Virus record (IMG/VR): IMGVR_UViG_2724679285_000001
Coordinates: 1,782 to 65,781 of that record
DNA length: 64,000 nucleotides
Direction: 5' to 3' (one strand)
Source of the DNA: a virus
Lineage: Duplodnaviria > Caudoviricetes
Shown: positions 1 through 64,000 of the stretch, piece by piece
Numbering within the stretch: the stretch's first letter is position 1
Layout: the number at the start of each line of letters is the position of its first letter
Program-made: the position numbers and the translations under genes
Notes under the pieces: model-generated
Told to the model about the DNA's origin: nothing
Seen by the model: the letters and a program-made list of their open reading frames with translations, nothing else
The model's database searches: none

Positions 1-1222
1 TGATCGACTTGCCTAGGTTGAGGAACGTGTTGCCGAGATTTGTTACCCCGGTGAGGCCTTCGTCGATCCACTTCGCCAGCCGGCCATCCTGATCGGCGGC
101 GGTGATGAAGTTGGAGAACCGGGCGGCGACCCGGCCGAGCGCGTCAGCGAGCCGTGGGATCGCGTCGGAGCCGGCCGCCGCCAACGTCCCGATGCCTTTG
201 ACGAGCGGGTCGATCGCGGCGTTCGCCCGCTTCTGCCCCTCCGCGGTGTTCCCGAAGATGCGGTCCAACAGGCTGCCGGTGGAATCGGAGCCCGCGGTCG
301 ACAACAGCTGCTTGAGGGTGCCGTTCCACGCCTCGCTGATCCCGCCGAGGCCCTTGGTGACGTTCGGCATCCGCTTGGCGACGAGGTCGTCGAAGCCTTG
401 CGAGATGCCGTCGAACATCTTCGCCTGCAAGCCTTTGGTGAGGTCTTTCAGGGGGCCTTGGGTGAATTTGGAGACGGACTTCGCCACGTTCTGCGCGGCT
501 GGGTCCATGTCCTTCATCGCCTTGGTGGCTTTGTCGAGGTCGCCGTCGTTGAGGGCTTTGATGGCGTCGCCCATGCCTTTGAAGCCGAGGACGGCGGTGC
601 CGATGGATGCGCCGGCGGTGGCCCAGATGCCGGGGATGACGGCGCCGGCTTGGGCGAGTTGTTGGACGGCGCCGACGAGGTTGGTGACGGCGAGGGTGGC
701 GGCGGGTAGTGCGGAGGCGCCGAGGGCGATGCTGTTCAGGCCGACGGGCCCAGTGAGGAACCCGAGCACGCCACCACGGCCCCCGCCGCCTGATCCGCCG
801 CCACCGCCGCGGCTCGTGGGCGGCGGGCCCTTCGGCGTCGGGGCTGCTGCCGCGGCCGCCTGGTTACGCGCCAGACGCCCGTACGCGCCAGCCAGCTTCT
901 CCACCGCCACCGTCTGCGCGGTAATCGACGCCACCGACGGCATCGCCGTCTTGAACGCCTCAGCCGAGGCGGCGGCCTGCCGGTAGTTGTCGCCGACACT
1001 GTCGATGGATTTCGCCAAAGCGGCGACCGGGCCGGTCTGCTTGGCCGCCGCCCGGCCGATAGCGCTGAACTCGCGCTCAAGCCGCGACAGGTCACGCTCG
1101 GCGGCGTTCGACGACCGTCCGATGTCGCTGAGCGCGGTCTTGGCCTGCGCGGCGAGCTTGGCCAGCGCGTCGGCCCCGTCGATCGTCAGATCAAGGCGGA
1201 TGGAGCCGACGGGCGTGGTCAC
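1..1222 (-). CDS. tape measure protein, N-terminal part (runs off the left edge)
   Basis: Hand translation from GTG at 1222 (MTTPVGSIRLDLTIDGADALAKLAAQAK...) is open to the edge. Ala/Gly-rich helical sequence, located after the tail chaperone gene. Absent from the ORF track because it has no stop in the window. Confidence 0.85.
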   Translation of the reverse strand, partial: MTTPVGSIRLDLTIDGADALAKLAAQAKTALSDIGRSSNAAERDLSRLEREFSAIGRAAAKQTGPVAALAKSIDSVGDNYRQAAASAEAFKTAMPSVASITAQTVAVEKLAGAYGRLARNQAAAAAAPTPKGPPPTSRGGGGGSGGGGRGGVLGFLTGPVGLNSIALGASALPAATLAVTNLVGAVQQLAQAGAVIPGIWATAGASIGTAVLGFKGMGDAIKALNDGDLDKATKAMKDMDPAAQNVAKSVSKFTQGPLKDLTKGLQAKMFDGISQGFDDLVAKRMPNVTKGLGGISEAWNGTLKQLLSTAGSDSTGSLLDRIFGNTAEGQKRANAAIDPLVKGIGTLAAAGSDAIPRLADALGRVAARFSNFITAADQDGRLAKWIDEGLTGVTNLGNTFLNLGKSI

Positions 1223-1252
1223 CGCGTCAAGCTAGCCAGCCGGGGTGCTTGC

Positions 1253-1786
1253 TCAGCCCTTCACTTTGGCGAGTTCTTCGGCGTCCTTCTGGACCCGCTC
1301 GGCACCCAATTCCAGCACCTTCGACTGCAGTTCGTCCCATTCTTCGCCGGTGTATTCGGGGTCTTCGGGGTCCATGAGTCGGGCGATGACGCGTTCGCGG
1401 GAGGCTTCGGAGATGTGGGTGGTTTCGAAGTCGCGGACGAGTCGGGTTTGGAATTCGAGGCTGGTGGTGCCGGCGTGCGCGATGGCGTTGATCATGCCCT
1501 TGGAGGGGATTTTGATGGCGAGCTGGTCGCCTTTGAAGGTGACCCAGTCGTATTGCCAGCCGTCGGGGTGTTTCCAGTTGGCTTTCTCGGCGCGGAGCCA
1601 CTGCCAGATTTTTTCGGCTTCGAGCCATTCGGCGACGGCGGCCTTGTCGACCTCAGCTTCGGGGGCGGGTTCGGCAGTAGCGGCCGGTGTGGGTTCAGGG
1701 GGAACGGCGGCGGCGGCAGCGGGCGCCGCAGTGACGACGACTTCAGCGGGGACAGCAGCAGTGGTGGTTTCCGGGGTTGTTTCCAT
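1253..1786 (-). CDS. probable tail assembly chaperone
   Basis: Acidic ~177 aa ORF directly upstream of the tape measure gene; ATG 1786 follows the late-promoter motif. Confidence 0.5.
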   Translation of the reverse strand: METTPETTTAAVPAEVVVTAAPAAAAAVPPEPTPAATAEPAPEAEVDKAAVAEWLEAEKIWQWLRAEKANWKHPDGWQYDWVTFKGDQLAIKIPSKGMINAIAHAGTTSLEFQTRLVRDFETTHISEASRERVIARLMDPEDPEYTGEEWDELQSKVLELGAERVQKDAEELAKVKG

Positions 1787-1816
1787 GCGGGGCATGGTGC
1801 TTTGGTGGCGTGCAGC

Positions 1817-1845
1817 CCCGCCGATAAGACCGGCTTATGTAAACC
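1817..1845. other. dif/XerCD-like recombination site (CCCGCCGATAA-gaccggc-TTATGTAAACC)
   Basis: 11-7-11 layout matching actinobacterial dif arms as recalled (GCCGATAA / TTATGTCAAG); the TAA stop of ORF 1835-2119 lies in the right arm. Confidence 0.7.
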
Positions 1846-2119
1846 TGGCTTCGGTTCGAACTAACCCTTTCGCGCGGAGGCAGGCGTCGCATCGGTCGGT
1901 CGGATGGCCGCCACAAGCGTGGATTTCCAGTGGCTCAAATCCGGCCGCCTCTGCTGCGGCGATCGCATAGAGATAGCCTTCCGCGAAAGCTTTCGACGCT
2001 TCACAGAACGGGCCGTCTTCGTGGCAGCAGCCAGCCTCGTTCATCTCGTGCCAATCCCCGATCAGGGAACGGCGGGCGTCGCGTACCGATGCTTTTGCCA
2101 GCTCAATGAAGCTACTCAT
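1835..2119 (-). CDS. hypothetical Cys/His-rich protein (cassette-borne)
   Basis: 94 aa ORF whose stop lies within the dif-like arm. Confidence 0.55.
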   Translation of the reverse strand: MSSFIELAKASVRDARRSLIGDWHEMNEAGCCHEDGPFCEASKAFAEGYLYAIAAAEAAGFEPLEIHACGGHPTDRCDACLRAKGLVRTEARFT

Positions 2120-2369
2120 AGGGGGCGTCGACCTCTTCTTTGGTCACGTCAATCTCTCCTTGTGTCAAGCTGGAATTAGGTGGGTAGTTTTGCTGCGGGC
2201 CCGGTCCAACGACCTCCACCTCTCCGAGTTCGCTCACTTCCGGAATGAAGGCGCGTACCACCCTGCGGAGGTAGTCACACGCCTGCTCGGCCATCTTCTG
2301 GCCTGGTGCGCTCACGCTGATGTACGTGCCGTCGCTCAGTTCCTGCTTGTACTGCCATACATTTGACAT
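2112..2369 (-). CDS. hypothetical protein (cassette-borne)
   Basis: 85 aa ORF overlapping the start of the next gene by 8 nt. Confidence 0.5.
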   Translation of the reverse strand: MSNVWQYKQELSDGTYISVSAPGQKMAEQACDYLRRVVRAFIPEVSELGEVEVVGPGPQQNYPPNSSLTQGEIDVTKEEVDAPYE

Positions 2370-2405
2370 CTGTAACTCCCGCAGCTTGTTTATCCGACAT
2401 CGGCG

Positions 2406-2765
2406 CTAAGGCAGCAGGGCCTGCACTGCTGCACGCGCTTTTCGGCGATGGATCAGTTGAGTGCGGTAGCTGAGTTCCCTCCATGACCACTTTTGCCCAG
2501 CTAGGTTTGAGTTGGCTATTGCCAGAGCGATCTGAATTTCAGTGCTCTCATCCATTGCAATTCCTTGCCCCGCTGATACGACACACTCGACATTCAGCGA
2601 TCCCAACTCGTCGCCAATCTCGTTCGAGTGCAGGATCAGGAAGTCATCACCGCCACCAAGAAGGATGTTGTTCACGAGCCAGGATTGCGACTGCGCATCG
2701 CCCGGGGGGTAGTGATCTGCGTCCACCTCCAAGACAGCGACAATCCGCAACCTTTGTTTGCTCAT
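2406..2765 (-). CDS. hypothetical protein (cassette-borne)
   Basis: 119 aa ORF with a strong RBS (AAAGGAAACAGAG-ATG) directly after the TTATCGGCG arm. Confidence 0.65.
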   Translation of the reverse strand: MSKQRLRIVAVLEVDADHYPPGDAQSQSWLVNNILLGGGDDFLILHSNEIGDELGSLNVECVVSAGQGIAMDESTEIQIALAIANSNLAGQKWSWRELSYRTQLIHRRKARAAVQALLP

Positions 2766-2776
2766 CTCTGTTTCCT

Positions 2777-2805
2777 TTCGCCGATAACCGAGCGGAACGT
2801 AACCC
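2777..2805. other. dif-like site with perfect left arm and degenerate right arm (TTCGCCGATAA-ccgagcg-GAACGTAACCC)
   Basis: Near-identical to 59617-59645; the right arm overlaps a -10 hexamer. Confidence 0.65.
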
Positions 2806-2847
2806 GGCGACCCGACATCGGCGTGGTTTCACGGCGTGGTTTCACGG
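2796..2847 (-). promoter_or_regulatory. PafBC/RecA-NDp-type promoter (TGTCGG-N10-TACGTT) with an upstream CGTGAAAC direct repeat
   Basis: Exact match to TGTCGG-N10-TA-N3-T; duplicated at 59636-59686. Confidence 0.65.
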
Positions 2848-2997
2848 GCTCGGTTCAGGCGCGCACACCGGAATTGAGCGCACTTTGGGGAGCAGGCAAA
2901 TCCTGCGCTCCGCTCAAAGTCGGGCGGCCACAGCGGGCGCACACCTCACCGCGCGGGACCACAACCGTTGTCAGATGCAGGCATCCCCACCGCGACA

Positions 2998-3408
2998 TCA
3001 GCGCGCGGCTTCCTCGGCCGCGACCCGCTCCCCCGCATTCCGCAGAAACGGCCTGGCTTTCGTCCCCGGATGCCGCACCAACCGCGCAAACACCGTCCGG
3101 CCACCGACCTCGAACCGCAGCACCGCCGCATTCCGGGGCCGGATCACATGCGGGCGGGTGCCCTCGTGGACGTACAGGGCGTAGTCCGCGGTCGCGTGCA
3201 CCGAACCAGTAACAGTGCGGGGCCCGACGGTGCGGATGTCACCTTCACCGATTGTGCGGCCCAGATTCCCGGTCTTGACGGGCACGTCCTGCTTCGCCTG
3301 GGTGGCGGTGCGCCGCTGCAGGCGCGCCATGCGGCGGCGGGCGTGGCCGACGATTTGCCGGTCGAATTCCGGCTCGTCGATGTGGAGGGTGAACCTAACC
3401 GACGCCAT
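2998..3408 (-). CDS. HK97 gp10-like neck/tail completion protein
   Basis: Motifs VPVKTGNL, YALYVHEGT and HPGTKARPFL; head-tail position. Confidence 0.75.
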   Translation of the reverse strand: MASVRFTLHIDEPEFDRQIVGHARRRMARLQRRTATQAKQDVPVKTGNLGRTIGEGDIRTVGPRTVTGSVHATADYALYVHEGTRPHVIRPRNAAVLRFEVGGRTVFARLVRHPGTKARPFLRNAGERVAAEEAAR

Positions 3409-3799
3409 GTGTGTTGTCCCAGAGGGCGATCAGGTCGTCGCGGCCGTCGTCGTCGGTGAACGCAACACCCTGACTGGTGAGGAATGCTGCCCATTTCGCG
3501 CGGGAGGCATTGCGGGCCGGCGGATCAACCGGCTCCGGTTCGGGCTCCGGTTCGGGCTCGGGGGTGACCTCCAACAACGTCGTCGGATCAATCACCACCG
3601 GCGCCGGCAAAGACACCACATTCACCGGCTCAGCATCCAACGCCGCCACCGACTCATCCTCGACCGGCCCCGACACCAACACGTAGAAGCCGCGGCGGAT
3701 CCGCTCCCGCACACCGCGTGAATACTCCACCGTCTTACGCTCACCCGTCGGTAAATCCACGCACGGCGTCTCACTGCCCTCAACCGTCACTCTCGCCAT
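3395..3799 (-). CDS. hypothetical virion-region protein with PE repeat and C-terminal helical motif
   Basis: Starts MARVTVEG; contains PEPEPEPEP and PARNASRAKWAAFL...DDLI. Confidence 0.6.
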   Translation of the reverse strand: MARVTVEGSETPCVDLPTGERKTVEYSRGVRERIRRGFYVLVSGPVEDESVAALDAEPVNVVSLPAPVVIDPTTLLEVTPEPEPEPEPEPVDPPARNASRAKWAAFLTSQGVAFTDDDGRDDLIALWDNTHGVG

Positions 3800-3812
3800 C
3801 ACACTGCGCCCT

Positions 3813-4355
3813 TCACTCTTGAACCAGCTGAACGAAAATCGGGGCCGTCCACGCCCGCGCCTCACCCTCCGGGCCGATCGGCGCGACCGTATCCGTGGCC
3901 ACTGCACGATCCTTCGACTTCAACCGGCACACGGCCACGGTCAGCGCGGTTTCGATGCGCCACGAATCGTCCAGGGAAATGAGTTCCTCGCTGGCGATGG
4001 CGTCCCAGTCGATGTACCGGGCTTCCATGGATGCGCACCGCGCCACCCCGATCTCCAACGCCACCACCGGGATCACGTCGACGGGCCGGCAGGGACCGTC
4101 GGATACCGACACCGCGGGGAACTGGCTCCGCTTCGCCCGGTAGCGGCTGATGAGCTGCACCCACACCAACGGACCCTCCCGGCAGTCGGTCACGAGACCG
4201 GGCGGGATGCCGGGGATTCCGTTGGCCAGGAACCGCACATCCTTGGTTCCTCCGCCTTCTGGTGGGCAGTCACTGTCGGGGTCGAATACCTCCCGGAGGA
4301 CCTGGGTGACGACCTGGACGACGTGCAGTGCGGGGTCGGTGCAGGGGATGGGCAT
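3813..4355 (-). CDS. probable tail terminator / head-tail protein
   Basis: ATG 4355 overlaps the upstream stop; synteny. Confidence 0.5.
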   Translation of the reverse strand: MPIPCTDPALHVVQVVTQVLREVFDPDSDCPPEGGGTKDVRFLANGIPGIPPGLVTDCREGPLVWVQLISRYRAKRSQFPAVSVSDGPCRPVDVIPVVALEIGVARCASMEARYIDWDAIASEELISLDDSWRIETALTVAVCRLKSKDRAVATDTVAPIGPEGEARAWTAPIFVQLVQE

Positions 4356-5119
4356 CAGAGTACTTCCGACGCGCAGGCGAGGCGGTGGGGGTTGACGGAC
4401 ATGATCCACCGGTCGATTTCGGGTAGGCCGGTGAAGCCGGCGGCGATGATCTTGGATGGGTCGAAGACGTGGCTGACGCCCTTCGCTGTGGTGGCCACCA
4501 GTGTTGGCGGAATCCGGCACTTGCTGCCGTCGCAGGCGAGGATGAATTCCTTGGCCAACAGCCCCGTCAGCCGGTCGACACCGGGCGGTACGGGAAGGCC
4601 GCGCTGGTAGTCCACGGACCAGGTGCCGGGTTCGCCGAGCGGACGCGCCAAATTCTGGCCGGGCCACACCGCGCCGTTGCGTCGGTACAGCACATCACCT
4701 TCCAGTACGTAGCTGGTCGGGTCGAGGGGCTGGCCGGCGACGGTGACGACGATCGGATCATCGACGGTGGGCGGGTAGACCGGTCCGGGTAGGTGGATGG
4801 TGGTGGCACTGGACATCCGGCACGCGCCTGCACAGGCACAGTCCAGCATGCCGGAGAATTGCTCGAATCCGTACCACTGCGCGGCGAGGTACCAGGACCA
4901 GGGCCAGCCTCGGGGTGGGCAGGGGCGCAGGCGGATTGGTTCGCCGCCGAATTGGCGGCCCGTCAAGGCCCAGAGGGTTTGGGTGGCGAGGTCTTCGGCG
5001 GCGTTGCGGGCGGCGAGCGCGTCGTCGTAGGTGGCCTGCTGCTCCTCGGTGGGCGCGTCCGGGAGGTCGGGCAGCTTGGGGAGGCATGTCCGGTCTATCG
5101 GCCAGGAGAACGACGTCAC
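4355..5119 (-). CDS. head-to-tail adaptor
   Basis: 254 aa with LATQTLWALTGRQF, LAKEFILAC and TGLPEIDRWI motifs typical of actinophage adaptors. Confidence 0.7.
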   Translation of the reverse strand: MTSFSWPIDRTCLPKLPDLPDAPTEEQQATYDDALAARNAAEDLATQTLWALTGRQFGGEPIRLRPCPPRGWPWSWYLAAQWYGFEQFSGMLDCACAGACRMSSATTIHLPGPVYPPTVDDPIVVTVAGQPLDPTSYVLEGDVLYRRNGAVWPGQNLARPLGEPGTWSVDYQRGLPVPPGVDRLTGLLAKEFILACDGSKCRIPPTLVATTAKGVSHVFDPSKIIAAGFTGLPEIDRWIMSVNPHRLACASEVL

Positions 5120-5158
5120 AGGGGCACACGGTAGGTCCGCAGGGTGCTCACCAACGCG

Positions 5159-5193
5159 GAGCGGGCCGCCCCCTTGTGAGGGACGGCCCGCTC
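5159..5193 (-). terminator. GC-rich hairpin after the major tail gene
   Basis: GAGCGGGCCG...CGGCCCGCTC inverted repeat. Confidence 0.6.
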
Positions 5194-5209
5194 TGCCAGT
5201 CGCGCGTGG

Positions 5210-6316
5210 TTACGCGGGATCGATGTGCAGGGTCGGCGTGGTGCCACCAGTCAGGTTGTTATCCCCGACCGTCACCGTCACCCCAGCAGGCGGGACGATG
5301 GTCACCGTGCCCGCCGGCAGGTTCGTGCCCGACGTGGTCCAATCCGACGCGCTATAGCCATCGTCCAGAGCCACCAGAGCGGTCTTCACATTCGCCGGCG
5401 TCGCGTTATACACGATCGTGCCCGTCTCATCGGCCGGCTTGTCCAGATACGAAACAGCCAACGAGAACGTGCCACCCGTCGGGGAGCCCGTGATCGTCAA
5501 CTCCACACCCTCAGCCGAAGCCGGCTGATCCGGCGCCACATCCGCCGCCGCCTCATTCGCCGGGCCCGCGATGTAGTAATTCGGGGCCGTGAACACCGAC
5601 TGAACAGCCAGCGGCACAAGACCATCCGTCTCAGCCGGCGGCGCAACAGGCGTCTTGAAGAACGTCACATGCCGCTTCTTACCCACCGGCGACAACAGCC
5701 GCCCCGGAGTGTTGTTCCCGTCGATACGGGCCACGTTGTACGGGCCGCGATGCCAGTACGGACCGGGGATCGTAATACCGGAGAAGCCCAACTCCGACGG
5801 GTTCTCCGAGATGGCGTAATCACCGGACGGAATCCACTCCGTACCGAAGAACAACCAGTAACCGAACTCGGCGCCGGTGCCCTCCACCGAGAAGATCGCA
5901 TCCGACTCCGGCAGCGGGCACGACTCATCGGTCATCGCATCCGACCACACCTCGATCGCCACACCGCGCGTGTTGGACACGTCGGCGCCGTCGGCGAAAC
6001 CGATCGGGGTGTCGTCGTAGTCGAGGATCTGCTCGTACCCGGCGATCAGGGAGTACAGGGCGGGGTCAGCGCCGCAGGTCTTGATGTCGATGTTGTACCG
6101 CTGGAATTCCGGCGGGGTCCGCTTCTTGAAGCAGTCCTTGCCCTCGGCGTTCTTCTGCGTCTTCTCCTCGGCGGCGGTGACGTCCGGCGAGAGGGTGACG
6201 GAGATGAATGCGTTGGTGACGATGCGGTTTGACGCCCCTTGGATGGGCTTGCCGCATGCGTCGATGGCGGTGGCGCGTAGTGCCTTGCCGAAGATGACGG
6301 GAATGGCGCCGCTCAT
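5210..6316 (-). CDS. major tail protein with C-terminal Ig-like extension
   Basis: RATAIDACGKP and KNAEGKDC motifs; C-terminal GSPTGGTFSL...YNATPANVKTAL domain. Confidence 0.8.
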   Translation of the reverse strand: MSGAIPVIFGKALRATAIDACGKPIQGASNRIVTNAFISVTLSPDVTAAEEKTQKNAEGKDCFKKRTPPEFQRYNIDIKTCGADPALYSLIAGYEQILDYDDTPIGFADGADVSNTRGVAIEVWSDAMTDESCPLPESDAIFSVEGTGAEFGYWLFFGTEWIPSGDYAISENPSELGFSGITIPGPYWHRGPYNVARIDGNNTPGRLLSPVGKKRHVTFFKTPVAPPAETDGLVPLAVQSVFTAPNYYIAGPANEAAADVAPDQPASAEGVELTITGSPTGGTFSLAVSYLDKPADETGTIVYNATPANVKTALVALDDGYSASDWTTSGTNLPAGTVTIVPPAGVTVTVGDNNLTGGTTPTLHIDPA

Positions 6317-6400
6317 GCCTGGCAGTCCTCCTGTGTTGGGCGCGTGGCGCCGTTCCGTTTCCGGGGTTGGTGCGGACGGTAATCAGGCATGGTGCAGTGC

Positions 6401-6799
6401 CTATCCGGTCTTCTGCGCGGCGCGGATGGCGTCGATCGCGGCTTGCTTGTTGGGTTCGCCGGTGGTGTCCAACGCCGGGGTGAGTTTGGCGGCGAAGTCG
6501 TCGATGGCCTTGCGGGACCAGTCCATATCCGGCTGACCGTCGTCGTAACCCTTCGCGTCCTTCGCGTTCTCCTCCGCCGGCGCCGGGGTGCCGTCGTCGA
6601 GAAGACCAGCCGCCCGCACAACCGACTCCGGCGCCGTATACGACCACGGCCGCGTCCGCTTCACCACCACACCAGGCGACAAACCAGCCGCAGCGACCGC
6701 CTCGAACAGCTTCGCCAACGACGGACCCCGCAGGCTCCCGTCCACGAATTCGATAGTGGCGACACCATCCTCGACACCCACCGCGATTCCCTCAGGCAT
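6401..6799 (-). CDS. hypothetical virion-region protein
   Basis: Starts MPEGIAVGVEDG with an RBS; lies between capsid and tail genes. Confidence 0.55.
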   Translation of the reverse strand: MPEGIAVGVEDGVATIEFVDGSLRGPSLAKLFEAVAAAGLSPGVVVKRTRPWSYTAPESVVRAAGLLDDGTPAPAEENAKDAKGYDDGQPDMDWSRKAIDDFAAKLTPALDTTGEPNKQAAIDAIRAAQKTG

Positions 6800-6813
6800 C
6801 AGACCTGCTCCCC

Positions 6814-7590
6814 TCAACTGACCTCGACGGCAGCGACTGCCATCTCGTATGCGACGACCAGCGACCGCTCCGCGACCGCCAAGAACTCCTCCACATGAGT
6901 GCTCGGCGCATCCTGAACGGTGACCTCGCCGCGCCACCCGAACACCGGACTGGTCACGACCAACTTGTCGCCCAAGCCATCCACGTAGCCGCCGCCGAAC
7001 ACCCACTGATGCCCCAAAGGCGTGACGAGTTTCCCGTTCAGGTAACGGATCAAGCCCTTCGACGCGGCCGGGGACGCCCACTGCGCACCCGCATGAATCA
7101 CGCCCAGCGTGTTGGTCTTCGCGACCGCCGCCTCCAACGCCCCCACCGCGGCGACGATGTCCGCCACCGCCGCAGCAGTTCCGGCGTCCGCCAGCAGCCG
7201 CGGCGCCAGGAACGTCTCCACCGCGTTCGGTTCCTGCAGGCGATGCACCTGCTGCGCCCGGGTACGCACCTCATCCTGCGACACCTTGCGTGTGTCGCAG
7301 CGGTCGGACGCCCACGTCGTCAACGGCAGGAACGTGTCCGGGAAATCCGGCCGCTCCCCGAGCTTCACGTCCGTCTGCGGATCCAGGTCAGCTTCTGCGA
7401 CGCACCAATCCGCCTGCCACACACCGAACTGTGTCTCGCCGCCGTAGTTGAACACCCGAACGTCCACACCGGATGTCAGCCAGCGCAGCGGGCCCTGTTC
7501 GTCCTGCCACGCCACCGCATCCCACAGGCCGTTCGGTGCGGGGTTGACCAGCGGCGCATCGAACACCACCGGAGCGAAACCAGTTGTCAT
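6814..7590 (-). CDS. major capsid pentamer protein (cluster-B-like)
   Basis: 258 aa following the large capsid gene; APLVNPAPNGL and TPLGHQWVFGGGY motifs. Confidence 0.7.
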   Translation of the reverse strand: MTTGFAPVVFDAPLVNPAPNGLWDAVAWQDEQGPLRWLTSGVDVRVFNYGGETQFGVWQADWCVAEADLDPQTDVKLGERPDFPDTFLPLTTWASDRCDTRKVSQDEVRTRAQQVHRLQEPNAVETFLAPRLLADAGTAAAVADIVAAVGALEAAVAKTNTLGVIHAGAQWASPAASKGLIRYLNGKLVTPLGHQWVFGGGYVDGLGDKLVVTSPVFGWRGEVTVQDAPSTHVEEFLAVAERSLVVAYEMAVAAVEVS

Positions 7591-7611
7591 GCCGTCCCCT
7601 TCAAGCCGGGA

Positions 7612-7660
7612 AGGCGGGCGGCGTGAACCAACCCCGGATGGTTATCCACGCCGCCCGCCT
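7612..7660 (-). terminator. 14-bp-stem hairpin between the two capsid genes
   Basis: AGGCGGGCGGCGTG...CACGCCGCCCGCCT perfect inverted repeat. Confidence 0.6.
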
Positions 7661-7693
7661 CGTCCATTGCGACCTCTCAGCCGTCCCCTGCGG

Positions 7694-9763
7694 TTAGGAG
7701 ACGACCACCGTCGGGCTGGTACCACCGGTCAGGCCGTTGGTTCCGACCTGCAGGTCACCCAGGCGGGCCGGGTAGGTCACCGTGACTGCGGTGGGCAGCG
7801 CGCCGCCGGCGGTCACGATGTCGCCTGCCGCGGTGACGTTGTCGTCGATCGCGGTCAGTGTGGTGTCCACGGTCGCCGCGGACGCGTTGTAGGCGATCGT
7901 CCCGGACGGTGTGCCGTTGGCGGAGAACTTCAGCGTGAAGTTGCCGCCCGTCGGGCCGCCGGTCGTGGTCACCGTCTTGGTCACGGTGTCCGCATACGGG
8001 CCGGAGCAGTCGATGCTCTCCCGCGCGCCGACAGCACCGTTGACGCACAACGGAACCCGGATCAGATGCGAAGACCCGACGTCCGACGGACGGATACCGA
8101 CCTGGAACTCGTCCTCCACGAAGCCCAGCAGCTGCCGGTTCTTCGTCAGCATGTCGATGTCGTACATCGCGCCGACCGTCAGCACGTTGTCCAAGGCCCG
8201 CCAGAACGCGCCGGCCGGGAACAGCACCACATCCACGCTGCCCGGCCACCACGAGGTGTCGTAATGGCCCGGCTGCCTGGCGGTGAGGGACTGCCAGGTG
8301 CCCTCGTACTGCAGGTAGATGTCGCGGGAGGCGAGCCAGCGGTCCACGTCGGCGTCGGTGACGTCCAAGCCGTCGAGGCCGTCGCGGTTGGCCAGGTCGG
8401 CGCGCAGCACATCCCGGAACCAGATCGGGGCGATACCACCGATGGTGGTCTTTCGGGTCCGGATCTGAATGTTGCGGGCCCGCTGATGCAGGCCGTTCAG
8501 GATGCTGCCGGTCGCGCCCAGGACCGCGTCGGTCGGGACGACCTTCGCCGCGCTGGACAGGGCGAGCACCTTGATCAGCGACTTCGCCGAGATCCGCTGC
8601 TGATGCGCCACCAGGAACTCGTCGAGGAACTTCTTGATCAGCTCCGGCCACGCCCGCTTCTGCAGGATGCCCGCCTTGACGCCCCAACCGATCGCTTCCA
8701 ACCGGTACTCGGTCATCTCGGGCGGGCAGGGCACCTCGACGATGGTCTTGATCGCGGTCGGCTGGCCTCCGCCGTCGACGGCCTCCAGTTGGGCCTCGGT
8801 GAAGTGGAACCCGGTCTGCAGGCTGGTGAAATCCGGTTCGGACGGGATGATGATGCCGCCACGCGGCAGGCTCATCCCGGGGAACGACAGCAGGCCGACG
8901 GCCGGCTGGGTCGGATCGAAGCCGTACTGCTGCTCGGACGGGGCGCACCAACCACCGGCTGCGACAAGTGCCTTCGCGTCTGCGGCTTGTCCGGCGAACT
9001 TGCCGCCGTTGATCTCGGCGGTGACCCGGTCGAGTTCGGCGAGGAATTCGTCGTGCGTCTCGTACACCTTGCCCTCGGGGCGCTGCATCGTCGCCAACAC
9101 GGTGGGGACGCCGTCTCGCAGGCCGGTGAACTCGCCCTGGCCGTTGGCGATGCCCGCGGCGATCACGCTGGTGTCGACGGGCTTGCCGTCGTGCTGCGCG
9201 AAGTTCGGGGCGGTCGATGCGAGCAGGAACGGCTTGCGTACCTTCTCATCCACCTCAGGCTTCGGGGTGTCACCGGCCGGGGCGGCACCCTTGAACGACA
9301 CCGGCGCCGCGGGCGCGGCAGCGGTCACAGCGGCCGGCGCGGCAGCCTCGGCGGTGGCCTGCTCAGCTTCAGCGACCACCTCAGCCACAGCCTCAGCGGG
9401 CACCTCGGCGGGTGCTTCCTCGGCCGGCTTCGCGGGCGCCTCGGGCTCCGGGGCGGGCTTCGGCTTCGTGGCGGCCTCAGCGGCGGCCAGCGCGGCGTCG
9501 AGGCGCTCAGCGGCGCCCTTCTCCTCCGCCTCGGCCGCGGTTGCGAGACCGTTGATCTCGCTGAAGTTGGCGGTCAGGTATTCCAGCCGCTCGATGTCGG
9601 CCTTGATCTGAGCCTTCTGCTCCGGGGTTTCGTCACCGGTGAGGGTGAACTCGCCGGCGGAGCGGCGGGCCTGGAAGACGTTGATTTCGGCCTTGGCCTG
9701 CTCTGCCAGGGCGGTGAGCTCGGCGGCGGTTTCGGGAAGCTGATCGGGGCGCGTGAACTTCAC
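7694..9763 (-). CDS. major capsid (hexamer) protein with N-terminal scaffold-like and C-terminal Ig-like domains
   Basis: ALVAAGGWCAPSE motif; coiled Ala/Glu-rich N-terminus; RBS AGGAG before GTG 9763. Confidence 0.85.
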   Translation of the reverse strand: MKFTRPDQLPETAAELTALAEQAKAEINVFQARRSAGEFTLTGDETPEQKAQIKADIERLEYLTANFSEINGLATAAEAEEKGAAERLDAALAAAEAATKPKPAPEPEAPAKPAEEAPAEVPAEAVAEVVAEAEQATAEAAAPAAVTAAAPAAPVSFKGAAPAGDTPKPEVDEKVRKPFLLASTAPNFAQHDGKPVDTSVIAAGIANGQGEFTGLRDGVPTVLATMQRPEGKVYETHDEFLAELDRVTAEINGGKFAGQAADAKALVAAGGWCAPSEQQYGFDPTQPAVGLLSFPGMSLPRGGIIIPSEPDFTSLQTGFHFTEAQLEAVDGGGQPTAIKTIVEVPCPPEMTEYRLEAIGWGVKAGILQKRAWPELIKKFLDEFLVAHQQRISAKSLIKVLALSSAAKVVPTDAVLGATGSILNGLHQRARNIQIRTRKTTIGGIAPIWFRDVLRADLANRDGLDGLDVTDADVDRWLASRDIYLQYEGTWQSLTARQPGHYDTSWWPGSVDVVLFPAGAFWRALDNVLTVGAMYDIDMLTKNRQLLGFVEDEFQVGIRPSDVGSSHLIRVPLCVNGAVGARESIDCSGPYADTVTKTVTTTGGPTGGNFTLKFSANGTPSGTIAYNASAATVDTTLTAIDDNVTAAGDIVTAGGALPTAVTVTYPARLGDLQVGTNGLTGGTSPTVVVS

Positions 9764-9871
9764 GGCGTGCTCCTGTTCTCGGTGAAGCGTTTTCGTTTCG
9801 GTCCGATCGCTCCCCGGCACATAGCGCAGATCAGGAACTCTCTGGCGCGCGACGGTAAACAGGGTGCGTGC

Positions 9872-10420
9872 ATGCGCCTACCGCGAAAACGTCTGCACCC
9901 CAAAGCTCTAGCGTCATCGGCCATGCAGACAGCACAGAAGTACATCGACCGGTTCTTCGCGAAAACCCGCCTTGACCAGGCGAATTCATTCGACGGCAGC
10001 CCATGCATCATCTGGGCTGGTGCCACAGGAACTAAGAACGGCAACGGAAGATACTGGGACGGACAGAGACACTGGGTCGCGTCACAGTTCGCCTATGCGC
10101 TGCAACACGGAGAGATCCCCGCCGGGATGCGGGTGTGGAAGAACTGTGGAACCCAACTTTGCGTCAACCACCTCCACATGGAACTCATCACTGAGGCAGA
10201 CGTTGGGCGCCGAGCAACGGATCGGTACGTTTCCCCGCCGACGTTCCGGTGCTGCGGGCGGGAGAAAACCCCGGAGAACAGTTACGGCGGGCCTGGCAGC
10301 TATCAGCGCCGCTGCAAACACTGCTGCCACAAATCTCAGAAGCAGTGGCGCAAGAAACCCGGCGTCCAAGACCGGATCAACGCCCAGCAACGCGCGCGCA
10401 AGAAACAGGCGGACAACTGA
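9872..10420 (+). CDS. HNH homing-type endonuclease
   Basis: RFFAK...CIIWAGA...CGTQLCVNHLHM, then a CKHC motif; it is the C-terminal part of the 990 aa + strand ORF. Confidence 0.75.
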   Translation: MRLPRKRLHPKALASSAMQTAQKYIDRFFAKTRLDQANSFDGSPCIIWAGATGTKNGNGRYWDGQRHWVASQFAYALQHGEIPAGMRVWKNCGTQLCVNHLHMELITEADVGRRATDRYVSPPTFRCCGREKTPENSYGGPGSYQRRCKHCCHKSQKQWRKKPGVQDRINAQQRARKKQADN

Positions 10421-10427
10421 GTCAGGG

Positions 10428-10471
10428 GTATCGGCCTGCCGACGACTTATACCGAGACGGCAGGCCGATAC
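10428..10471. terminator. hairpin between convergent genes
   Basis: GTATCGGCCTGCCG...CGGCAGGCCGATAC, 14-bp stem. Confidence 0.65.
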
Positions 10472-10483
10472 AACCTGCCGCAG

Positions 10484-10888
10484 CTACTCGTCCTTGCCGA
10501 ACGCCTGATCACGCGCCCGACGCAACACCCGAATCAGCTGATTGATCTCCGACCGGCGCATCGGCTCCGTGAAGACCGTCGCCGGATCATCAAACTCGCC
10601 CACAGGCGGCGCATCACTCCCAGTGAAACCCACCATCCCCGACAGGACTCCCGACTTCTCCTGCTCAGCCCGCCGAATCTTGTTCTGCTCGACAGCAGCC
10701 GCGCACGATGAGCAGTGCGAGTGGTCGGCGTGGACCGGAGACACATCAGCGTCCGGATCAATCCGGCCCCACACATGGCGGGTGAGACCCAGTTGGACGA
10801 GATCATCGTGACTAGACCAGTGGACCGACAATTCGGTGCCCGAGAAAACCTGGTCGGTGGCGGGGTACTGCACAACTTCTTTCGGCAT
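10484..10888 (-). CDS. hypothetical protein
   Basis: Starts MPKEVVQY; C-terminus RSEINQLIRVLRRARDQAFGKDE resembles other actinophage hypotheticals. Confidence 0.6.
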   Translation of the reverse strand: MPKEVVQYPATDQVFSGTELSVHWSSHDDLVQLGLTRHVWGRIDPDADVSPVHADHSHCSSCAAAVEQNKIRRAEQEKSGVLSGMVGFTGSDAPPVGEFDDPATVFTEPMRRSEINQLIRVLRRARDQAFGKDE

Positions 10889-10989
10889 GGCCGAATTTCC
10901 CTTCTGCGGGTAACAAGGGCGTCGCGCCCTGCCCACCATCGCGGCGAGCTACCGCAGAGCATCCGAAAGACAGGTGCAGGGCAACGCTC

Positions 10990-11172
10990 CTACGACTGCA
11001 TAACCTGGTAGTAGGTGCCGCCGTGAACCAACGTGTGTTTCTTCGCCTCAATCGACGTATCGAACAAGTTCGGGTGCTCCGAACCATCCGGATACACGAC
11101 CTTGAAACCGGCCACCACACCCTGCGACGTGGTCTGGCCGGCGCGGCGGCCGCCGCGGCATGCGCACGCCAC
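10990..11172 (-). CDS. small hypothetical protein (MACACRGG...)
   Basis: 60 aa ORF directly after the protease gene. Confidence 0.55.
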   Translation of the reverse strand: MACACRGGRRAGQTTSQGVVAGFKVVYPDGSEHPNLFDTSIEAKKHTLVHGGTYYQVMQS

Positions 11173-11174
11173 GG

Positions 11175-13409
11175 TCAGTGCCCTCCACCTTCGCCCGGCG
11201 CGTGACCGGGCCGCGCGCCGGTCGCCTCCCGGTGCAGCGACGCGCACAGACCGGAGATTTCGTGGTCCGGCAACGGTTTCTGCCCGTTCTCCATGATCTT
11301 CGCGTTGATCAGCTTCCGGCACCGATCGAAGTCACCGCTGCGGCCCCAGCCGATCTTCGCTGCACCGGCCCCGCCGAGCCAGTACTTCTTGAACTGCGCC
11401 GGCATCTGCGACCCCGGCCCCACCGCAGCAACCAACTCCGCGCGCATCAACAACTCATCGACCTCATCGGCCGGGGTCGGCGGCGGCGGCGGGTCACCGA
11501 CAGCTTCCTGCGCCGCGGTCAGAGCCGCATCCAGGCGGGCGGCGGCTTCGGCGCGTTCCCGTTCCTCGGCCATCATCTCCGCGAACGCCGCCTTCATGTC
11601 CTCGACCGAGGCCAGCACATGCGTTTGCGTCGGGGCGTGCCGCTGCGGGCCCAGCGACGCGACCAACGCCATCTCGCGGCCGTCGGGTCCGGTCTGCGCC
11701 GAGTAGATCGGGAAGCCGGGCGAGTTGACGGCGTGCGCGGCGATCATGTCGAGCGGGTAGCCGTCGCAGTCCCGCCAATCCCCCGACAACTGGGCTGTCA
11801 TGCCCTGCTGGAACACCTCCGGATCAACACCCGGCGCCGGAACACCCGAAAACCAGATACCGAACCGGTCCTCACCCACCCGCACCAGACCGAACGCGGT
11901 CGTGACATCGTCGTAATGCGCCCGGGCTGCCGCCGCGGTCACACCGCTCTCCGTCGATGCGTGCCCGCCCTGCACCGTCAGCCGGCCCACGGACAGCTGC
12001 TTTCCGTTGTTGAGCGGCACCTGGGAGGTGTGGAAGTTGCGGTACCCGTTGCGGTTGCGGGGTGTGACGTCGCGGCCGCCGCGGATCACATGCCCCCACT
12101 CGGCCAGGTGCCCGTAGATGCGGCCGGTCTCGTTGTTCATCGTGGGTGCCGTCGGCCCGGTCAGTTTCGGGTCCTCGAACATGCGCGGGTCGTAGGTGCG
12201 CAGCCGGGGTTCGGCGGTGGCGGATGCGGCGGTGAGCGCGGTGATCGCCGACGCGAAGTCCGGCTCCGGCTCGTCGATCACGTCAGGCTCAACCACGTCG
12301 GTCATCACGTACTCCTCCACGTCGATGGACGCCACGCGCCCAACACCATCCGCTGTATCCCGCGCCCGCACATTCCCAGCGTCGCGCCGGCGCTGAATTT
12401 CCTCCGCCTGGGTGCGACCACCCCGGTTGACGGCGGTTGAGTCGCGGCCGTCGAGGCGCTCAGTGTGCCGGTCCACCTCAGTCGGCAGGGGCTCACCGGC
12501 GGCCAGTATCCCGAGTCGGCATCGGCAGTTGTAGACCTCTTCTGGTGGTCCTGTCGGATCGCCCGGGTACGCTAGTTCGGCGCCACCGACGGTGAACTTT
12601 GCGTCGATCGGTACGCGGGATCCGTCTGCGGCCCAGTGTGTTGCGCGTGTCTTGGCGTCGTTCGTCGCGATCCACGTCTTGTCCAACTGTTCGCCGAACT
12701 CGGTGTTCTGCTGCTGCGCGGCGGTGATCACCGCGTTGTTGAGCAGGCCGGCGGTCTGGTAGCTCTTGGTTTGGGCGATGCCGGTGAGGGTTTCGCCGGC
12801 GGGGTCGAGTGCCTGGGTGGCGGCTGCGCGCTGCTCCGTAACGGATGGTGCAGCGCCGGCAGGGGATTCGGCGGCCTGCACCGCGGCCTCGACTTTCGCC
12901 TGAACGACGGCGGGAATGTTGGCGGCTTCGACGCGCTGCGCCGCAACCACAGTATCGCGGGCCGCCGACAACCCCGGGTCCGCGTCGACCATGTCGGCGG
13001 CTTGCAGGATCTCCGCCGAGTTCATGTCGGTGACTGCGGCGTCGACGATCTTCAGGACTCGCTCGTCGTAGGCGGGGCCGGGAACGTCCGGCAGTTCCGG
13101 TAGCGGGATGCCGAGTGCGCGCATGGTTTCGATGACGGCGGCCGACCATAGCAGCGTGATACCGGCGATGATCACGACTTCGGTTGTGACGCCCCATGAG
13201 CCGGTGGCGGTCGTCGAGGACACGGCGGTGGTGTGCGGCGGTAGCGGTTCCTGGGGCTGCTGGTCGGCGGCCGCGGCGGTGAGCATTGTCGGTAGGACCG
13301 CGGCGCGCACGTCGGGTATCCACCTCGAGAGTGCTTCCCGATAGAGGTTTTCGACGGCTTGTTCGGCGAGGACGGTTCGGTCGAGCGCCTCACCCGGTGC
13401 CGGCCACAT
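11175..13409 (-). CDS. MuF-like minor head domain fused to capsid maturation protease
   Basis: KTWIATNDAKTRATH...YPGDPTGPPEEVYNCRC (MuF), then IYGHLAEWG, GGHA and LSGDWR (protease). Confidence 0.8.
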   Translation of the reverse strand: MWPAPGEALDRTVLAEQAVENLYREALSRWIPDVRAAVLPTMLTAAAADQQPQEPLPPHTTAVSSTTATGSWGVTTEVVIIAGITLLWSAAVIETMRALGIPLPELPDVPGPAYDERVLKIVDAAVTDMNSAEILQAADMVDADPGLSAARDTVVAAQRVEAANIPAVVQAKVEAAVQAAESPAGAAPSVTEQRAAATQALDPAGETLTGIAQTKSYQTAGLLNNAVITAAQQQNTEFGEQLDKTWIATNDAKTRATHWAADGSRVPIDAKFTVGGAELAYPGDPTGPPEEVYNCRCRLGILAAGEPLPTEVDRHTERLDGRDSTAVNRGGRTQAEEIQRRRDAGNVRARDTADGVGRVASIDVEEYVMTDVVEPDVIDEPEPDFASAITALTAASATAEPRLRTYDPRMFEDPKLTGPTAPTMNNETGRIYGHLAEWGHVIRGGRDVTPRNRNGYRNFHTSQVPLNNGKQLSVGRLTVQGGHASTESGVTAAAARAHYDDVTTAFGLVRVGEDRFGIWFSGVPAPGVDPEVFQQGMTAQLSGDWRDCDGYPLDMIAAHAVNSPGFPIYSAQTGPDGREMALVASLGPQRHAPTQTHVLASVEDMKAAFAEMMAEERERAEAAARLDAALTAAQEAVGDPPPPPTPADEVDELLMRAELVAAVGPGSQMPAQFKKYWLGGAGAAKIGWGRSGDFDRCRKLINAKIMENGQKPLPDHEISGLCASLHREATGARPGHAPGEGGGH

Positions 13410-15319
13410 CAGGCGTCCACCACCGGCGACGTCAGCCGGCGCCGCGCCTGAGCTACCACCGACTTCCGCACATCATCAGCCGAAAACCCATACTTGGCTG
13501 CCAGATCATCCAGCCCCGAGTCGAATCCGGCAATCAGGCGACCCACCTCGGATTCGGCGACTGCAGGCAGCGACTGATGCCACTCGTGTGCCGGCCGGGC
13601 TGCCAGACGTGCCCGCTGATCGTGGTCATACGTCTTGACCCGACGCTTCCCCGCGAGGTCCAGCGCGCGAGTGAGGTAGGAGTCTGCGACGATATCCACG
13701 CCATCGCCGATCGCGGCCGTCACTGGCTTCCGCGGCGCCTGCCCCTCCGTATCCGGGACCTGCCCCTGCACCGGCACATACGGCGGTGGATCGCCGTGGT
13801 CTGTCGGGTCACCCGCCGGCGATAACGCCGGCTGCGGGGGTTCCGGGAAGTCGATCGACTGAATCTTGGGATCCAACAACGGCAACACATCCCGGATCAC
13901 CTGCACGAACTCCGTCGGGTCAGCCTTCGCGACCTTGTCCCGCGCCAACTCCTGCAGCCCCTCCAACGTGGTGAGGTCGTAGCCGTCGTCCTCGGCCAGC
14001 CCGAGATACCGCAGCAGCGCAGAGTGTTTCAACGCGTTCGCGGCTTCGGCGTCCTTCGCCTCATCCGTCTTGTCCGGGTCCGCGGTGAGCGCTGACGCGT
14101 CGACGGTCAGCACATACTTGCTCGGGTCGATGCCCAGTTTGATGAGCATGCCGACGATCACGTTGCGGTAGATCGCCTGGCAGATCGTCTGCATGACGGG
14201 TTTGACGTGCAGGTTCACGTCCTGGTCGGCGAGCAGGTACCCGTTCCAGTGGTTCGTGTCGCCGAGGCCCAACAGTTGGTCGGGTTCCATGTCGATGCCG
14301 CGCGCGAACCGCAGGATCGCGGCCTCACGCTTCTTGAGTTCCATCTCCGACACGTCCTTGCCGAACGTGACGTGCTTGATCTTGTCGACATGCTCAGCGG
14401 GCACGGTGACGACGATCGGGGTGATCGCCGCATGCGACTGCGGGTCCTGCAGGCCAAGGTCATTGGCCTTCACGATCTGCGCCTGCACGGTCCGGCCGAC
14501 CGGTTCCTGCCGCGGCCCAGTGTCCGGGTCCCCGCCTGGCTTCCCCGCGGACGTGGGGCCCTGAGCCGACGGCAGCGACGCCTCCGCCGGCAACGCCAGC
14601 AGACCGTTGTTGCCCAGCCGGGACCGGTCCGCGTTCTCCATCTTCGCGGTCGTGCGCACGATCTCGCGTAGCGGCGTCAGGTTCGATCGGACTGGGGATG
14701 TCGCCTCGGTGGGATCGTTGGGGTGGGGGTTCCACACCCGGAACATGCCGTCACCATTGGCGGGGTTGTACTCGTGCTGTGTCCCGTCGGGCAGGGTGAG
14801 TGTGAGCCCGTCGGGGTTCTTCTGTGAGCGTTTGATCTGCTTCTTGGATAGCGCTTCCCACCGCGCGACCTGCTTATCGGGCGGCCCGACCATCAGGATG
14901 GCCGTGTGGAACTCGCCGGGCACACCGAGGATCTGCACGGCGCGTTCGATGAACTCCGCCTGTCCGAGTGCGCCACCCGCAATGGAATGCACGATCGCCG
15001 CGAACTTCTCACCTTCGGTGTTCCCTTCGGTGATAGACCCGGTCGGTTGGCCTGTCCTCGGATCAATCTCGGAGGCAACCAGCTTCACGCGCTTGCACGA
15101 CCGGGCGCGCCACCGCACATAGCATTCGAGTTCTCCGACGAGGTCGAATAGCTCCCAGGCTTCTTCCTGCCACTCGCGGCGCGGGCCGAGGGTGGTGGAT
15201 TTGAACATGTCGGTCGCCGAGTTGATGGGGGCGGATGCGGCGACCAGCGCGGCCGGTGTCGGCACAGCAGCCGTCAGCGCGCGGCGACGAGCGTTACGCA
15301 ATTCAGCTGGTGCGGCCAC
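13409..15319 (-). CDS. portal protein
   Basis: 636 aa with WQEEAWELFDLVGEL, RVWNPHP and NHWN motifs; lies between terminase and protease. Confidence 0.8.
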   Translation of the reverse strand: MAAPAELRNARRRALTAAVPTPAALVAASAPINSATDMFKSTTLGPRREWQEEAWELFDLVGELECYVRWRARSCKRVKLVASEIDPRTGQPTGSITEGNTEGEKFAAIVHSIAGGALGQAEFIERAVQILGVPGEFHTAILMVGPPDKQVARWEALSKKQIKRSQKNPDGLTLTLPDGTQHEYNPANGDGMFRVWNPHPNDPTEATSPVRSNLTPLREIVRTTAKMENADRSRLGNNGLLALPAEASLPSAQGPTSAGKPGGDPDTGPRQEPVGRTVQAQIVKANDLGLQDPQSHAAITPIVVTVPAEHVDKIKHVTFGKDVSEMELKKREAAILRFARGIDMEPDQLLGLGDTNHWNGYLLADQDVNLHVKPVMQTICQAIYRNVIVGMLIKLGIDPSKYVLTVDASALTADPDKTDEAKDAEAANALKHSALLRYLGLAEDDGYDLTTLEGLQELARDKVAKADPTEFVQVIRDVLPLLDPKIQSIDFPEPPQPALSPAGDPTDHGDPPPYVPVQGQVPDTEGQAPRKPVTAAIGDGVDIVADSYLTRALDLAGKRRVKTYDHDQRARLAARPAHEWHQSLPAVAESEVGRLIAGFDSGLDDLAAKYGFSADDVRKSVVAQARRRLTSPVVDA

Positions 15320-15346
15320 GGTGCGGGACGGTATCTGTGCTGGGTG

Positions 15347-15694
15347 TTAGTCCTTATCCCCGCCGCCTGTGGTCAGCCGCGCCCCAACCCCAACCAGGTG
15401 GGAGACGGCGAGCAGGATCAGCGGGCACCACCACAGCGGCCAGCCGATGATGACGACCGGGATCCACGCGGTGAAGATGCCCACCCAGATCGAAATGCAC
15501 CACGGGCAGGCGGCGAACTCGTGCAGCGTCGCCCACCGCTCACGCTCTTTCATCGACCTGCCCTCGTCGCGTGCGCGGCGGAGCACCGCCAGGCGGAGTG
15601 GGTCGATGAGGGAGTCGGCGTTGACGAACTGTGTGACCCGCGCGGCGACGAGTGTGTAGATCACTAACACGAGTACGGCGTATCCGAGGTTCAT
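15347..15694 (-). CDS. DUF1360-like membrane protein
   Basis: ARVTQFVNAD...CPWCISIW, with transmembrane segments. Confidence 0.7.
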   Translation of the reverse strand: MNLGYAVLVLVIYTLVAARVTQFVNADSLIDPLRLAVLRRARDEGRSMKERERWATLHEFAACPWCISIWVGIFTAWIPVVIIGWPLWWCPLILLAVSHLVGVGARLTTGGGDKD

Positions 15695-15787
15695 GGGCCG
15701 GGACGGTAGGCGTGGTGGGTGCGAGCGCCTACGCCGTGAAAAATTCCCGATATTGGTTACGCACTGTGCGTAACACGCTATGTCTGA

Positions 15788-16375
15788 TCAGGCAGAACGC
15801 TTTTTGTCTCGGTACCTAGCGAGCCTGATACGGCCGCACTCACGGCAGTATTCGCGGCCCCGCTTGTTGCGGTAGATGTTTCGTTCGATCTTCGGGCAGC
15901 CGCAGGCAAACTGCTCTACTCGCTTCCCTGGCTGCGTCTTTTGGACTCGAAGCACTTGGTCCCGTTGCGTCTTGAACCGCTCGGCTTCCTTGGCAGCTTG
16001 CGCGAGGGCGTGTTGGGTGGCGGCGCAGTCGATCTGGGACAGGCGGAGTTCCTTGGTGAGTTTCTCGATTTCCTCGTGCATCATCGTGCACAGGCTGGTC
16101 ATGGGTTGAGAGCGGATGTCCCGGATCAGGCGGATGGAGCCGCCGATGCGTTCGGTGATTTCCTCAGCGGACCAGCCGGCCAACGTCAACCCGGCGACGA
16201 TCCATGATCGGTCGGAGGGTTCGTAGTCGGTGAGGCGTTTCGGCCAGCGCGGCACGGTGAGCATGGCGGGCACGAGTTGGAGGTCGGGTTGCCATCGGGG
16301 GGCGGCTTTCCCGTCGGGCCGGTAACCGGGTCGGTCATTGTCGAGGTCAACCACTGCCAGATCAGCCAAGGTCAC
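15788..16375 (-). CDS. HTH DNA-binding protein with coiled coil and C-terminal Cys motifs
   Basis: GWSAEEITERIGGSIRLIRDI HTH and CGC...CREC; leaderless GTG start inferred from the promoter motif. Confidence 0.6.
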   Translation of the reverse strand: MTLADLAVVDLDNDRPGYRPDGKAAPRWQPDLQLVPAMLTVPRWPKRLTDYEPSDRSWIVAGLTLAGWSAEEITERIGGSIRLIRDIRSQPMTSLCTMMHEEIEKLTKELRLSQIDCAATQHALAQAAKEAERFKTQRDQVLRVQKTQPGKRVEQFACGCPKIERNIYRNKRGREYCRECGRIRLARYRDKKRSA

Positions 16376-16382
16376 AGGGTGG

Positions 16383-16433
16383 AAGGTAAGACGCGGGGGT
16401 GATATCCCCGTTGTTTCACGCAATGTTTCACGG
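16383..16433 (-). promoter_or_regulatory. promoter TATCAC-N10-TACCTT with upstream CGTGAAAC x2
   Basis: Same geometry as 2796-2847, 16835-16884 and 59636-59686. Confidence 0.55.
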
Positions 16434-16441
16434 CGCGCACG

Positions 16442-16469
16442 GACGCCGAGAATCCGGTCTATGTCACGC
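16442..16469. other. dif-like site (GACGCCGAGAA-tccggt-CTATGTCACGC)
   Basis: 11-6-11 layout, located 9 bp past the stop of ORF 16478-16756. Confidence 0.6.
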
Positions 16470-16477
16470 TGGCCGAA

Positions 16478-16756
16478 TTAACGGGCCACGCACAGCGGCG
16501 CTAGCGTGCCGTCGCTGAGAATGGCCAACTCCACCGCCATATCCTGAAAGCGATCCCACACATCAGTGCTTATGCCCTTGTCGAGCGCCAGCGAGAACGG
16601 GCACTCGCGCAGGTCGGGAACCTGCTGCTTACACACCCCCGAGTGCAGGATGTACACGGCCTGATCGGCCGATGCCGCCCGTCCGTAGTGGATGCTTGGG
16701 TGGCGAGGGGCCCCAACGATTTGCTCGATTTCGCCGCTTGGAACGTGGTCGGTCAT
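16478..16756 (-). CDS. hypothetical protein
   Basis: 92 aa; VYILHS..C..DLRECPFSLALDKGI. Confidence 0.6.
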   Translation of the reverse strand: MTDHVPSGEIEQIVGAPRHPSIHYGRAASADQAVYILHSGVCKQQVPDLRECPFSLALDKGISTDVWDRFQDMAVELAILSDGTLAPLCVAR

Positions 16757-16834
16757 TTCAACGTCTCCAGGGTCTTGATCAGCTCGGTCTTGCTCTCGAT
16801 GACCTTCTGGGCGCGGTCACGGGTCAAGCACGGA

Positions 16835-16884
16835 AGGTATCCCGCCACTATGACACCGCCGATGTTTCACGGACGGTTTCACGG
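16835..16884 (-). promoter_or_regulatory. promoter TGTCAT-N10-TACCTT with upstream CGTGAAAC x2
   Basis: Variant of the PafBC-like motif plus the shared direct repeat. Confidence 0.55.
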
Positions 16885-16972
16885 AATGTGAAAACCCGCC
16901 CTTGCATCCTCGGTGCACTGACGACGGTGAGGAACAGAGGGGCGGGTGTTTATGGGTCAGATCATAGCGCGG

Positions 16973-18481
16973 TCAGCCGACGCGTTGCCGCATCCAATCA
17001 TCCAGCACCGTCACCGAACCCGCCGCCGCCTGCTTCCCAGCTGTTTCGGGAGGCCCAGCGATATCCCACACCTGCCCCGCCGAGCTGACCAACACATCAT
17101 GCCCAACCACCCACGCCGCCAACCGGTCCGGCTGATGCTGCCCCGCCTGCCACGTAATAGCCGTCTCCTCGAACTTCGGGAACACCCCCGCCAACACCGC
17201 CGTACCCGTTTCGAGCGCCTGCAGCAGCGGACCGGACCGGGCGAGCGCATCACCCGGCCGCGGCTTGCCCTTCTCCGGCCACGTCGTCACCCGCACCGCG
17301 TGCCGCAAACGGCCGGCAGTTCGCGCGCGTTCGATCGCGTCCTTGACCATCCGCGAGTAGGTTTCGCGCGCCGAGTAGCCCTCCACCGCGATCTGCGAAG
17401 CCCCCACATCAGCCGCCAGCTGCACGGCCGCCGACGCCCACTGATCGGAGGTCATCTGCCCCGACTTGTCAGCGATCAACGCCACCACACCATCACGCGT
17501 CAACGACGATGCGACCAGCCCACACTCGTCACCCTTACCTGAATCGGCCGGGTCCACACTGACGACCGTCAGGACCGGATTCGCCGGGGCGCACGGCAAC
17601 CGCCACGCCTCAAACCACGCCGCCTTCACCAACGAACCCGCCGGCGTCGACGGAACACCCATGTACTGCGCATACCACTGCCGCTCCCCCACCGTCCGCC
17701 GCTTATCCGCGAAATCCTCTGGTGTGAAACCCAACGCGGAAATCATCGCCACCCCCGGCGCTTTACCGAGCGCATCCGGGACACCCAACTCGCCGACCGC
17801 GGTCACATTCGTGCGCCGCCACCGCCCCGGATTCTGCTCCAACAACGAGCCCGCGATGTCCTCCTCATGCCAGCGAGTCATGACCAGCAGTTCAGATCCG
17901 CCCGGATGGACACGTGTCGACAGTGAGCCCTGGTATTCGTTGAGTACCCGCCGGCGATGAGCAGCCGAATCCGCCTCCGACGCACCACCGATCACGTCAT
18001 CAAGCAGCAGCAGATCAGCGCCCTTACCGACGATGTTCGACGTGATACCCGCCGCCAACATGCCACCCTTACGCCCCTCCACCAGCCAGCGGCCGACCGC
18101 CGTCTTATCCGGCGAAATCCGATACCCGAGATAGTCGGCGTGCTCCATGATGATCTTTCGGGCCTTACCCGAGTGCTCCTTCGCGAGATCGTCGCCGTTG
18201 GAGATAATCATGATCTCCATATCCGGGTCGATCATGAACGCCCACACAGGCGTCCACACCGCCAACAGATTCGACTTCCCCGTCCGCGGCGGCGTGTTCA
18301 CCATGTCCTTGCCGTTCGGCTCCCGCACAACACGGACCGCGATATCGTCGAGCAACGCGATCGTCGGCGTCACCACAAACTTCGGATCCAGACGCTTCGC
18401 CAACGCCGCCGGCGACGGCGGCCGCTCCCGACGACGCGCCGCCAGTAGGGCTGTGACACCGACCAGTGCGTGCAGTGACAT
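16973..18481 (-). CDS. terL: terminase large subunit
   Basis: Walker A PPRTGKS, Walker B LLLLDD, VMTRWHEED, nuclease VSVDPA and HQPDR. Confidence 0.9.
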   Translation of the reverse strand: MSLHALVGVTALLAARRRERPPSPAALAKRLDPKFVVTPTIALLDDIAVRVVREPNGKDMVNTPPRTGKSNLLAVWTPVWAFMIDPDMEIMIISNGDDLAKEHSGKARKIIMEHADYLGYRISPDKTAVGRWLVEGRKGGMLAAGITSNIVGKGADLLLLDDVIGGASEADSAAHRRRVLNEYQGSLSTRVHPGGSELLVMTRWHEEDIAGSLLEQNPGRWRRTNVTAVGELGVPDALGKAPGVAMISALGFTPEDFADKRRTVGERQWYAQYMGVPSTPAGSLVKAAWFEAWRLPCAPANPVLTVVSVDPADSGKGDECGLVASSLTRDGVVALIADKSGQMTSDQWASAAVQLAADVGASQIAVEGYSARETYSRMVKDAIERARTAGRLRHAVRVTTWPEKGKPRPGDALARSGPLLQALETGTAVLAGVFPKFEETAITWQAGQHQPDRLAAWVVGHDVLVSSAGQVWDIAGPPETAGKQAAAGSVTVLDDWMRQRVG

Positions 18482-18515
18482 GCCGCAGAGGGTGGCAGCG
18501 AGGGGTGAGACCCGG

Positions 18516-18929
18516 CTAGGAGGCGATCAACTGTTGGGCCCGCTGAAACGACACGCCGAGTACCTCGCCCACGTCGCGAACCGCTACCCCGCGCGCCGCT
18601 AACTCCCGCGCCAACTCCCGCGCTCCCTCCGCCGCTGCTGCCGCGGCCCGTTCAGCGGCCGCACGATCCGCGGCCACCTTCGCAGCGCGTTGGGTAACGT
18701 CCACCCCGTCAACGCACAGCGTGATGTCCACTGCGACATCAGATGGCGCCGAATCGGTCACTGTGCAGATGTAGTCGATCGCCTGACTTTTCACTTCACC
18801 GAGCCGGCGCGCCTGAGTAGTTCCCCCGATGTTGACCGCACCGCTGGGGGTGACGTAGCCGTCCAGTTCGGGCACGGTGACCATCCACCAGCGGTCGTCG
18901 CGGGTGACGGTGACCTTGTAGGTGTGCAT
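18516..18929 (-). CDS. hicB: HicB-like antitoxin
   Basis: YKVTVTRDDRWWMVTVPELDG...TQARRL, plus C-terminal HTH (RDVGEVLGVSFQRAQQL). Confidence 0.8.
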   Translation of the reverse strand: MHTYKVTVTRDDRWWMVTVPELDGYVTPSGAVNIGGTTQARRLGEVKSQAIDYICTVTDSAPSDVAVDITLCVDGVDVTQRAAKVAADRAAAERAAAAAAEGARELARELAARGVAVRDVGEVLGVSFQRAQQLIAS

Positions 18930-18940
18930 GTCGCGCTCCT

Positions 18941-19150
18941 TCACTTGCAGTCGGTGTTGCAGGAGTCGATGGCGGTGTCAACCTGGCGGCGGATGCCGGG
19001 GCTGATGGTGCGGTGGCCCGTGTCCACGGAAACGCTGTAGCGGCCGTGCTGGCAGGTCCACACGGTGTGGCTGCCTTTGCCGGGACGGCTGGTGAACCCA
19101 GCCTTCTTGAGCTGCTTGACGATTTCGCGGGTGGGGGCCGGTGCGATCAT
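18941..19150 (-). CDS. hicA: HicA-like mRNase toxin
   Basis: REIVKQLKKAGF...GKGSHTVW...HRTISPG motif. Confidence 0.85.
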   Translation of the reverse strand: MIAPAPTREIVKQLKKAGFTSRPGKGSHTVWTCQHGRYSVSVDTGHRTISPGIRRQVDTAIDSCNTDCK

Positions 19151-19156
19151 AACTCT

Positions 19157-19186
19157 AGTCTAACGCACTAGACACTTTCCAGTCAA
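19157..19186 (-). promoter_or_regulatory. leaderless sigma-A promoter of hicAB with palindromic operator
   Basis: TTGACT-N18-TAGACT-N6-ATG; palindrome GTCTA-N6-TAGAC overlaps the -10. Confidence 0.6.
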
Positions 19187-19220
19187 GTCGAGTAGACAAA
19201 AGTTCTAGCTGCTAGAAGGG

Positions 19221-19664
19221 TTAAGACGGCTCCACCCGCGTCACGCCGTCCACATCGGTGACCAAAGTCGGCGGATTCCGCAGCACCTCCACGAACACGC
19301 CCACGACAGACTCGGCGGTCGTCGTGTAATCGATCGACTCGTCATGGCAACGCTCGATCTCGGCCCGCACCAGCTCCACCAAGTGCCCCCGAAACAGCCC
19401 CTCACGGAGACCCATCTGAGCGCGCACTCGATCCGCCGCCAGCCTCTGGATCACGCCCTGAGCCGCCGACACCGAATCCGCGAACGCCTCTGCGCGCCGG
19501 GCGCCCAACGGATCCGACCCTGGCCGGACGTCGCCCTCGTCGACGCCCATCCGACGCAGCGCCGCCCGCTGCTCGTCCGTGAACCGCACCTCCGGCGCCG
19601 TCGTCGACCGAGGCATCTCACCCTGACCCGACACCGGGCCACCATCATCGAACACGCCCATCAC
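19221..19664 (-). CDS. hypothetical protein
   Basis: 147 aa ORF coupled to the upstream stop. Confidence 0.5.
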   Translation of the reverse strand: MMGVFDDGGPVSGQGEMPRSTTAPEVRFTDEQRAALRRMGVDEGDVRPGSDPLGARRAEAFADSVSAAQGVIQRLAADRVRAQMGLREGLFRGHLVELVRAEIERCHDESIDYTTTAESVVGVFVEVLRNPPTLVTDVDGVTRVEPS

Positions 19665-20047
19665 GCACCACCCTTCCCAATGTCGTCAGGATGCTCCCGG
19701 TCACCGGGGCTCGTCATCGGCATAGCATCCGGAGTCGGCTGCGATTCCATCAACAAGTCAACCGCCACATACGTATCGCGGCAGTTGATCACCAAACCCA
19801 CCGTGTTGATGGCATCAAACCCGGCATCGAACACCGCCGAATACCGGTCGAACCACTCGACAGTCACAAACGTTGCCCCGGGCCACCGCAACGACCCCCT
19901 CCCCGAAGCCAAGTCGCCGTCGTGAGTCACCACGTACAGGTGCCCATGCTCGTTACGACCCCGAGACTCGATACGCCACCACCGAGCATCAGGCAACCGC
20001 GCGGGGTCAGGACGCAACGCCGGGTACGGACTCACCACCTTGCTCAT
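19661..20047 (-). CDS. hypothetical protein
   Basis: Starts MSKVVSPYP; translationally coupled. Confidence 0.5.
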   Translation of the reverse strand: MSKVVSPYPALRPDPARLPDARWWRIESRGRNEHGHLYVVTHDGDLASGRGSLRWPGATFVTVEWFDRYSAVFDAGFDAINTVGLVINCRDTYVAVDLLMESQPTPDAMPMTSPGDREHPDDIGKGGA

Positions 20048-20583
20048 CACGCACCACCGTCGTCGTCCCGCAATGCCCGATACAACGTCGCCCGACCCAC
20101 ACCCAACGTCACCGCAATCCGCTCCACCGGCTCCCCCGCCTCCCGCAACACCCGCGCCTGCCACACAGCGTCTTCCGTCAACACACCATGCTCCCAACAC
20201 CCATGGACACCACCCGGAACTGCCTGCAACCCTTCCGATTCGTCACGCTCACGACACACAACGACAACATGGTGCGGATCACCCATCGATTTACCGCAAT
20301 GATGCGGGCCCTGACACACCTCCCGTCGATGCGACACCGGAGCATTCGGAGTGTGGGCCACATTGAACCGCGGCCGCTCAGACCGGATCGCTAACAACTC
20401 GGCCCTCGACAACTCCAACGGGCTCGCAAACCCGCGCTCCAACGTGATCGTCGCCGCCACCGAGTAGAACTCCGCCCCCTTCCGGTGGGCATCAAACCGC
20501 GCCCACGCCTGCACTGACTGGCCGATGTACAACAAGCCGCCGTCAGCGTCGAAGAACCGATACAACACCAAATCCGCTGTCAC
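20047..20583 (-). CDS. GIY-YIG nuclease-like domain fused to a resolvase-type HTH
   Basis: LYRFFDADGGLLYIGQS...R..H...E..AI..E.P.FN, and C-terminal IAVTLGVGRATLYRAL. Confidence 0.7.
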   Translation of the reverse strand: MTADLVLYRFFDADGGLLYIGQSVQAWARFDAHRKGAEFYSVAATITLERGFASPLELSRAELLAIRSERPRFNVAHTPNAPVSHRREVCQGPHHCGKSMGDPHHVVVVCRERDESEGLQAVPGGVHGCWEHGVLTEDAVWQARVLREAGEPVERIAVTLGVGRATLYRALRDDDGGA

Positions 20584-21143
20584 CGCTGACCATCCAAAAC
20601 CCGGTAAATCGTCGGCCGCGAAACCCGATGCACCCGCGCCAACTCCGCCACCGTGTCCCCATTCGCATGCGCACGCCGAATCGCCTCCGCCTGCTCCGCA
20701 TCAAACTTCGGCTTCGCACCCCCCAAATTCCCACCCCGCCGCCGAATCAACGCCCGCTTCGCCTCAGCCCGCTCATGCTTCAAATCCAGCTCATACTCAG
20801 CAATCGACGCCAAAATCGTCAGCACCATCCGCCCAGCCGCCGTCGCCGAATCCAACCCCTCAGTCAACGACCGCAACACCACACCCCGGTCACGCAGATC
20901 CTTGATCGTCGAAAGCATCTGCCACGCATCACGACCCAGCCGGTCCAGCTTCCACACCACCAACGTGTCACCATCCTCCAACGCGGCCAGGGCAGCTGCC
21001 AACTGCGGCCGATCACTGCGCTTCCCACTCATCTTCTCCGTGAAAATCGGATCACAACCAGCAACCCGCAACGCCTCCACCTGCTGCTCAGTCGTCTGCC
21101 GCGACGTCGACACCCGCGCATAACCAACCAACCTGCCGCTCAC
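20580..21143 (-). CDS. small serine recombinase (resolvase/invertase family)
   Basis: GYARVST, RPQL and GDTLVVWKLDRLGR motifs, with C-terminal HTH VSRPTIYR. Confidence 0.92.
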   Translation of the reverse strand: MSGRLVGYARVSTSRQTTEQQVEALRVAGCDPIFTEKMSGKRSDRPQLAAALAALEDGDTLVVWKLDRLGRDAWQMLSTIKDLRDRGVVLRSLTEGLDSATAAGRMVLTILASIAEYELDLKHERAEAKRALIRRRGGNLGGAKPKFDAEQAEAIRRAHANGDTVAELARVHRVSRPTIYRVLDGQR

Positions 21144-21264
21144 CACACCTCCAAAAAACCTGGAACACCAAAAAATTGATAGAAATTCGAGACCAGCCGG
21201 CGCCATGCGCGGGACCGGGGGTCGATACCGAAACCACTGGGGGATTCGGCACCGACCCCGCCGG

Positions 21265-21525
21265 TTAGTTGACGGGGACCAGCTCGGGATGTCCGTACCA
21301 GGCCTGGTCCCACTTGACGGCGAGTTGGCCGTCTCGGTAGAGGCCGGTCGCCACGCCTTGGGTGTTCGTAGGCCCGCACACGCGGTCACCATCTACACGG
21401 CAGTCCCAGTCGGGGTCGTCCTCCTGGATGGTCGGCGCGGCGTGTGCGGTGATGATGGCCGGGCCGATGGGGACGCCGATGGCGGCTCCGATCAGGATGC
21501 CGGCGGCCAGGGTGGTTTTGAGCAT
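21265..21525 (-). CDS. small secreted protein
   Basis: Signal peptide (AHA site), then IQEDDPDWDCRVDGDRVCGP. Confidence 0.6.
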   Translation of the reverse strand: MLKTTLAAGILIGAAIGVPIGPAIITAHAAPTIQEDDPDWDCRVDGDRVCGPTNTQGVATGLYRDGQLAVKWDQAWYGHPELVPVN

Positions 21526-21556
21526 GGGAGTCCTTTCGTGGGGTGGTTGGGCCCGG

Positions 21557-21697
21557 TTAAACGGGTTCGATGGAGGAGCCGATGAGGCCCATAGCGTTGA
21601 GTTCGAGCTGGGCCTGGCGCGCTTCGGCGTAGGTGTCGTACAGCTCGGATTCGCCGCCGCAGGTGAGTTCCCAGGCGGCTGGTGTTGTGGTCTGCAT
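21557..21697 (-). CDS. small hypothetical protein
   Basis: Starts MQTTTPAAW behind a TTGTCG-N18-TAAAGT-N7-ATG leaderless promoter. Confidence 0.5.
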   Translation of the reverse strand: MQTTTPAAWELTCGGESELYDTYAEARQAQLELNAMGLIGSSIEPV

Positions 21698-21702
21698 GCC
21701 AT

Positions 21703-21788
21703 CCACTTTACACGGTTGCGTTACATTGCGACAAGGGGTTATGCCCCACAATTGGAGGTGTAACAGAAGTCAAAGGTTCCGTTACACA
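21703..21788. promoter_or_regulatory. AT-richer region with GTTAC/GTAAC half-sites: candidate res site overlapping a promoter
   Basis: Repeated TTACA/TGTAAC/GTTACA half-sites upstream of the recombinase operon. Confidence 0.4.
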
Positions 21789-22187
21789 TCACTCGTCGTC
21801 GAGCGCTGCGATCGCCTTCGATGCGCGGGCCAGTACCTCGTCCGCCGGCATCGGCCCGTCGTCGCCCTCGTCGTCGGCGCCCTCGGCGAGCGCCTGTTCG
21901 ATCCACGACGGCCCCGACTCCACCACCGTCTCGGGCTGTCGGCTCCGCATGACCGCCACCCACTCCAGCAGCTCCTCCACCGTGAGTCCGCCGGCGTGGA
22001 GGTATTGGCGGGTGATGTCGCGGTGCAGCTCCCAGAGTGGGTCGTGGGGTCCGTAGACGACGCCTACGGCTTCCCGGCATTTCGCCAATGTGGCGGCTTC
22101 GATTTCGGTGGGGGCGATGGTGCCGTCGGTGACGGCTGCGGCGATGTCCATCGCGGCGTCCATGAGTTGTTCGGGGGTTTGGGTCAT
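21789..22187 (-). CDS. hypothetical protein
   Basis: 132 aa acidic ORF coupled to the terS-like gene. Confidence 0.55.
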   Translation of the reverse strand: MTQTPEQLMDAAMDIAAAVTDGTIAPTEIEAATLAKCREAVGVVYGPHDPLWELHRDITRQYLHAGGLTVEELLEWVAVMRSRQPETVVESGPSWIEQALAEGADDEGDDGPMPADEVLARASKAIAALDDE

Positions 22188-22693
22188 GGTTCGCTCACGA
22201 TCTCGGCGTCGATGATGGGCATGGGGTTCGGCTGCGGGGCGGGTAGCGCGGACTGCTTGGCCGCCAGGACTTGCCGCATCTGTTCGCGGGCGGCTTCGAC
22301 GACCCCGGCCGCGGAGTGCTGCACGTTGACGTCGACTTTCTGTGTGACAGGCACGTTCAGCCCGCGGAGCGCGTCGTGCTTGGCCTGCGCACCGGCCGCG
22401 GCATCGAGGGCCATCACTGCCGTGTGTGGCTTGCCTTGGCGTTCTGCGATCTCGGCGACGGCGAAGCAGCGGGCGACGACGTTCAGGTAGGTGCCGGCGC
22501 TCATGGCGCGTGCCATGTCTTGTTCTTCGGCGGGCATGCGGGCGATGTGTTTTTGGACGGCTTTGAAGGCGGATGCGGGGCTGCCGTAGCCGATGGTGTT
22601 TGCGATGTCGTCGTATGTGCGGCCTGTGCAGCGGAGTTTGTAGGCGTTGGCTGCGCGTTGTTGGCTGTGTGCTCGGGGTCCGAGTTTGGTCAT
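22184..22693 (-). CDS. probable terminase small subunit (HTH)
   Basis: RAANAYKLRCTGRTYDDIANTIGY HTH and LRGLNVPVTQKVDVNV...IIDAEIV tail typical of TerS. Confidence 0.55.
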   Translation of the reverse strand: MTKLGPRAHSQQRAANAYKLRCTGRTYDDIANTIGYGSPASAFKAVQKHIARMPAEEQDMARAMSAGTYLNVVARCFAVAEIAERQGKPHTAVMALDAAAGAQAKHDALRGLNVPVTQKVDVNVQHSAAGVVEAAREQMRQVLAAKQSALPAPQPNPMPIIDAEIVSEP

Positions 22694-22824
22694 TTTGCCA
22701 GTTTGTGTTTTGTGGGTGCTGGTGGTTGTGGACTGCGGTCCGGTGATGCGGTTGCCTGTTTTGGGGGTGGGGGTTGTGCTGGGATGGCGATTGCTGCCGA
22801 ATGGGTAGGAATCTGGGCGTGTTT

Positions 22825-23118
22825 CTACGCGTCTTGGGGTGACAGTGCCTGAGGGGTGGTTTCGTCGCTTATATCGGCGCTGTGTGGGTTTCGTCCGTCG
22901 TTGGGCCATCCCCAGCATGGGTAGGCGCGGCCGGCGTTGACGAGGCCGACTGTGGATGGGTCGACGCAGTGGCGTGTGCCTTGGGCGTGGTTGCCGTCTC
23001 GGTGTTTGTCGAATGCGCTGGTGGTGGTGAAGGTTTGGTGGCAGGCGCCGCAGTGGGCGGTGTTGAGTCCTCCCCAGCGGTTGGTGCAGCGGGCGCATCC
23101 GATGGTGGTGTTGGTCAT
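22825..23118 (-). CDS. FDXHR-type zinc-binding protein
   Basis: CARC...AHCGACHQTF...AFDKHR. Confidence 0.65.
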   Translation of the reverse strand: MTNTTIGCARCTNRWGGLNTAHCGACHQTFTTTSAFDKHRDGNHAQGTRHCVDPSTVGLVNAGRAYPCWGWPNDGRNPHSADISDETTPQALSPQDA

Positions 23119-23375
23119 GGTGTCTCCTCGGTGGTGGTGGGTTTGGTCCAGCCCATGACGTCGCGTAGGTGGTTCATGCCTCGTGTGGCTGCTTGGGCGT
23201 GGTTGGGTTGGTGGTCGCAGACGGTGGTGCCTCGGTAGCCGTCTCGGTCGCAGAGCGCACAGGCGTCGATGGCGCGCTGCTGGAGTTCGGCCTGGCTCGG
23301 CGTCAGGCTCGGGGTGGGTGTCGCGGCGGCAAGTTCGTCGGCCCAGGGGTCGGATGGATCGCGCATGGCGGGCAC
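23115..23375 (-). CDS. hypothetical CxxC protein (resembles a replication-protein C-terminus)
   Basis: AIDACALCDRDGYRGTTVCDH. Confidence 0.5.
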   Translation of the reverse strand: MPAMRDPSDPWADELAAATPTPSLTPSQAELQQRAIDACALCDRDGYRGTTVCDHQPNHAQAATRGMNHLRDVMGWTKPTTTEETP

Positions 23376-23636
23376 TTTCGGCTTGGTGGGTGCTATGGCC
23401 TGGAGGCGGGTGTGCCTGTGGATAAGTCGTTTCCGGTGTTGTGGGTGGCTGGTTTCTTGGCCTGGAGGGGGTGTGTGGTGCTGCCCCCCTGCGCGCGTTA
23501 CTCAACGTAAGTACAGGATTTCAAGGTGAGTTGTTGTGAGTGCGTACGTGCGTACGTACGTGCATTGCTCGACTTGCAGAGCTTGGGGCATTGCATGGTG
23601 GGGGAATGCTTGGGGGAATGCTTGGAGCATCGGGTT

Positions 23637-24005
23637 TCATCGGTCGTGGAACTCTCTGCCGTTGCGTCGTTCCCACCGCGCGGCAGCGGCTTTTTTGGCC
23701 TTCTCGCTGCGCCTTAACGCTTCCTCGTTGGACAGTTGGTATTCGTCCCAGCCGTTGATTTGCCATCCTCCGGGGGCTGGGTTCCAGAGCCCTTCGGCGA
23801 CGAGGCGTGTGGCGTCGTTTGGTGTCGCTCCGAAGACGCGTAGGGCGGCTTTCGGGACGAACCCGGCGAGGCCATGTCTGCCCGAATAGCACATGGATTG
23901 GACGTAGGCGACGATGGTTCGGTACTGCTTGTCCTCTTGGAGGTAGAGCAGTTTCGGGTTCTCGAAGAGGGTGGTTTCGAGGCGGATCCACTTGAGCCCG
24001 GACAT
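23637..24005 (-). CDS. replication initiator-like N-terminal domain
   Basis: WIRLE..LFENPK...LVAEGLW...GWQINGWDEYQ...KKAAAARW. Confidence 0.6.
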   Translation of the reverse strand: MSGLKWIRLETTLFENPKLLYLQEDKQYRTIVAYVQSMCYSGRHGLAGFVPKAALRVFGATPNDATRLVAEGLWNPAPGGWQINGWDEYQLSNEEALRRSEKAKKAAAARWERRNGREFHDR

Positions 24006-24008
24006 GAT

Positions 24009-24842
24009 TTAGAGGGCCTCCGCAGCATCGGCGGCGTCGAAGATTTCGTCGTCGCGTAGAGATTCGTGGACCGCGTTCATGGTCATCCATTCGATGGCAG
24101 TGGCGTATTGCAGCGCGCAGCCAGGGTCGGGGCAGTAACCGGTTTCTTGGTGCCGGCAAGCGACGTACCCGATGTCGTCGGGGTCGACGTACCTGGCGGC
24201 GATGTCGAGGGCGTTGGCCACTGTCGCGTCGATGTCGGCCTGGGTCCATCGTGTCGTGAGCGGCGTCGGGTCTGTCGGCGGTTGCTCATGGACCAGTTCG
24301 GTGGCGCGGTCCTCCAGTTTCTTGATCCGCTTCCAGCTGCAGCCGCAGAAGTACTTCCAGGTGTCGTTCGTCGACACGCGGGAGGTCATGGCCACTTCGA
24401 TGAGGTCGGTCAGGTCGTCGATGCTCAGGCCGCGGTTGAGGAACTGTTCGACGCTGGCACCCCAGCTATCGGGCCGCGGCACATCCCGCCCGCCGCCGCT
24501 TGACCAGGATTTCCACTGGGTGTCGAACCATGCCTTCAACCGCTGCGTTTCAGCGCGGTCCCGTTGGCTCTCCTGCGCGGCCACTGCGATGGCCCGGCGC
24601 CACCGGACAACGTCGGAGTCGACGTCGCGCACGGTGGGTGAGTCGACTGGGGTTGCTGATTTCCCGCTGTTGCAGTCTGCGCACGCGGCGACGAGGTTGG
24701 TCGGGTCGTCGGTGCCGCCGAGGGTGGTGGGCACGACGTGATCGACGTGGAGTTGCACCTCGGGTGCGCGGCGGCCGCAGTATCGGCAGGTGTGGTTGTC
24801 GCGGCGGAGGATCTCGAACCGGAGCCGCTTCGATACGGCCAT
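24009..24842 (-). CDS. HNH endonuclease domain protein
   Basis: RFEILRRDNHTCRYCG...LHVDHVVP..LGG...NLVAACADCNSGK. Confidence 0.85.
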   Translation of the reverse strand: MAVSKRLRFEILRRDNHTCRYCGRRAPEVQLHVDHVVPTTLGGTDDPTNLVAACADCNSGKSATPVDSPTVRDVDSDVVRWRRAIAVAAQESQRDRAETQRLKAWFDTQWKSWSSGGGRDVPRPDSWGASVEQFLNRGLSIDDLTDLIEVAMTSRVSTNDTWKYFCGCSWKRIKKLEDRATELVHEQPPTDPTPLTTRWTQADIDATVANALDIAARYVDPDDIGYVACRHQETGYCPDPGCALQYATAIEWMTMNAVHESLRDDEIFDAADAAEAL

Positions 24843-25033
24843 CAGTCGACCGCCTCAGTGTCGGCGGCGAGCATCGCGTCGACCTCGGCCATGTCGTAGC
24901 GGACGAGTCGGCGGCCGACGGCGTAGGCTCGGAGCTCGCCGCGTTCGGTCATGCGCTCGACGGTCTTGGTGCTGACTTGGAGGTGTTCGGCGACATCACT
25001 TTTGGTGCCCCACCGCCGCGGCTGCGCTGTCAT
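24842..25033 (-). CDS. excisionase-like HTH protein
   Basis: DVAEHLQVSTKTVERM..RGELRAYAVGRRLVRYD. Confidence 0.75.
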   Translation of the reverse strand: MTAQPRRWGTKSDVAEHLQVSTKTVERMTERGELRAYAVGRRLVRYDMAEVDAMLAADTEAVD

Positions 25034-25081
25034 CTGTTGTCTACTCCTGAACCGTGCGTGATCGTGCTGTCGCTTTGTGTA

Positions 25082-26873
25082 CTAGGCCGGGGTGCACCGG
25101 CAGGTTGGGCAGTGCGGGTGCGGTGGTTTACCGCGTGGCGGGTTGACGTGTCGGCATTCGCATTCGTGTTGTTCCGCCCATGGGCCGACGACGTTCGGGC
25201 AGCCGGCATCGTCGCCGACTCGGTGTTCGCCGCGGAGGACTTCGGGGGCGTTGGGTCCCCAGGTGTGGTGTGGGTGGCGTCCGGCGCGGCACCCGTCGCA
25301 GATGCGCCTCATGCCGGTTTCCGCCGTCCGTACCGTCGGATTCGCCGCGCGACTTCGGCTTGCTCGGCGGGGGTTTGGTGGGTGAGGTGCCAGTGGCCCC
25401 CGGGGCATCGGTATGGGTGGAGGTGGTCTTTCTGCCCGGCGGGGAGGCGGAGTGCGCGTTGGGCGCGCAGGGCGCGGGCTTGGGAGCGGTAGGCGTGTTT
25501 GGCTGGGGTTGGGCATTCGGTGCCGGGGCGGCGGGCTGGCATGTCGGAGGGCTTAGGCGGCATCAGGGCTCGATCCACGGCCAGCGTCGGCCGCAGGCGC
25601 GGCAGTAGGAGCCGATCGTCGGCGTGGGTGTGAGCATCCACGGTTCGCACTGGTGCGCGTTGGGGCCGGTGATTCTGGCTCGGTGTAGGCCCTCGTAGTC
25701 GCCTGGGTCGCGGTCGACGATCAGAGAAAAGACTTCCGGCGGAAACACGTAGGTCGCTGGTTGACGGTGATGGGCGCTCATGGTGCTGGTTCCTCGGGTG
25801 TCCAGCCGCTCACCCACCGCTCGACCAGGCTGGGATTACTGGCCCAGTCCGGCGCGGCGTTGTGGTCACGTTCCCAGCGCGTGTTGTTGCTCCGGATGAC
25901 GGCGAGTTCGAGTTCGACGCGGGCTTTGTCGCTGCTGGCGGTTCCGACGTAGCCGACGGTGCCCATCGTGACTGCCCATTCGCGGGTGAGTCCGCCGAGT
26001 GCCGCCACCACAGCAGCGGCGGAGTGCGCTTCGTGCGCGGCAGCAGCCTGCCAACTGGTTGCGGCGTGGAAGTCCTGACCGCAGCGACACAGGACCGCAT
26101 ACGTCGCGACGTCGTCTTCCAGGGGGCCGTTGTCGATGACCCGAAACCCTCGGTGTCGATGAGCCGCAAGTACGTCGGCGATCAGGGCTGCGGCGTCGGC
26201 GGTCATGACTGCGCCCAATCCGGGTGGTGGATCAGCAGCGCCGGGAATCCGTAGGGCGGCACGATGGCCGCCCGCTGAGAACCGAACCACCAGATCCCGT
26301 CCTGCTTGTAGACCGGAGAGTGGTGGCAGTCCGCGACGATCGCACCGTCCGGCAAGGCGTTGAGTTGCTCGGCGGTGCGGATGGTGCACGCCTCACGCCA
26401 CGCGTCACCCTGGTGCGCCTCGTGGGCATCCAGCACGCCCGCCATGAATCCCATCGGTTGGTCTGTGGTCCACGCGCACCCAGTGCACTGGCCTACCCAG
26501 TACCGGCCGTGTCGCACCTTCACTCGGTGCTGGCGAAGCACCTCGGCCAGCGTGGGGAACTCGGCGCTCATCGGCTCCACCTGACGACGGTGAATTTGGT
26601 GTCAGGCGAGTCGGATGGCCTGAGCGCGTGCCAGTGTCGGTGCCAGTCACCGTTCATGCCGCAGGGGTCGCCATGGCGTTCGCACCACTTGACGCGTGGC
26701 TGCTCCCATAGGTGGTGTTCGACGATGTTCACGGGCCGGTCGTCGCCCACGTCGCCTCCGAGTGCGTGTGCGAGGTCGGCGCGGAGGGCGAGGACGTCGA
26801 GGTTGTGGCCGCGGTGGATGCGCGCCCATCCCTCGTCGTCGATGTAGTCGGTGGGGTACCGGTCAGCGCTCAT
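25082..26873 (-). other. run of about six small translationally coupled hypothetical genes
   Basis: Overlapping ATGA/GTGA junctions; Cys/His-rich small ORFs typical of actinophage early regions. Confidence 0.5.
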
Positions 26874-27322
26874 CGGACTTCCACCCGTCCATCGGGGTAG
26901 CAGATGGCAACCGGCCGGCCGACTTGCATGGCGTACCGAACAGTCATCCAAGTGCCGGACCGCTGGGACTTGGGGTCGTCCTCAGGCGCGCCGGCCAGGG
27001 CGAGGAGTTCGTCGGTGGCGTCGACGATGTCGCGGTTGCGGTCCAGGTACGGTTTCGCGGGCAGCCAGAGCGCGCGACCGTCGTAGGGCATGCGGAGCGC
27101 GGCGTTGACGGGTGGGTGAACGACCAGGCGTCGGCCGTCGATGCCGTTGTCGATGGCGGCCTGGTGGCTGGCTGCGTCGCTGCCGATGCATGCGCCGTGG
27201 TGCCATTCGAAGCAGTCGTCGAATTGGTGCCATAGCCAGTCGAGTTGGGCGTCGGTGGGTTCGTTGCGGCTGCCGGTGAATCCGCGTTTCGGGTAGCCGC
27301 TGTGGCCGATGGGTGATGTCAC
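26870..27322 (-). CDS. SLOG/DprA-like Rossmann-fold protein
   Basis: GFTGSR...HHGACIGSD...RNRDIVD...LLA...SGTWMTVRYA. Confidence 0.7.
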   Translation of the reverse strand: MTSPIGHSGYPKRGFTGSRNEPTDAQLDWLWHQFDDCFEWHHGACIGSDAASHQAAIDNGIDGRRLVVHPPVNAALRMPYDGRALWLPAKPYLDRNRDIVDATDELLALAGAPEDDPKSQRSGTWMTVRYAMQVGRPVAICYPDGRVEVR

Positions 27323-27445
27323 GGGGTCTCCTCGGGGTTGGGGCAGTCGGGGTGATGGCCTTGGGTTTCGACGTGCCACCCGCAGCGCGGACAGCGGTTG
27401 AGGGCACGTAGCTGGTCGGGGGTGAACAGCAGCCGGATCTTCGGA

Positions 27446-27874
27446 TCAGTCACGGGTGATGTCCCGTCGACGGCGGATGATCTTGCGGCCGGCATTGACC
27501 GCGGCGGCTGAAGGCGACATTGCGTCTCGGGTGCCGTGCTCGGCGGCATCGGCCCCTGTGTCGAACAGCGGAACTGGAGAGCGGTAGTTGAAGCACGCCA
27601 GGATGTCGTCTTGTGTCATCGCGCCGTTGATGGCGGCAAGGCGCAGGCCGAGGAGTTGGTCGCCGTGGCAGCCGACCCAGCCGGCACATACGCGGCGCGC
27701 GTCATTCTCGGCGTCGGTTTGGTGGCAGATGAACAGTCCGGCGGGTTGTTGGCTGGTGTCTTCGTCGTAGCGGCGGAGTTTGGTGTATTCGTCTGGGTGC
27801 CAGACGCCGGATGGGACATCGCGCCGGTATGGGCAGGAGGCGCATGGTTTTGGTGCTGGGCCGCGGGTGTTCAT
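27446..27874 (-). CDS. DUF6283-like Cys-rich protein
   Basis: PCASCPYRRDVPSGVW...F.CH...CAGW. Confidence 0.65.
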   Translation of the reverse strand: MNTRGPAPKPCASCPYRRDVPSGVWHPDEYTKLRRYDEDTSQQPAGLFICHQTDAENDARRVCAGWVGCHGDQLLGLRLAAINGAMTQDDILACFNYRSPVPLFDTGADAAEHGTRDAMSPSAAAVNAGRKIIRRRRDITRD

Positions 27875-28230
27875 CGTGTGTCCAGTCCGTAACGCCTGTA
27901 TCGGCTGGCGTAGTTGGCGGCGTCCCGGCACGCATCACACGCCGGCTCTGAGCGGCGGCGGTGTTGGGCGTAGCCGCGTTCGGTGCCGTGCTCGATCGGC
28001 GCCAACGGCCGGTCATGGTCTTGTTTGGGGCGTTCGAACTCCTGGCCGCCCCAGATGCCTTCGGATCCGGTGCGGATCGCCTCGGCCCGGCACTCGGCGG
28101 TGACGGGGCATTCGGCGCAGACTTTCTGCGCGGCGGCCCGGGCGAGGGTGTCCTTCGGGAGTGGGTGCCACCAGTCTGGGCAGGGGTGGTTGAGGCACGC
28201 TGCTTGGTTCCGCCAGAGCTGGTCAGGCAT
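27871..28230 (-). CDS. whiB: WhiB family transcription factor
   Basis: W...AAC...CAECPVTAEC...GIWGG, plus HGT..GY..H...CDAC extension. Confidence 0.85.
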   Translation of the reverse strand: MPDQLWRNQAACLNHPCPDWWHPLPKDTLARAAAQKVCAECPVTAECRAEAIRTGSEGIWGGQEFERPKQDHDRPLAPIEHGTERGYAQHRRRSEPACDACRDAANYASRYRRYGLDTR

Positions 28231-28780
28231 CGACGTCGACTTTCACGTGACGCCAACTCTCCCCGGCTATCACCTTCTTGATCGAACTGGGATTGCACCC
28301 GTACCGCCTTGCCAGTCTGGGTATTTCGCCATACCCGTAGGGAGCGTTGCGACGAATGTCCCGAACGATTTCCTCCGTCAGGCGTGCGTCACGGTGGCGC
28401 TCACCGTGAGACCTGTTCCCGCGGCCTTTCTGAATACAATCAAGAATGTTGTCGGTATTACTGCCCGGGAATATGTGCGCGGGGTTGCAGCATGGCGGGT
28501 TGTCGCATCTATGGCACGCTTTGACATCGGTGGTTAGCACGTGACCCTGGAGAGCAAGGGCGACGCGAGATGCGGTGACAGGTACACCTTTCCGGATGTA
28601 GAACTGGCCGTATCCCTTTGAGTGTTTCGTAGATCCAAGCCACGGCCAGCAGTCATCGGCGCCGCGAATGTCAACCTTGGACCAGAACCTTTCGAGAAAG
28701 TGGGGCGGTGCGTCTCGCAGATCGAGCGGGCTTCTTGTGAGCTGCTTGCTCCACGCGCTCATAGACTCCCGTCGGCTCAT
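28223..28780 (-). CDS. HNH homing endonuclease
   Basis: RFWSKVD...CWPW...CHRCDNPPCCNPAHIFPGSNTDN, plus C-terminal HTH. Confidence 0.85.
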   Translation of the reverse strand: MSRRESMSAWSKQLTRSPLDLRDAPPHFLERFWSKVDIRGADDCWPWLGSTKHSKGYGQFYIRKGVPVTASRVALALQGHVLTTDVKACHRCDNPPCCNPAHIFPGSNTDNILDCIQKGRGNRSHGERHRDARLTEEIVRDIRRNAPYGYGEIPRLARRYGCNPSSIKKVIAGESWRHVKVDVDA

Positions 28781-29097
28781 CGGTCGGCCTCCGCGGCATC
28801 AGCGGCGGCGAGGAGTGCGGCAGCGAACACGCGGGCCTCGGCAGCAGACGTCACCAGGTCCAGGCCAACGTCACGGATGGAGACACCTCTGTGGTGGACA
28901 CCAGATTCACCCAGGTACACACCCACGGTGCCGACGTCGTTGACGTGCCAGTCGCCTGCATTCTCGGGTAACTCGATCACGGCGTATCCAGCGGCCCGGA
29001 GCGCGTCGAGCTGGTGCTGAGAGTGCTCGACCAAATCCTCAGCCCACTCTCCACACGAGCAGATGGCGTGCTGGGCCAGCACTTCCGCCGCGGTCAT
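28777..29097 (-). CDS. hypothetical protein
   Basis: MTAAEVLAQH...LRAAGYAVIELP. Confidence 0.5.
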   Translation of the reverse strand: MTAAEVLAQHAICSCGEWAEDLVEHSQHQLDALRAAGYAVIELPENAGDWHVNDVGTVGVYLGESGVHHRGVSIRDVGLDLVTSAAEARVFAAALLAAADAAEADR

Positions 29098-29284
29098 CGG
29101 GGGTCCACCAGGCCGCGCCCGAACCCCCACAGCACCCGATGCCGCGCGAGTCGCCAACCACTGATCGGGGTGTACGAGTGCGGCCGGCACGTGTGCAGAT
29201 ACCAGCCGGGATCGAGCCAGGCGGTTGTGTTGCCGCACTGCATGATCCGCCACACACGGATCTGCTTGATAAAGAAAGCAGCCA

Positions 29285-29590
29285 TCAGTCCTCCTCGTTG
29301 TCGGTCCATTGGTGCCCGCACACGCACTCATGCGAGCCGTCGTCGTGCTGGTCGTAGGTGCAGTTGTGGCCAACCCACCCGTACGCGTGGAATCCGACAT
29401 CGCAATGCCCGCCAGTCGATTCCATGCACACGTACAACTCCCGCTCGACCGCGCTCACCGCGCCCTGCCTTGGTTGGCCAGGATCAGGATCAGCAGCACC
29501 GACACACCCCACTGCCAATGCGTGAATAGCAGCCACACAATCACCGCCACCACCAAGCCCCCCGACGACGAGGGCAGTCTCACGATTCAC
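29285..29590 (-). CDS. hypothetical protein
   Basis: 101 aa with RBS GAGAGGAAA; starts about 30 bp downstream of a dif-like site. Confidence 0.45.
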   Translation of the reverse strand: MNRETALVVGGLGGGGDCVAAIHALAVGCVGAADPDPGQPRQGAVSAVERELYVCMESTGGHCDVGFHAYGWVGHNCTYDQHDDGSHECVCGHQWTDNEED

Positions 29591-29620
29591 GGGTGTTTCC
29601 TCTCAAACATGTTGTGGCAC

Positions 29621-29649
29621 TTCGCCGAGAACGCCGACTTATGTCAAGC
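29621..29649. other. dif-like site (TTCGCCGAGAA-cgccgac-TTATGTCAAGC)
   Basis: Closest match in the window to actinobacterial dif as recalled. Confidence 0.75.
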
Positions 29650-29652
29650 TGG

Positions 29653-29850
29653 TCACCAGGTTTGCGCGGCCTCTTCGGTTGCCGTCGCCGGGCGCATAAT
29701 CCAGAATCCGGCCGACTTGAGTTCGTCTACGACATGCGCCGCATGGGCCATACGTCCTGGCCCTGTCCACTCACAAGCTCGTGCTCCACACTTGTCGAAC
29801 CTCACGCCGGGTACGTAACCATGGACCGCAATCACATCAGCAGCTGTCAT
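29653..29850 (-). CDS. hypothetical protein (cassette-borne)
   Basis: 65 aa; RBS AAAGGAAGCAGAG directly after the TTATCGGCG arm; stop 4 bp from the other arm. Confidence 0.6.
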   Translation of the reverse strand: MTAADVIAVHGYVPGVRFDKCGARACEWTGPGRMAHAAHVVDELKSAGFWIMRPATATEEAAQTW

Positions 29851-29861
29851 CTCTGCTTCCT

Positions 29862-29890
29862 TTCGCCGATAACGTTGCGTTCGGTCATGT
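29862..29890. other. dif-like site (TTCGCCGATAA-cgttgcg-TTCGGTCATGT)
   Basis: Perfect left arm and degenerate right arm; flank CTCTG.TTCCTTTCGCCGATAAC shared with 2766-2788. Confidence 0.65.
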
Positions 29891-30038
29891 TGTGGTTCAA
29901 CGGGTCACGCCCTTACCGCGCGGGGTCACGTCGCCCCCAACAGCCAGATCAAACCCCAACCCGCTGTCACGCCAACCCAATTCGTGACGGCCAGCATCAA
30001 CGCGAACTCGAAATGAAACCTCACCGCAGCACCACAGT

Positions 30039-30287
30039 TCACCGGTCCCCCATCCGTTGCAGCCGGTCGTTCTCAACGATCGCGCCGAGCACCTTGTGTG
30101 TCAGGGCGAGCGCCCCATCGCCGTAGCGGTGTTCAACGAACCCGACTGTTTTGCGGCCCTGCTCGCGATAAACCACCCAGCGGTACGTGTTCACCGAATC
30201 CGGTGCGCTACCAGCACTCGTGGTCCTGGTGATCCCGACCGACGTGATCGGATCGTTGTTGACCTGAACATCGACGTAAACGCTCAC
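30039..30287 (-). CDS. hypothetical protein
   Basis: 82 aa; VEHRYGDGALAL motif. Confidence 0.55.
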   Translation of the reverse strand: MSVYVDVQVNNDPITSVGITRTTSAGSAPDSVNTYRWVVYREQGRKTVGFVEHRYGDGALALTHKVLGAIVENDRLQRMGDR

Positions 30288-31195
30288 CGCGGCACCACCG
30301 GGTACTCATCCCACGTGCGGCTGTCGAGCGTCCGGCCGGCTTGCTGCTTTCCGACGCGACGAATCGTGGCGAACGGGGCCGCGGCATGCTGGCCGTGCAG
30401 GTCCCCGATCCGCGCGTGCTGGCCGTCGAAGAAGACCAGATGGTCGTTCACCGTGCGGAAGTCGGGCACGTCCGGTTCGACCGGACGCCACTCCCCCCAT
30501 TGCTTGAACAGGAACGGCACCCCGGCGACCTGGCACTGATCTCGGAGACTGCGTGCCCAGTCGGGGTTCATCGGACGGGCGCAGCGACCAGACTCGCCGC
30601 CGACGATCACCCAGTCAATGCCATCCAAGTCGACATCATCTATCGGTCCAAGCAGAGGCTCACACGAGAAGAACCTGACCGCGGCCGGCGTTTCACGTAA
30701 GGCGTCACCGCGGATCTTCGCCCACTGCTGATTCTCAGCCGAGACACCCAACCAGACGTTCGGCAGCGGCCACATCCCGACCAACTCAGACGCCGAGGGC
30801 GTCAAGTCCTCCACGAAACTGCTGAACTTGCGCGACCTGAGAAGAGACCTCATCCGCGCGTGCCGTTTCGTGAGCACCTGAAACGTGTGCTGCGGGCATC
30901 GAGCCATCACCGAGAAGACGCGTGCGATGTAGTCGTCATGCACTTCGTCGTGGAATAGGTCGGACATCGAATTGACGAAGATGCGTTTCGGCTTGCGCCA
31001 TGTCATCGGCAACGACAACTTGTCAGGCCGACCCTGGACATCGAACCCCCGCTCGAAGTAGTGGCCCGGCGTGCCGCGGAACCGCTCGGCGAACGTCTCG
31101 GCGTAGCAATTGGTGCACCCATCGGAAACCTTGGTGCACCCAGTAACGGGATTCCATGTGGCGTCGGTCCATTCGATGCCGGTCTTGTCGCTCAC
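30284..31195 (-). CDS. DUF5131 (phage gp37/gp68-like) protein
   Basis: IEWTDATWNPVTGCTKVS.GC.NCYA, FVNSMSDLFH, WVIVGGESG and FLFKQWG motifs. Confidence 0.9.
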   Translation of the reverse strand: MSDKTGIEWTDATWNPVTGCTKVSDGCTNCYAETFAERFRGTPGHYFERGFDVQGRPDKLSLPMTWRKPKRIFVNSMSDLFHDEVHDDYIARVFSVMARCPQHTFQVLTKRHARMRSLLRSRKFSSFVEDLTPSASELVGMWPLPNVWLGVSAENQQWAKIRGDALRETPAAVRFFSCEPLLGPIDDVDLDGIDWVIVGGESGRCARPMNPDWARSLRDQCQVAGVPFLFKQWGEWRPVEPDVPDFRTVNDHLVFFDGQHARIGDLHGQHAAAPFATIRRVGKQQAGRTLDSRTWDEYPVVPR

Positions 31196-31782
31196 CGCGG
31201 TACTCCTCGAATCGCGTACGGGCACGGCTCATCCGGGGCAACCGTCGGCATCAGCACATCCCGCCGATACACCGCCGCATCCACGTACTCCTCGAAGCCG
31301 GCCACCTCGACACCGGTCGCCTGATTCACAATCACGACCGTCCTCACGCCGCCACCTCGATAGCGTTGAGCAGTTGCCTGCCGATGTGCTCGGTGTAGGC
31401 GGGTGGAATTGCTTCAGCGATCTCTCTCCGGACGTCGGTCCAGTCGATACCCATCGCCTTCTGCCACTGCGCTACCGTCCCCTTTCCCCCACCATCGCCG
31501 TAGACGGCGAAGTACGGTCCGTCGAACCACTGACCATGCCGGTAGCCGGCCACGCGGCCGCGGTGCGGACGATGGGATAGCTGCTGCAGCGGCCTGTTCG
31601 ATTCGAAGATCCGGTGCCGTATCACCGACAGCCCGAACATCTCCCCGCACAACGTGATCGGATCAATTAGCGGCGCCGTCGGCACGTTCTCGATGACGTA
31701 CGGAAGACCCAACTGTTGCAGGAGCTCACGCGTCGGCGGAACCAGGTCGGGATAATCATCGACGTTCGCATTGTTCCCCCGG

Positions 31783-32309
31783 TTATCTGTAACGACTTCC
31801 GTGGGTGTGTAGGACTGTGTACGACGTACGGTCGGCATCCCCGAATCCCCGTGGGGAACAGTGTTATCTGTAGCGGTGTAACCGACGTGAACACACATCA
31901 GCCGACCCCGCGCGGCTTCAGGTAGTAGTCACATCCGCAGGTGCATCGGGATGGCACCGCACGTAGCTTTCCGGTCGATTCATCGAAAGCTGTCACTTCA
32001 AGGTGGCGCCCCTCCATGTGACCGCAGACGGGACACCGGGAAATCTTCGCTTTCAGCGTTTGGGGCATGGATAGGCACGCAGGGTGGTGCGCACGCCCAC
32101 CGTTGAGGTCCAACTCGGCTTGCCCTTCTGGGATAGCCTCGCCGCATGTTGCGCAAGCGTCGCTCTTACTAGTCATATCGGCGGATGGTTCCTCTCTCTG
32201 CGTCGTAGACATGTGAACCAGGTTGTCGGGGTGGATTATTCGACCTACTCATGTGCAAGTGGTGCTGAACTGCGGCAATGTGGCGCATCGATCGATTCGT
32301 TACGGATAA
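31783..32309. mobile_element. 527-bp MPME-like ultra-small element with 13-bp terminal inverted repeats
   Basis: TTATCTGTAACGA ... TCGTTACGGATAA (12/13 match); no target duplication; extra 6 bp GATGTG at 32310-32315; lower GC than flanks. Confidence 0.8.
31898..32212 (-). CDS. element-borne Cys/His-rich protein
   Basis: CATC...HHPAC...CPVCGH...H...CTCGC; no transposase motif seen. Confidence 0.6.
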   Translation of the reverse strand: MSTTQREEPSADMTSKSDACATCGEAIPEGQAELDLNGGRAHHPACLSMPQTLKAKISRCPVCGHMEGRHLEVTAFDESTGKLRAVPSRCTCGCDYYLKPRGVG

Positions 32310-32541
32310 GATGTGGCAAGGGTCGTGTAGCGCTGACAGGGCGGCGACGCATGGATGGCATCGAACATGGTGCCGTTGTCCACAGCGCCGCGCAGCCAGG
32401 CGATCGCATCAGTCTGGAAGAACTCGAACGGGTAACTGGGTTGCGGGTCGATGTCGACGCCGACTACTTGAAACCCCGCGCGGTGATACCCCATACCGGC
32501 GCCACCTGCACCGCAGAACAAGTCGAGAAGCAGTGGGCGGT

Positions 32542-32799
32542 TCACGATCCGCTCACTTCGCCGCAGGGTGGTTGGGTGTCGATGCGGTGAGCGGCGCGCT
32601 CGGCGTCCTGCCTGGTGTCGAAATGCTTGCCCCCGACTGGCAGCAGCAGCGACGGCAGACCGTCCCACCCGTACGCCCGCAACAGCCACTGCGCACCGAC
32701 ATGACGGATCCGGTACCAGCCACGCACCCCGGCCGCGGTGGCGAGAAGCTCGTTACGGCCGACCGGACGCCACACCAGGCCCGTAGTCGCGGTGGTCAC
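32542..32799 (-). CDS. hypothetical protein
   Basis: 85 aa with coupled junctions. Confidence 0.5.
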
Positions 32800-33626
32800 G
32801 AGGCAGCACCCTTGCGTTGATTGTTGCCGCCCTTGCCGATGCCGAAAGTCCTGTTGGACACCTCGATCTTGCGGCCCGGTTTCTTGTTGTACAGACCCAT
32901 GATCACCAGCGCGGTCAACACCGGCAGCGTCCCAGACTGCATGTCCCGCAACGCCACAGCCTGAGTCGACAACTGCCGCGGCATCACATCCAACAGCGCA
33001 TCAACCAGACGCTCCAGGTCAACATCGTCGCGCAGCTTGTGCAAGATCAACGCCAGACCATGGATGATCGGCGCGTCGAATCCCTCACGCCGCCGACCCC
33101 AGATACCGATGATCAGGCCCAGCACCTCATCGAGGAGCGCGTCGTCGATCTCGGCTACCTTCTCCAACGTGCCGACGCACCCGACATTGCCTTCATTCGG
33201 CGCGGGATCCATTTTGAGGTGGTGTTTGTCGAGGACGGCTTGGACGCGGACGATGATCCATTCGCCGGCGGCTAGCCGTGCCCGGTAGTGGTCGAAGCCG
33301 TTGATCTTCTTGCGTTGCCGGTTCAGCTTGTCGAACAGTTGGGCTTCCTGCTCGACCGTCAAACCCTCGTGGACGTTGGCGACGAGCTTCGGCGGTTCGG
33401 TGAGATTCCTTGCTGCCGCCCAACGGTGCTGACCATCAATCACCGCGTACCGTGGTGAGGCGCCCTCGCCGCGGTCGGACACCTCGATGATCCCTGCGAG
33501 TCTCCGGTCCCAGCCGGCGGACATCTTGCGGGCGTGTGTGGTGTCGAGGAGCCGCTGGTATGTGGGGTCGGCGAAGATCTCGCTGGGGTCCAGGACGGTC
33601 ACGTACACGTCCGACGAGGCGGTCAC
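32796..33626 (-). CDS. ParB-like (DUF6551-type) protein
   Basis: DPTYQR...YAVIDGQHRW...EA.LF..LN. Confidence 0.7.
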   Translation of the reverse strand: MTASSDVYVTVLDPSEIFADPTYQRLLDTTHARKMSAGWDRRLAGIIEVSDRGEGASPRYAVIDGQHRWAAARNLTEPPKLVANVHEGLTVEQEAQLFDKLNRQRKKINGFDHYRARLAAGEWIIVRVQAVLDKHHLKMDPAPNEGNVGCVGTLEKVAEIDDALLDEVLGLIIGIWGRRREGFDAPIIHGLALILHKLRDDVDLERLVDALLDVMPRQLSTQAVALRDMQSGTLPVLTALVIMGLYNKKPGRKIEVSNRTFGIGKGGNNQRKGAAS

Positions 33627-33880
33627 GATTGGCCCCCGTTGATGTGTTCCAGCCGGTAACGCATCTCCCCGACCCGGCCGCGCCAGTAGCTGAACTGCAC
33701 CGTGATACGCGGATCGAACAGGGCGATCGTCGCGCGGGCCGCCCGGATAGCACCACTACGATCCACATAGGTTTCCGACACCAACGTCGGCTGACCGTTC
33801 CCGCGATCCACCGTGTACCAGTATGTCGGCGGCGAGACATCGTGATTCTCCTGCTGCCGCACAAAAATCGGGCGTTTCAT
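33623..33880 (-). CDS. DUF1508-like small protein
   Basis: WYTVDRGNGQPTLVSETYVDRSGAIRA. Confidence 0.45.
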   Translation of the reverse strand: MKRPIFVRQQENHDVSPPTYWYTVDRGNGQPTLVSETYVDRSGAIRAARATIALFDPRITVQFSYWRGRVGEMRYRLEHINGGQS

Positions 33881-34320
33881 GGCTGTTCTCCGTTCGGATA
33901 ATCGAGCTCCAGCCACAACGCGGCCCCCGTGCCGTCCGGCTGGTGGATGACAGGCTCAGGGGTAGACAGGTGATCGGCGTCGTCATCGGGCACTATCCCG
34001 GCGTCCACGAGGCCATCCACCAAGGCTTTGACGGTCGGCCAGAGGTTGTGACGGTCACGCCGCCGGCGATCCCTCGGCCTGTAATGCAGGGTGACGACGA
34101 GCATCTCGGTTCGGGGTGCTTTCCGGCCCAGCAGGGCTGCGACCTGCCGGACATCCTTCGTGACTCTGGCCTTGGCCCTCCAGTGCATCCGCTGGTTGGC
34201 CGTCAGCGGCGGCAGCTTCCACGGCAGGTCGATCCGGAAGCGTTGCGGCCCAACCTGCTCGGGCGCCGGTGGCTCCGGTGGGGGTGGCGGATCGAAACCG
34301 GGGAGCATGTCAGTCGACAT
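33877..34320 (-). CDS. rusA: RusA-like Holliday junction resolvase
   Basis: LTANQRMHW...RRRDRHNLWPTVKALVDGL...VPDD. Confidence 0.75.
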   Translation of the reverse strand: MSTDMLPGFDPPPPPEPPAPEQVGPQRFRIDLPWKLPPLTANQRMHWRAKARVTKDVRQVAALLGRKAPRTEMLVVTLHYRPRDRRRRDRHNLWPTVKALVDGLVDAGIVPDDDADHLSTPEPVIHQPDGTGAALWLELDYPNGEQP

Positions 34321-35149
34321 GCGACTCGTTGACCTCGTTGACTGCGTCAGCGATCGTCTGCGCCAGCGGCCCCCGCGGGTTCTCCACCGTGACCGTCACC
34401 CCGTCGGCCTTCATGCCCTGCAGGATCGTCACCAACTCCGCCTCACCCAGCACCGACTCGATCGTCGGCTCGTCCGTCGCCTCACCCGGCGACGGTGTCC
34501 GCGGCATCGCAGCACCCAACCAGGTGTCCCCGATCTGCACGCGCTGCAGCAGCCGATCCTCGGCGCGGTAGAACTCCATCGGCGCCGACCGCCTCGCGGA
34601 GATCTTCACCAGCGGCTCCAGCACACCGGAGCCCCACGTCGTCTGCAGCGTCGGCGCCCTTCCGGCTTCGGCCCCGCCGGCCAGGAGCCGGCGAACCGTG
34701 TTGATCGGGAACACCGACTCATCGGACGCGTGGAACTGAAACTCGGTGTCCGAGTCGAACAACGCCGGCGTCTCCGACAACGTCACCGTCCAACCTGGAT
34801 GATCACCGGGTTCGGCGTCGTCCGGCAGATCAGCCATCACCATGTCGATATCGACCGTGTGCTCGTTGTTCTTGTCGCCCTTCTTAGCGAGCGACTTGCA
34901 GATCGCGCGGACGCTGGCGGTCGACGACACCGGCCACACCGACGGGTAACGGAGCTGCCCATCGCAGCGGATCCAGGTGTGCCCCAGCACGTAGCCGGTC
35001 GACGACGTGACGGCCAGCAGGTCGACGTTGCCGGGCTCGTCCTTGTACGGCGCCCGGTAGGTGGCGATGTGCACGCCTTTGTCGTTCGAGGTGCGCAGCG
35101 CGTCAGTGAGCACCTCGACGAGCTGCTTGGTGGCGACGGTGATGGTCAT
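34310..35149 (-). CDS. hypothetical protein, possibly sliding-clamp-like fold
   Basis: 279 aa in the recombination operon; ...QRVQIGDTWLGAAMP resembles beta-clamp-like C-termini. Confidence 0.35.
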   Translation of the reverse strand: MTITVATKQLVEVLTDALRTSNDKGVHIATYRAPYKDEPGNVDLLAVTSSTGYVLGHTWIRCDGQLRYPSVWPVSSTASVRAICKSLAKKGDKNNEHTVDIDMVMADLPDDAEPGDHPGWTVTLSETPALFDSDTEFQFHASDESVFPINTVRRLLAGGAEAGRAPTLQTTWGSGVLEPLVKISARRSAPMEFYRAEDRLLQRVQIGDTWLGAAMPRTPSPGEATDEPTIESVLGEAELVTILQGMKADGVTVTVENPRGPLAQTIADAVNEVNESHVD

Positions 35150-35375
35150 AGCTTGTCTCCTGTGGTGGTGCGGGTTTCGATGCCGTATGCGGCGAGAACA
35201 TCCGGGGTGACTTGTGCATCAACGACGGCCGGTGGCAGCCCGAACGCTTGCTCCAACGCCTGCACCTGCGCCAGTTGTGCGTGCGCTGCGGCCCGGGCTA
35301 CGAGGTTGCGGGTGATCGACTCAACGACGCAGTCATCAGCCTTCGCCAACAGGCGCTCCGCTTCGGCGAAGTGGT

Positions 35376-36407
35376 TCATCGCTTGTCGTCCTGCTGATAT
35401 TCGGCGATGATCGCCGCCGCCCCCGCCTCCGTGATGTCCGACTCCGAACCGATCGGCTGACCAGCAATCCCGGAAACAACGATGTACCAACCCTCATCGT
35501 CACCGTCATAGCCCTGCGCGGAACGGATCTGCTTGATCTTGGCGAGCTGTGTCTTGGTTGCCATCATCACCTCACCCGCCTGGGGTTCGGGTGCCGGCTC
35601 CGGCTTAGCCCTCCGCGCCGAGGACCGCGCGATCGCCTCCTCTGAAACGCCCTCGACTGGCGGGAACAACTCATCCTTGTCGTAGCCATCGCGCGTGATC
35701 GAGGTGTAGGTGATGCCCATCTGAGCGACATCGCCGGCGTCCCACTGCCCGCGCTTCTTGCCCAGTTTCGCCTCAATCTGCGACTCGGTAACACCGATGC
35801 CCTTGAACCCTGCCAACATCTCAGACACGCGCTGCGCCAGCGGCTTACCCTCACCGTGCTCCAACGTCTGCCGGCAGATGTTCTGCGCCTCCTCGGTGAA
35901 CCACTTCGGCAGAACATTCGAGATGCACTCACGCACCGCCCGCGCGGCCACGTTGTTGTTGTTGTTGGTGATGTCGCCCAGGTTGGTGAGCTTCTCCCGG
36001 TCGCGGCCCTTCATCCGCTCGTGCGGAACCACGTAGGTGCGGGAGGTTCGCGAGTTCGTCTGCATGTCCCACGCGAACGCCTCGATCTCCGAGCCGTTCT
36101 CGTTGCGGGCCAACTCTTTCGACCCGTGCTCGATGTTCCCCCAGATGCGCGCCAGCTCCCGCATCAGGTGAACGGACGGCCCGTTGCCACGATTCGGGAC
36201 TTGATAGAAGGCCTGGTTCGCCATCGCCAAGGTGCGGCACACCTCCTGCATCTCAGCGGTCGCGCGTTGAATGTTGCGGGGGCAGTTCTGCGCAACGACG
36301 ATCTGCGCCTGGACCTGCGCGACGGCGCGGGACTGCTCAACCGCCGTGGCCTGACTGATCGTGGTGGGTGCAGCGGCCGGGGGCCTGTACTGAACGGGCG
36401 TCGACAT
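35376..36407 (-). CDS. single-strand annealing recombinase (RecT-functional partner)
   Basis: AQVQAQIVVAQNCPRN...GPSVHLMRELARIWGNI; adjacent to the exonuclease. Confidence 0.65.
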   Translation of the reverse strand: MSTPVQYRPPAAAPTTISQATAVEQSRAVAQVQAQIVVAQNCPRNIQRATAEMQEVCRTLAMANQAFYQVPNRGNGPSVHLMRELARIWGNIEHGSKELARNENGSEIEAFAWDMQTNSRTSRTYVVPHERMKGRDREKLTNLGDITNNNNNVAARAVRECISNVLPKWFTEEAQNICRQTLEHGEGKPLAQRVSEMLAGFKGIGVTESQIEAKLGKKRGQWDAGDVAQMGITYTSITRDGYDKDELFPPVEGVSEEAIARSSARRAKPEPAPEPQAGEVMMATKTQLAKIKQIRSAQGYDGDDEGWYIVVSGIAGQPIGSESDITEAGAAAIIAEYQQDDKR

Positions 36408-36412
36408 AGGGG

Positions 36413-37255
36413 TTATTCCTCTTCCTGGTAGTAGAAATAGTTGGGCATTTCGACGGTGGTGATTCCTGGCCCGTAGCTGGGCCATACGTCGCTTCGGGTG
36501 CACTTCGCGAACAGGTCGACTGCAGCACGCATCTTCTGCGCGCCTACACGGACGGCCCGAGATGGAAGTCGGGTGACTGAAACCATGTGCGGTGGTTCGG
36601 TTTCGACATTGATGAATACAAAGTCGATGCGTTCAGGATCAGGCGCCAGCCCTGTAGCCGCGGCGGCCGTCCGATACCAGGCGTCCTGAATGTGCAGGCC
36701 CGTCTTCGCCGCCACCGCGCCGCCCCAAGCCCTCGGGTCAGCCGTGACGCTGGTCGTCTTGACGTCGGCGATGAGCAGCCAGTCGTCGACGAAGCTGAAA
36801 AGGTCGAAGCGACTCCTCAACCGGACGTGGGTGAGCGGATCGTGCCAGTAAGCAGAGTGCTCGACAGCGTCCGGAGCGGCGAGCAGCTCGCCGGCGGTTT
36901 CATGGCCGAGTAACGCAGCCACCATCGCGTCACCGAGAGCTGCGTCTTTGGTGAGTATCGGCACCTTCCCCTCGGCGTACGCCTGATCACGTTCTTCCCG
37001 TGCAGCTTTCGTCTTGAAGTCCGGGTAGTCGAGGATGGCGACGGGTTCGCCTACGCCAAGCGCTTTGCCGTGCACGTAGTGGCCGAGGTCGAAGTAGGAC
37101 TTCTGCACTCGCGGCTGTGTGCGTGACCAGTGGAACTTGTACGGTGACTTCAGGAGAGCCTTTGCCGATGAGCACGATAGGCTGCCCAGATCGCCGTGGT
37201 AGACAGTCTCCGGCACGTCGCCGAACACGCCATCCTCTGCGGGGACTGCGGTCAT
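36413..37255 (-). CDS. RecE/exonuclease VIII-like PD-(D/E)XK nuclease
   Basis: YH...LSCSSAK.LL.SP, E..W...R.R.D, IADVKTT and Q.AWY motifs. Confidence 0.85.
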   Translation of the reverse strand: MTAVPAEDGVFGDVPETVYHGDLGSLSCSSAKALLKSPYKFHWSRTQPRVQKSYFDLGHYVHGKALGVGEPVAILDYPDFKTKAAREERDQAYAEGKVPILTKDAALGDAMVAALLGHETAGELLAAPDAVEHSAYWHDPLTHVRLRSRFDLFSFVDDWLLIADVKTTSVTADPRAWGGAVAAKTGLHIQDAWYRTAAAATGLAPDPERIDFVFINVETEPPHMVSVTRLPSRAVRVGAQKMRAAVDLFAKCTRSDVWPSYGPGITTVEMPNYFYYQEEE

Positions 37256-37391
37256 CGCATGTCCTCGCGTGCGTCGCTGCGGTCACCGCATGTCAGTCCG
37301 GTGCCGACACCGATGTACGGCTCCACATCCAGTTCGATCTCCGGCGCGCCATGCCGCCACCGCTGCCACTCATCGACCTCGTGCGCGTACA

Positions 37392-38168
37392 TCAGGCTTC
37401 CGAACCGAAGACATGCCACACCAGCCCAGACGGTGTGACCACAGTGCCGATGAACGAATCAATCCGGGCAGCTTCGGGCATCGGGTTACCGGTGCCAACT
37501 ACCCAGACATCCAAGTTCTTCGGCGCCAGAATCTCGTAGTCGAGAGTCCATAAGTCGATGGCGACGTCCTGAATTTCGGGGATGCGGGAGACGGCCACCG
37601 ATAACGGTTTCCCTCCGGCCGGGAGCCGGACGGTCTGGTAGTCGGTGATGGCGATCTGATGGCGGATTATCCTCATGTCTGGTCCCCCCCGGGCCGCGGG
37701 CAAATCCATGACCCACGCGAACAGCTCCGACTTCGGTAGATCCAGGTTCACGGTGGCCAGCAGCAGCACCGCCAACTCCTGCAACTGCCAGCGGTCCATG
37801 CGCTCCAACGCATTCCAGGTCAGCAGCGGGTTCTCTTCCTGCAGGCGCACAGCTAGGTCGATCGCGACGTCGGCGGCGACCTCCAGTTCGGCGGCGCGTT
37901 CGTCGGTGATCTCGTCGGCGCGGGGCGGTAGGGGGATCACGTTGTCGGGTGGTTCGGGCAGGGTCCGGTTGCGGGTCACGTTCCGCGGTGTCAGGCCTAC
38001 ACGGTCTGCGATCTCGTTGGCGGTGAGGCCGGCACGGGTGAGTTCGTGGACCTGCCGGCGCCGCTCCATGAGGTCGGCCTGGAATGCGGTCGGGCCGTAG
38101 AACTCTTTCTCGGCAGCTTCCACGCACTCGTTGATGTGCGCGGCCAGTTCGATGATGGCGGCGGTCAT
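37392..38168 (-). CDS. HTH protein with a second C-terminal domain
   Basis: GLTANEIADRVGLTPRNVTR; C-terminal MRIIRHQIAITD...FIGTVVT..GLVWHVF module. Confidence 0.6.
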   Translation of the reverse strand: MTAAIIELAAHINECVEAAEKEFYGPTAFQADLMERRRQVHELTRAGLTANEIADRVGLTPRNVTRNRTLPEPPDNVIPLPPRADEITDERAAELEVAADVAIDLAVRLQEENPLLTWNALERMDRWQLQELAVLLLATVNLDLPKSELFAWVMDLPAARGGPDMRIIRHQIAITDYQTVRLPAGGKPLSVAVSRIPEIQDVAIDLWTLDYEILAPKNLDVWVVGTGNPMPEAARIDSFIGTVVTPSGLVWHVFGSEA

Positions 38169-40989
38169 GCGAACGTCTCCGCGGTGTTGGTGCAGCGGCA
38201 GCGCTTCAACGGGGCCACTTTCGCCGCATGGTTGCCGCTAGTCTTGCGGCGGCGCAGCTTCAAACACCCATGCTCGTTGTGCATCCACTGGGGGCACGAG
38301 CAGTCCGGGCACGGCGCATTCAGGCGGTGTGCCAACGCGATCGGGTATTTCACAACGACCTCCGGATGTCGTCGACGGATAGGGACAGGTGGTTTCGGCG
38401 GCGGTGACGGCCACGAGTCCGCCCCGACACGCGGGAGACCGGCATCGGCTCCGCGTTGAGCTTCTCCAGCACCGACGTCCCGAGCTGCGCGCACGCCGAC
38501 GCCGGGATCACGTACTCACACAGCACCCGCGACCGGCGCACACTCCACGACGGCAGCGGCCGCAACGGCGGCAGATTAGGCAGGACACCGCCTCTGGCAT
38601 AGCCGGAGCTGAATCCCTTCGCATGCACAGCGTGCGCCGCCAACCAAGCGTCCTGGGCGTCGATCGGGCACCACACCCGCCGCACCGCCGTCACTTCGAC
38701 CGCCGATACGCGCGAGCTATAACCGTGGCGCCAACGACATTCAAGACAACAGCGAGTACCGCTAGCCAGGCCGGCACGTTCCCAACGATGCCGTTGTAGG
38801 CATTGACTGGAATGCAGACCAACAAGAACACAAGCCCCACGACAAAGTGAAGGTTCCTCATCGCAGCACCCCGCCCACCCTGGCGGTCACCGGCACCGGC
38901 CGCGGCGCCCACTTCGCGATGAACGCGTCCAGCAGGTAGCCGTACTCCGGGCAGCCGATGATGACGGCCACCGTGACCGCCTCACCAGCCTCACCCGCTG
39001 TCAGGCCGTCCCGGACCGCGATCATGACGACCTGCTCGACCGACTCCACGTCCGGTAGCAGCTCCAGGTTCGCGCACATGGAGCGGAAGTGCTGCGCCGC
39101 ATACACATCCGCCCGACCCGACACCGGATCAGCACCAGCCGGAGCCGACAAGATGAACGCGGCGCTGATCGGAATGAACATGAACACCGCCAGCAGCAGG
39201 GTCAAGCCGACGTTCCCCAGTCGGCGCCTCACAGCGACACCTCGTCATACGTCGCAGCGAAGATGTCCGGCTTGCACGGGTAGAACTCGCCCTGGACGCC
39301 ACGGATGACCCAGTCATTGACGGACGCCGTCATTGTGCCTTCGAGCGTTCGGATGGCAATGCTGTGTGGGCAATCGCCGCCGAACTTCGTGCACCGGTCC
39401 GGGTCGCTACAGAGATACGTGGCAGAACCGTCCCCGCTGAGGATCCAGTCGATGATCGGCGACGCGCCGGCATCGGTGCCATCCCACTGCATCGCCTCGA
39501 TCTCGACGGGCTTCTTGCAGAAGCGCTTCGGCTCGCTCACAGCGACACCGCCTCAGCATCGGCGCCCTCACACGCCAGGTAGCTCGCAAGGTTCGGCGAC
39601 GCCGCGATTACGGCCTCCACCTTCGCGTTCAGCCTCCGCCAATCCGCCGGCGTCACCATGATCGCGAGACCATCGAGGCCGCCGGGATGCACCTGGATCC
39701 TCCCGTCGCGGGAGTCCAGGACGACTGGCTCGTGCGCACCATCTGTGGTGGACACGACGCTCAGTCGGATACGATCCGAATCTGACACAGGGTTTTCCTC
39801 TCATGGGTTGTTCTGGTGTCACTGGCCCCGGGCGGCTGCATCCGCGTCGGGGCCGAACTCTTAGGGGTTGGGATCGAGCAGTTCCGCGAGCCGCAGCGCA
39901 CGACCAGGGCTGATCAACTCCGTGGCGTAGGCACGCAAGTGGGCGGCGAATTCGGCTGGCTCGTAGGGCTCCAGCAACTCAAGGACGAGCGGCACATCTA
40001 GGCTGGGGCGCCCGGCGGCGGGCGGGGTCGGGGAATCGCTCACCGCCGCCGGGCAAGACCCACCATCACCACTGACGGCAGGGAACAGATACGGGTCCTC
40101 GCCGACCAACGGCTCAACAGCCACGCCTCGGCGCTCAGCGTCCGACCGCGGCACGCTACGAACCGCCAACTCCCCCAACACCCCGAGCGCATTCCGCAAC
40201 ACAGTGATCACCGGCCTGCTCCCTTCGGAACGATCTGCCCGCATTCGAGGCACCGTTCATGCAGTGCATCGCCACCAATCCACGCGACCGGGTACGTCTT
40301 GTCATGCGAGCAATCCCCGAGCACGGCGTCGATCTGCGCCTCCACTGCCTCGGAACGCTCCCACCACCGAGGTTGATCACCATCCGACTCCGGAAGCTCC
40401 GGCTCCGGCTCGGCCGGCCGGAAATCCTGCGGCGCCAACCGATCCGGCCACAACGCATCACCAAACCGCTCACCAGACGACGGCCGTCGACGCACGAGGC
40501 GCTTCAACCAACCCCACACGCGCATCACCGGACACCCCCAACCGCGCGCGCCGTAGCGGACTCCGAACGCGCCTGGGCCAGCTCGGCCTCCAACTCACGG
40601 ATCCGCTCCACCGCGTCATCGAGGTTGGCCTCGGCGGCGTCCAGCTTCTGCTGCAGACCGTCGGCACGCGTCCACTCGTCACATGCCTCCGACTCGTAGT
40701 GATGCACCTCGTTGCCCTGCGCGGCACACAAGGCAGTCGAGTACCGCAACATGTTCGCCAGATTGAGAATCTGCGTCCGCTGGTCAGTGTCAGCAGCATG
40801 ATGCAGATAGGTGTCGACCAAGCTCGCGATCTTGTGCGCCAACTGCTTCGTCGTCGGCGTCTTCTCACTCAACGCCCGCAACTCGGCCAGCTCATCGACC
40901 ACAGCGTCTGCAGCGGCGTTCGCCTCCCAGAACTTCGACGCCGGCGTGTGAATACCGGCCAGCGGCACCGCCATCCGAAGGGCACTCAT
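38165..40989 (-). other. cluster of small early hypothetical genes (membrane, secreted, KKPVEIEA...GEFYPCKPDIF family at 39229-39540, coiled-coil at 40525-40989)
   Basis: Coupled ORF junctions; 39229-39540 matches a widespread phage family motif. Confidence 0.55.
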
Positions 40990-41165
40990 GACGCCGCCTG
41001 CAACGCATTGATGTACGCATCGATCTGTGCGTCCGTCGAGAACCGCCGCGACCCGATCGTCACCGACCCCAACTCGCCCGACTTCCACAACGCGAACACC
41101 GTCGTGCGGGAAAGCCCACCCAGCCGCTCTGCCGTCGCCTGCCAGTTGCACAATGCCGCGCTCAT
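40986..41165 (-). CDS. excisionase-like DNA-binding protein
   Basis: TAERLGGLSRTTVFALWKSGELGSVTIGSRRF...IDAYI. Confidence 0.75.
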   Translation of the reverse strand: MSAALCNWQATAERLGGLSRTTVFALWKSGELGSVTIGSRRFSTDAQIDAYINALQAAS

Positions 41166-42010
41166 GCCGCACCGCCGATCTGACGCGGCAACTCCAGCGT
41201 GCCGTTCGCGTCGATGTAGCGGGTGATGCGCTCCCACGCGTACGACTGGCCCTCCGGAGTGAGCAACCCGGTCACCACATTGCGGCCGTTCTTCGTGTCG
41301 CGTCGGTTCTCGCACAAGCCCCGACGGATAGCGTCGGTAGTGGCGTGCCCGTGATCAGAACGGTTCCCGCCGACGAACAAGTGCAGCTTCTTGGAGAGGA
41401 ACTCACGGATCTGCTTGTGCAGGACATGGATGCCCTGTTCCTCGGCCCACTCGATCACCTCGCGACCGAAGTCCGTCCGATTGACCGAACCCGTCGCCGC
41501 GGCATGGGTCCTCGCGCGCTCGACCAGCGGCCGCTCAGCTTCCCGCTGAGCCTCCAACGCCACCCGCTGCTCATGCTCGACGCGATACATCTGCACGGCC
41601 TTGGTCGTCGCCTGTGCCAGGAGAGCGATGTCATCGACGCTCGTCAGGTCGAAACTCGCTACCGGTGCACGCTGAGCGAGCATCTGTCGCATGGCGTAGA
41701 ACCCGGCCACCAACCGCTTCTTGAAGTCCTTCACGACCGGGCTGTTGCGGAGGTACGTCATGAGCAGCGCGGCGGCCGGCTCATCGAGAACCGCGTACTC
41801 CGTCGGGCGTCCGCCAGACTTCGCGATTTCAAATCGCAATGTCCCGATCTCGCTCAGGTCGACGGAGTTGTCGCGGATGAGCTTGATGACCGACGCATGC
41901 TCATTGCCGGTCTGCTCGGCGATCACCAGCGATGTGGTGAAAGGCTCGCCGTCGTTGCCCATGAACACCAACTCGGTGGTGCTTAACGCGGAGGTCATAT
42001 CGTTGGTCAC
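41162..42010 (-). CDS. Rha-family regulator with KilAC/ANT-like antirepressor C-terminus
   Basis: TTSLVIAE.TG.EH.SVIKLIR...FKKRLV..F; C-terminal TGLLTPEGQ. Confidence 0.8.
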   Translation of the reverse strand: MTNDMTSALSTTELVFMGNDGEPFTTSLVIAEQTGNEHASVIKLIRDNSVDLSEIGTLRFEIAKSGGRPTEYAVLDEPAAALLMTYLRNSPVVKDFKKRLVAGFYAMRQMLAQRAPVASFDLTSVDDIALLAQATTKAVQMYRVEHEQRVALEAQREAERPLVERARTHAAATGSVNRTDFGREVIEWAEEQGIHVLHKQIREFLSKKLHLFVGGNRSDHGHATTDAIRRGLCENRRDTKNGRNVVTGLLTPEGQSYAWERITRYIDANGTLELPRQIGGAA

Positions 42011-42108
42011 GCTTCGTCCTTTCGAGAGGGATGGGAGCCACCGGCGGCGGGCTTGTTCTTGGCGGGACGACCCGCCGCCGGTGCCAGAACAGGGGGCGGA
42101 GGCACTTC

Positions 42109-42384
42109 ATGACCACACGCGGCGATCTGTGCAATGCCATCCGCGCGTTGAAAGGGCTGCTGCCCGAGACGATGCACCGCAGCATCGGCACGATTAACCA
42201 CGTCCTCGTCCAAGCAGATCTGGCGAAGAACGAAGTAGCTGAGAGCAGCCTCGACCCCGAAGCTGTCCTGGTGCTGAACCTCGTTCTCCGGATTGTCGAG
42301 CTGGAGTCCAAGGTGGAGATCAGTGCGGGGCGCGAAGGAATCTCGAACGACCGAATCGCCGCCTTGTTTAGCGAATTTCGATGA
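42109..42384 (+). CDS. hypothetical protein
   Basis: ORF opposite to its neighbours; competes with the 42007-42507 minus-strand frame. Confidence 0.3.
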   Translation: MTTRGDLCNAIRALKGLLPETMHRSIGTINHVLVQADLAKNEVAESSLDPEAVLVLNLVLRIVELESKVEISAGREGISNDRIAALFSEFR

Positions 42385-42503
42385 TCGTGCGTAAAGCGGC
42401 GAGATCTCAGTGCTGAAGTAGTTCGGCCCGAGACCTGCCTGCTCGTACAGGTAGTCCATCAGCAGGTCTGTCACTTCACTGAGTTCGTTCGATGCAGCGC
42501 AGA

Positions 42504-42818
42504 TCATGCTGACACCTGCCTGCCACCAGTGCTGTGCACATCGCTTGTAACTGCAGTGCCAACTTCGATCTCGTGGGCCTCGAAGAGGTCCTCCCAGTCG
42601 ACATCGAGACGAGCAGCGAGGGCGAGTGCGAAGTCCTCCGAGATGTTGCGCATGTCCCCGCGCTCAATGAGTGAGATGGCCTGCTGTGAACGCCGAACCA
42701 GGTGCGCCAAATCTGCCTGGCTGAGACGTAGGCGTTTCCGACGGCGACGAATCCGATCGGGGTCTTTGACCCTCATCCAGTACTCCTTCCGCCTGCGCGG
42801 TGGTCGCTTGCGAACCAT
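42504..42818 (-). CDS. Cro-like XRE HTH regulator
   Basis: LSQADLAHLVRRSQQAISLIERG; divergent from the repressor. Confidence 0.85.
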   Translation of the reverse strand: MVRKRPPRRRKEYWMRVKDPDRIRRRRKRLRLSQADLAHLVRRSQQAISLIERGDMRNISEDFALALAARLDVDWEDLFEAHEIEVGTAVTSDVHSTGGRQVSA

Positions 42819-42835
42819 GTTGCCCTCCTCTGGTC

Positions 42836-42962
42836 GTAATTACAAGTGCAGTACACAGTAATTGTCACTACTTGTCAACGCCACAAGCGGGATCCGACGC
42901 AATGTTCTGGGAGGATGCGCTTGTCACTTGTAACTGCTCTTGTGACGCCACGTAGCACAAGG
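42836..42962. promoter_or_regulatory. divergent immunity promoters/operators
   Basis: AT-rich; TTGACA on the - strand; repeated ACAAG/CTTGT half-sites (TTACAAGTG / CACTTGTAA); CTTGTAACTGC also occurs at ~42544. Confidence 0.6.
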
Positions 42963-42988
42963 AACAACCAGCGAGGGAGTCTCAAGCC

Positions 42989-43477
42989 GTGAACGAGACC
43001 GACACCCTGCGCGGGCTGATCGCCAAAGCCCGCCGCGAACGCGACAAGTCAGTGCGCCAGCTCGCACTGGCCGCGCAGGAGGCCGGCCACAAGATCGTCG
43101 GAACGACGCTCAACGCCATCGAGGCCGGCACGTACCACTCAGTGCCGACGGCCGAGACCATCCGGGCAATCGGATGGCTGGCGCGGGTGTCCGACGAGAT
43201 CGCGTTCGCAGCAGCAGGCCGACCCGTCCCAGGGCCTCCGTTCGCGGAGGAGTTACCCCCCGGGGTGGACGACCTGACGTCCCCAGAGCGTCGCGCGGCG
43301 ATAGCCATGTTGCGCGCGCTCGTCTCGCAAAGGCAGGAAATCAACCGCTATGTGGATCAAGCTTCTGGTAATTCGCCCGCGACGTCGAGAGCACCGTCGG
43401 AAGCCGACGAAAACCAGGAGGCAACTGTGCTCCCGCTCGTCGCTCGAACCGTCGAGGACGAGCCAAAACCCGAATAA
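42989..43477 (+). CDS. immunity repressor (XRE-like HTH)
   Basis: KSVRQLALAA...TTLNAIEAG...P..ETIRAI; upstream of ImmA and the integrase. Confidence 0.7.
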   Translation: MNETDTLRGLIAKARRERDKSVRQLALAAQEAGHKIVGTTLNAIEAGTYHSVPTAETIRAIGWLARVSDEIAFAAAGRPVPGPPFAEELPPGVDDLTSPERRAAIAMLRALVSQRQEINRYVDQASGNSPATSRAPSEADENQEATVLPLVARTVEDEPKPE

Positions 43478-43521
43478 CACGGCTGTTATTCGAGGTCAGA
43501 ACGTTTCCAATACAAACAACT

Positions 43522-43543
43522 TGTCGGGGGTCACAGCTAGCTT
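43522..43543 (+). promoter_or_regulatory. PafBC/RecA-NDp-type promoter TGTCGG-N10-TAGCTT, leaderless to ImmA
   Basis: Exact motif match, 8 bp before ATG 43552. Confidence 0.7.
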
Positions 43544-43551
43544 TCAGGGCC

Positions 43552-43989
43552 ATGGGCGACCGATGGCATCCGTGGCGATACGCAGCAGAACACTTCCCGG
43601 ACGTCATCATCAACTCCCATCGGGAACTCCCCGACCGCGTGTGGGGCATGACCAGTTTCCCCCTCCGGAAGGTCTGGCTGTGTCGGCGACTCCGGCAGGT
43701 ACACCGCCGCTGCACGCTCACCCATGAGCTGATTCACCTGGAGCGCGGGCCTGTGCCCGACTACCTCCTGGCTGCCGAGGAACGCATCGTCGATGAGCTG
43801 GCCGCGCGCCGGCTCATCGAACTGCCGGACCTCATGGAGGGGCTGCGGTGGACCCGCGACCCCGAAGAACTCGCCGACGCGCTCTGGGTGGACCGCTCCA
43901 CCTTGAACACGCGCATGCGGACCCTCGACCCCGTAGAGGTCGCCGACCTCGAACACGCACTACAGGACGAATGGCTATGGATCCCCTGA
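43552..43989 (+). CDS. ImmA/IrrE-family metallopeptidase (antirepressor)
   Basis: RCTLTHELIHLERG (HExxH), EERIVD..AARRLI and C-terminal HTH. Confidence 0.85.
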   Translation: MGDRWHPWRYAAEHFPDVIINSHRELPDRVWGMTSFPLRKVWLCRRLRQVHRRCTLTHELIHLERGPVPDYLLAAEERIVDELAARRLIELPDLMEGLRWTRDPEELADALWVDRSTLNTRMRTLDPVEVADLEHALQDEWLWIP

Positions 43990-44195
43990 CCGACACCGAC
44001 CGAGCGATCCTGGACCTTGAGCACCAGTGGTGGCCGACGGCCGGCGCGAAGGAAGACGCCGTCCGCGCGCTCGGACTGTCGCCGGTGCGGTACTACCGCC
44101 GCCTGAACCAACTGATCGATTCGGAGTCGGCTTTGACGTACGACGCCGTTGTCGTGAATCGGCTGCGCCGCATCGCCGGCCGCGAGGACCGCTGA
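43971..44195 (+). CDS. DUF3263 protein
   Basis: ILDLEHQWW..AGAKE.AVR..GLSP.RYY..LN.LID...A..YD..VV.RLRR. Confidence 0.8.
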   Translation: MAMDPLTDTDRAILDLEHQWWPTAGAKEDAVRALGLSPVRYYRRLNQLIDSESALTYDAVVVNRLRRIAGREDR

Positions 44196-45373
44196 TGCCC
44201 CGCCAACGACTCGCCCCCGGCGAGCACGGCAAGGTCACCACCACGCGCACCGGAAACGCCTGGGTGGCTTCGACATACGTTCGCCTCCACACCGGCCAGC
44301 TCCGGGAGCGCGAAGCCTCCTCGGCCAAGTCCGCTGAGGATGCCCGCCGGACCCTCCTACGCCGTATCAAGGCCGAGCTGGAGCGGTCGGTGCCGACCGG
44401 CGAGATCACGATGCGCACCACCCTCTCCCAACTGTTCGAGGCGTGGATCGCCGCGAAGACCGCCGATGGGCTCAAGAAGCAGTCCGAGGATCTGTACCGG
44501 CAGGCCTGGCGGCTCCACGGTCACCGGCAGCTCGGCGCCCTGCGGATCGCCGAGTTGTCGACCAGCCGGGCCGACGCCCACTTCCGGGACATGCCGCCGT
44601 CGCAGGCGCAGACACTGCGGGTGGTCCTCACGGGCATGTACGCGATGGCCGCCCGTCATGATGTCGTGCGCACCAACCCGATCCGCGAGACGCAGCCGGC
44701 GGCGACGCAGCGGAAGGCGGCCCGGGCGCTGACGGCGGCGGAGTTGGAGGAGGTGCGCGCAGCGGTGCGGGCGTACGCCGCGCCCAGTGGTCGGCCGGGG
44801 CCGCCGCGCGGGGTCATGCTGCCCGCCTACGTCGAACTGTTGGCGGCCACCGGCGACCGGCCGGGCGAGGTGTTGGCGATCCGCTGGCCGGAGGTCGATC
44901 TGCTCGGCGATCCGCCGACGGTCACGGTGTCCGGGACGCTGATCGATCACGGCCGGATCCGCGGGAAGGCGCTGCACCGGCAGGACGTCCGAAAGGGTGA
45001 CGCGCCACCACACACGGTGCTGCTGCCTCAGTTCGGTGTGGATGTGTTGACCGAACTGTTCGGCCTCACCGGTGCCGCGGACGGGCCGGTGCTCACCAAC
45101 CGCAACGGTGACTGGATCAGCCCGTCGAACATCGCGAGCGCGCTCCGTGAGGCGCTGTCGCCGTACGAGCATCTGCGGTGGGTGACGCCGCACAGTTTCC
45201 GTCGGACGGTCGCGACGGTCGTCCGGGACGGCATGGGCATCGAGGCGGCGCAGGCGCAGCTCTCCCATGCCCAGCTCTCGACGACGGAATCGCACTATGC
45301 GCAGCGCCGGACGGTGGGGCCGGATGCCCGCGCTGTGTTACAGAAGTTCGCTGGAGACCAGGACGGTACGTGA
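44195..45373 (+). CDS. int: tyrosine integrase
   Basis: TGDRPGEVLAIRW (R), K, HSFRRT (H-x-x-R) and LSH...TTESHY. Confidence 0.92.
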   Translation: MPRQRLAPGEHGKVTTTRTGNAWVASTYVRLHTGQLREREASSAKSAEDARRTLLRRIKAELERSVPTGEITMRTTLSQLFEAWIAAKTADGLKKQSEDLYRQAWRLHGHRQLGALRIAELSTSRADAHFRDMPPSQAQTLRVVLTGMYAMAARHDVVRTNPIRETQPAATQRKAARALTAAELEEVRAAVRAYAAPSGRPGPPRGVMLPAYVELLAATGDRPGEVLAIRWPEVDLLGDPPTVTVSGTLIDHGRIRGKALHRQDVRKGDAPPHTVLLPQFGVDVLTELFGLTGAADGPVLTNRNGDWISPSNIASALREALSPYEHLRWVTPHSFRRTVATVVRDGMGIEAAQAQLSHAQLSTTESHYAQRRTVGPDARAVLQKFAGDQDGT

Positions 45374-45379
45374 TGAATT

Positions 45380-45627
45380 TACGGGGAAAATACGGGATTC
45401 GACCCCTGGGAGCAGAACAGGCCAGGGGCGAAATGCCTCTGACCTGCTTGTTTTGGCTCCCCCGGATGGACTCGAACCATCAACCGTCCGATAAGGCCAC
45501 GGCGTCCGTTGATGTTCAACCAGGTAAGTGAAAGTGCAGGTAGATAGCGGTGACCGTCTTTAACAGTTCACTGCCGTGCGTCCCGATTGATGGCGCATCA
45601 CAGTCGTTTATACGGGGAAAATACGGG
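45380..45627. other. attP: core 45454-45492 equals the 3' part of a tRNA (likely tRNA-Asn); 17-bp arm repeats TACGGGGAAAATACGGG at 45380 and 45611
   Basis: Reverse strand reads ATCGGACGGTTGATGGTTCGAGTCCATCCGGGGGAGCCA (T-arm, acceptor stem and CCA); arm repeats occur on both sides. Confidence 0.85.
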
Positions 45628-45713
45628 CTGCACATCCACAGCGGGCCGTTCACTCAATCCACGACGCTGCTAACCGACTGCGGGATAGCTGGCAGTACAG
45701 CTATATTGCGGCC

Positions 45714-46100
45714 ATGACCATTGCTGTCGGCGTGACGATCCTGGTGTGGCTGGCGTGCGCCGTGGCCGCCCTGCTGGTCGGCCGATCCCGTGGCTTCAGC
45801 GCCCGCGCCACCTTCATCGTCGGCCTCGTCTTCGGCCTCATCGGAGTGATCGCCGTCGCCGTCACCCCCGAGTCGGCTGCCCGACAGCTCGGCCAGAGCT
45901 GGAGCCAGTCCACCAAACTGGTGCCGGCGATCGTCGCTGGTGTCCTCATCGCGGGCGGCCTCGTCGCCACCATGGCTGCGCTCAACGTCCGGTTCGAGGT
46001 CGTCATCGGGGCATCCATCGGCGCCGCGTTGTTCGTCGCGCTGGTCATCACCGTGGCGGCGGAGCGGGGTCCGGCGACGCAGGACGCGCCTCGCCCATGA
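45714..46100 (+). CDS. multi-pass membrane protein (possible superinfection exclusion)
   Basis: About 4 TM segments; leaderless TATATT-N6-ATG; adjacent to attP. Confidence 0.6.
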   Translation: MTIAVGVTILVWLACAVAALLVGRSRGFSARATFIVGLVFGLIGVIAVAVTPESAARQLGQSWSQSTKLVPAIVAGVLIAGGLVATMAALNVRFEVVIGASIGAALFVALVITVAAERGPATQDAPRP

Positions 46101-46405
46101 AGATGGTCCGTGTAGCTCTGGCCGCGGCGGCAGTCGCCGGCGGCAGTATCGCGCTCGCGGCCCCGGCGTCGGCTGGCTGCATGGTGAACATGCTCGGCGC
46201 CCAGTACTGCGACGCGCCGGTCCGCCCCGACGGGACGTGGCAGCGGTGCTGGTCCACTCAGCAGCAGTTCTATCCGACCTTCGGCTCCGGCGGCTTCCAG
46301 AACGGGTTCGGCTCCGTCCCCGCGATGGGAAACTGCTACGACGTGAACCCGGCTGATCCGTGGCCGGTGGTTCCGATCGGGCAGCCGCAGTACTACATCC
46401 AGTGA
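46097..46405 (+). CDS. secreted CDGP-type small protein
   Basis: Signal peptide APASA, then YCDAPVRPDGTWQRC...CY.V. Confidence 0.65.
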   Translation: MKMVRVALAAAAVAGGSIALAAPASAGCMVNMLGAQYCDAPVRPDGTWQRCWSTQQQFYPTFGSGGFQNGFGSVPAMGNCYDVNPADPWPVVPIGQPQYYIQ

Positions 46406-46532
46406 CCGTCACCGGCGGACACATGTGATCGGAACCGCCGGGCCCGCTGCCGCGTCTAACCCTGGCATGGACGATATTCAGCAGCGAGTCACCGCGGCGC
46501 TCCGGGAGTTGGCCGCCGCCTATGGGTGGCCG

Positions 46533-46763
46533 TCAGCGTTCGTCGGGTCCGGTGCGGACGCGGCACCCGTCGGTCAGCGATGGCCCGTAGGTGACGTGAC
46601 CGCACGCCCGGCAGAACCAAGTCTGGTGCCGTACACCGCAGTCGCAAGTGGCAGTCCCGACCAACACCTCGTTCGGTCCCAGCGGGTCCCCATTCGCGCA
46701 GCGCGACGGCGACAGCGTCACCCAACGGTCGCCACGCCTGACCAGTTCGCCGACCTCCGCCAC
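46533..46763 (-). CDS. small zinc-ribbon protein
   Basis: CANG..LGPN.VLVG...CDC...H.TW.CRACG..TYGP. Confidence 0.55.
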   Translation of the reverse strand: MAEVGELVRRGDRWVTLSPSRCANGDPLGPNEVLVGTATCDCGVRHQTWFCRACGHVTYGPSLTDGCRVRTGPDER

Positions 46764-46774
46764 AACACGGAAGA

Positions 46775-47149
46775 CTAGTCCTCATCCACATTGTGTCGGG
46801 CCCGCCGTGCAGCCCCGATCGCTTCGCGTGCACGCATCGTCTGCTCGGCATCGGCCGGCACCAAGCGGATCAGCTCGAACATGGCGTCGATCAGCGAATC
46901 GATAGCCATATCCCGCGCGGCCGTGCGCCGTTCCGAGCGCTCCAGTTCCGATTTGCAGTCCCGGGTGGCTTCCTTCGACTCTGACAGTGCTTCCTTGAGG
47001 GATTGCACCGCTACCGTCGTCGGAGTGGCCTCCGCCTCTGCCGAAGCCTTCTTGCCCTCGCCGCGGCTCTTCGGCCATGCCACCGCCGCGGAGATCAACG
47101 CCGCCATACCCAGCGTGAGCGCCCACTGCCCGATCTGCGCCCAGTTCAT
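46775..47149 (-). CDS. membrane-anchored coiled-coil protein (lysis region)
   Basis: N-terminal TM segment followed by coiled coil. Confidence 0.55.
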   Translation of the reverse strand: MNWAQIGQWALTLGMAALISAAVAWPKSRGEGKKASAEAEATPTTVAVQSLKEALSESKEATRDCKSELERSERRTAARDMAIDSLIDAMFELIRLVPADAEQTMRAREAIGAARRARHNVDED

Positions 47150-47544
47150 TGGCGGTCCCGGATCATCATCCTCCACACCAGGCCGGCACGTACGGCGCAT
47201 CCCAAGGCGGTTCCTCCATACCCGACGGCCAGCGTGGTGTTCCACGACGGCGCACTGGCGGGCAGGTTGAGCGAGTAGAACATCAGAGCGACAGCGCACC
47301 CGAACATCCCGGCGCGTTCGGTCTTCGCGCCCAGGGGTTCCCGACGGATGACGGCTGATGCGATGCACGCCAGGGCCGAGCACAGCACCAGCGTCGAGAA
47401 GGCTCTCTGAGACCAGAATGTCATGTCGCGGACGACCGTCGAGCCGGTCGGCCCGAATGCCAGCTGCGACACCGCCGAGTAGGACAGGAACACCATCGTT
47501 CCGAGGACGACGGGGTGGCGGGCATCCCGCTGCCGGTTACGCAC
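47146..47544 (-). CDS. membrane protein (lysis region)
   Basis: About 4 TM segments. Confidence 0.55.
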   Translation of the reverse strand: MRNRQRDARHPVVLGTMVFLSYSAVSQLAFGPTGSTVVRDMTFWSQRAFSTLVLCSALACIASAVIRREPLGAKTERAGMFGCAVALMFYSLNLPASAPSWNTTLAVGYGGTALGCAVRAGLVWRMMIRDRQ

Positions 47545-47959
47545 GGCGGTTCTCGTCTTTGATGTGCAGCCGGTACATGACGGCGAAGCATGTCCATGCG
47601 ATGACCGCGAGCGGGTTGACCGTGTCGACTGGGTTGTCGAGCATGTCGCTGGTGAACGCGAGGACCGCGGCGGCGTCGAGGGCGCAGAACCACAGGAACG
47701 CGATCCGGGCGCCGAGCAGGCGTGCCCGGATAGATTCGCGGCGGCACCCGTACAGCAGCGCGAGGCCAGCCGCGAGGATGACCGCTCCCCACGTCGCCGG
47801 GCTGCCCGGCACTTCCAGGGCGTAGGTCCACGCCGCGGCGGTCCAGCGGGTGCTGCCTGATTCGACGTGGGAGGCGATGATCGTTGCGCCGAACGCAGTC
47901 GCGATCCAGCCCAACGCGCGCGCGTTGCGGCTGATGATCGCCGCGCCCAGCGCGGTCAT
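47537..47959 (-). CDS. membrane protein (lysis region)
   Basis: About 4 TM segments. Confidence 0.55.
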   Translation of the reverse strand: MTALGAAIISRNARALGWIATAFGATIIASHVESGSTRWTAAAWTYALEVPGSPATWGAVILAAGLALLYGCRRESIRARLLGARIAFLWFCALDAAAVLAFTSDMLDNPVDTVNPLAVIAWTCFAVMYRLHIKDENRRA

Positions 47960-48345
47960 CGCCGCGTGGACTTCAGGAACTGCTCCACAAGGTCGAGTGC
48001 TGCGGCCGTCGGCGCCCCGATGATCGGTGTGCCACCGATGGCCTGGTTGACGCCCTTGAGGATGTTCTCGAGTGCAGTGTCAGCTTCGGCGGCGGAGGCG
48101 GCGCGGTCGTCACGTTCTTGGACTGCGGCCTGGACATCACTGATCACACGTTCGTCGACCGGCGCTGGAGGCCCGGTGGGGGCGGGCCGGTTCGGGACAC
48201 CGAACGTCGCGACGCCGGTGAGGATCGCCACGACGGACCCGAGGTACACCGACCATTCGGCTGGTGCGTTGACGGACACGAGGAAGGTGGCGACGGCTCC
48301 CAGGAGCGCCGCGATGGCCTTGGCGTATTCGCGGATCTTGGTCAT
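47956..48345 (-). CDS. holin
   Basis: YAKAIAALLGAVATFL...AILTGVATFGVPN; 2 TM segments directly after the lysin. Confidence 0.8.
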   Translation of the reverse strand: MTKIREYAKAIAALLGAVATFLVSVNAPAEWSVYLGSVVAILTGVATFGVPNRPAPTGPPAPVDERVISDVQAAVQERDDRAASAAEADTALENILKGVNQAIGGTPIIGAPTAAALDLVEQFLKSTRR

Positions 48346-49823
48346 GCGGATGCTCCGTTCGCTTGCAGCACGGTGGGATTGGTGGTGGCGATGTACAGCA
48401 GGATGCGGGTTGCGAGCGCCTTATCGGCGGCGCGATCGGGGTACTTGGTGAGGTCGGCGTTGGCCACTTCGGCGAGCAGAGCGAGGGTCGTCGGGTCGCC
48501 GACGAGACCGAGCAGGATGGACACGACAACGTGGACGTTGCCGTCCTCGTTGAGGCCGATGCCGGCGATGGTGTCGATGTTCCCCTCACCGAGGTGGCGC
48601 AGCGGCGACCGTGACGGGTAGGGGTTCTTGGCGAGGACGCGCAACAGGTCAAGTACTTCGCGCTGTTCGTCGGCGTTGAGTGCGGACATGAAGTCGTCGT
48701 CTCCTGACTGGGTGAGGGTGAGTAGCTGGTCGCCGAGGTTGATGGCGCGGCGGTAGCGGTCGCGGCGGGCGGTGATTCCGTTCTGGCCGCCGTTGATTCG
48801 CTGCGTGACGGCCACAATGTCGCCTGCATCGGACAGCGCGTTGATGTCCGGTCGGGCCACGGTCCAGTACCAGGCGGGGCCGAGGCCGGCGTACTGCATC
48901 TCGGCCAGCCGTCGGGAGTCGTCGATGAAGAACGTCGGGGTGGGGACGATGCCCTTGCTGTACGCCCACGCGGAGAGCTTCGTGTAGTTGGCGCGGCCCG
49001 TAATCTGTATCCACGAGCGGCCTTTGAACCGCACACCGTCGCCGGGCTGGCAGTTCCCGAGGTCACTGCAGCGCCCCTCGTAGGCCGCGCCGGAGGCGTA
49101 TTCCTCGGTGGCGTTGAAGCCAGCTGATTCGTGGCCCATCTGGGCCAGCCACATCGCGATGCGGTTGATGTTGGTGCATTCGGAGTCGCGTAGACCGTTC
49201 ACGACGCCGGGCAGGATGTCGGTCGCCTTGGCCAGCGTGATTCCGGCGGCTCGGGCGAGGACATCAGCCTGGTTACCGGCGGGCGGAGGTGGGACGGTGC
49301 CGCCGCGGCGGAAGGTGGAGAACCCGTCGGCGCGGATCTTGCGGTTGATGAAGTCCTGCACCTTGGGGAACGGCCGGTCGTTAGCTTGGTCGTAGGTGTC
49401 ATAGCCGACCTGGCTGTGCATCTCGTCGACCGGGTTGTCCCACCGGCCAGCCCAGAAGACGTTGCCCTCGTAGAAGGCTTCCATCTCGGCCATCGTGGCC
49501 ATCTGCGCGGCGTTGAGGGATCCGCGCTTCTGGAATGGGTGGGAGTTCCAGTTGAGGTCGATTGCCGTGCCGCCGGGATGATTTGACGTCGCGACGGAGT
49601 TTCCCGGCGTCCAACACGCGGAATCAGCGTCGCGCAGCGGCTCGATGTAGGCGTTCCAGTCGGCGGCCCACGCCAGAAGCAGCACCAGCGGCGGCCCATT
49701 CTGGATCTGCAGTGTCACGCCGCCGTTCGTGCCAGGAACAGCGGCCCACGTGCATGAGCCTTCATCAACGTAGGGCCAACCGTTTTCGGAGAATCGTCGG
49801 CCGTTGAAGAGTCGTCTTGCCAT
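48342..49823 (-). CDS. lysA: lysin A (M15-type peptidase + GH19 glycoside hydrolase + C-terminal domain)
   Basis: SENGWP, SNHPGGTAIDLNW, DEMH; LAQMGHESAG, FKGRSWIQITGRANY and TQRINGG.NG. Confidence 0.9.
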   Translation of the reverse strand: MARRLFNGRRFSENGWPYVDEGSCTWAAVPGTNGGVTLQIQNGPPLVLLLAWAADWNAYIEPLRDADSACWTPGNSVATSNHPGGTAIDLNWNSHPFQKRGSLNAAQMATMAEMEAFYEGNVFWAGRWDNPVDEMHSQVGYDTYDQANDRPFPKVQDFINRKIRADGFSTFRRGGTVPPPPAGNQADVLARAAGITLAKATDILPGVVNGLRDSECTNINRIAMWLAQMGHESAGFNATEEYASGAAYEGRCSDLGNCQPGDGVRFKGRSWIQITGRANYTKLSAWAYSKGIVPTPTFFIDDSRRLAEMQYAGLGPAWYWTVARPDINALSDAGDIVAVTQRINGGQNGITARRDRYRRAINLGDQLLTLTQSGDDDFMSALNADEQREVLDLLRVLAKNPYPSRSPLRHLGEGNIDTIAGIGLNEDGNVHVVVSILLGLVGDPTTLALLAEVANADLTKYPDRAADKALATRILLYIATTNPTVLQANGASA

Positions 49824-50359
49824 CAGCAGACCTCGGAGATCTCAGTCGCCGTCATCGGAGAAACCTCACGCGGCGCCGTGGCCGACCAGACCGGATCTTC
49901 AGGAGACCGTCGGGCATGCCGGCCATCTCCATCGCCAGGCGCTGCCACCGGCACGCGCAAGCGATGTCCTGGCCGAGGAACGTCAGGGTGTGCATCAGAT
50001 GCGTTCCCGCCCGTCGAGCAGTTCGGCGGCGATCAGGAACGCGGCCGCCGCGAGCAGATCACCCAAGACCGCGGCGCACACGACGATGACGCCGCCCCGC
50101 ACAATCCCATGTCCCATGTCCGGGACGGTATTGACGCCGGGTGCAGGTCGTTCGTTCGGCGGATGGCCGACGTCGGGGGGTGTGGGTAGCCTGTCAGGAT
50201 GCGGGTGTCAGCTGATGTTGAGCGCTGCCCGACGTGCCATCAGCCGTTGCCGGGACCGGATGTGTATGTGGAGGATCCGCCGTCGCGACTGATCGTTTGG
50301 ATCGTCGGCGCCATGATCGTGTGGGGCCTGATCGCGGCCGCCGTGTGGCTCGTCGTGTT

Positions 50360-52726
50360 CTAGTACGCCCAGCACCAATGCACACTGCTCGACTGCGACG
50401 TCGGCACACCCAAACTCCCACCCACCGCCGGCGGTGTCGTCTGCCCCGTCGCCGTAGACGCCCCCGCGAACACCGGCGCGACCGTCGGCGAATTCAGTAG
50501 CCCCGAGATACCAGCCAGCGTCGGGACCGTGCCGGCCGCCACCATGATGTGGAAGTACACGTTGCCCGCCGGGAACACCGTCGGCGTCGCGAACGGCACC
50601 GTGATCACCGACGACGCCGCAATCGCACCCGAACCCTGATCCGCAGACACCGCCAGCACATTCCCGGCCGTGTCCGTGGCGGCCACCCACCAATGCGTCG
50701 GCGACACCGCCGCCGTCGACCCCGTCAAGAACTTCAACCCCGTCACCAGCGTCGGCACCGCGAACCCCGCCAACACCGCCCGCGGGGTCCCCGACGTCAA
50801 CAACCCCAACGACCCCGAGATCACGACCTGTGTCCGGTCGATCGACGTCCACAACGCACCCGCCGGCGCCCCGAACAAACGCGGGTCACCTGCAGGTAGC
50901 GCGGACACCGGATACGACGCCGCATCCAACTCACCCAAGTTGTACTGCCGCAGTGAGCAGTTGATCAGCAGATGGTTCTCATTGGCGGCGAACCCGTACC
51001 CGCGGAAGACCAACACCGCGAACGCCGCATTGGACGGCGAGACCCGCACCACCGGCAACGCCAACGGCGCCGCCGGAGAATCGATACCGCGGGTGAGCGG
51101 GGAACTGACGATGTAGGCGTTGGAGGAGTCGTACCAGTCGATTTGCAGGCTGACCGGCTTGGCCGAATAGTTCTGCGAGGCCAGCACCTTCACTGTGGCG
51201 ATGTACGGCGTCAACGGCAGCACGGGGATGCCGTTGGTGGGGCTGGTGCCGACCTGAACGTTGCCGGCCGCGGTGGCGGCGACGGCCAGGCCCTCCGAGG
51301 TGGCGGTGAGGTAGGTGTTGCCGCCGCCCGTGATCCATCCGCTCGTCGTGGCTGTCGGGTTGGCCTGCGCCGGCGTCAGCAGGTTCGGGGCGCGGTAGGG
51401 GCCGCTGGGCATCGGGGCGGCCGTGAACTTCCGCAGCTCCGACACCAGAGGTGCCCGCTGCCCCGACGTGGTGGACAGCGGCGAAACACCCGGTGTGAAC
51501 CCGGTGTTGTCCCAGATACCAGCCTTCAACGCGTCCGCGGTGCCCTGGTCTGCCAGCGCCCACACGAACGACCCGAGGATGTTGGGGCGGTTGTGCAGCA
51601 GCCGCGCCGACGTGTAGCGGGCCACCCGGTTCGCGTCCGCCGCCTGGGACTGGTCGGCGCCGAACTCCCCGATCAGGATGGGTTTCTTGACGCGGTCGAT
51701 GAACCCGTCGACGTCGGCGGCGCCGGCGCCTTCCAGGTAGACGTGGATGTCGGCGAAGTCCGCGCCGCCGTCCGCGGTCCACGCCTGGTATGGCAGGGAG
51801 GTGGTGTCGGTCCAGAACTGGACTGCGGTCCCGAAGTTTCCGGACGAGTTCGACGTGGTCAGCGGGACACCCGGGGCGGCGGCGCGGACCGCCGTGTACA
51901 GGGCGAGGACGTCGGCGAGGACCAGGCCGTCACTGTAGCCGGAGCCTTCCTGGAACAGGTCGAATCCGATCACGTTCTGGTAGGCGGCCAGGGCGGCTGC
52001 GGTGGTGGTGATGCTGGTGGTGGCCGCGGCGTCTTGGAAGCTGTAGGTGGTGCCGTTGTAGAACGCCCACTTCTCCGTCAGGCACGGGTAGAGGCGTAGC
52101 CCGTTCGCCATGCAGTACTCGGCGAGTTGCTTCCAGCGGGCGTCGTAGGTGGCCTGGGTGATCTGCGGGGCACCCGAGCCGGTGCCCGCCACGAGGACGA
52201 CTTGAGGGGCGCCGATGACGCGGATCGCGTTGAGCCCGAGTTTGATCGCCCGGTCCACTTCCGGCTGAATCCAGTTCGCCCAATCCCATTCCGACCACAA
52301 CCCCGCCCACGATGCGCCGGACGGGCGGACGGTGATGTTGCCGCCTTTGATGGTGCCCTCGGTGAGGGCGGTGCGGGCGCGACGGCGGCTGGCTGCCGCG
52401 AGCGCATCGCGCGCCGCGAGTTGGTCCGCAGCGGTGAACACCTGCTCCCCCACCGCGGTCGCGCCGATCACGGCCCTCGCAGTCTCCTCATCCGGGCCCG
52501 CAGCCACCACAGCCGGCTTATCGGGGAACGTGTCCCACGACTGCGCCGGGAACGGCACCGTCGCCGCGGTCGACCCGTCACCGCGCTTGAACACCACCGA
52601 CGTGCCGTCCTCGGAGGTTTCCGCGTCGGAGATGCCGAAGTCGGCGACGTAGCTTTTGGGGACCAGCACGTCCTCATCGTCGACCGATGATGGTGTAGTG
52701 ATTTCACCCGCGGAGTGCCTCGGCAT
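50360..52726 (-). CDS. tail-associated protein with GH5/cellulase-like TIM barrel and carbohydrate-binding-like domain
   Basis: AIKLGLNAIRV, IGFDLFQE, DIHVY, KPILIGEFG and GSFVW motifs. Confidence 0.7.
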   Translation of the reverse strand: MPRHSAGEITTPSSVDDEDVLVPKSYVADFGISDAETSEDGTSVVFKRGDGSTAATVPFPAQSWDTFPDKPAVVAAGPDEETARAVIGATAVGEQVFTAADQLAARDALAAASRRRARTALTEGTIKGGNITVRPSGASWAGLWSEWDWANWIQPEVDRAIKLGLNAIRVIGAPQVVLVAGTGSGAPQITQATYDARWKQLAEYCMANGLRLYPCLTEKWAFYNGTTYSFQDAAATTSITTTAAALAAYQNVIGFDLFQEGSGYSDGLVLADVLALYTAVRAAAPGVPLTTSNSSGNFGTAVQFWTDTTSLPYQAWTADGGADFADIHVYLEGAGAADVDGFIDRVKKPILIGEFGADQSQAADANRVARYTSARLLHNRPNILGSFVWALADQGTADALKAGIWDNTGFTPGVSPLSTTSGQRAPLVSELRKFTAAPMPSGPYRAPNLLTPAQANPTATTSGWITGGGNTYLTATSEGLAVAATAAGNVQVGTSPTNGIPVLPLTPYIATVKVLASQNYSAKPVSLQIDWYDSSNAYIVSSPLTRGIDSPAAPLALPVVRVSPSNAAFAVLVFRGYGFAANENHLLINCSLRQYNLGELDAASYPVSALPAGDPRLFGAPAGALWTSIDRTQVVISGSLGLLTSGTPRAVLAGFAVPTLVTGLKFLTGSTAAVSPTHWWVAATDTAGNVLAVSADQGSGAIAASSVITVPFATPTVFPAGNVYFHIMVAAGTVPTLAGISGLLNSPTVAPVFAGASTATGQTTPPAVGGSLGVPTSQSSSVHWCWAY

Positions 52727-52756
52727 ACCGGGCAAGCTAGCCAGTCGGGGTGCGGT

Positions 52757-53455
52757 TCAGACCAGCGCGAAGAACCCCGAGGTTGATGCTGGCGGGGGGA
52801 TCGCAACGGTGATGGTGGCCCACTCATCAGCGGCCGCGTTGAGGGCGAGTGCCGCGTTCGTCATGTTGACCGGGACGCCGCCGGCCGCGTTCACCAACAA
52901 CCGAATCAGCGACTGCGACGTGACACCCACGTTGTTGCTGGACTTCACGACCGTCGTCCACCCCGAGCCCGGGTCGCCGACACCACGCCCGGTGTCATCT
53001 GGCGCCACATAGCCGAGGATCAGGGAGCCGTCGCGCAGCGGTGTCACCGCCGGGAACGTCACCGCCGCGGTTGCGGAGCTGGCCTGATTCGCCGTCACCG
53101 CCGACACGCCGTCACCGCCGCGCACCACCACCGCGATCCCGCGGCCCACCCCGCCCGTGTTGAAGATCCCGGGGATGGTCCACGAGTTCGTGCCGGCCGT
53201 CACCTCCGCAGGGGTGATCGCGTGCGCGCGGCAGAACCCGATATTGGTGGTCGTATACGTGGTCACCGAGATCAGCGACCAGTCCGCAGTCGTGAACATC
53301 GTCGGTGTGGCCGAGTTGCAGTTCCCGAACAACAGCACCGCGTCACCCAACTGCGGAACGTACCCGGAGATGGCGGGGATGGTGGCGTCCGTCGAACTCA
53401 GGGACGGGGCGCTGCCACCGGTGGCCGGAGTCGAGGCCACAACGCTGACGGCCAC
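52757..53455 (-). CDS. minor tail protein
   Basis: Thr/Ala/Gly-rich beta-type protein in the tail cluster. Confidence 0.6.
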   Translation of the reverse strand: MAVSVVASTPATGGSAPSLSSTDATIPAISGYVPQLGDAVLLFGNCNSATPTMFTTADWSLISVTTYTTTNIGFCRAHAITPAEVTAGTNSWTIPGIFNTGGVGRGIAVVVRGGDGVSAVTANQASSATAAVTFPAVTPLRDGSLILGYVAPDDTGRGVGDPGSGWTTVVKSSNNVGVTSQSLIRLLVNAAGGVPVNMTNAALALNAAADEWATITVAIPPPASTSGFFALV

Positions 53456-53456
53456 G

Positions 53457-54203
53457 TTAGGCCACCCGCTGCACAGCCAGGACGTCGATCACAGTGTCGG
53501 CGGCGTTCCACTTCCCACCCACATACAGCGTCTTCCCGGCCACCGTGGTGGTTGGGAGGGCGGTGCCGACTTCCCGCCACGCCGACCCCCACGAGATCGC
53601 CCGCCCGGTCCCGTTGTCCTTGATGCGCAGCACGATCGGCTGCCCGTCGGTGGGGGTGCCGGTGATGCCCAGCGTCATGGAGGAGAAGTCGACGGCTTGG
53701 GCGGTGATGGACACTTGGTCGGTGGTGTCCCACGACCACGCCGGCTGGGCCGCAGAGACGATCGGTGTGACGCGCGGCGCGAACCCGCGCGCCCCCAACG
53801 TCGCCCGCGCCGCCGCAGCATCCACGTCGTCCCACAACGTCAAAATGAACGGGGTCGGATCATCCGGCACCGGCCGATACCCACTGATCGGCCACCACAC
53901 CCCATTCAGCACCTGAAACGCAACCACCTGCCCCTGAACCACCAACGGCAGCTCAGTGACCAACTCCATGATCGTGTCCGGGCCCTGACACGTCGCGATC
54001 ACCGCATTGGCGGTGCCGTCCTGCTTCGCGAACGCGACAATCGTCGACTCACCCACATCGTTGATCAACGGCAGCGCAGCCGTCACATCCCCGACGGTCG
54101 CGTCGTACAGGTTGATCCGGCCCGGCGTCGCCGGCACACCCGACGTGAGTGGCACCGTCATCGTCAACGGCGCCAAGTACTTTGCGGTCTGAATGTCAGC
54201 CAC
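53457..54203 (-). CDS. minor tail protein
   Basis: GTPTDGQ.I.LRIKDNGTGRAISW...LPTTTVAGKTLY motif. Confidence 0.65.
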   Translation of the reverse strand: MADIQTAKYLAPLTMTVPLTSGVPATPGRINLYDATVGDVTAALPLINDVGESTIVAFAKQDGTANAVIATCQGPDTIMELVTELPLVVQGQVVAFQVLNGVWWPISGYRPVPDDPTPFILTLWDDVDAAAARATLGARGFAPRVTPIVSAAQPAWSWDTTDQVSITAQAVDFSSMTLGITGTPTDGQPIVLRIKDNGTGRAISWGSAWREVGTALPTTTVAGKTLYVGGKWNAADTVIDVLAVQRVA

Positions 54204-54204
54204 C

Positions 54205-55638
54205 CTATGCCGCCTTCACCAGGTTGACGCCGATCGCGACGTTACGCAGCGACGTGGTTTCCGAATGCACCACCGACGTGCCGCCGGGGGCGTCACCGAC
54301 CCGAATCCACTTCCCCAGCCCGCCGATCGACGACGAACCGTTCTGGTAGCGCAACGTCTGGTTGTAGTCGGTCGGCTGCGCGGACGTCGACGTGTTCCCC
54401 GACAGGGACGCATACGCGGTGTAGGAGCCGACCGCCGACGGAATCGCCAGCGAGATCGGCGTTCCCGGCGAATCGTGCCGCACCGTCACCGCGGCATCGA
54501 GCGATGCGACCCCCGAATAGTTCTCCACCACAGCGGTCGTGGCGAGCTCAGTTACACCGGTGGCGTCCAAGGTGACGAGAATGTTGTGGGTGCCGACGGT
54601 CGCGTTGGCTTTCTTCCACAGCACGATCGCGCCCTGCTGCTGACTCGACGCCGATCGGATCGAGATCATGGCGTGCGGAACACCCAGACTGCCATCCACA
54701 TCCGACACCGCGGTGATGGTGTTGAACGATGCGATGTCCTTGTACTTCGTGTGGGTTGTGAAGCCCCACACCAGCATCATCCGGTTCCCGCCGGCCAGGA
54801 CGGTGGTGGTGACGGTGGTGTTGTTGGAGGCGTTGGTGCGGACCCCGACAGCCCCGGCGGGTGCGACGGATGCGGTGGCCGCGGTGGAGGGTGTGATGGT
54901 GCCGGATAGGTCGGATTCGCGGTTGTCGATGTTGATCGCGGTCGCGTTGAGGCTGTACTGGGTGTTCGGGGACAGGCCCACGTAGGTGTAGGTGGCGTCG
55001 TCGGTGCCGACGAGGGCGCCGTCTAGGAAGTAGTTGTAGGCGACGATCCCGCCGCCCGGATCGGACGCACTCGCCGTCACCGAGATCGACCCGGAGGTGA
55101 TGTTGGTGGCCGTCAACGTCGGCGCCGTCGGCCGCGACGAACCCGACCCGCTATCAGCGCCCTGCGGGATGATCGCCCACGCCACACACAGATACTCCTC
55201 AGGCGCCCACACCTCATCCGGCTTGAGGATCATGGTGTTCTCATTCGGGCGGGAGTGCGGGCACCCATCCAAGGCCTCGAAGTCGCCCGAGTTTTTCAGC
55301 AGGACGAAGTCGAAGTGCCGGGTGCCGAAGTTGTGCTCGAAGGTGTGCTCCGTATGCACACCGTCGCCGACGGCCAGGACGACGCGGGACAGTTCGAGGC
55401 GGGTGGGGGTGTCGGTGTTGTCTTCGGAGCCGCCGCCGACGGTGATGATGCCGTACCCGAGGCCCGTGTCTTCGACGGTGGCGCCGTACCGTTCGTCCAT
55501 CGTCCGGCGTGTGGAGCTGGTCGCGGATCGGACGCGGGCGGCGACAACAGCGTCGATTTCGTCGGGCACCTGCTCGTTCTTGAACCGGGTTCCGCGTGCC
55601 CGGCCCTCGTCGAAACCTGGGAGCTTGTCACCGGCCAT
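54205..55638 (-). CDS. minor tail protein with fibronectin type III domain
   Basis: PTAPTLTAT...ASDPGGGIVAYNY...YTYVGLSPNTQY. Confidence 0.7.
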   Translation of the reverse strand: MAGDKLPGFDEGRARGTRFKNEQVPDEIDAVVAARVRSATSSTRRTMDERYGATVEDTGLGYGIITVGGGSEDNTDTPTRLELSRVVLAVGDGVHTEHTFEHNFGTRHFDFVLLKNSGDFEALDGCPHSRPNENTMILKPDEVWAPEEYLCVAWAIIPQGADSGSGSSRPTAPTLTATNITSGSISVTASASDPGGGIVAYNYFLDGALVGTDDATYTYVGLSPNTQYSLNATAINIDNRESDLSGTITPSTAATASVAPAGAVGVRTNASNNTTVTTTVLAGGNRMMLVWGFTTHTKYKDIASFNTITAVSDVDGSLGVPHAMISIRSASSQQQGAIVLWKKANATVGTHNILVTLDATGVTELATTAVVENYSGVASLDAAVTVRHDSPGTPISLAIPSAVGSYTAYASLSGNTSTSAQPTDYNQTLRYQNGSSSIGGLGKWIRVGDAPGGTSVVHSETTSLRNVAIGVNLVKAA

Positions 55639-55657
55639 GCGCGGAAAGGTATGTGGG

Positions 55658-56350
55658 TTAGGTGCAGTCGATCGAGGCCAGTGACGGGGAGAAGCGCCGC
55701 GGCCCGAACACGTCCTTGTAGCCCCGCTCAACCACGGTCAAGGTGCGTTCCGAGCTCGTGTTGAGGGCGGTGCCGGCGGTGTCGTTCCATTCGCCGACGA
55801 ACTGCCCGTTGTAGTGCATGGTGTGCAGGTTGCCGTTCTGGGTGAGGCGTGCCCGGCCGCCGCCTTGGAAGGATCCGCAGGGCACGACTTCGGTGTCGGT
55901 GGAGGAGACGCGGCGCACGATGTACAGGCCGGACGCACGCAACCGGATACCGACACCGGCTGTGCTGGCGGAGGTGTTGGTGGCGCGGCGGAAAATGTCG
56001 GTGGACAGGTTGCCGGAGCCGGGGTTGCCGATGACGATTTCGACGTATCCGTCGGCGGCGTGCTGCGCGGCGGTGTAGCGGGCCCGCCGGGTGAAACTCG
56101 AGATGAGTGGGATGTTGTCGGGCATGAGGACGCGGGCGAGCCCGTTTTCGACGCCGATGTCGTAGCCGGAGCCGCCGTCGTTGGTCCACACCCCGGATAG
56201 GTCGAGGGTGCCGTCTTGGTAGGTGCTGAAGTCGGCGTGGATGCCGTTGGGCGTCCAGATCGACGTTGCGCCTTTCCGCCATGCCGTGAGTGGCGTGTCC
56301 CCCAGGTACCAGGCGGTAATTGGGTGTGCCGACCCGTAATTTGTCGGCAT
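55658..56350 (-). CDS. minor tail protein
   Basis: 230 aa beta-rich ORF in the tail cluster. Confidence 0.6.
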   Translation of the reverse strand: MPTNYGSAHPITAWYLGDTPLTAWRKGATSIWTPNGIHADFSTYQDGTLDLSGVWTNDGGSGYDIGVENGLARVLMPDNIPLISSFTRRARYTAAQHAADGYVEIVIGNPGSGNLSTDIFRRATNTSASTAGVGIRLRASGLYIVRRVSSTDTEVVPCGSFQGGGRARLTQNGNLHTMHYNGQFVGEWNDTAGTALNTSSERTLTVVERGYKDVFGPRRFSPSLASIDCT

Positions 56351-56353
56351 CGG

Positions 56354-56764
56354 TTAGCTCCAGGTGCCGTAGAGGGTGTCTGGGTCGGGGGTGATGCCGG
56401 CGTAGTCGGTGGCCGACAGGAAGACGATTTTGAGGTTGATGGGGTCACCGTTTTCGTCGTAGGCGGTGACGACTCCGGTGCCGGTCTTGTCGGGGGTGAC
56501 AGCGTTGGGTGCGAGTTTCGGTGTGGTGACGGCGGCGCCGGCGAGTTGCCCGTTCCCGACCGCGTTGGCCGCGATCTTCGTCGGCCCTACCGCGCCGTCA
56601 GCGATCTTCGTCGCGGTGACAGACGCGGAGCCCAGTTTGTCCTCGGTGATGCCGCCGTTCGCGACGTTCACCGGTGCGAGGCGATACACCTCGTCGCGCA
56701 CCTCGGGCGCCAGCCGCTCACCCTCGGGTTGGTCAGCGTCATACTGGACGAACAGATCCGCCAT
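56354..56764 (-). CDS. minor tail protein with 10-aa repeats
   Basis: VTATKIADGA/VGPTKIAANA/VTTPKLAPNA repeats and DPDTLY end. Confidence 0.65.
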   Translation of the reverse strand: MADLFVQYDADQPEGERLAPEVRDEVYRLAPVNVANGGITEDKLGSASVTATKIADGAVGPTKIAANAVGNGQLAGAAVTTPKLAPNAVTPDKTGTGVVTAYDENGDPINLKIVFLSATDYAGITPDPDTLYGTWS

Positions 56765-56783
56765 GACGCCAGACGGTAAGGGC

Positions 56784-57434
56784 CTACCGTGCAGTCTTCG
56801 CCAACGCGCGAGCAGCCCGCGCGTTCGCCGCGGCGCCACCATCGGACGGCCACCACGACGGCTTGACCATCTCCCCACGCTTGAGCGGCTTGTCCGGCGC
56901 GTACAGGCGATGCATGTACGAGTTGTGGGCGCGCTGGTCGGCTTCGGGGTCGCCGGACTGCATGGACTGGACCACGATCTTCTCGACCTCGTCCAACACG
57001 CGGTGCATGGACGGCATCAGCATCGGATCACCGGCGATCTGGGGGCGGATAGTGCGCCACCCCGCCCCAGCCGTCACCGCCAAGCTCAGGACCGCCTTGT
57101 ACGGGCGCGCGGTCCCCCACGTGCACAACCCGGCCAGAAGTCGGTCGATGGTGTCTTCTGGCGCGCGGCCGAATGCCATGTCGGCGATGAGGCGTTCGTA
57201 GTCGGTGGTGTCGATGTGGTCGGTAAGGAACCGCGTCAGGTACGCGTTGCGCGCGGCGCCGTCAAGGGCGTCGTTGTAGGCGGCGGCCAGGACGGCCAGC
57301 GAGCGGGGACGTGGTTTCCGCGCCCAGAGCGTGCCGACGCCGTCGAGCTTGAACAGGACCGGCTCCCCTAAAGGTGGTGCGTCCTCAGCATCCCCGAGCA
57401 GGTCAGTGAATCCGGGTGGCGGCTCAATGGCCAT
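56784..57434 (-). CDS. hypothetical protein (tail region)
   Basis: 216 aa ORF. Confidence 0.55.
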   Translation of the reverse strand: MAIEPPPGFTDLLGDAEDAPPLGEPVLFKLDGVGTLWARKPRPRSLAVLAAAYNDALDGAARNAYLTRFLTDHIDTTDYERLIADMAFGRAPEDTIDRLLAGLCTWGTARPYKAVLSLAVTAGAGWRTIRPQIAGDPMLMPSMHRVLDEVEKIVVQSMQSGDPEADQRAHNSYMHRLYAPDKPLKRGEMVKPSWWPSDGGAAANARAARALAKTAR

Positions 57435-57437
57435 GGG

Positions 57438-64000: not shown

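Follow-up and report, generated by a model that had tools for sequence, protein, structure and literature searches.

What is the role of a short DNA segment that is present twice in a phage genome, each time in front of a different gene? The question arises from a 64,000-nt stretch of a Caudoviricetes virus, a temperate mycobacteriophage (the whole stretch is referred to as the window), in which two nearly identical segments of about 70 bp, pads A and B, were noticed. A pad could be a site at which foreign genes are captured, or it could be a promoter. Our analysis indicates that it is probably a promoter module heading acquired genes, with a -26 box read by PafBC and further boxes read by a second factor, and not a recombination platform.

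Pads A and B are both on the minus strand, and 61 of 68 positions are identical (Table 1). The identity spans the sequence from the first CGTGAAAC box to the end of the 9-mer TTATCGGCG, at which an earlier, sequence-only reading of this DNA had also seen it end, and the flanks are unrelated on either side. Common to both pads is a 39-nt core, TGTCGGGTCnnCGGGTTACGTTCCGCTCGGTTATCGGCG, with mismatches at its two n positions only; it matches the window twice, compared to no match in 100 shuffled sequences. The order of parts is CGTGAAAC-N5-CGTGAAAC, N8, TGTCGG, N10, TACGTT, N8, TTATCGGCG, a 13-nt stretch with the ribosome-binding site (RBS), and ATG. This agrees with the reported tandem repeat of 13-nt period, with the reported TGTCGG-N10-TACGTT, and with the placement on the coding strand directly 5' of an RBS and ATG, but TACGTT and TTATCGGCG are separated by 8 nt and not by the 7 bp given there. 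The -10 hexamer had also been said to overlap a degenerate recombination arm. We could not confirm this: a 7-bp inverted repeat around the -26/-10 core (CGCCGAT ... ATCGGCG) is clean in pad A alone, imperfect in pad B and missing from the other family members described below. The genes behind the pads are unrelated, as claimed; BLASTP of P0003 (119 aa, behind pad A) against P0004 (88 aa, behind pad B) gave no alignment at E<=100.

Table 1. Location and content of features in the window.
Feature	Position	Strand	Details
Cassette-end element ACATAAG-N6-TTATCGGCG	1819-1840	-	holds ORF94 TAA stop
Three small ORFs behind pad A	1835-2765	-	119, 85, 94 aa; GC3 0.62, 0.71, 0.63
Pad A RBS stretch AAAGGAAACAGAG and ATG of ORF119	2763-2778	-	
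Pad A	2779-2846	-	distal CGTGAAAC 2839-2846, proximal CGTGAAAC 2826-2833
Pad A core		-	TGTCGG 2812-2817 (-26-type element), TACGTT 2796-2801 (-10), TTATCGGCG 2779-2787
Pad A predicted transcript start	~2787-2788	-	
D gene (P0005, phrog_928)	15788-16375	-	kept in 5/5 relatives and second element
Site D	16383-16432	-	CGTGAAAC x2 (12-nt period), N8, TATCAC, N10, TACCTT 16383-16388
Variant cassette-end element ACATAG-N6-TTCTCGGCG	16444-16464	-	behind ORF92
ORF92 behind site C	16478-16756	-	phrog_13233
Site C	16834-16883	-	CGTGAAAC x2 (12-nt period), N8, TGTCAT, N10, TACCTT
Cassette-end element ACATAAG-N6-TTCTCGGC(G)	29624-29644	-	behind ORF65
ORF65, headed by locus III	29653-29850	-	GC3 0.58
Locus III, TTATCGGCG, RBS and ATG	29848-29872	-	no pad promoter upstream
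PafBC-consensus match TGTCGGGGGTCACAGCTAGCTT	43522-43543	+	8 nt 5' of protease ATG
ImmA/IrrE-like protease gene (P0001)	43552-43989	+	HELIH motif
Cassette-end element ACATAAG-N6-TTCTCGGC(C)	59324-59344	-	holds ORF88 TAA stop
ORF88 (P0004) behind pad B	59339-59605	-	Cys-rich, GC3 0.72
Pad B	59619-59686	-	CGTGAAAC 59679-59686 and 59666-59673
Pad B core		-	TGTCGG 59652-59657, TACGTT 59636-59641, TTATCGGCG 59619-59627

The original pair proved to be incomplete. Diverged copies are present at sites C and D, and repeat finding on the window clustered pads A and B and sites C and D as one family unprompted. CGTGAAAC occurs ten times in the window against 2.82 expected, always on the minus strand, and eight of the ten copies form four tandem pairs. 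Two further members (E and F) were found in a second prophage-like element, the sister element, of the same host genome. The layout of the six sites is two CGTGAAAC boxes, N8, T(G/A)TC(G/A)N, N10, and TAC(G/C)TT or TACCGT, followed by a start codon or by a short leader with an RBS, and every site is oriented with the coding strand. The N8 and N10 spacers are exact in 6/6 sites; other bases differ, and the gap between the paired boxes is 3, 4 or 5 nt. Site C is located directly after the large terminase gene, 5' of ORF92. At site D, TACCTT-N7 leads to an in-frame GTG (16373-16375), the predicted leaderless start of the D gene. The orthologous D gene of the sister element (55-58% protein identity) retains the layout with a leaderless ATG behind it, and the second site of that element heads a leaderless HTH_17 Xis-like gene adjoining an integrase gene.

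It had been suggested that the pad be searched across phage databases; no copy was found beyond this phage and the one sister element of the same host, and blastn of positions 2760-2860, 59300-60000 and 2848-3010 against a phage database returned no match. CGTGAAAC-N4-5-CGTGAAAC-N8-TRTC had no match in viral_contigs and eight loci in genome_contigs, five of them within one Mycolicibacterium assembly, three 8-kb loci of which are 100% identical to the window. Across the whole 6.8-Mb host genome the tandem motif occurs five times, exclusively inside the two elements, and the reversed control does not occur. Among the sequencing runs listed, no RNA run contained the stretch, and four DNA runs yielded only fragments identical to this phage, pad B among these. 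The idea that tandem CGTGAAAC is common among phages was rejected: it matched at least 119 viral loci, but a reversed control 8-mer matched 70. Among the 119 loci listed, none has T[GA]TC[AG]-N11-TAnnnT within 45 nt downstream of the tandem, the downstream ORFs belong to many small unrelated groups, and homologues of the large terminase (TerL) of this phage occur at 12, chiefly in one phage group. The pad core TGTCGGGT-N5-GGTTACSTTCC had no viral locus, and its five metagenome loci were discarded, none having a nearby CGTGAAAC or a phage-shared protein. A literature search on GTGAAAC as a phage promoter motif gave nothing relevant.

Judged by sequence, the family members are composite promoters that lack a -35 box; no sigma-70-type -35/-10 pair was found at pads A and B or sites C and D. 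The pads had been described as carrying a damage-type promoter, and TGTCGG-N10-TACGTT is an exact match to the published consensus for PafBC, tGTCgg(N10)tA(N3)T, a 22-nt motif with a -26 element and no -35 (PMC8635444). In that account, the GTC triplet of the -26 box is read by PafB, and PafBC switches on most DNA-damage-induced mycobacterial genes (PMC8635444). Exact matches to the consensus as given there are present in pads A and B, in site E and at 43522-43543, and the window contains five matches versus 0.16 expected. The motif is found 64 times in the host genome, compared to 11 for the reversed control, and two adjacent WYL-domain ORFs (341 and 369 aa) are present in the host assembly. 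Many of the host motif sites listed read TGTCGGTG; the pads read TGTCGGGT. The -26 boxes of the remaining members do not match, site C having TGTCAT, and sites D and F TATCAC, in which the first G of GTC is missing. Because these three boxes deviate, PafBC cannot account for every family member, and in A, B and E the likeness could be incomplete or a coincidence.

A PafBC motif without CGTGAAAC boxes, of the leaderless type, also precedes the ImmA-like protease gene. It is found 5' of the protease gene in 14 of 18 related loci, with conservation limited to the consensus positions, and in phage Dori it is located 8 nt 5' of gp46, a 'metallo-protease' gene with a curated GTG start. This phage group appears to make actual use of PafBC-type promoters. 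A far-reaching scheme, which we consider rather unlikely, would have the host PafBC activator wired directly into the prophage, with the protease expressed from this leaderless promoter and destroying the repressor, giving prophage induction free of RecA/LexA. The portable version of the promoter, the pad, would be gated by two phage-specific boxes and copied before newly acquired genes, forming a movable expression platform with a TTATCGGCG junction that also bounds gene cassettes, and the copy at xis in the sister element would sense the same signal.

The leaderless geometry of site D has a parallel in phage Dori, in which the curated start of gp5 is a GTG 7 nt past TACCTT. By eye, the D-gene promoters of relatives have no TGTCGG box; Dori has cGTCGt at the corresponding place, and in relatives G002 and G008 the GTG behind a -10-like hexamer is out of frame. 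GTAACGGTT, found upstream of D homologues in three relatives, was rejected as a repeated promoter element, being single-copy per genome.

The second question is what reads the CGTGAAAC boxes. Control could be exerted by the phage alone: a phage activator on the boxes, centred near -41.5 as at a class II promoter, would recruit RNA polymerase, the T(G/A)TC box would be part of this phage-specific promoter, its PafBC likeness would be coincidental, and the sister element would have copied its helper's promoter, timing its own xis and D genes. We regard this as possible, if on balance doubtful. The CGTGAAAC pair is the best-conserved part of the sites (6/6), the proximal box keeps a constant distance from the -10 box, and the motif is confined to two elements of the host genome; the PafBC motif at the protease gene, however, is conserved in relatives and has no CGTGAAAC. 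Likewise, the TATCAC of D and F is poor for PafBC (PMC8635444), but the full TGTCGG-N10-TAnnnT is present in 3/6 sites. The D proteins of the two elements are close homologues that share the helix GGSIRLIR unchanged, and a site precedes each D gene as well as, in the sister element, the Xis-like gene; yet relatives lacking CGTGAAAC still encode D homologues with a very similar helix. The D-protein model (pLDDT 86) displays an HTH, one long helix and, at the C terminus, a Cys4 stretch. Profile searches of solved structures gave coiled-coil matches only, and a fold search had no hit at E<=0.001, the best being GerE/LuxR and sigma-region-4 HTH proteins (E 0.56-3). The D protein is a weak candidate for the CGTGAAAC binder. 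Neither DUF6551, a family found fused to a ParB fold, nor a ParB-fold protein was supported as binder; DUF6551 is present in the phage, but in only 1/49 other tandem-CGTGAAAC records, and was found in 0/28 relatives.

The boxes might instead serve silencing, as stoperator-like operators or host ParB half-sites that keep prophage promoters shut until induction, which we find highly improbable. CGTGAAAC is exactly half of the host parS, and three perfect copies of GTTTCACGTGAAAC are clustered on one host contig. ParB binds the parS palindrome as a dimer, and we know of no established binding at direct half-sites; the phage itself has no gene for a ParB_N domain. Lysogeny requires virion genes and xis to be off, and the boxes, located in short gaps between genes of the virion operons, all point in the direction of transcription. 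They do not, however, overlap the core promoter but lie 5' of it, at positions typical of an activator, and they differ from the operator-like repeats of the predicted repressor (TTACAAGTG and ACTTGTCAC) in the divergent control region 42838-42950. Cluster A phages have two dozen or more stoperators, compared to four sites here.

The genes behind the sites are accessory in character. The three-ORF insert of pad A has the Neck1/tail-completion gene on one side and the tail assembly chaperone gene on the other; its ORFs matched no Pfam or PHROG family, and ORF88 had no family match. None of the five related whole genomes searched contains a homologue of an ORF behind A, B or C, and none of 14 related loci, in which the flanking virion genes are conserved, contains a homologue of the inserted ORFs. 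GC3 of the accessory ORFs is 0.58-0.76, compared to 0.81 +/- 0.06 for 27 late-region genes, and a search of the coding strand downstream of these ORFs gave no terminator-like site. Since the ORFs behind the pads are unrelated to each other and missing from five relatives, the pads do head inserted genes; three of the four phage sites (A, B and C) head genes that are morons by their small size, low GC3 and absence from the five relatives. Among the matches listed, homologues of ORF92 (15 of 49) are found in Gordonia phages close to the right genome end, at 40-47 kb of ~48-55 kb.

The 9-mer TTATCGGCG has five exact copies in the window versus 0.36 expected, four of them on the coding strand and intergenic. 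It forms a mosaic junction in pad A, which is like pad B upstream of it and like locus III downstream of it, TTATCGGCG and the RBS stretch sharing 24 of 25 positions with the latter. It also brackets the three-ORF insert (2779-2787 and 1819-1827). A composite end element is present behind 4/4 accessory ORF blocks and missing from the five relatives and the sister contig; the one at 1819-1840 lies 23 nt 5' of the tail assembly chaperone ATG. A search of viral_contigs gave five loci with the end element, four of which look like chance; the fifth, L286, is a contig of a distantly related actinophage in which the arrangement is the same. In cassettes 1 and 2, and in L286, the upstream ORF terminates ...ACA TAA inside the element. 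The recurrence of TTATCGGCG at cassette ends is unaccounted for by a pure promoter reading.

The sequence-only reading had regarded the pad as an analogue of the integron Pc+attI. The 9-mer would then be the core of site-specific recombination, and promoter-less cassettes ending in ACATAAG-N6-TTMTCGGCG would be captured behind a resident promoter. The enrichment, the mosaic junction and the cassette ends described above fit this proposal, but its mechanism was not supported, and we judge it very unlikely. No IntI-type recombinase gene is present beside the pads, the neighbours being virion genes; the only tyrosine integrase found (44027-45373) is ~41 kb from pad A and 14 kb from pad B, and is part of a standard repressor-protease-integrase (immunity-integration) module. 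As single-stranded DNA the four end elements fold no better than shuffled sequences (z -0.59 to +0.71), and thus show no attC-like structure. TTMTCGGCG is found at both ends of cassettes 1-3 but is missing 5' of cassette 4, the blocks are single with no arrays, and the looser core TTCTCGGCG is common within genes of relatives. Searches of phage, viral and metagenome collections revealed no pad outside the two elements and no association of pad or core with different cargo. TTMTCGGCG follows its hexamer, be it TACGTT or nACATA, after the same 7-8 nt, which suits its reading as an 'initial transcribed sequence' just as well. Immediate expression of any inserted cassette, as had been proposed, is speculation.

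We return to the promoter module, whose activity, start site and two trans-acting factors we infer from sequence patterns. The proximal CGTGAAAC would lie at about -45 to -38, centred near -41.5, and T(G/A)TC(G/A)N at about -29 to -24, with TAnnnT as the -10 box. Transcription is predicted to start ~7 nt past the -10 box, which in pads A and B falls on the first bases of TTATCGGCG and in three other members on the start codon itself, giving a leaderless mRNA. The housekeeping form of RNA polymerase cannot use a promoter that lacks a -35 box unaided; PafBC, the DNA-damage activator of the host, would read the -26 box of pads A and B ('sigma adaptation'), and a second factor, probably phage-encoded and either an activator or a repressor, would read the upstream boxes. 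Pads A and B probably result from recent duplication or gene conversion of the module, copies of which would have been placed 5' of small genes from elsewhere, inserted among virion genes (morons). With their own module in front, the morons would not depend on the late operon for expression, and DNA damage or induction would be the most likely trigger. The identity between the pads would end at TTATCGGCG because the shared module, including its first transcribed bases, ends there, and TTATCGGCG is also a junction between reassorted modules.

Damage sensing by temperate mycobacteriophages is, to our knowledge, poorly understood, and a literature search found no paper linking PafBC to phage promoters or prophage induction. 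Exact, rigidly spaced PafBC-type promoters on a prophage, together with the conserved pairing with the ImmA-like protease gene (14 of 18 related loci, and Dori), make the question directly testable. The presence of one promoter module and common boundary motifs at unrelated morons is relevant to the entry of accessory genes into virion operons and to their expression at these places. Should the boxes and the 9-mer merely reflect local promoter duplication, this would be an ordinary, well-characterised promoter family.

Several known systems resemble the one described here. Integrons consist of a Pc promoter and an attI site with attC-bearing cassettes. The likeness is in a resident promoter reading into promoter-less ORFs and a short core at cassette boundaries; here there is no adjacent IntI, folded attC, array, or sign of mobility in the collections searched. 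Cluster A stoperators and Cluster K start-associated sequences are repeats of mycobacteriophages that, like the present motifs, are short, asymmetric, intergenic and co-oriented with transcription, and TTATCGGCG with the RBS 13-14 nt before ATG is reminiscent of a start-associated sequence; they differ from the present motifs in sequence, in copy number and in where they lie relative to the promoter core. PeSL (promoter-early stem-loop) cassettes of T4-type phages are proposed mediators of modular shuffling. They are alike in having a repeated regulatory module flanking unrelated small ORFs, with repeats at mosaic junctions, whereas here there is no stem-loop, four copies, another promoter type, and a location in virion-gene operons instead of the early hyperplastic region. 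The morons of lambdoid phages are inserted genes with their own promoter within late operons, and they share with our cassettes small genes, missing in relatives, between conserved virion genes, deviant composition and a predicted own promoter. In the present case unrelated genes share a near-identical promoter module and end element, and no coding-strand terminator was found. At class II promoters the activator is centred at -41.5, and tandem direct repeats of the pho-box type replace the -35. The proximal box near -41.5, direct repeats about one helical turn apart and the missing -35 are in line with this arrangement; a period of 11-13 nt and an additional -26 box are not. The closest geometry is that of PafBC (RecA-NDp) promoters of mycobacteria, which have the same 22-nt spacing as A, B, E and the protease promoter, likewise with no -35 and a housekeeping-type -10 (PMC8635444). 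Compared to these, the pads are phage-borne, carry two extra upstream boxes in fixed register and include three members with a degenerate -26 box, with PafBC dependence being putative.

By its sequence, the pad belongs to a lineage-specific family of predicted composite promoters lacking a -35 box; it is present in duplicate, its core is of the PafBC type, and it heads morons of the virion operons. The two copies, pads A and B, are identical at 61 of 68 positions on the minus strand. Identity starts at the first CGTGAAAC and stops after TTATCGGCG, the flanks are unrelated, and the ORFs behind the pads (119 aa for A and 88 aa for B) show no mutual similarity. The sequence-only reading, which described a near-identical duplication in front of unrelated ORFs with identity ending at the TTATCGGCG arm, is borne out. 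Both pads read CGTGAAAC-N5-CGTGAAAC-N8-TGTCGG-N10-TACGTT-N8-TTATCGGCG, followed by a RBS and an ATG. The window contains ten copies of CGTGAAAC versus 2.82 expected, all on the minus strand, and eight of these form four tandem pairs. The additional pairs are found at site C, just after the terminase gene, and at site D; both have a 12-nt period and continue with N8, TGTCAT (C) or TATCAC (D), N10, and TACCTT. A repeat search without prior input grouped the two pads and sites C and D as one family (D4).

The virus record is estimated to be complete, and the window covers 64,000 of its 65,781 bases. The GC content of the window is ~65%, nearly all genes are located on the minus strand, and PHROG scans identified a siphovirus-type virion module. 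Since the tape-measure gene is cut by both record ends, the record, to judge from this arrangement, is a circularly permuted assembly broken within that gene, and its ends are not natural genome ends. The phage is temperate, and Pfam scans of 57 non-structural ORFs identified tyrosine integrase, WhiB, HTH_3, HTH_17, Rha/ANT, HNH, and other families. The closest database phages are Mycobacterium phage Dori and Cluster-B-like phages, with protein identities of only 40-70%. A pair of HicA-like (69 aa, Pfam HicA_toxin) and HicB-like (142 aa, phrog_8245) genes, both missing from five relatives, lies directly upstream of the TerL gene. The capsid, the major tail protein, and a 162-aa protein encoded just upstream of pad B share a C-terminal domain of ~95 aa (PHROG matches phrog_10909/792).

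Features of the window, with positions, strand, and basis of annotation
Feature	Position	Strand	Basis
Tape measure, split by record ends	1-1222 + 62809-63984	-	PHROG
Tail assembly chaperone	1253-1795	-	PHROG
Head-tail adaptor, connector, Neck1 genes	2998-5119	-	PHROG
Major tail protein	5210-6316	-	PHROG
Capsid	7694-9820	-	PHROG
MuF/protease fusion	11175-13409	-	PHROG
Portal	13409-15319	-	PHROG
Large terminase (TerL)	16973-18481	-	PHROG
Minor tail genes	down to about 55.6 kb	-	PHROG
HicA-like/HicB-like pair	18516-19150	-	
162-aa protein	59689-60177	-	
DUF6551 protein	32796-33626	-	
Pad A (with TTATCGGCG and PafBC-motif match)	2779-2846	-	
Pad B (with TTATCGGCG and PafBC-motif match)	59619-59686	-	
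Site C	16834-16883	-	
Site D	16383-16432	-	
24-codon ORF	16757-16827	-	
Repeat family D9	15321-15355, 15696-15730, 50118-50152	-	
PafBC-motif matches, intragenic	12552; 12949	+; -	
PafBC-motif match before P0001 gene	43522-43543	+	
Divergent control region	42838-42950		
Immunity module	42989-45373	+	
Intergenic TTATCGGCG, locus III	29864-29872	-	
Intergenic TTATCGGCG, behind pad A insert	1819-1827	-	
End elements	1820-1840, 29624-29644, 59324-59344, 16444-16464		

The host is very probably a Mycolicibacterium, because the window is matched at 100% identity by three loci of 8 kb in a public Mycolicibacterium assembly. The layout pattern was found at eight loci across 185,579 species genomes, five of them in that one assembly (four belonging to this phage and one to contig C53), and had no match among 2.9 million viral contigs. 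On C53, the host genome has a second element related to this phage (L259/L260, 10395-21954), encoding a tyrosine integrase, a Xis-like HTH_17 protein, a resolvase-like protein, homologues of the D gene product and phrog_779, and a tape-measure protein. The D homologue, the phrog_779 homologue, and the tape-measure gene, which is 69% identical to that of this phage, follow within 9 kb after the integrase and Xis-like genes, and no head genes were found between the latter and the tape-measure gene. A defective prophage is one possibility for this element; a satellite listening to the same signal is another. Its two predicted pad-family promoters are site E, CGTGAAAC-N5-CGTGAAAC-N8-TGTCGG-N10-TACCTT-N7-ATG of the D homologue, and site F, CGTGAAAC-N3-CGTGAAAC-N8-TATCAC-N10-TACCGT-N8-ATG of the Xis-like gene. 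N8 and N10 are constant in six of six sites, the gap between boxes is 3-5 nt, and other bases differ. Across the entire 6.8-Mb host genome there are five tandem CGTGAAAC pairs with boxes 4-5 nt apart, all within the two elements, and the reversed control does not occur. The tandem CGTGAAAC loci of other viral contigs (at least 119) were uninformative, as the reversed control 8-mer gives 70.

All family sites are intergenic and on the coding strand. TAnnnT is the mycobacterial -10 box, and a start codon 7-8 nt behind it is a leaderless arrangement common in actinobacteria. The family hexamers fit this consensus, and at sites D, E, and F the start codon follows the hexamer by 7-8 nt. The curated start of Dori gp5, a D homologue, is a GTG 7 nt after TACCTT; among related genomes, in-frame GTGs follow TACCCT by 8 nt in G007 and TACCGT by 9 nt in G005, and in G002 and G008 a nearby GTG is out of frame. 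No sigma-70-type -35/-10 pair was found at pads A and B or sites C and D, and a helper protein would therefore be needed. If transcription begins 7 nt downstream of the -10 box, as predicted, the proximal CGTGAAAC would extend from about -45 to -38, and about -29 to -24 would be occupied by the T(G/A)TC box. In the pads, transcripts are predicted to start at the first bases of TTATCGGCG, so the duplicated block would consist of the promoter and the first nine or ten transcribed bases. A second leaderless promoter-like family (D9), CACCC-N8-TACCGTCCCG-N3-4-(A/G)TG, heads the portal gene, a DUF1360 gene, and a 40-aa ORF. Site C is followed by an ORF of 24 codons with a TTG start 6 nt after TACCTT and a TGA overlapping the ATG of ORF92 (ATGA), possibly a leaderless upstream ORF with translational coupling.

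According to PMC8635444, the PafBC in-vivo motif is tGTCgg(N10)tA(N3)T; it comprises a -26 element and a canonical -10 but no -35, and PafB reads the guanines of the GTC triplet. Pads A and B and site E match this motif exactly, in agreement with the earlier proposal of a damage-type promoter at TGTCGG-N10-TACGTT, and by sequence the pads qualify as PafBC-type. Against extending this to the whole family, the box is TGTCAT at site C and TATCAC, with the first G lost, at sites D and F; against a simple PafBC reading, many listed host sites have TGTCGGTG where the pads have TGTCGGGT. The motif occurs five times in the window versus 0.16 expected, and 64 times in the host genome versus 11 for the reversed control. 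The host also has two WYL-domain ORFs side by side.

One window match, a predicted leaderless promoter, lies 8 nt before the ATG of the gene for P0001, an ImmA/IrrE-like protease (145 aa, HELIH motif, weak IrrE/M78 match). In the immunity module this gene is preceded by that of a repressor-like HTH protein (P0002) and followed by the tyrosine integrase gene. The Dori counterpart is gp45-gp47, where the motif has its sole match in that genome, TGTCGGTGGCCTTTCCTACATT, 8 nt upstream of the curated GTG of gp46, a 'metallo-protease' adjoining the integrase gene. Relatives of P0001 have TGTC[AG]G-N10-TAnnnT directly upstream at 14 of 18 viral loci (L262-L279). The motif precedes the ATG by 6-8 nt at ten loci aligning from residue 1, and at L273, L274, L276, and L277 an ATG can be read 6 or 8 nt behind it. 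L278 has CGTCAG, a sequence resembling the mycobacterial LexA box is found instead at L272 and L275, and L279 has neither. Conservation is confined to the consensus positions, and therefore indicates selection on this predicted promoter motif. The phage group appears to use PafBC-type promoters, and the pairing of motif and protease gene at the 14 loci and in Dori suggests damage-induced repressor cleavage via PafBC. The conserved PafBC-type promoter before an ImmA-like protease gene is the most testable lead.

Candidate binders of the upstream boxes were also considered. CGTGAAAC is exactly half of the host parS, and three perfect GTTTCACGTGAAAC copies occur on one host contig; the phage encodes no ParB_N domain, and ParB is given a low probability as the binder. 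A weak candidate is the D protein (P0005). Close D homologues with the identical helix GGSIRLIR are encoded by both box-carrying elements, a site precedes each D gene, and the structure model (pLDDT 86) has a HTH, a helix of 57 residues, and a Cys4 C-terminus. A similar helix is, however, present in relatives that lack the boxes. Matches of the P0005 fold to GerE/sigma-region-4 HTH domains were not significant. The 276-aa DUF6551 protein, which has weak GmrSD_N and DndB matches, is missing from 28 related records; it is not supported as a binder, since only one of the 49 other viral records that have CGTGAAAC in tandem encodes this family and none of the 28 relatives does. Repeated TTACAAGTG, ACTTGTCAC, and ACTTGTAAC occur in the divergent control region that separates the leftward early genes from the repressor-like gene; they are probably repressor operators and bear no relation to CGTGAAAC.

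Five related complete genomes lack homologues of the ORFs that follow A (119, 85, and 94 aa), B (88 aa), and C (92 aa). Those that follow pad A also have none in 14 related loci, in which the chaperone and tape-measure genes come directly after the Neck1 gene. Of the genes behind the sites, the D gene alone is conserved (5/5 relatives). GC3 of the accessory ORFs is 0.58-0.76 versus 0.81 +/- 0.06 for 27 late-region genes of at least 100 aa. Homologues of ORF92 are found at 40-47 kb of 48-55 kb Gordonia phage genomes, among the 15 listed of 49 matching records. The ORFs behind A, B, and C are morons with a shared predicted promoter.

TTATCGGCG has five exact copies in the window versus 0.36 expected, four of them intergenic on the minus strand. 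One immediately follows the three ORFs inserted behind pad A and precedes the chaperone ATG by 23 nt. Another, at locus III (29848-29872), lacks the promoter module and heads an orphan ORF (65 aa, GC3 0.58, missing from relatives). Locus III matches pad A at 24 of 25 positions over TTATCGGCG and the next 16 nt (RBS, ATG), and pad A is therefore B-like upstream and III-like downstream of the 9-mer. A second element, ACATA[AG]-N6-7-TT[AC]TCGGC, is located behind each of four accessory blocks; it is absent from five relatives and C53, and no special fold was found. One further copy, with the same spacing and then a RBS and ATG, occurs in a distant actinophage contig (L286) that shares three proteins with this phage at 37-41% identity. 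Reassortment at or near the 9-mer is evident from these findings. The suggested recombination half-site gains some support from the recurring 9-mer and the mosaic pad A, but the facts are equally compatible with a conserved first-transcribed sequence, as TTMTCGGCG in every case follows a hexamer by 7-8 nt, the hexamer being TACGTT for the pads and nACATA for the end elements. A true site-specific capture system is improbable. The proposed integron analogy does not extend beyond one level, at which the likeness holds: in the pads, as in an integron, a shared promoter precedes unrelated inserted genes, and a boundary motif recurs.

Follow-up and report, generated by a model that had tools for sequence, protein, structure and literature searches.

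What interrupts the C5-methyltransferase gene of this Mycolicibacterium prophage, and which enzyme moved it there? The gene (222 aa) is split by a 527-bp element (31783–32309) and 6 adjoining bp (32310–32315). Positions are those of the window, by which we mean the whole 64,000-nt stretch that was analyzed (positions 1,782–65,781 of the Caudoviricetes record IMGVR_UViG_2724679285_000001). The insert is probably a non-autonomous miniature transposon of the type of the mycobacteriophage elements MPME1 and MPME2, descended from and moved in trans by a Mycobacteriaceae family of Tn554/SE-like transposons with two tyrosine recombinases.

MPMEs were reportedly described by Sampson et al. in 2009. 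The accessible part of Pope et al. (2011; PMC3029335) calls it a mystery where the extra 6 bp of these elements come from and names no mobilising enzyme.

The interrupted gene and its empty site

Excising 31783–32315 (533 bp) yields a single frame of 222 codons from GTG 32545, rejoined at RGNNAN..., as an initial annotation of this DNA had proposed. In a protein alignment, the 18 residues spanning the restored junction match the intact homologue of phage WXIN without a gap, and WXIN DNA is uninterrupted at the point matching the insertion. The comparison of intact methyltransferase homologues across the junction, which that annotation had suggested as a check, gave the same breakpoint.

The N-terminal fragment (32316–32545, minus strand), aligned with the intact WXIN and Phabuloso homologues, matches PF00145 with an E-value of 2.6e-4, just under the Pfam family cut-off, and phrog_363 with an E-value of 1.5e-24 over profile positions 49–130. 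The likely start of the gene, GTG 32545, overlaps the stop codon of the ORF upstream of it. The C-terminal fragment (31344–31782, minus strand) begins RGNNAN... and ends with the stop codon at 31344–31346. It matches phrog_363 at profile positions 134–216 (E-value 7e-17) and is at most 75.5% identical to intact phage methyltransferases (324 phage records matched).

The runs were compared as assembled contigs. Two runs have the occupied site and another, X3, has the empty site in a different organism. The X3 contig joins 31781 to 32315, skipping 533 bases, with 0 other letters in 396 + 384 flanking bases and a 1-base ambiguity at the joint. Because this contig skips exactly 533, target duplication is absent and the insert consists of the 527-bp element plus 6 bp. 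The empty site and the WXIN alignment both bear out the proposed excision.

Run X4 covers only portions of the flanks. For runs X7–X19, ~0.15–0.22 of the sampled words are present, a fraction close to the part of the stretch that the element makes up.

Anatomy of the element

The two ends of the element, TTATCTGTAACGA (31783–31795) and TCGTTACGGATAA (32297–32309), are complementary at 12 of 13 positions, and GATGTG follows at 32310–32315. Taken alone, a terminal repeat of this kind is not above chance, with 9 inverted pairs of like size within 900 bp. In element orientation (minus strand), the 11-bp terminal repeat IR-L is TTATCCGTAAC (32299–32309). Lying upstream of the ORF, it marks the end that has a single site, and it is kept in the five intact copies of the element and in the large elements described below. 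The 6-bp coupling sequence, or footprint, adjoins IR-L, reads GATGTG on the plus strand and CACATC in element orientation, and is absent from the X3 empty site.

The opposite end is a right-end module of ~115 bp (31783–31897, minus strand), colinear with the right ends of four other small copies and four large elements. It holds the outer terminal repeat IR-R (31783–31793; TTATCTGTAAC on the plus strand), a tandem 10-mer (31806–31825) and an inner copy of the terminal repeat (31864–31874), 80–81 bp inside the 31783 end, which had been overlooked earlier.

The element carries no transposase, as first annotated. Its only ORF, on the minus strand, encodes a small Cys/His-rich protein without family assignment: every Pfam match falls short of the cut-off, the strongest being weak ones to zinc ribbons. 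The ORF is 104 aa long from ATG 32212 and 92 aa long (31898–32176) from the family-conserved start, which is M13, at 32176. Relatives of the protein comprise 14 protein clusters, and one relative is a 49-aa gene in M. abscessus prophages. Across 17 sequences, C8, C11, H31, C34, C48, C51, H53, H58, C78, C80 and C82 are invariant. An AlphaFold2 model from the 17-sequence alignment has a mean pLDDT of 60.9 and a pTM of 0.39, and is therefore too poor for a fold search.

Mobility and the origin of the 6 bp

The element was found at other loci, a search that the initial annotation had recommended. Intact copies number five, each at a site unrelated to the others (the window, L004, L006, L017 and L024), and pairwise homology among them ends at the element boundaries. 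The other small copies are 529–534 bp long and lie in viral contigs and prophages; L004 and L006 are phage-borne copies from viral contigs. Insertions interrupt a methylase gene and an HNH gene, and others lie in intergenic DNA. Copies L004 and L017 agree at 529/529 bp and at exactly 6 further bp on the IR-L side, a match of 535 bp. For L004 and L006, no close relatives with an empty site were found among viral contigs or phage records; L006 minus the element and 6 bp has the length of the Horus HNH protein, which is weak support. L007, one of three pattern matches, was rejected as a chance match in an AT-rich phage.

In runs X5 and X6, a copy 100% identical to the window element lies at another locus, where its IR-R flank is GATGTG. 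The hexamer at 32310–32315 derives from the IR-R flank of the donor site, and calling it a coupling sequence was correct. The element is mobile and recently arrived, as seen from the empty site and the identical copies elsewhere.

The same observations bear on whether the insert is a transposon at all. The ORF lies on the strand of the interrupted gene, which would suit an intron or intein. However, an intein is impossible because 533 bp is not divisible by 3, and the search for Rfam intron families at E-values up to 1 gave none (only a chance microRNA match). Identical copies occur in intergenic DNA and in other genes, and the site is filled in two runs and empty in another, which also counts against these readings. 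We find an intron, intein or artefact barely credible.

Large transposons with the same ends

The 11-bp termini (TTATCTGTAAC) and the colinear right-end module of ~115 bp also delimit chromosomal and plasmid-borne elements of 8–18 kb. Genome G097 has one of 8,107 bp, G258 has two copies of 17.7 kb that are 100% identical, and G003 contains an identical pair of 12.2 kb each. The host of the window prophage, G001, contains a large element (C7) that is 99.5% identical to that of G097. Between small and large elements, the right-end module has 59–68% identity over 115 bp, almost gapless, and the spacing of inner and outer repeats (80 bp) is equal; at the left end they have only the 11-bp repeat in common.

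Three genes adjoin the right end of the large elements, encoding proteins of 486 aa (PF00589 and PF02899), 744 aa (PF00589) and 142 aa (DUF6262/HTH). Aligned to XerD, the 486-aa protein has the R, HxxR, H and Y residues all present, and these motifs are visible in the 744-aa protein too. Tail DNA occurs in 4 of the 401 sampled family genomes (G001, G097, G258 and G319 counted), and homologues of the 142-aa protein in 42 of 401. Among 30 loci examined, paired TTACAGATAA ends just 3' of the 142-aa homologue were found only for the three nearest relatives.

The large elements follow the same 6-bp transfer rule as the small element. In G258, the left hexamer of copy C1 (GACTAC) is the right flank of copy C2; in G003, the left hexamer of C1 (CGCAGA) is the right flank of C3. 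One chromosomal site is occupied by a large element in three genomes, with a different hexamer in each; a target gene at this site was looked for, and no identity was found.

The recombinase, at 94% identity or more, is present in both of the genomes with an intact small element (G001 and G003) and absent from all three genomes with a decayed small copy only. The G003 copy may be dead because its recombinase gene has 2 in-frame TGA codons. From the shared ends and the co-occurrence in two genomes, we infer that the large elements mobilise the small one in trans. Among kinds of enzyme for the element, a tyrosine recombinase has the best support; the initial annotation had already put this idea forward, and the same termini bound elements encoding a tyrosine recombinase pair. 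In the proposed mechanism, the recombinases would bind the repeats and cut with a 6-bp stagger at the IR-R flank. The intermediate, circular or copied out, would have IR-R–6 bp–IR-L as its junction, and its integration would leave the 6-bp spacer beside IR-L, as described for Tn554 and strand-biased circularizing elements.

Other candidate enzymes

The 92-aa protein might itself be a new, very small transposase or recombinase. It is the sole ORF product, it has 11 invariant Cys/His over 17 sequences, and MPME1 and MPME2 likewise have one small ORF each. We nevertheless judge this very unlikely. The protein has no catalytic motif of the known transposase classes and no Pfam family above the cut-off. 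It is unrelated to the MPME1 ORF despite the common ends and insertion signature: there is no BLASTP alignment with the 123-aa MPME protein at E-values up to 100, and the hhalign probability is 0.3%. It is also unrelated to the genes of the large elements (best tblastn E-value 0.94; hhalign probability 0.2%), which obey the same rule without it. Relatives that lack the repeats are free-standing phage genes (L005/L026, L019 and L025). We infer that this zinc-finger ORF encodes cargo or an accessory factor rather than an enzyme.

The prophage has a tyrosine integrase of its own (~44804–45307), the one PF00589 gene in the phage record, and the 6-bp signature suits a tyrosine recombinase. Mobilisation by this integrase seems highly improbable: no link was found between its attachment site and the TTATC repeats, and the large chromosomal elements with the same ends encode recombinases themselves and move, in their genomes, irrespective of this phage.

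The initial annotation proposed host XerC/XerD, which would integrate and excise the element via a dif-like site (IR-R, 6-bp spacer, IR-L) on a circle. XerCD is present in every host and would explain elements without an enzyme of their own. The predicted junction, ...ACAGATAA-N6-TTATCYGT..., has the inner GATAA/TTAT and the 6-bp spacing in common with the host dif-like site, TGTGCCGATAA-gccaca-TTATGTCAACT. That site occurs once per genome in three host genomes, and its arms match the predicted junction at 7/11 and 6/11 positions. The dif-like geometry noted earlier is real for the predicted junction (GATAA-N6-TTATC, as predicted, and GATAA-gccaca-TTATG in the host), and it fits Xer-like recombinases generally. 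The ‘dif-like cassettes’ with which the element had been compared did not hold up, as there is no ATAA-N6-TTAT site anywhere in the window.

Several observations weigh against XerCD. The insertion sites (methylase gene, HNH gene and intergenic DNA) are not dif, and both arms have the same sequence instead of one XerC arm and one XerD arm. XerCD is universal, yet intact small elements track the large transposons (2/2 versus 0/3). The same host also has transposons with identical termini, a doubled right end, their own Xer-like pair and the same 6-bp rule. We consider XerCD unlikely and favor the recombinase pair that the same-ended transposons encode, one of them in the host.

Comparison with known transposons

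Tn554 and SEs are described, in the available text of PMC9345347 and PMC10214605, as carrying 6 bp over from a flank of the donor to the opposite end, with a pair of tyrosine recombinases, an ordinary one and a large one, plus a small TnpC/Srap protein. Van Houdt et al. (2012; PMC3414803) defined the actinobacterial Tn554-related transposons, some of them in Mycobacterium. The portion of their list that is accessible includes a Tn554-like element in M. smegmatis mc2 155. The accessible portion of PMC3414803 does not give miniature derivatives, termini or a 6-bp rule for these transposons.

Our large elements resemble Tn554 in pairing an ordinary with a long tyrosine recombinase, after which comes a small third gene; their class is assigned by this architecture and by the description in PMC3414803, as far as that text is accessible. 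They also resemble it in favoring one chromosomal site and in having identical copies both on a chromosome and on a second replicon. As in Tn554, target duplication is absent and the 6-bp footprint leaves one flank of the donor and reappears at the opposite end. SEs were compared by description, from excerpted text. They have imperfect terminal repeats with a 6-bp spacer in the circular form, a junction that is predicted here. In a new insertion, the donor 6 bp that lay beside their recombinase-proximal end are found next to the distal one, and catalysis is ascribed to tyrosine recombinases alone. In the same excerpts, SEs differ in being autonomous, with four core genes (intA, tfp, intB and srap), and are reported from Gammaproteobacteria only. 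Unlike the Tn554 map in the available part of PMC10214605, the recombinase genes of our large elements face the nearby end. The phage-borne window element differs further in encoding none of the three proteins, only the 92-aa zinc-finger ORF. Since recombinase genes are carried by the large relatives only, it can only be a non-autonomous derivative.

Two other classes offer partial parallels. Tn916 uses a tyrosine recombinase that makes staggered 6-bp cuts; one of its junctions carries a coupling sequence from the donor, and the target is not duplicated. It is conjugative, with one integrase plus Xis, and its coupling sequence can be at either end. The window element likewise has donor-derived 6 bp at one junction and no target duplication, but its hexamer is always at IR-L. 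MITEs are short non-autonomous elements that keep the ends of a larger DDE transposon, with the enzyme supplied in trans. The candidate parent here uses tyrosine recombinases instead of a DDE transposase, target duplication is absent and an unrelated ORF is aboard.

Comparison with MPME1 and MPME2

The window element resembles the MPMEs in being ultra-small, in having a single small ORF and in residing in a mycobacteriophage genome (here, a Mycolicibacterium prophage). The MPMEs have 11-bp imperfect terminal repeats starting TTATC; MPME1 in phage BPs is 439 bp long (TTATCAGGGGT...ACCCCAGATAA). The window repeats TTATCCGTAAC and TTATCTGTAAC have TTATC and the G at position 7 in common with TTATCAGGGGT of MPME1. 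Target duplication is absent and the 6 extra bp lie, as in phage BPs, next to the repeat that is upstream of the ORF, so the mobile element of MPME geometry that had been recognized earlier is confirmed. The hexamer is donor-derived in the window element and in MPME1.

The two kinds differ in length (527–534 bp here versus 439–440 bp) and in the right end, which is doubled here, its inner repeat lying 80 bp further in. For the window element there is a candidate parent transposon; none was found for MPME1 or MPME2. The initial annotation had rightly set the element apart from these two, which are ~79% alike: the ORFs are unrelated, and blastn (words of 11) of the element against 50,697 phage records, 382 of them with MPME1 or MPME2, found no match.

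For MPME1, ~0.08 hexamers would be expected to match the IR-R flank at a different site, and 4 of 13 do. Collapsing the 77 MPME copies for this count gave 27 left contexts and 24 right ones; 6 copies without a recognizable right end contributed no right flank. The control gave one match (offset 6), arising from tandem CGAAGACGAAGA.

In a BLAST search of 401 family genomes, MPME1 DNA had one match within its ORF and otherwise weak ones, and in 380 genus genomes it had weak short matches only; in neither set was there a large element with matching ends. Pfam assigned 0 families to the MPME1 and MPME2 proteins, and the MPME1 ORF aligned to the 142-aa protein with an E-value of 8.5. No link between MPMEs and Tn554 was found in the literature searched. 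We put at about even chances the broader reading that all MPMEs, including MPME1 and MPME2 in 382 phage records, are miniature Tn554-like derivatives moved in trans by host recombinase pairs.

Implications

The analysis supplies three links: a donor-derived hexamer, ends common to transposons with a tyrosine recombinase pair, and one such transposon in the same host. It adds Mycobacteriaceae to the groups in which the 6-bp footprint rule known from Tn554 and Vibrio SEs applies, and the termini of actinobacterial Tn554-like elements are now given. The mobilisation question is open to direct experiment, with the recombinases supplied to a marked mini-element. Hexamer matches may trace transposition histories among phages. 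If the reading that takes in all MPMEs is true, the MPME 6-bp insertion would be a crossover footprint from the donor IR-R flank, and chains of hexamers would record which phage site donated to which. These elements would, if so, be the first MITE-like class driven by tyrosine recombinases, and the enzymes of host transposons would reshape phage genomes, acting while phage DNA is in the cell.

Exact insertion in the methyltransferase gene

Over the stretch compared, the window is 100% identical to a Mycolicibacterium canariasense contig and is therefore a prophage of that species; it spans 64 kb of a viral record of 65,781 bp. Its C5 DNA methyltransferase gene lies on the minus strand in an N-terminal piece (32545–32316) and a C-terminal piece (31782–31344, beginning RGNNAN...). 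As the initial annotation had proposed, removing 31783–32315 joins the two into a single frame of 222 codons. In a protein alignment, the intact homologue of phage WXIN has the same 18 residues over the junction, without a gap, and WXIN DNA is uninterrupted at the insertion point. The homologue of phage Phabuloso aligns over the same junction, with a lone one-residue gap eight residues downstream.

The strongest evidence for a real and exact insertion is an empty site in an assembled contig of sequencing run X3, from a different organism. In this contig, which covers the same region of the prophage and has 0 differences in the 396+384 bases that flank the insertion, 31781 is followed directly by 32315 (one-base ambiguity). 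Because the joint skips 533 bp, the insert is a 527-bp element plus 6 bp without target duplication, just as first read from the window. The insert length is not a multiple of three. A spliced intron was rejected, as a search of Rfam up to E 1 matched no intron family.

The element is bounded by 13-bp terminal repeats, 12/13 complementary: TTATCTGTAACGA on the IR-R side (31783–31795) and TCGTTACGGATAA on the IR-L side, upstream of the ORF (32297–32309), where the extra hexamer GATGTG follows (32310–32315). An inner, third copy of the repeat, TTATCTGTAGC, is at 31864–31874. Between the inner repeat and IR-L, a Cys/His-rich ORF of 104 aa (31898–32212, minus strand) has 14 related protein clusters. 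Homologues of the ORF also occur without the repeats, at L005/L026, L019 and L025. We take this zinc-finger ORF for cargo, since it is also found as an ordinary phage gene; by sequence comparison, none of the genes in the large elements described below is related to it. In 12 M. abscessus prophage records, gene 87 (49 aa; L002 2501–2650) encodes a protein with 48% identity to ORF residues 55–98, so the second zinc-binding half of the ORF occurs as a stand-alone phage gene.

Elsewhere in the window, the prophage's own tyrosine integrase domain is at 44804–45307 (PF00589, E 1.7e-12). Adjoining the methylase, a 313-aa ORF (30284–31225, minus strand) shows a weak resemblance, at the DNA level, to hypothetical genes from Gordonia phages and M. 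abscessus prophages.

Other copies and relation to MPMEs

Five intact copies of 527–534 bp were found among loci from viral, metagenomic and genomic collections: that of the window (also L020), L004, L006, L017 and L024. A sixth (L018) is interrupted by a contig end. All of these have the same layout of left repeat, ORF, inner repeat, about 80 bp and outer repeat, and in every pairwise BLAST comparison homology breaks off at the element ends. A decayed copy without the left end occurs at L015 and L021–L023. The element is thus not confined to one locus: insertion sites include the methylase gene (window), intergenic DNA (L004) and an HNH endonuclease gene (L006). The L004 and L017 copies match at 529/529 bp and share exactly six further bases on the IR-L side, with nothing beyond. 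The insert belongs to a family of mobile elements.

MPME1 of phage BPs is 439 bp (TTATCAGGGGT...ACCCCAGATAA), with a 123-aa ORF that begins 67 bp inward of the left repeat. According to Pope et al. (2011, PMC3029335), 6 bp are gained between IR-L and the target at every MPME insertion, and their origin 'remains a mystery'. The window's element carries this insertion signature too, with the 6 bp at the corresponding side of its ORF, but has neither DNA nor protein similarity to MPME1/2. It represents a separate family of the MPME kind, MPME-like yet distinct as originally suspected.

The MPME1 viral contigs (L034–L108) also include the same left flank and hexamer with three right flanks, and one right flank with five left flanks. 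It thus seems that crossovers at MPME1 copies shuffle the genomes of Cluster-F-like phages. In the same contigs, the MPME right end is directly followed by C in 21 of 24 right contexts, by T in three and never by a purine; MPME hexamers likewise mostly start with C or T. This bias is absent from the new family.

Large elements with the same ends

We compared the 527 bp with 401 Mycobacteriaceae genomes by BLAST. Matches to the inner-repeat region or the entire right end were found in G001 (host of the window's prophage), G097, G258 and G319; weak, internal matches in G183 and G185 were disregarded. The matched regions are right ends of large elements, candidate parents of the small ones; the large elements measure 8,107 bp in G097 (L119 1592–9698), 17.7 kb in G258 and 12.2 kb in G003. 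The same 11-bp repeat, TTATCTGTAAC, bounds all three, and homology between sister copies begins exactly at TTATC and stops at GATAA or within two bases. The last 115 bp of large and small elements align almost gap-free at 59–68% identity, with the outer repeat, the inner repeat and a TACACA block as the conserved parts.

Three co-oriented genes adjoin this right end. The first encodes a 486-aa tyrosine recombinase (PF00589 and PF02899) that can be aligned with XerD across the Arg, His-x-x-Arg, His and Tyr positions; its best NCBIfam matches are XerC and XerD, far below their cut-offs. A 744-aa protein has a C-terminal PF00589 domain with the same motifs by eye, and a 142-aa protein has weak DUF6262/HTH matches. 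An ordinary and a long tyrosine recombinase with a small third protein make up a Tn554-like layout, and Tn554-related actinobacterial elements are listed in several Mycobacterium genomes (Van Houdt et al., 2012, PMC3414803).

Large and small elements co-occur. Contig C7 of G001 (6,964 bp) starts exactly at the outer repeat and has 99.5% identity to the G097 element; its recombinase is 98% identical. Two recombinase copies (94% identity) are present in G003, where the intact small copy L024 resides. The recombinase is absent from the three genomes with only the decayed small copy.

Both G003 copies of the 486-aa recombinase gene (L164, L165) contain two in-frame TGA codons, which could be a pseudogene, sequencing error or a recoding event. 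One homologous chromosomal site holds the large element in G097, G003 and G258 (L119 9698 / 1592; L172 19921; L170 15059), reading ..C(C/A)ACCTG, hexamer, element, GATCGCGG.., with all hexamers different; this shared site points to a preferred target comparable to att554. Among the cargo of the 8.1-kb element are a 421-aa HTH and IrrE/M78 peptidase protein (L119 5627–6889, minus strand) and two proteins without family (479 and 242 aa). In G319 (L120 / G319:C39) the right-end module is at 93541–93641 and a homologue of the 142-aa protein is 31 kb off on the same strand, so the element may be very large or rearranged.

Donor origin of the hexamer

Contigs of runs X5 (isolate) and X6 (biofilm metagenome) carry a 100% identical element copy at another locus. 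There, the six plus-strand bases preceding TTATC are GATGTG, the hexamer that follows GGATAA in the window. The window copy therefore came from this locus or a sister of it, and the donor IR-R flank was carried to the IR-L side, which bears out the initial annotation's view of the 6 bp as a coupling sequence. Two 100% identical large copies in G258 show the same transfer: GACTAC is the left hexamer of the chromosomal copy and opens the right flank of the other. The G003 large copies repeat it with CGCAGA.

For MPMEs, we collected 77 copies (75 viral-contig loci found with a 22-base pattern, BPs and BQuat) with 27 left and 24 right contexts. Four of 13 distinct hexamers (TGATCA, CGCCAG, CATTAC and CGAAGA) equal the first six right-flank bases of another site, against about 0.08 expected for uniform hexamers; controls over 22 offsets gave one match in total, due to a tandem repeat. 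A two-step donor chain is readable, from an L061-type site to L108 to L093. MPME2 retains CGTAGC in 11 different left contexts, so an old hexamer can also be inherited. Three independent data sets (the window element, large elements and classical MPMEs) agree that the hexamer is donor-derived.

Mobilization

Shared ends, a shared 6-bp rule and co-occurrence point to mobilization of the small element in trans by the two recombinases of the large one, probably with participation of the 142-aa protein. Vibrio SEs have a 6-bp spacer in their circular form, and Tn554-related elements likewise move 6 bp from one flank at the donor site to the opposite end (PMC10214605, PMC9345347). The 6-bp stagger and always-left placement of the hexamer would reflect ordered strand exchange, as proposed for SEs.

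A minor rival is that host XerCD acts on the element, as first proposed. The element's inferred junction has GATAA-N6-TTAT in common with the host dif-like site (TGTGCCGATAA-gccaca-TTATGTCAACT), but the insertion sites are not dif. The dif-like cassettes to which the element had been likened were not found, as the window has no ATAA-N6-TTAT site. The junction does genuinely resemble dif; a Xer-like recombinase, for example the 486-aa protein of the large elements, would explain this.

Extra dif-like sites at L030, L031 and L032 (G003:C5, G002:C18 and G003:C4), additional to the presumed chromosomal dif, have intact arms (GCCGATAA ... TTATGTCAA) and differing 6-bp centres; they could be Xer sites of plasmids or integrated elements.

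Tn554-like actinobacterial transposons and MPMEs are already in print. MPME and Tn554 were not found together in the literature searched, and among the matches listed no paper with mechanism terms also mentions MPME; the publications listed as naming mycobacteriophage mobile element and tyrosine are genome reports and reviews. What appears to be new is a third MPME-like family, the tie of its small element to a tyrosine-recombinase transposon of the host, and the donor origin of the hexamer.
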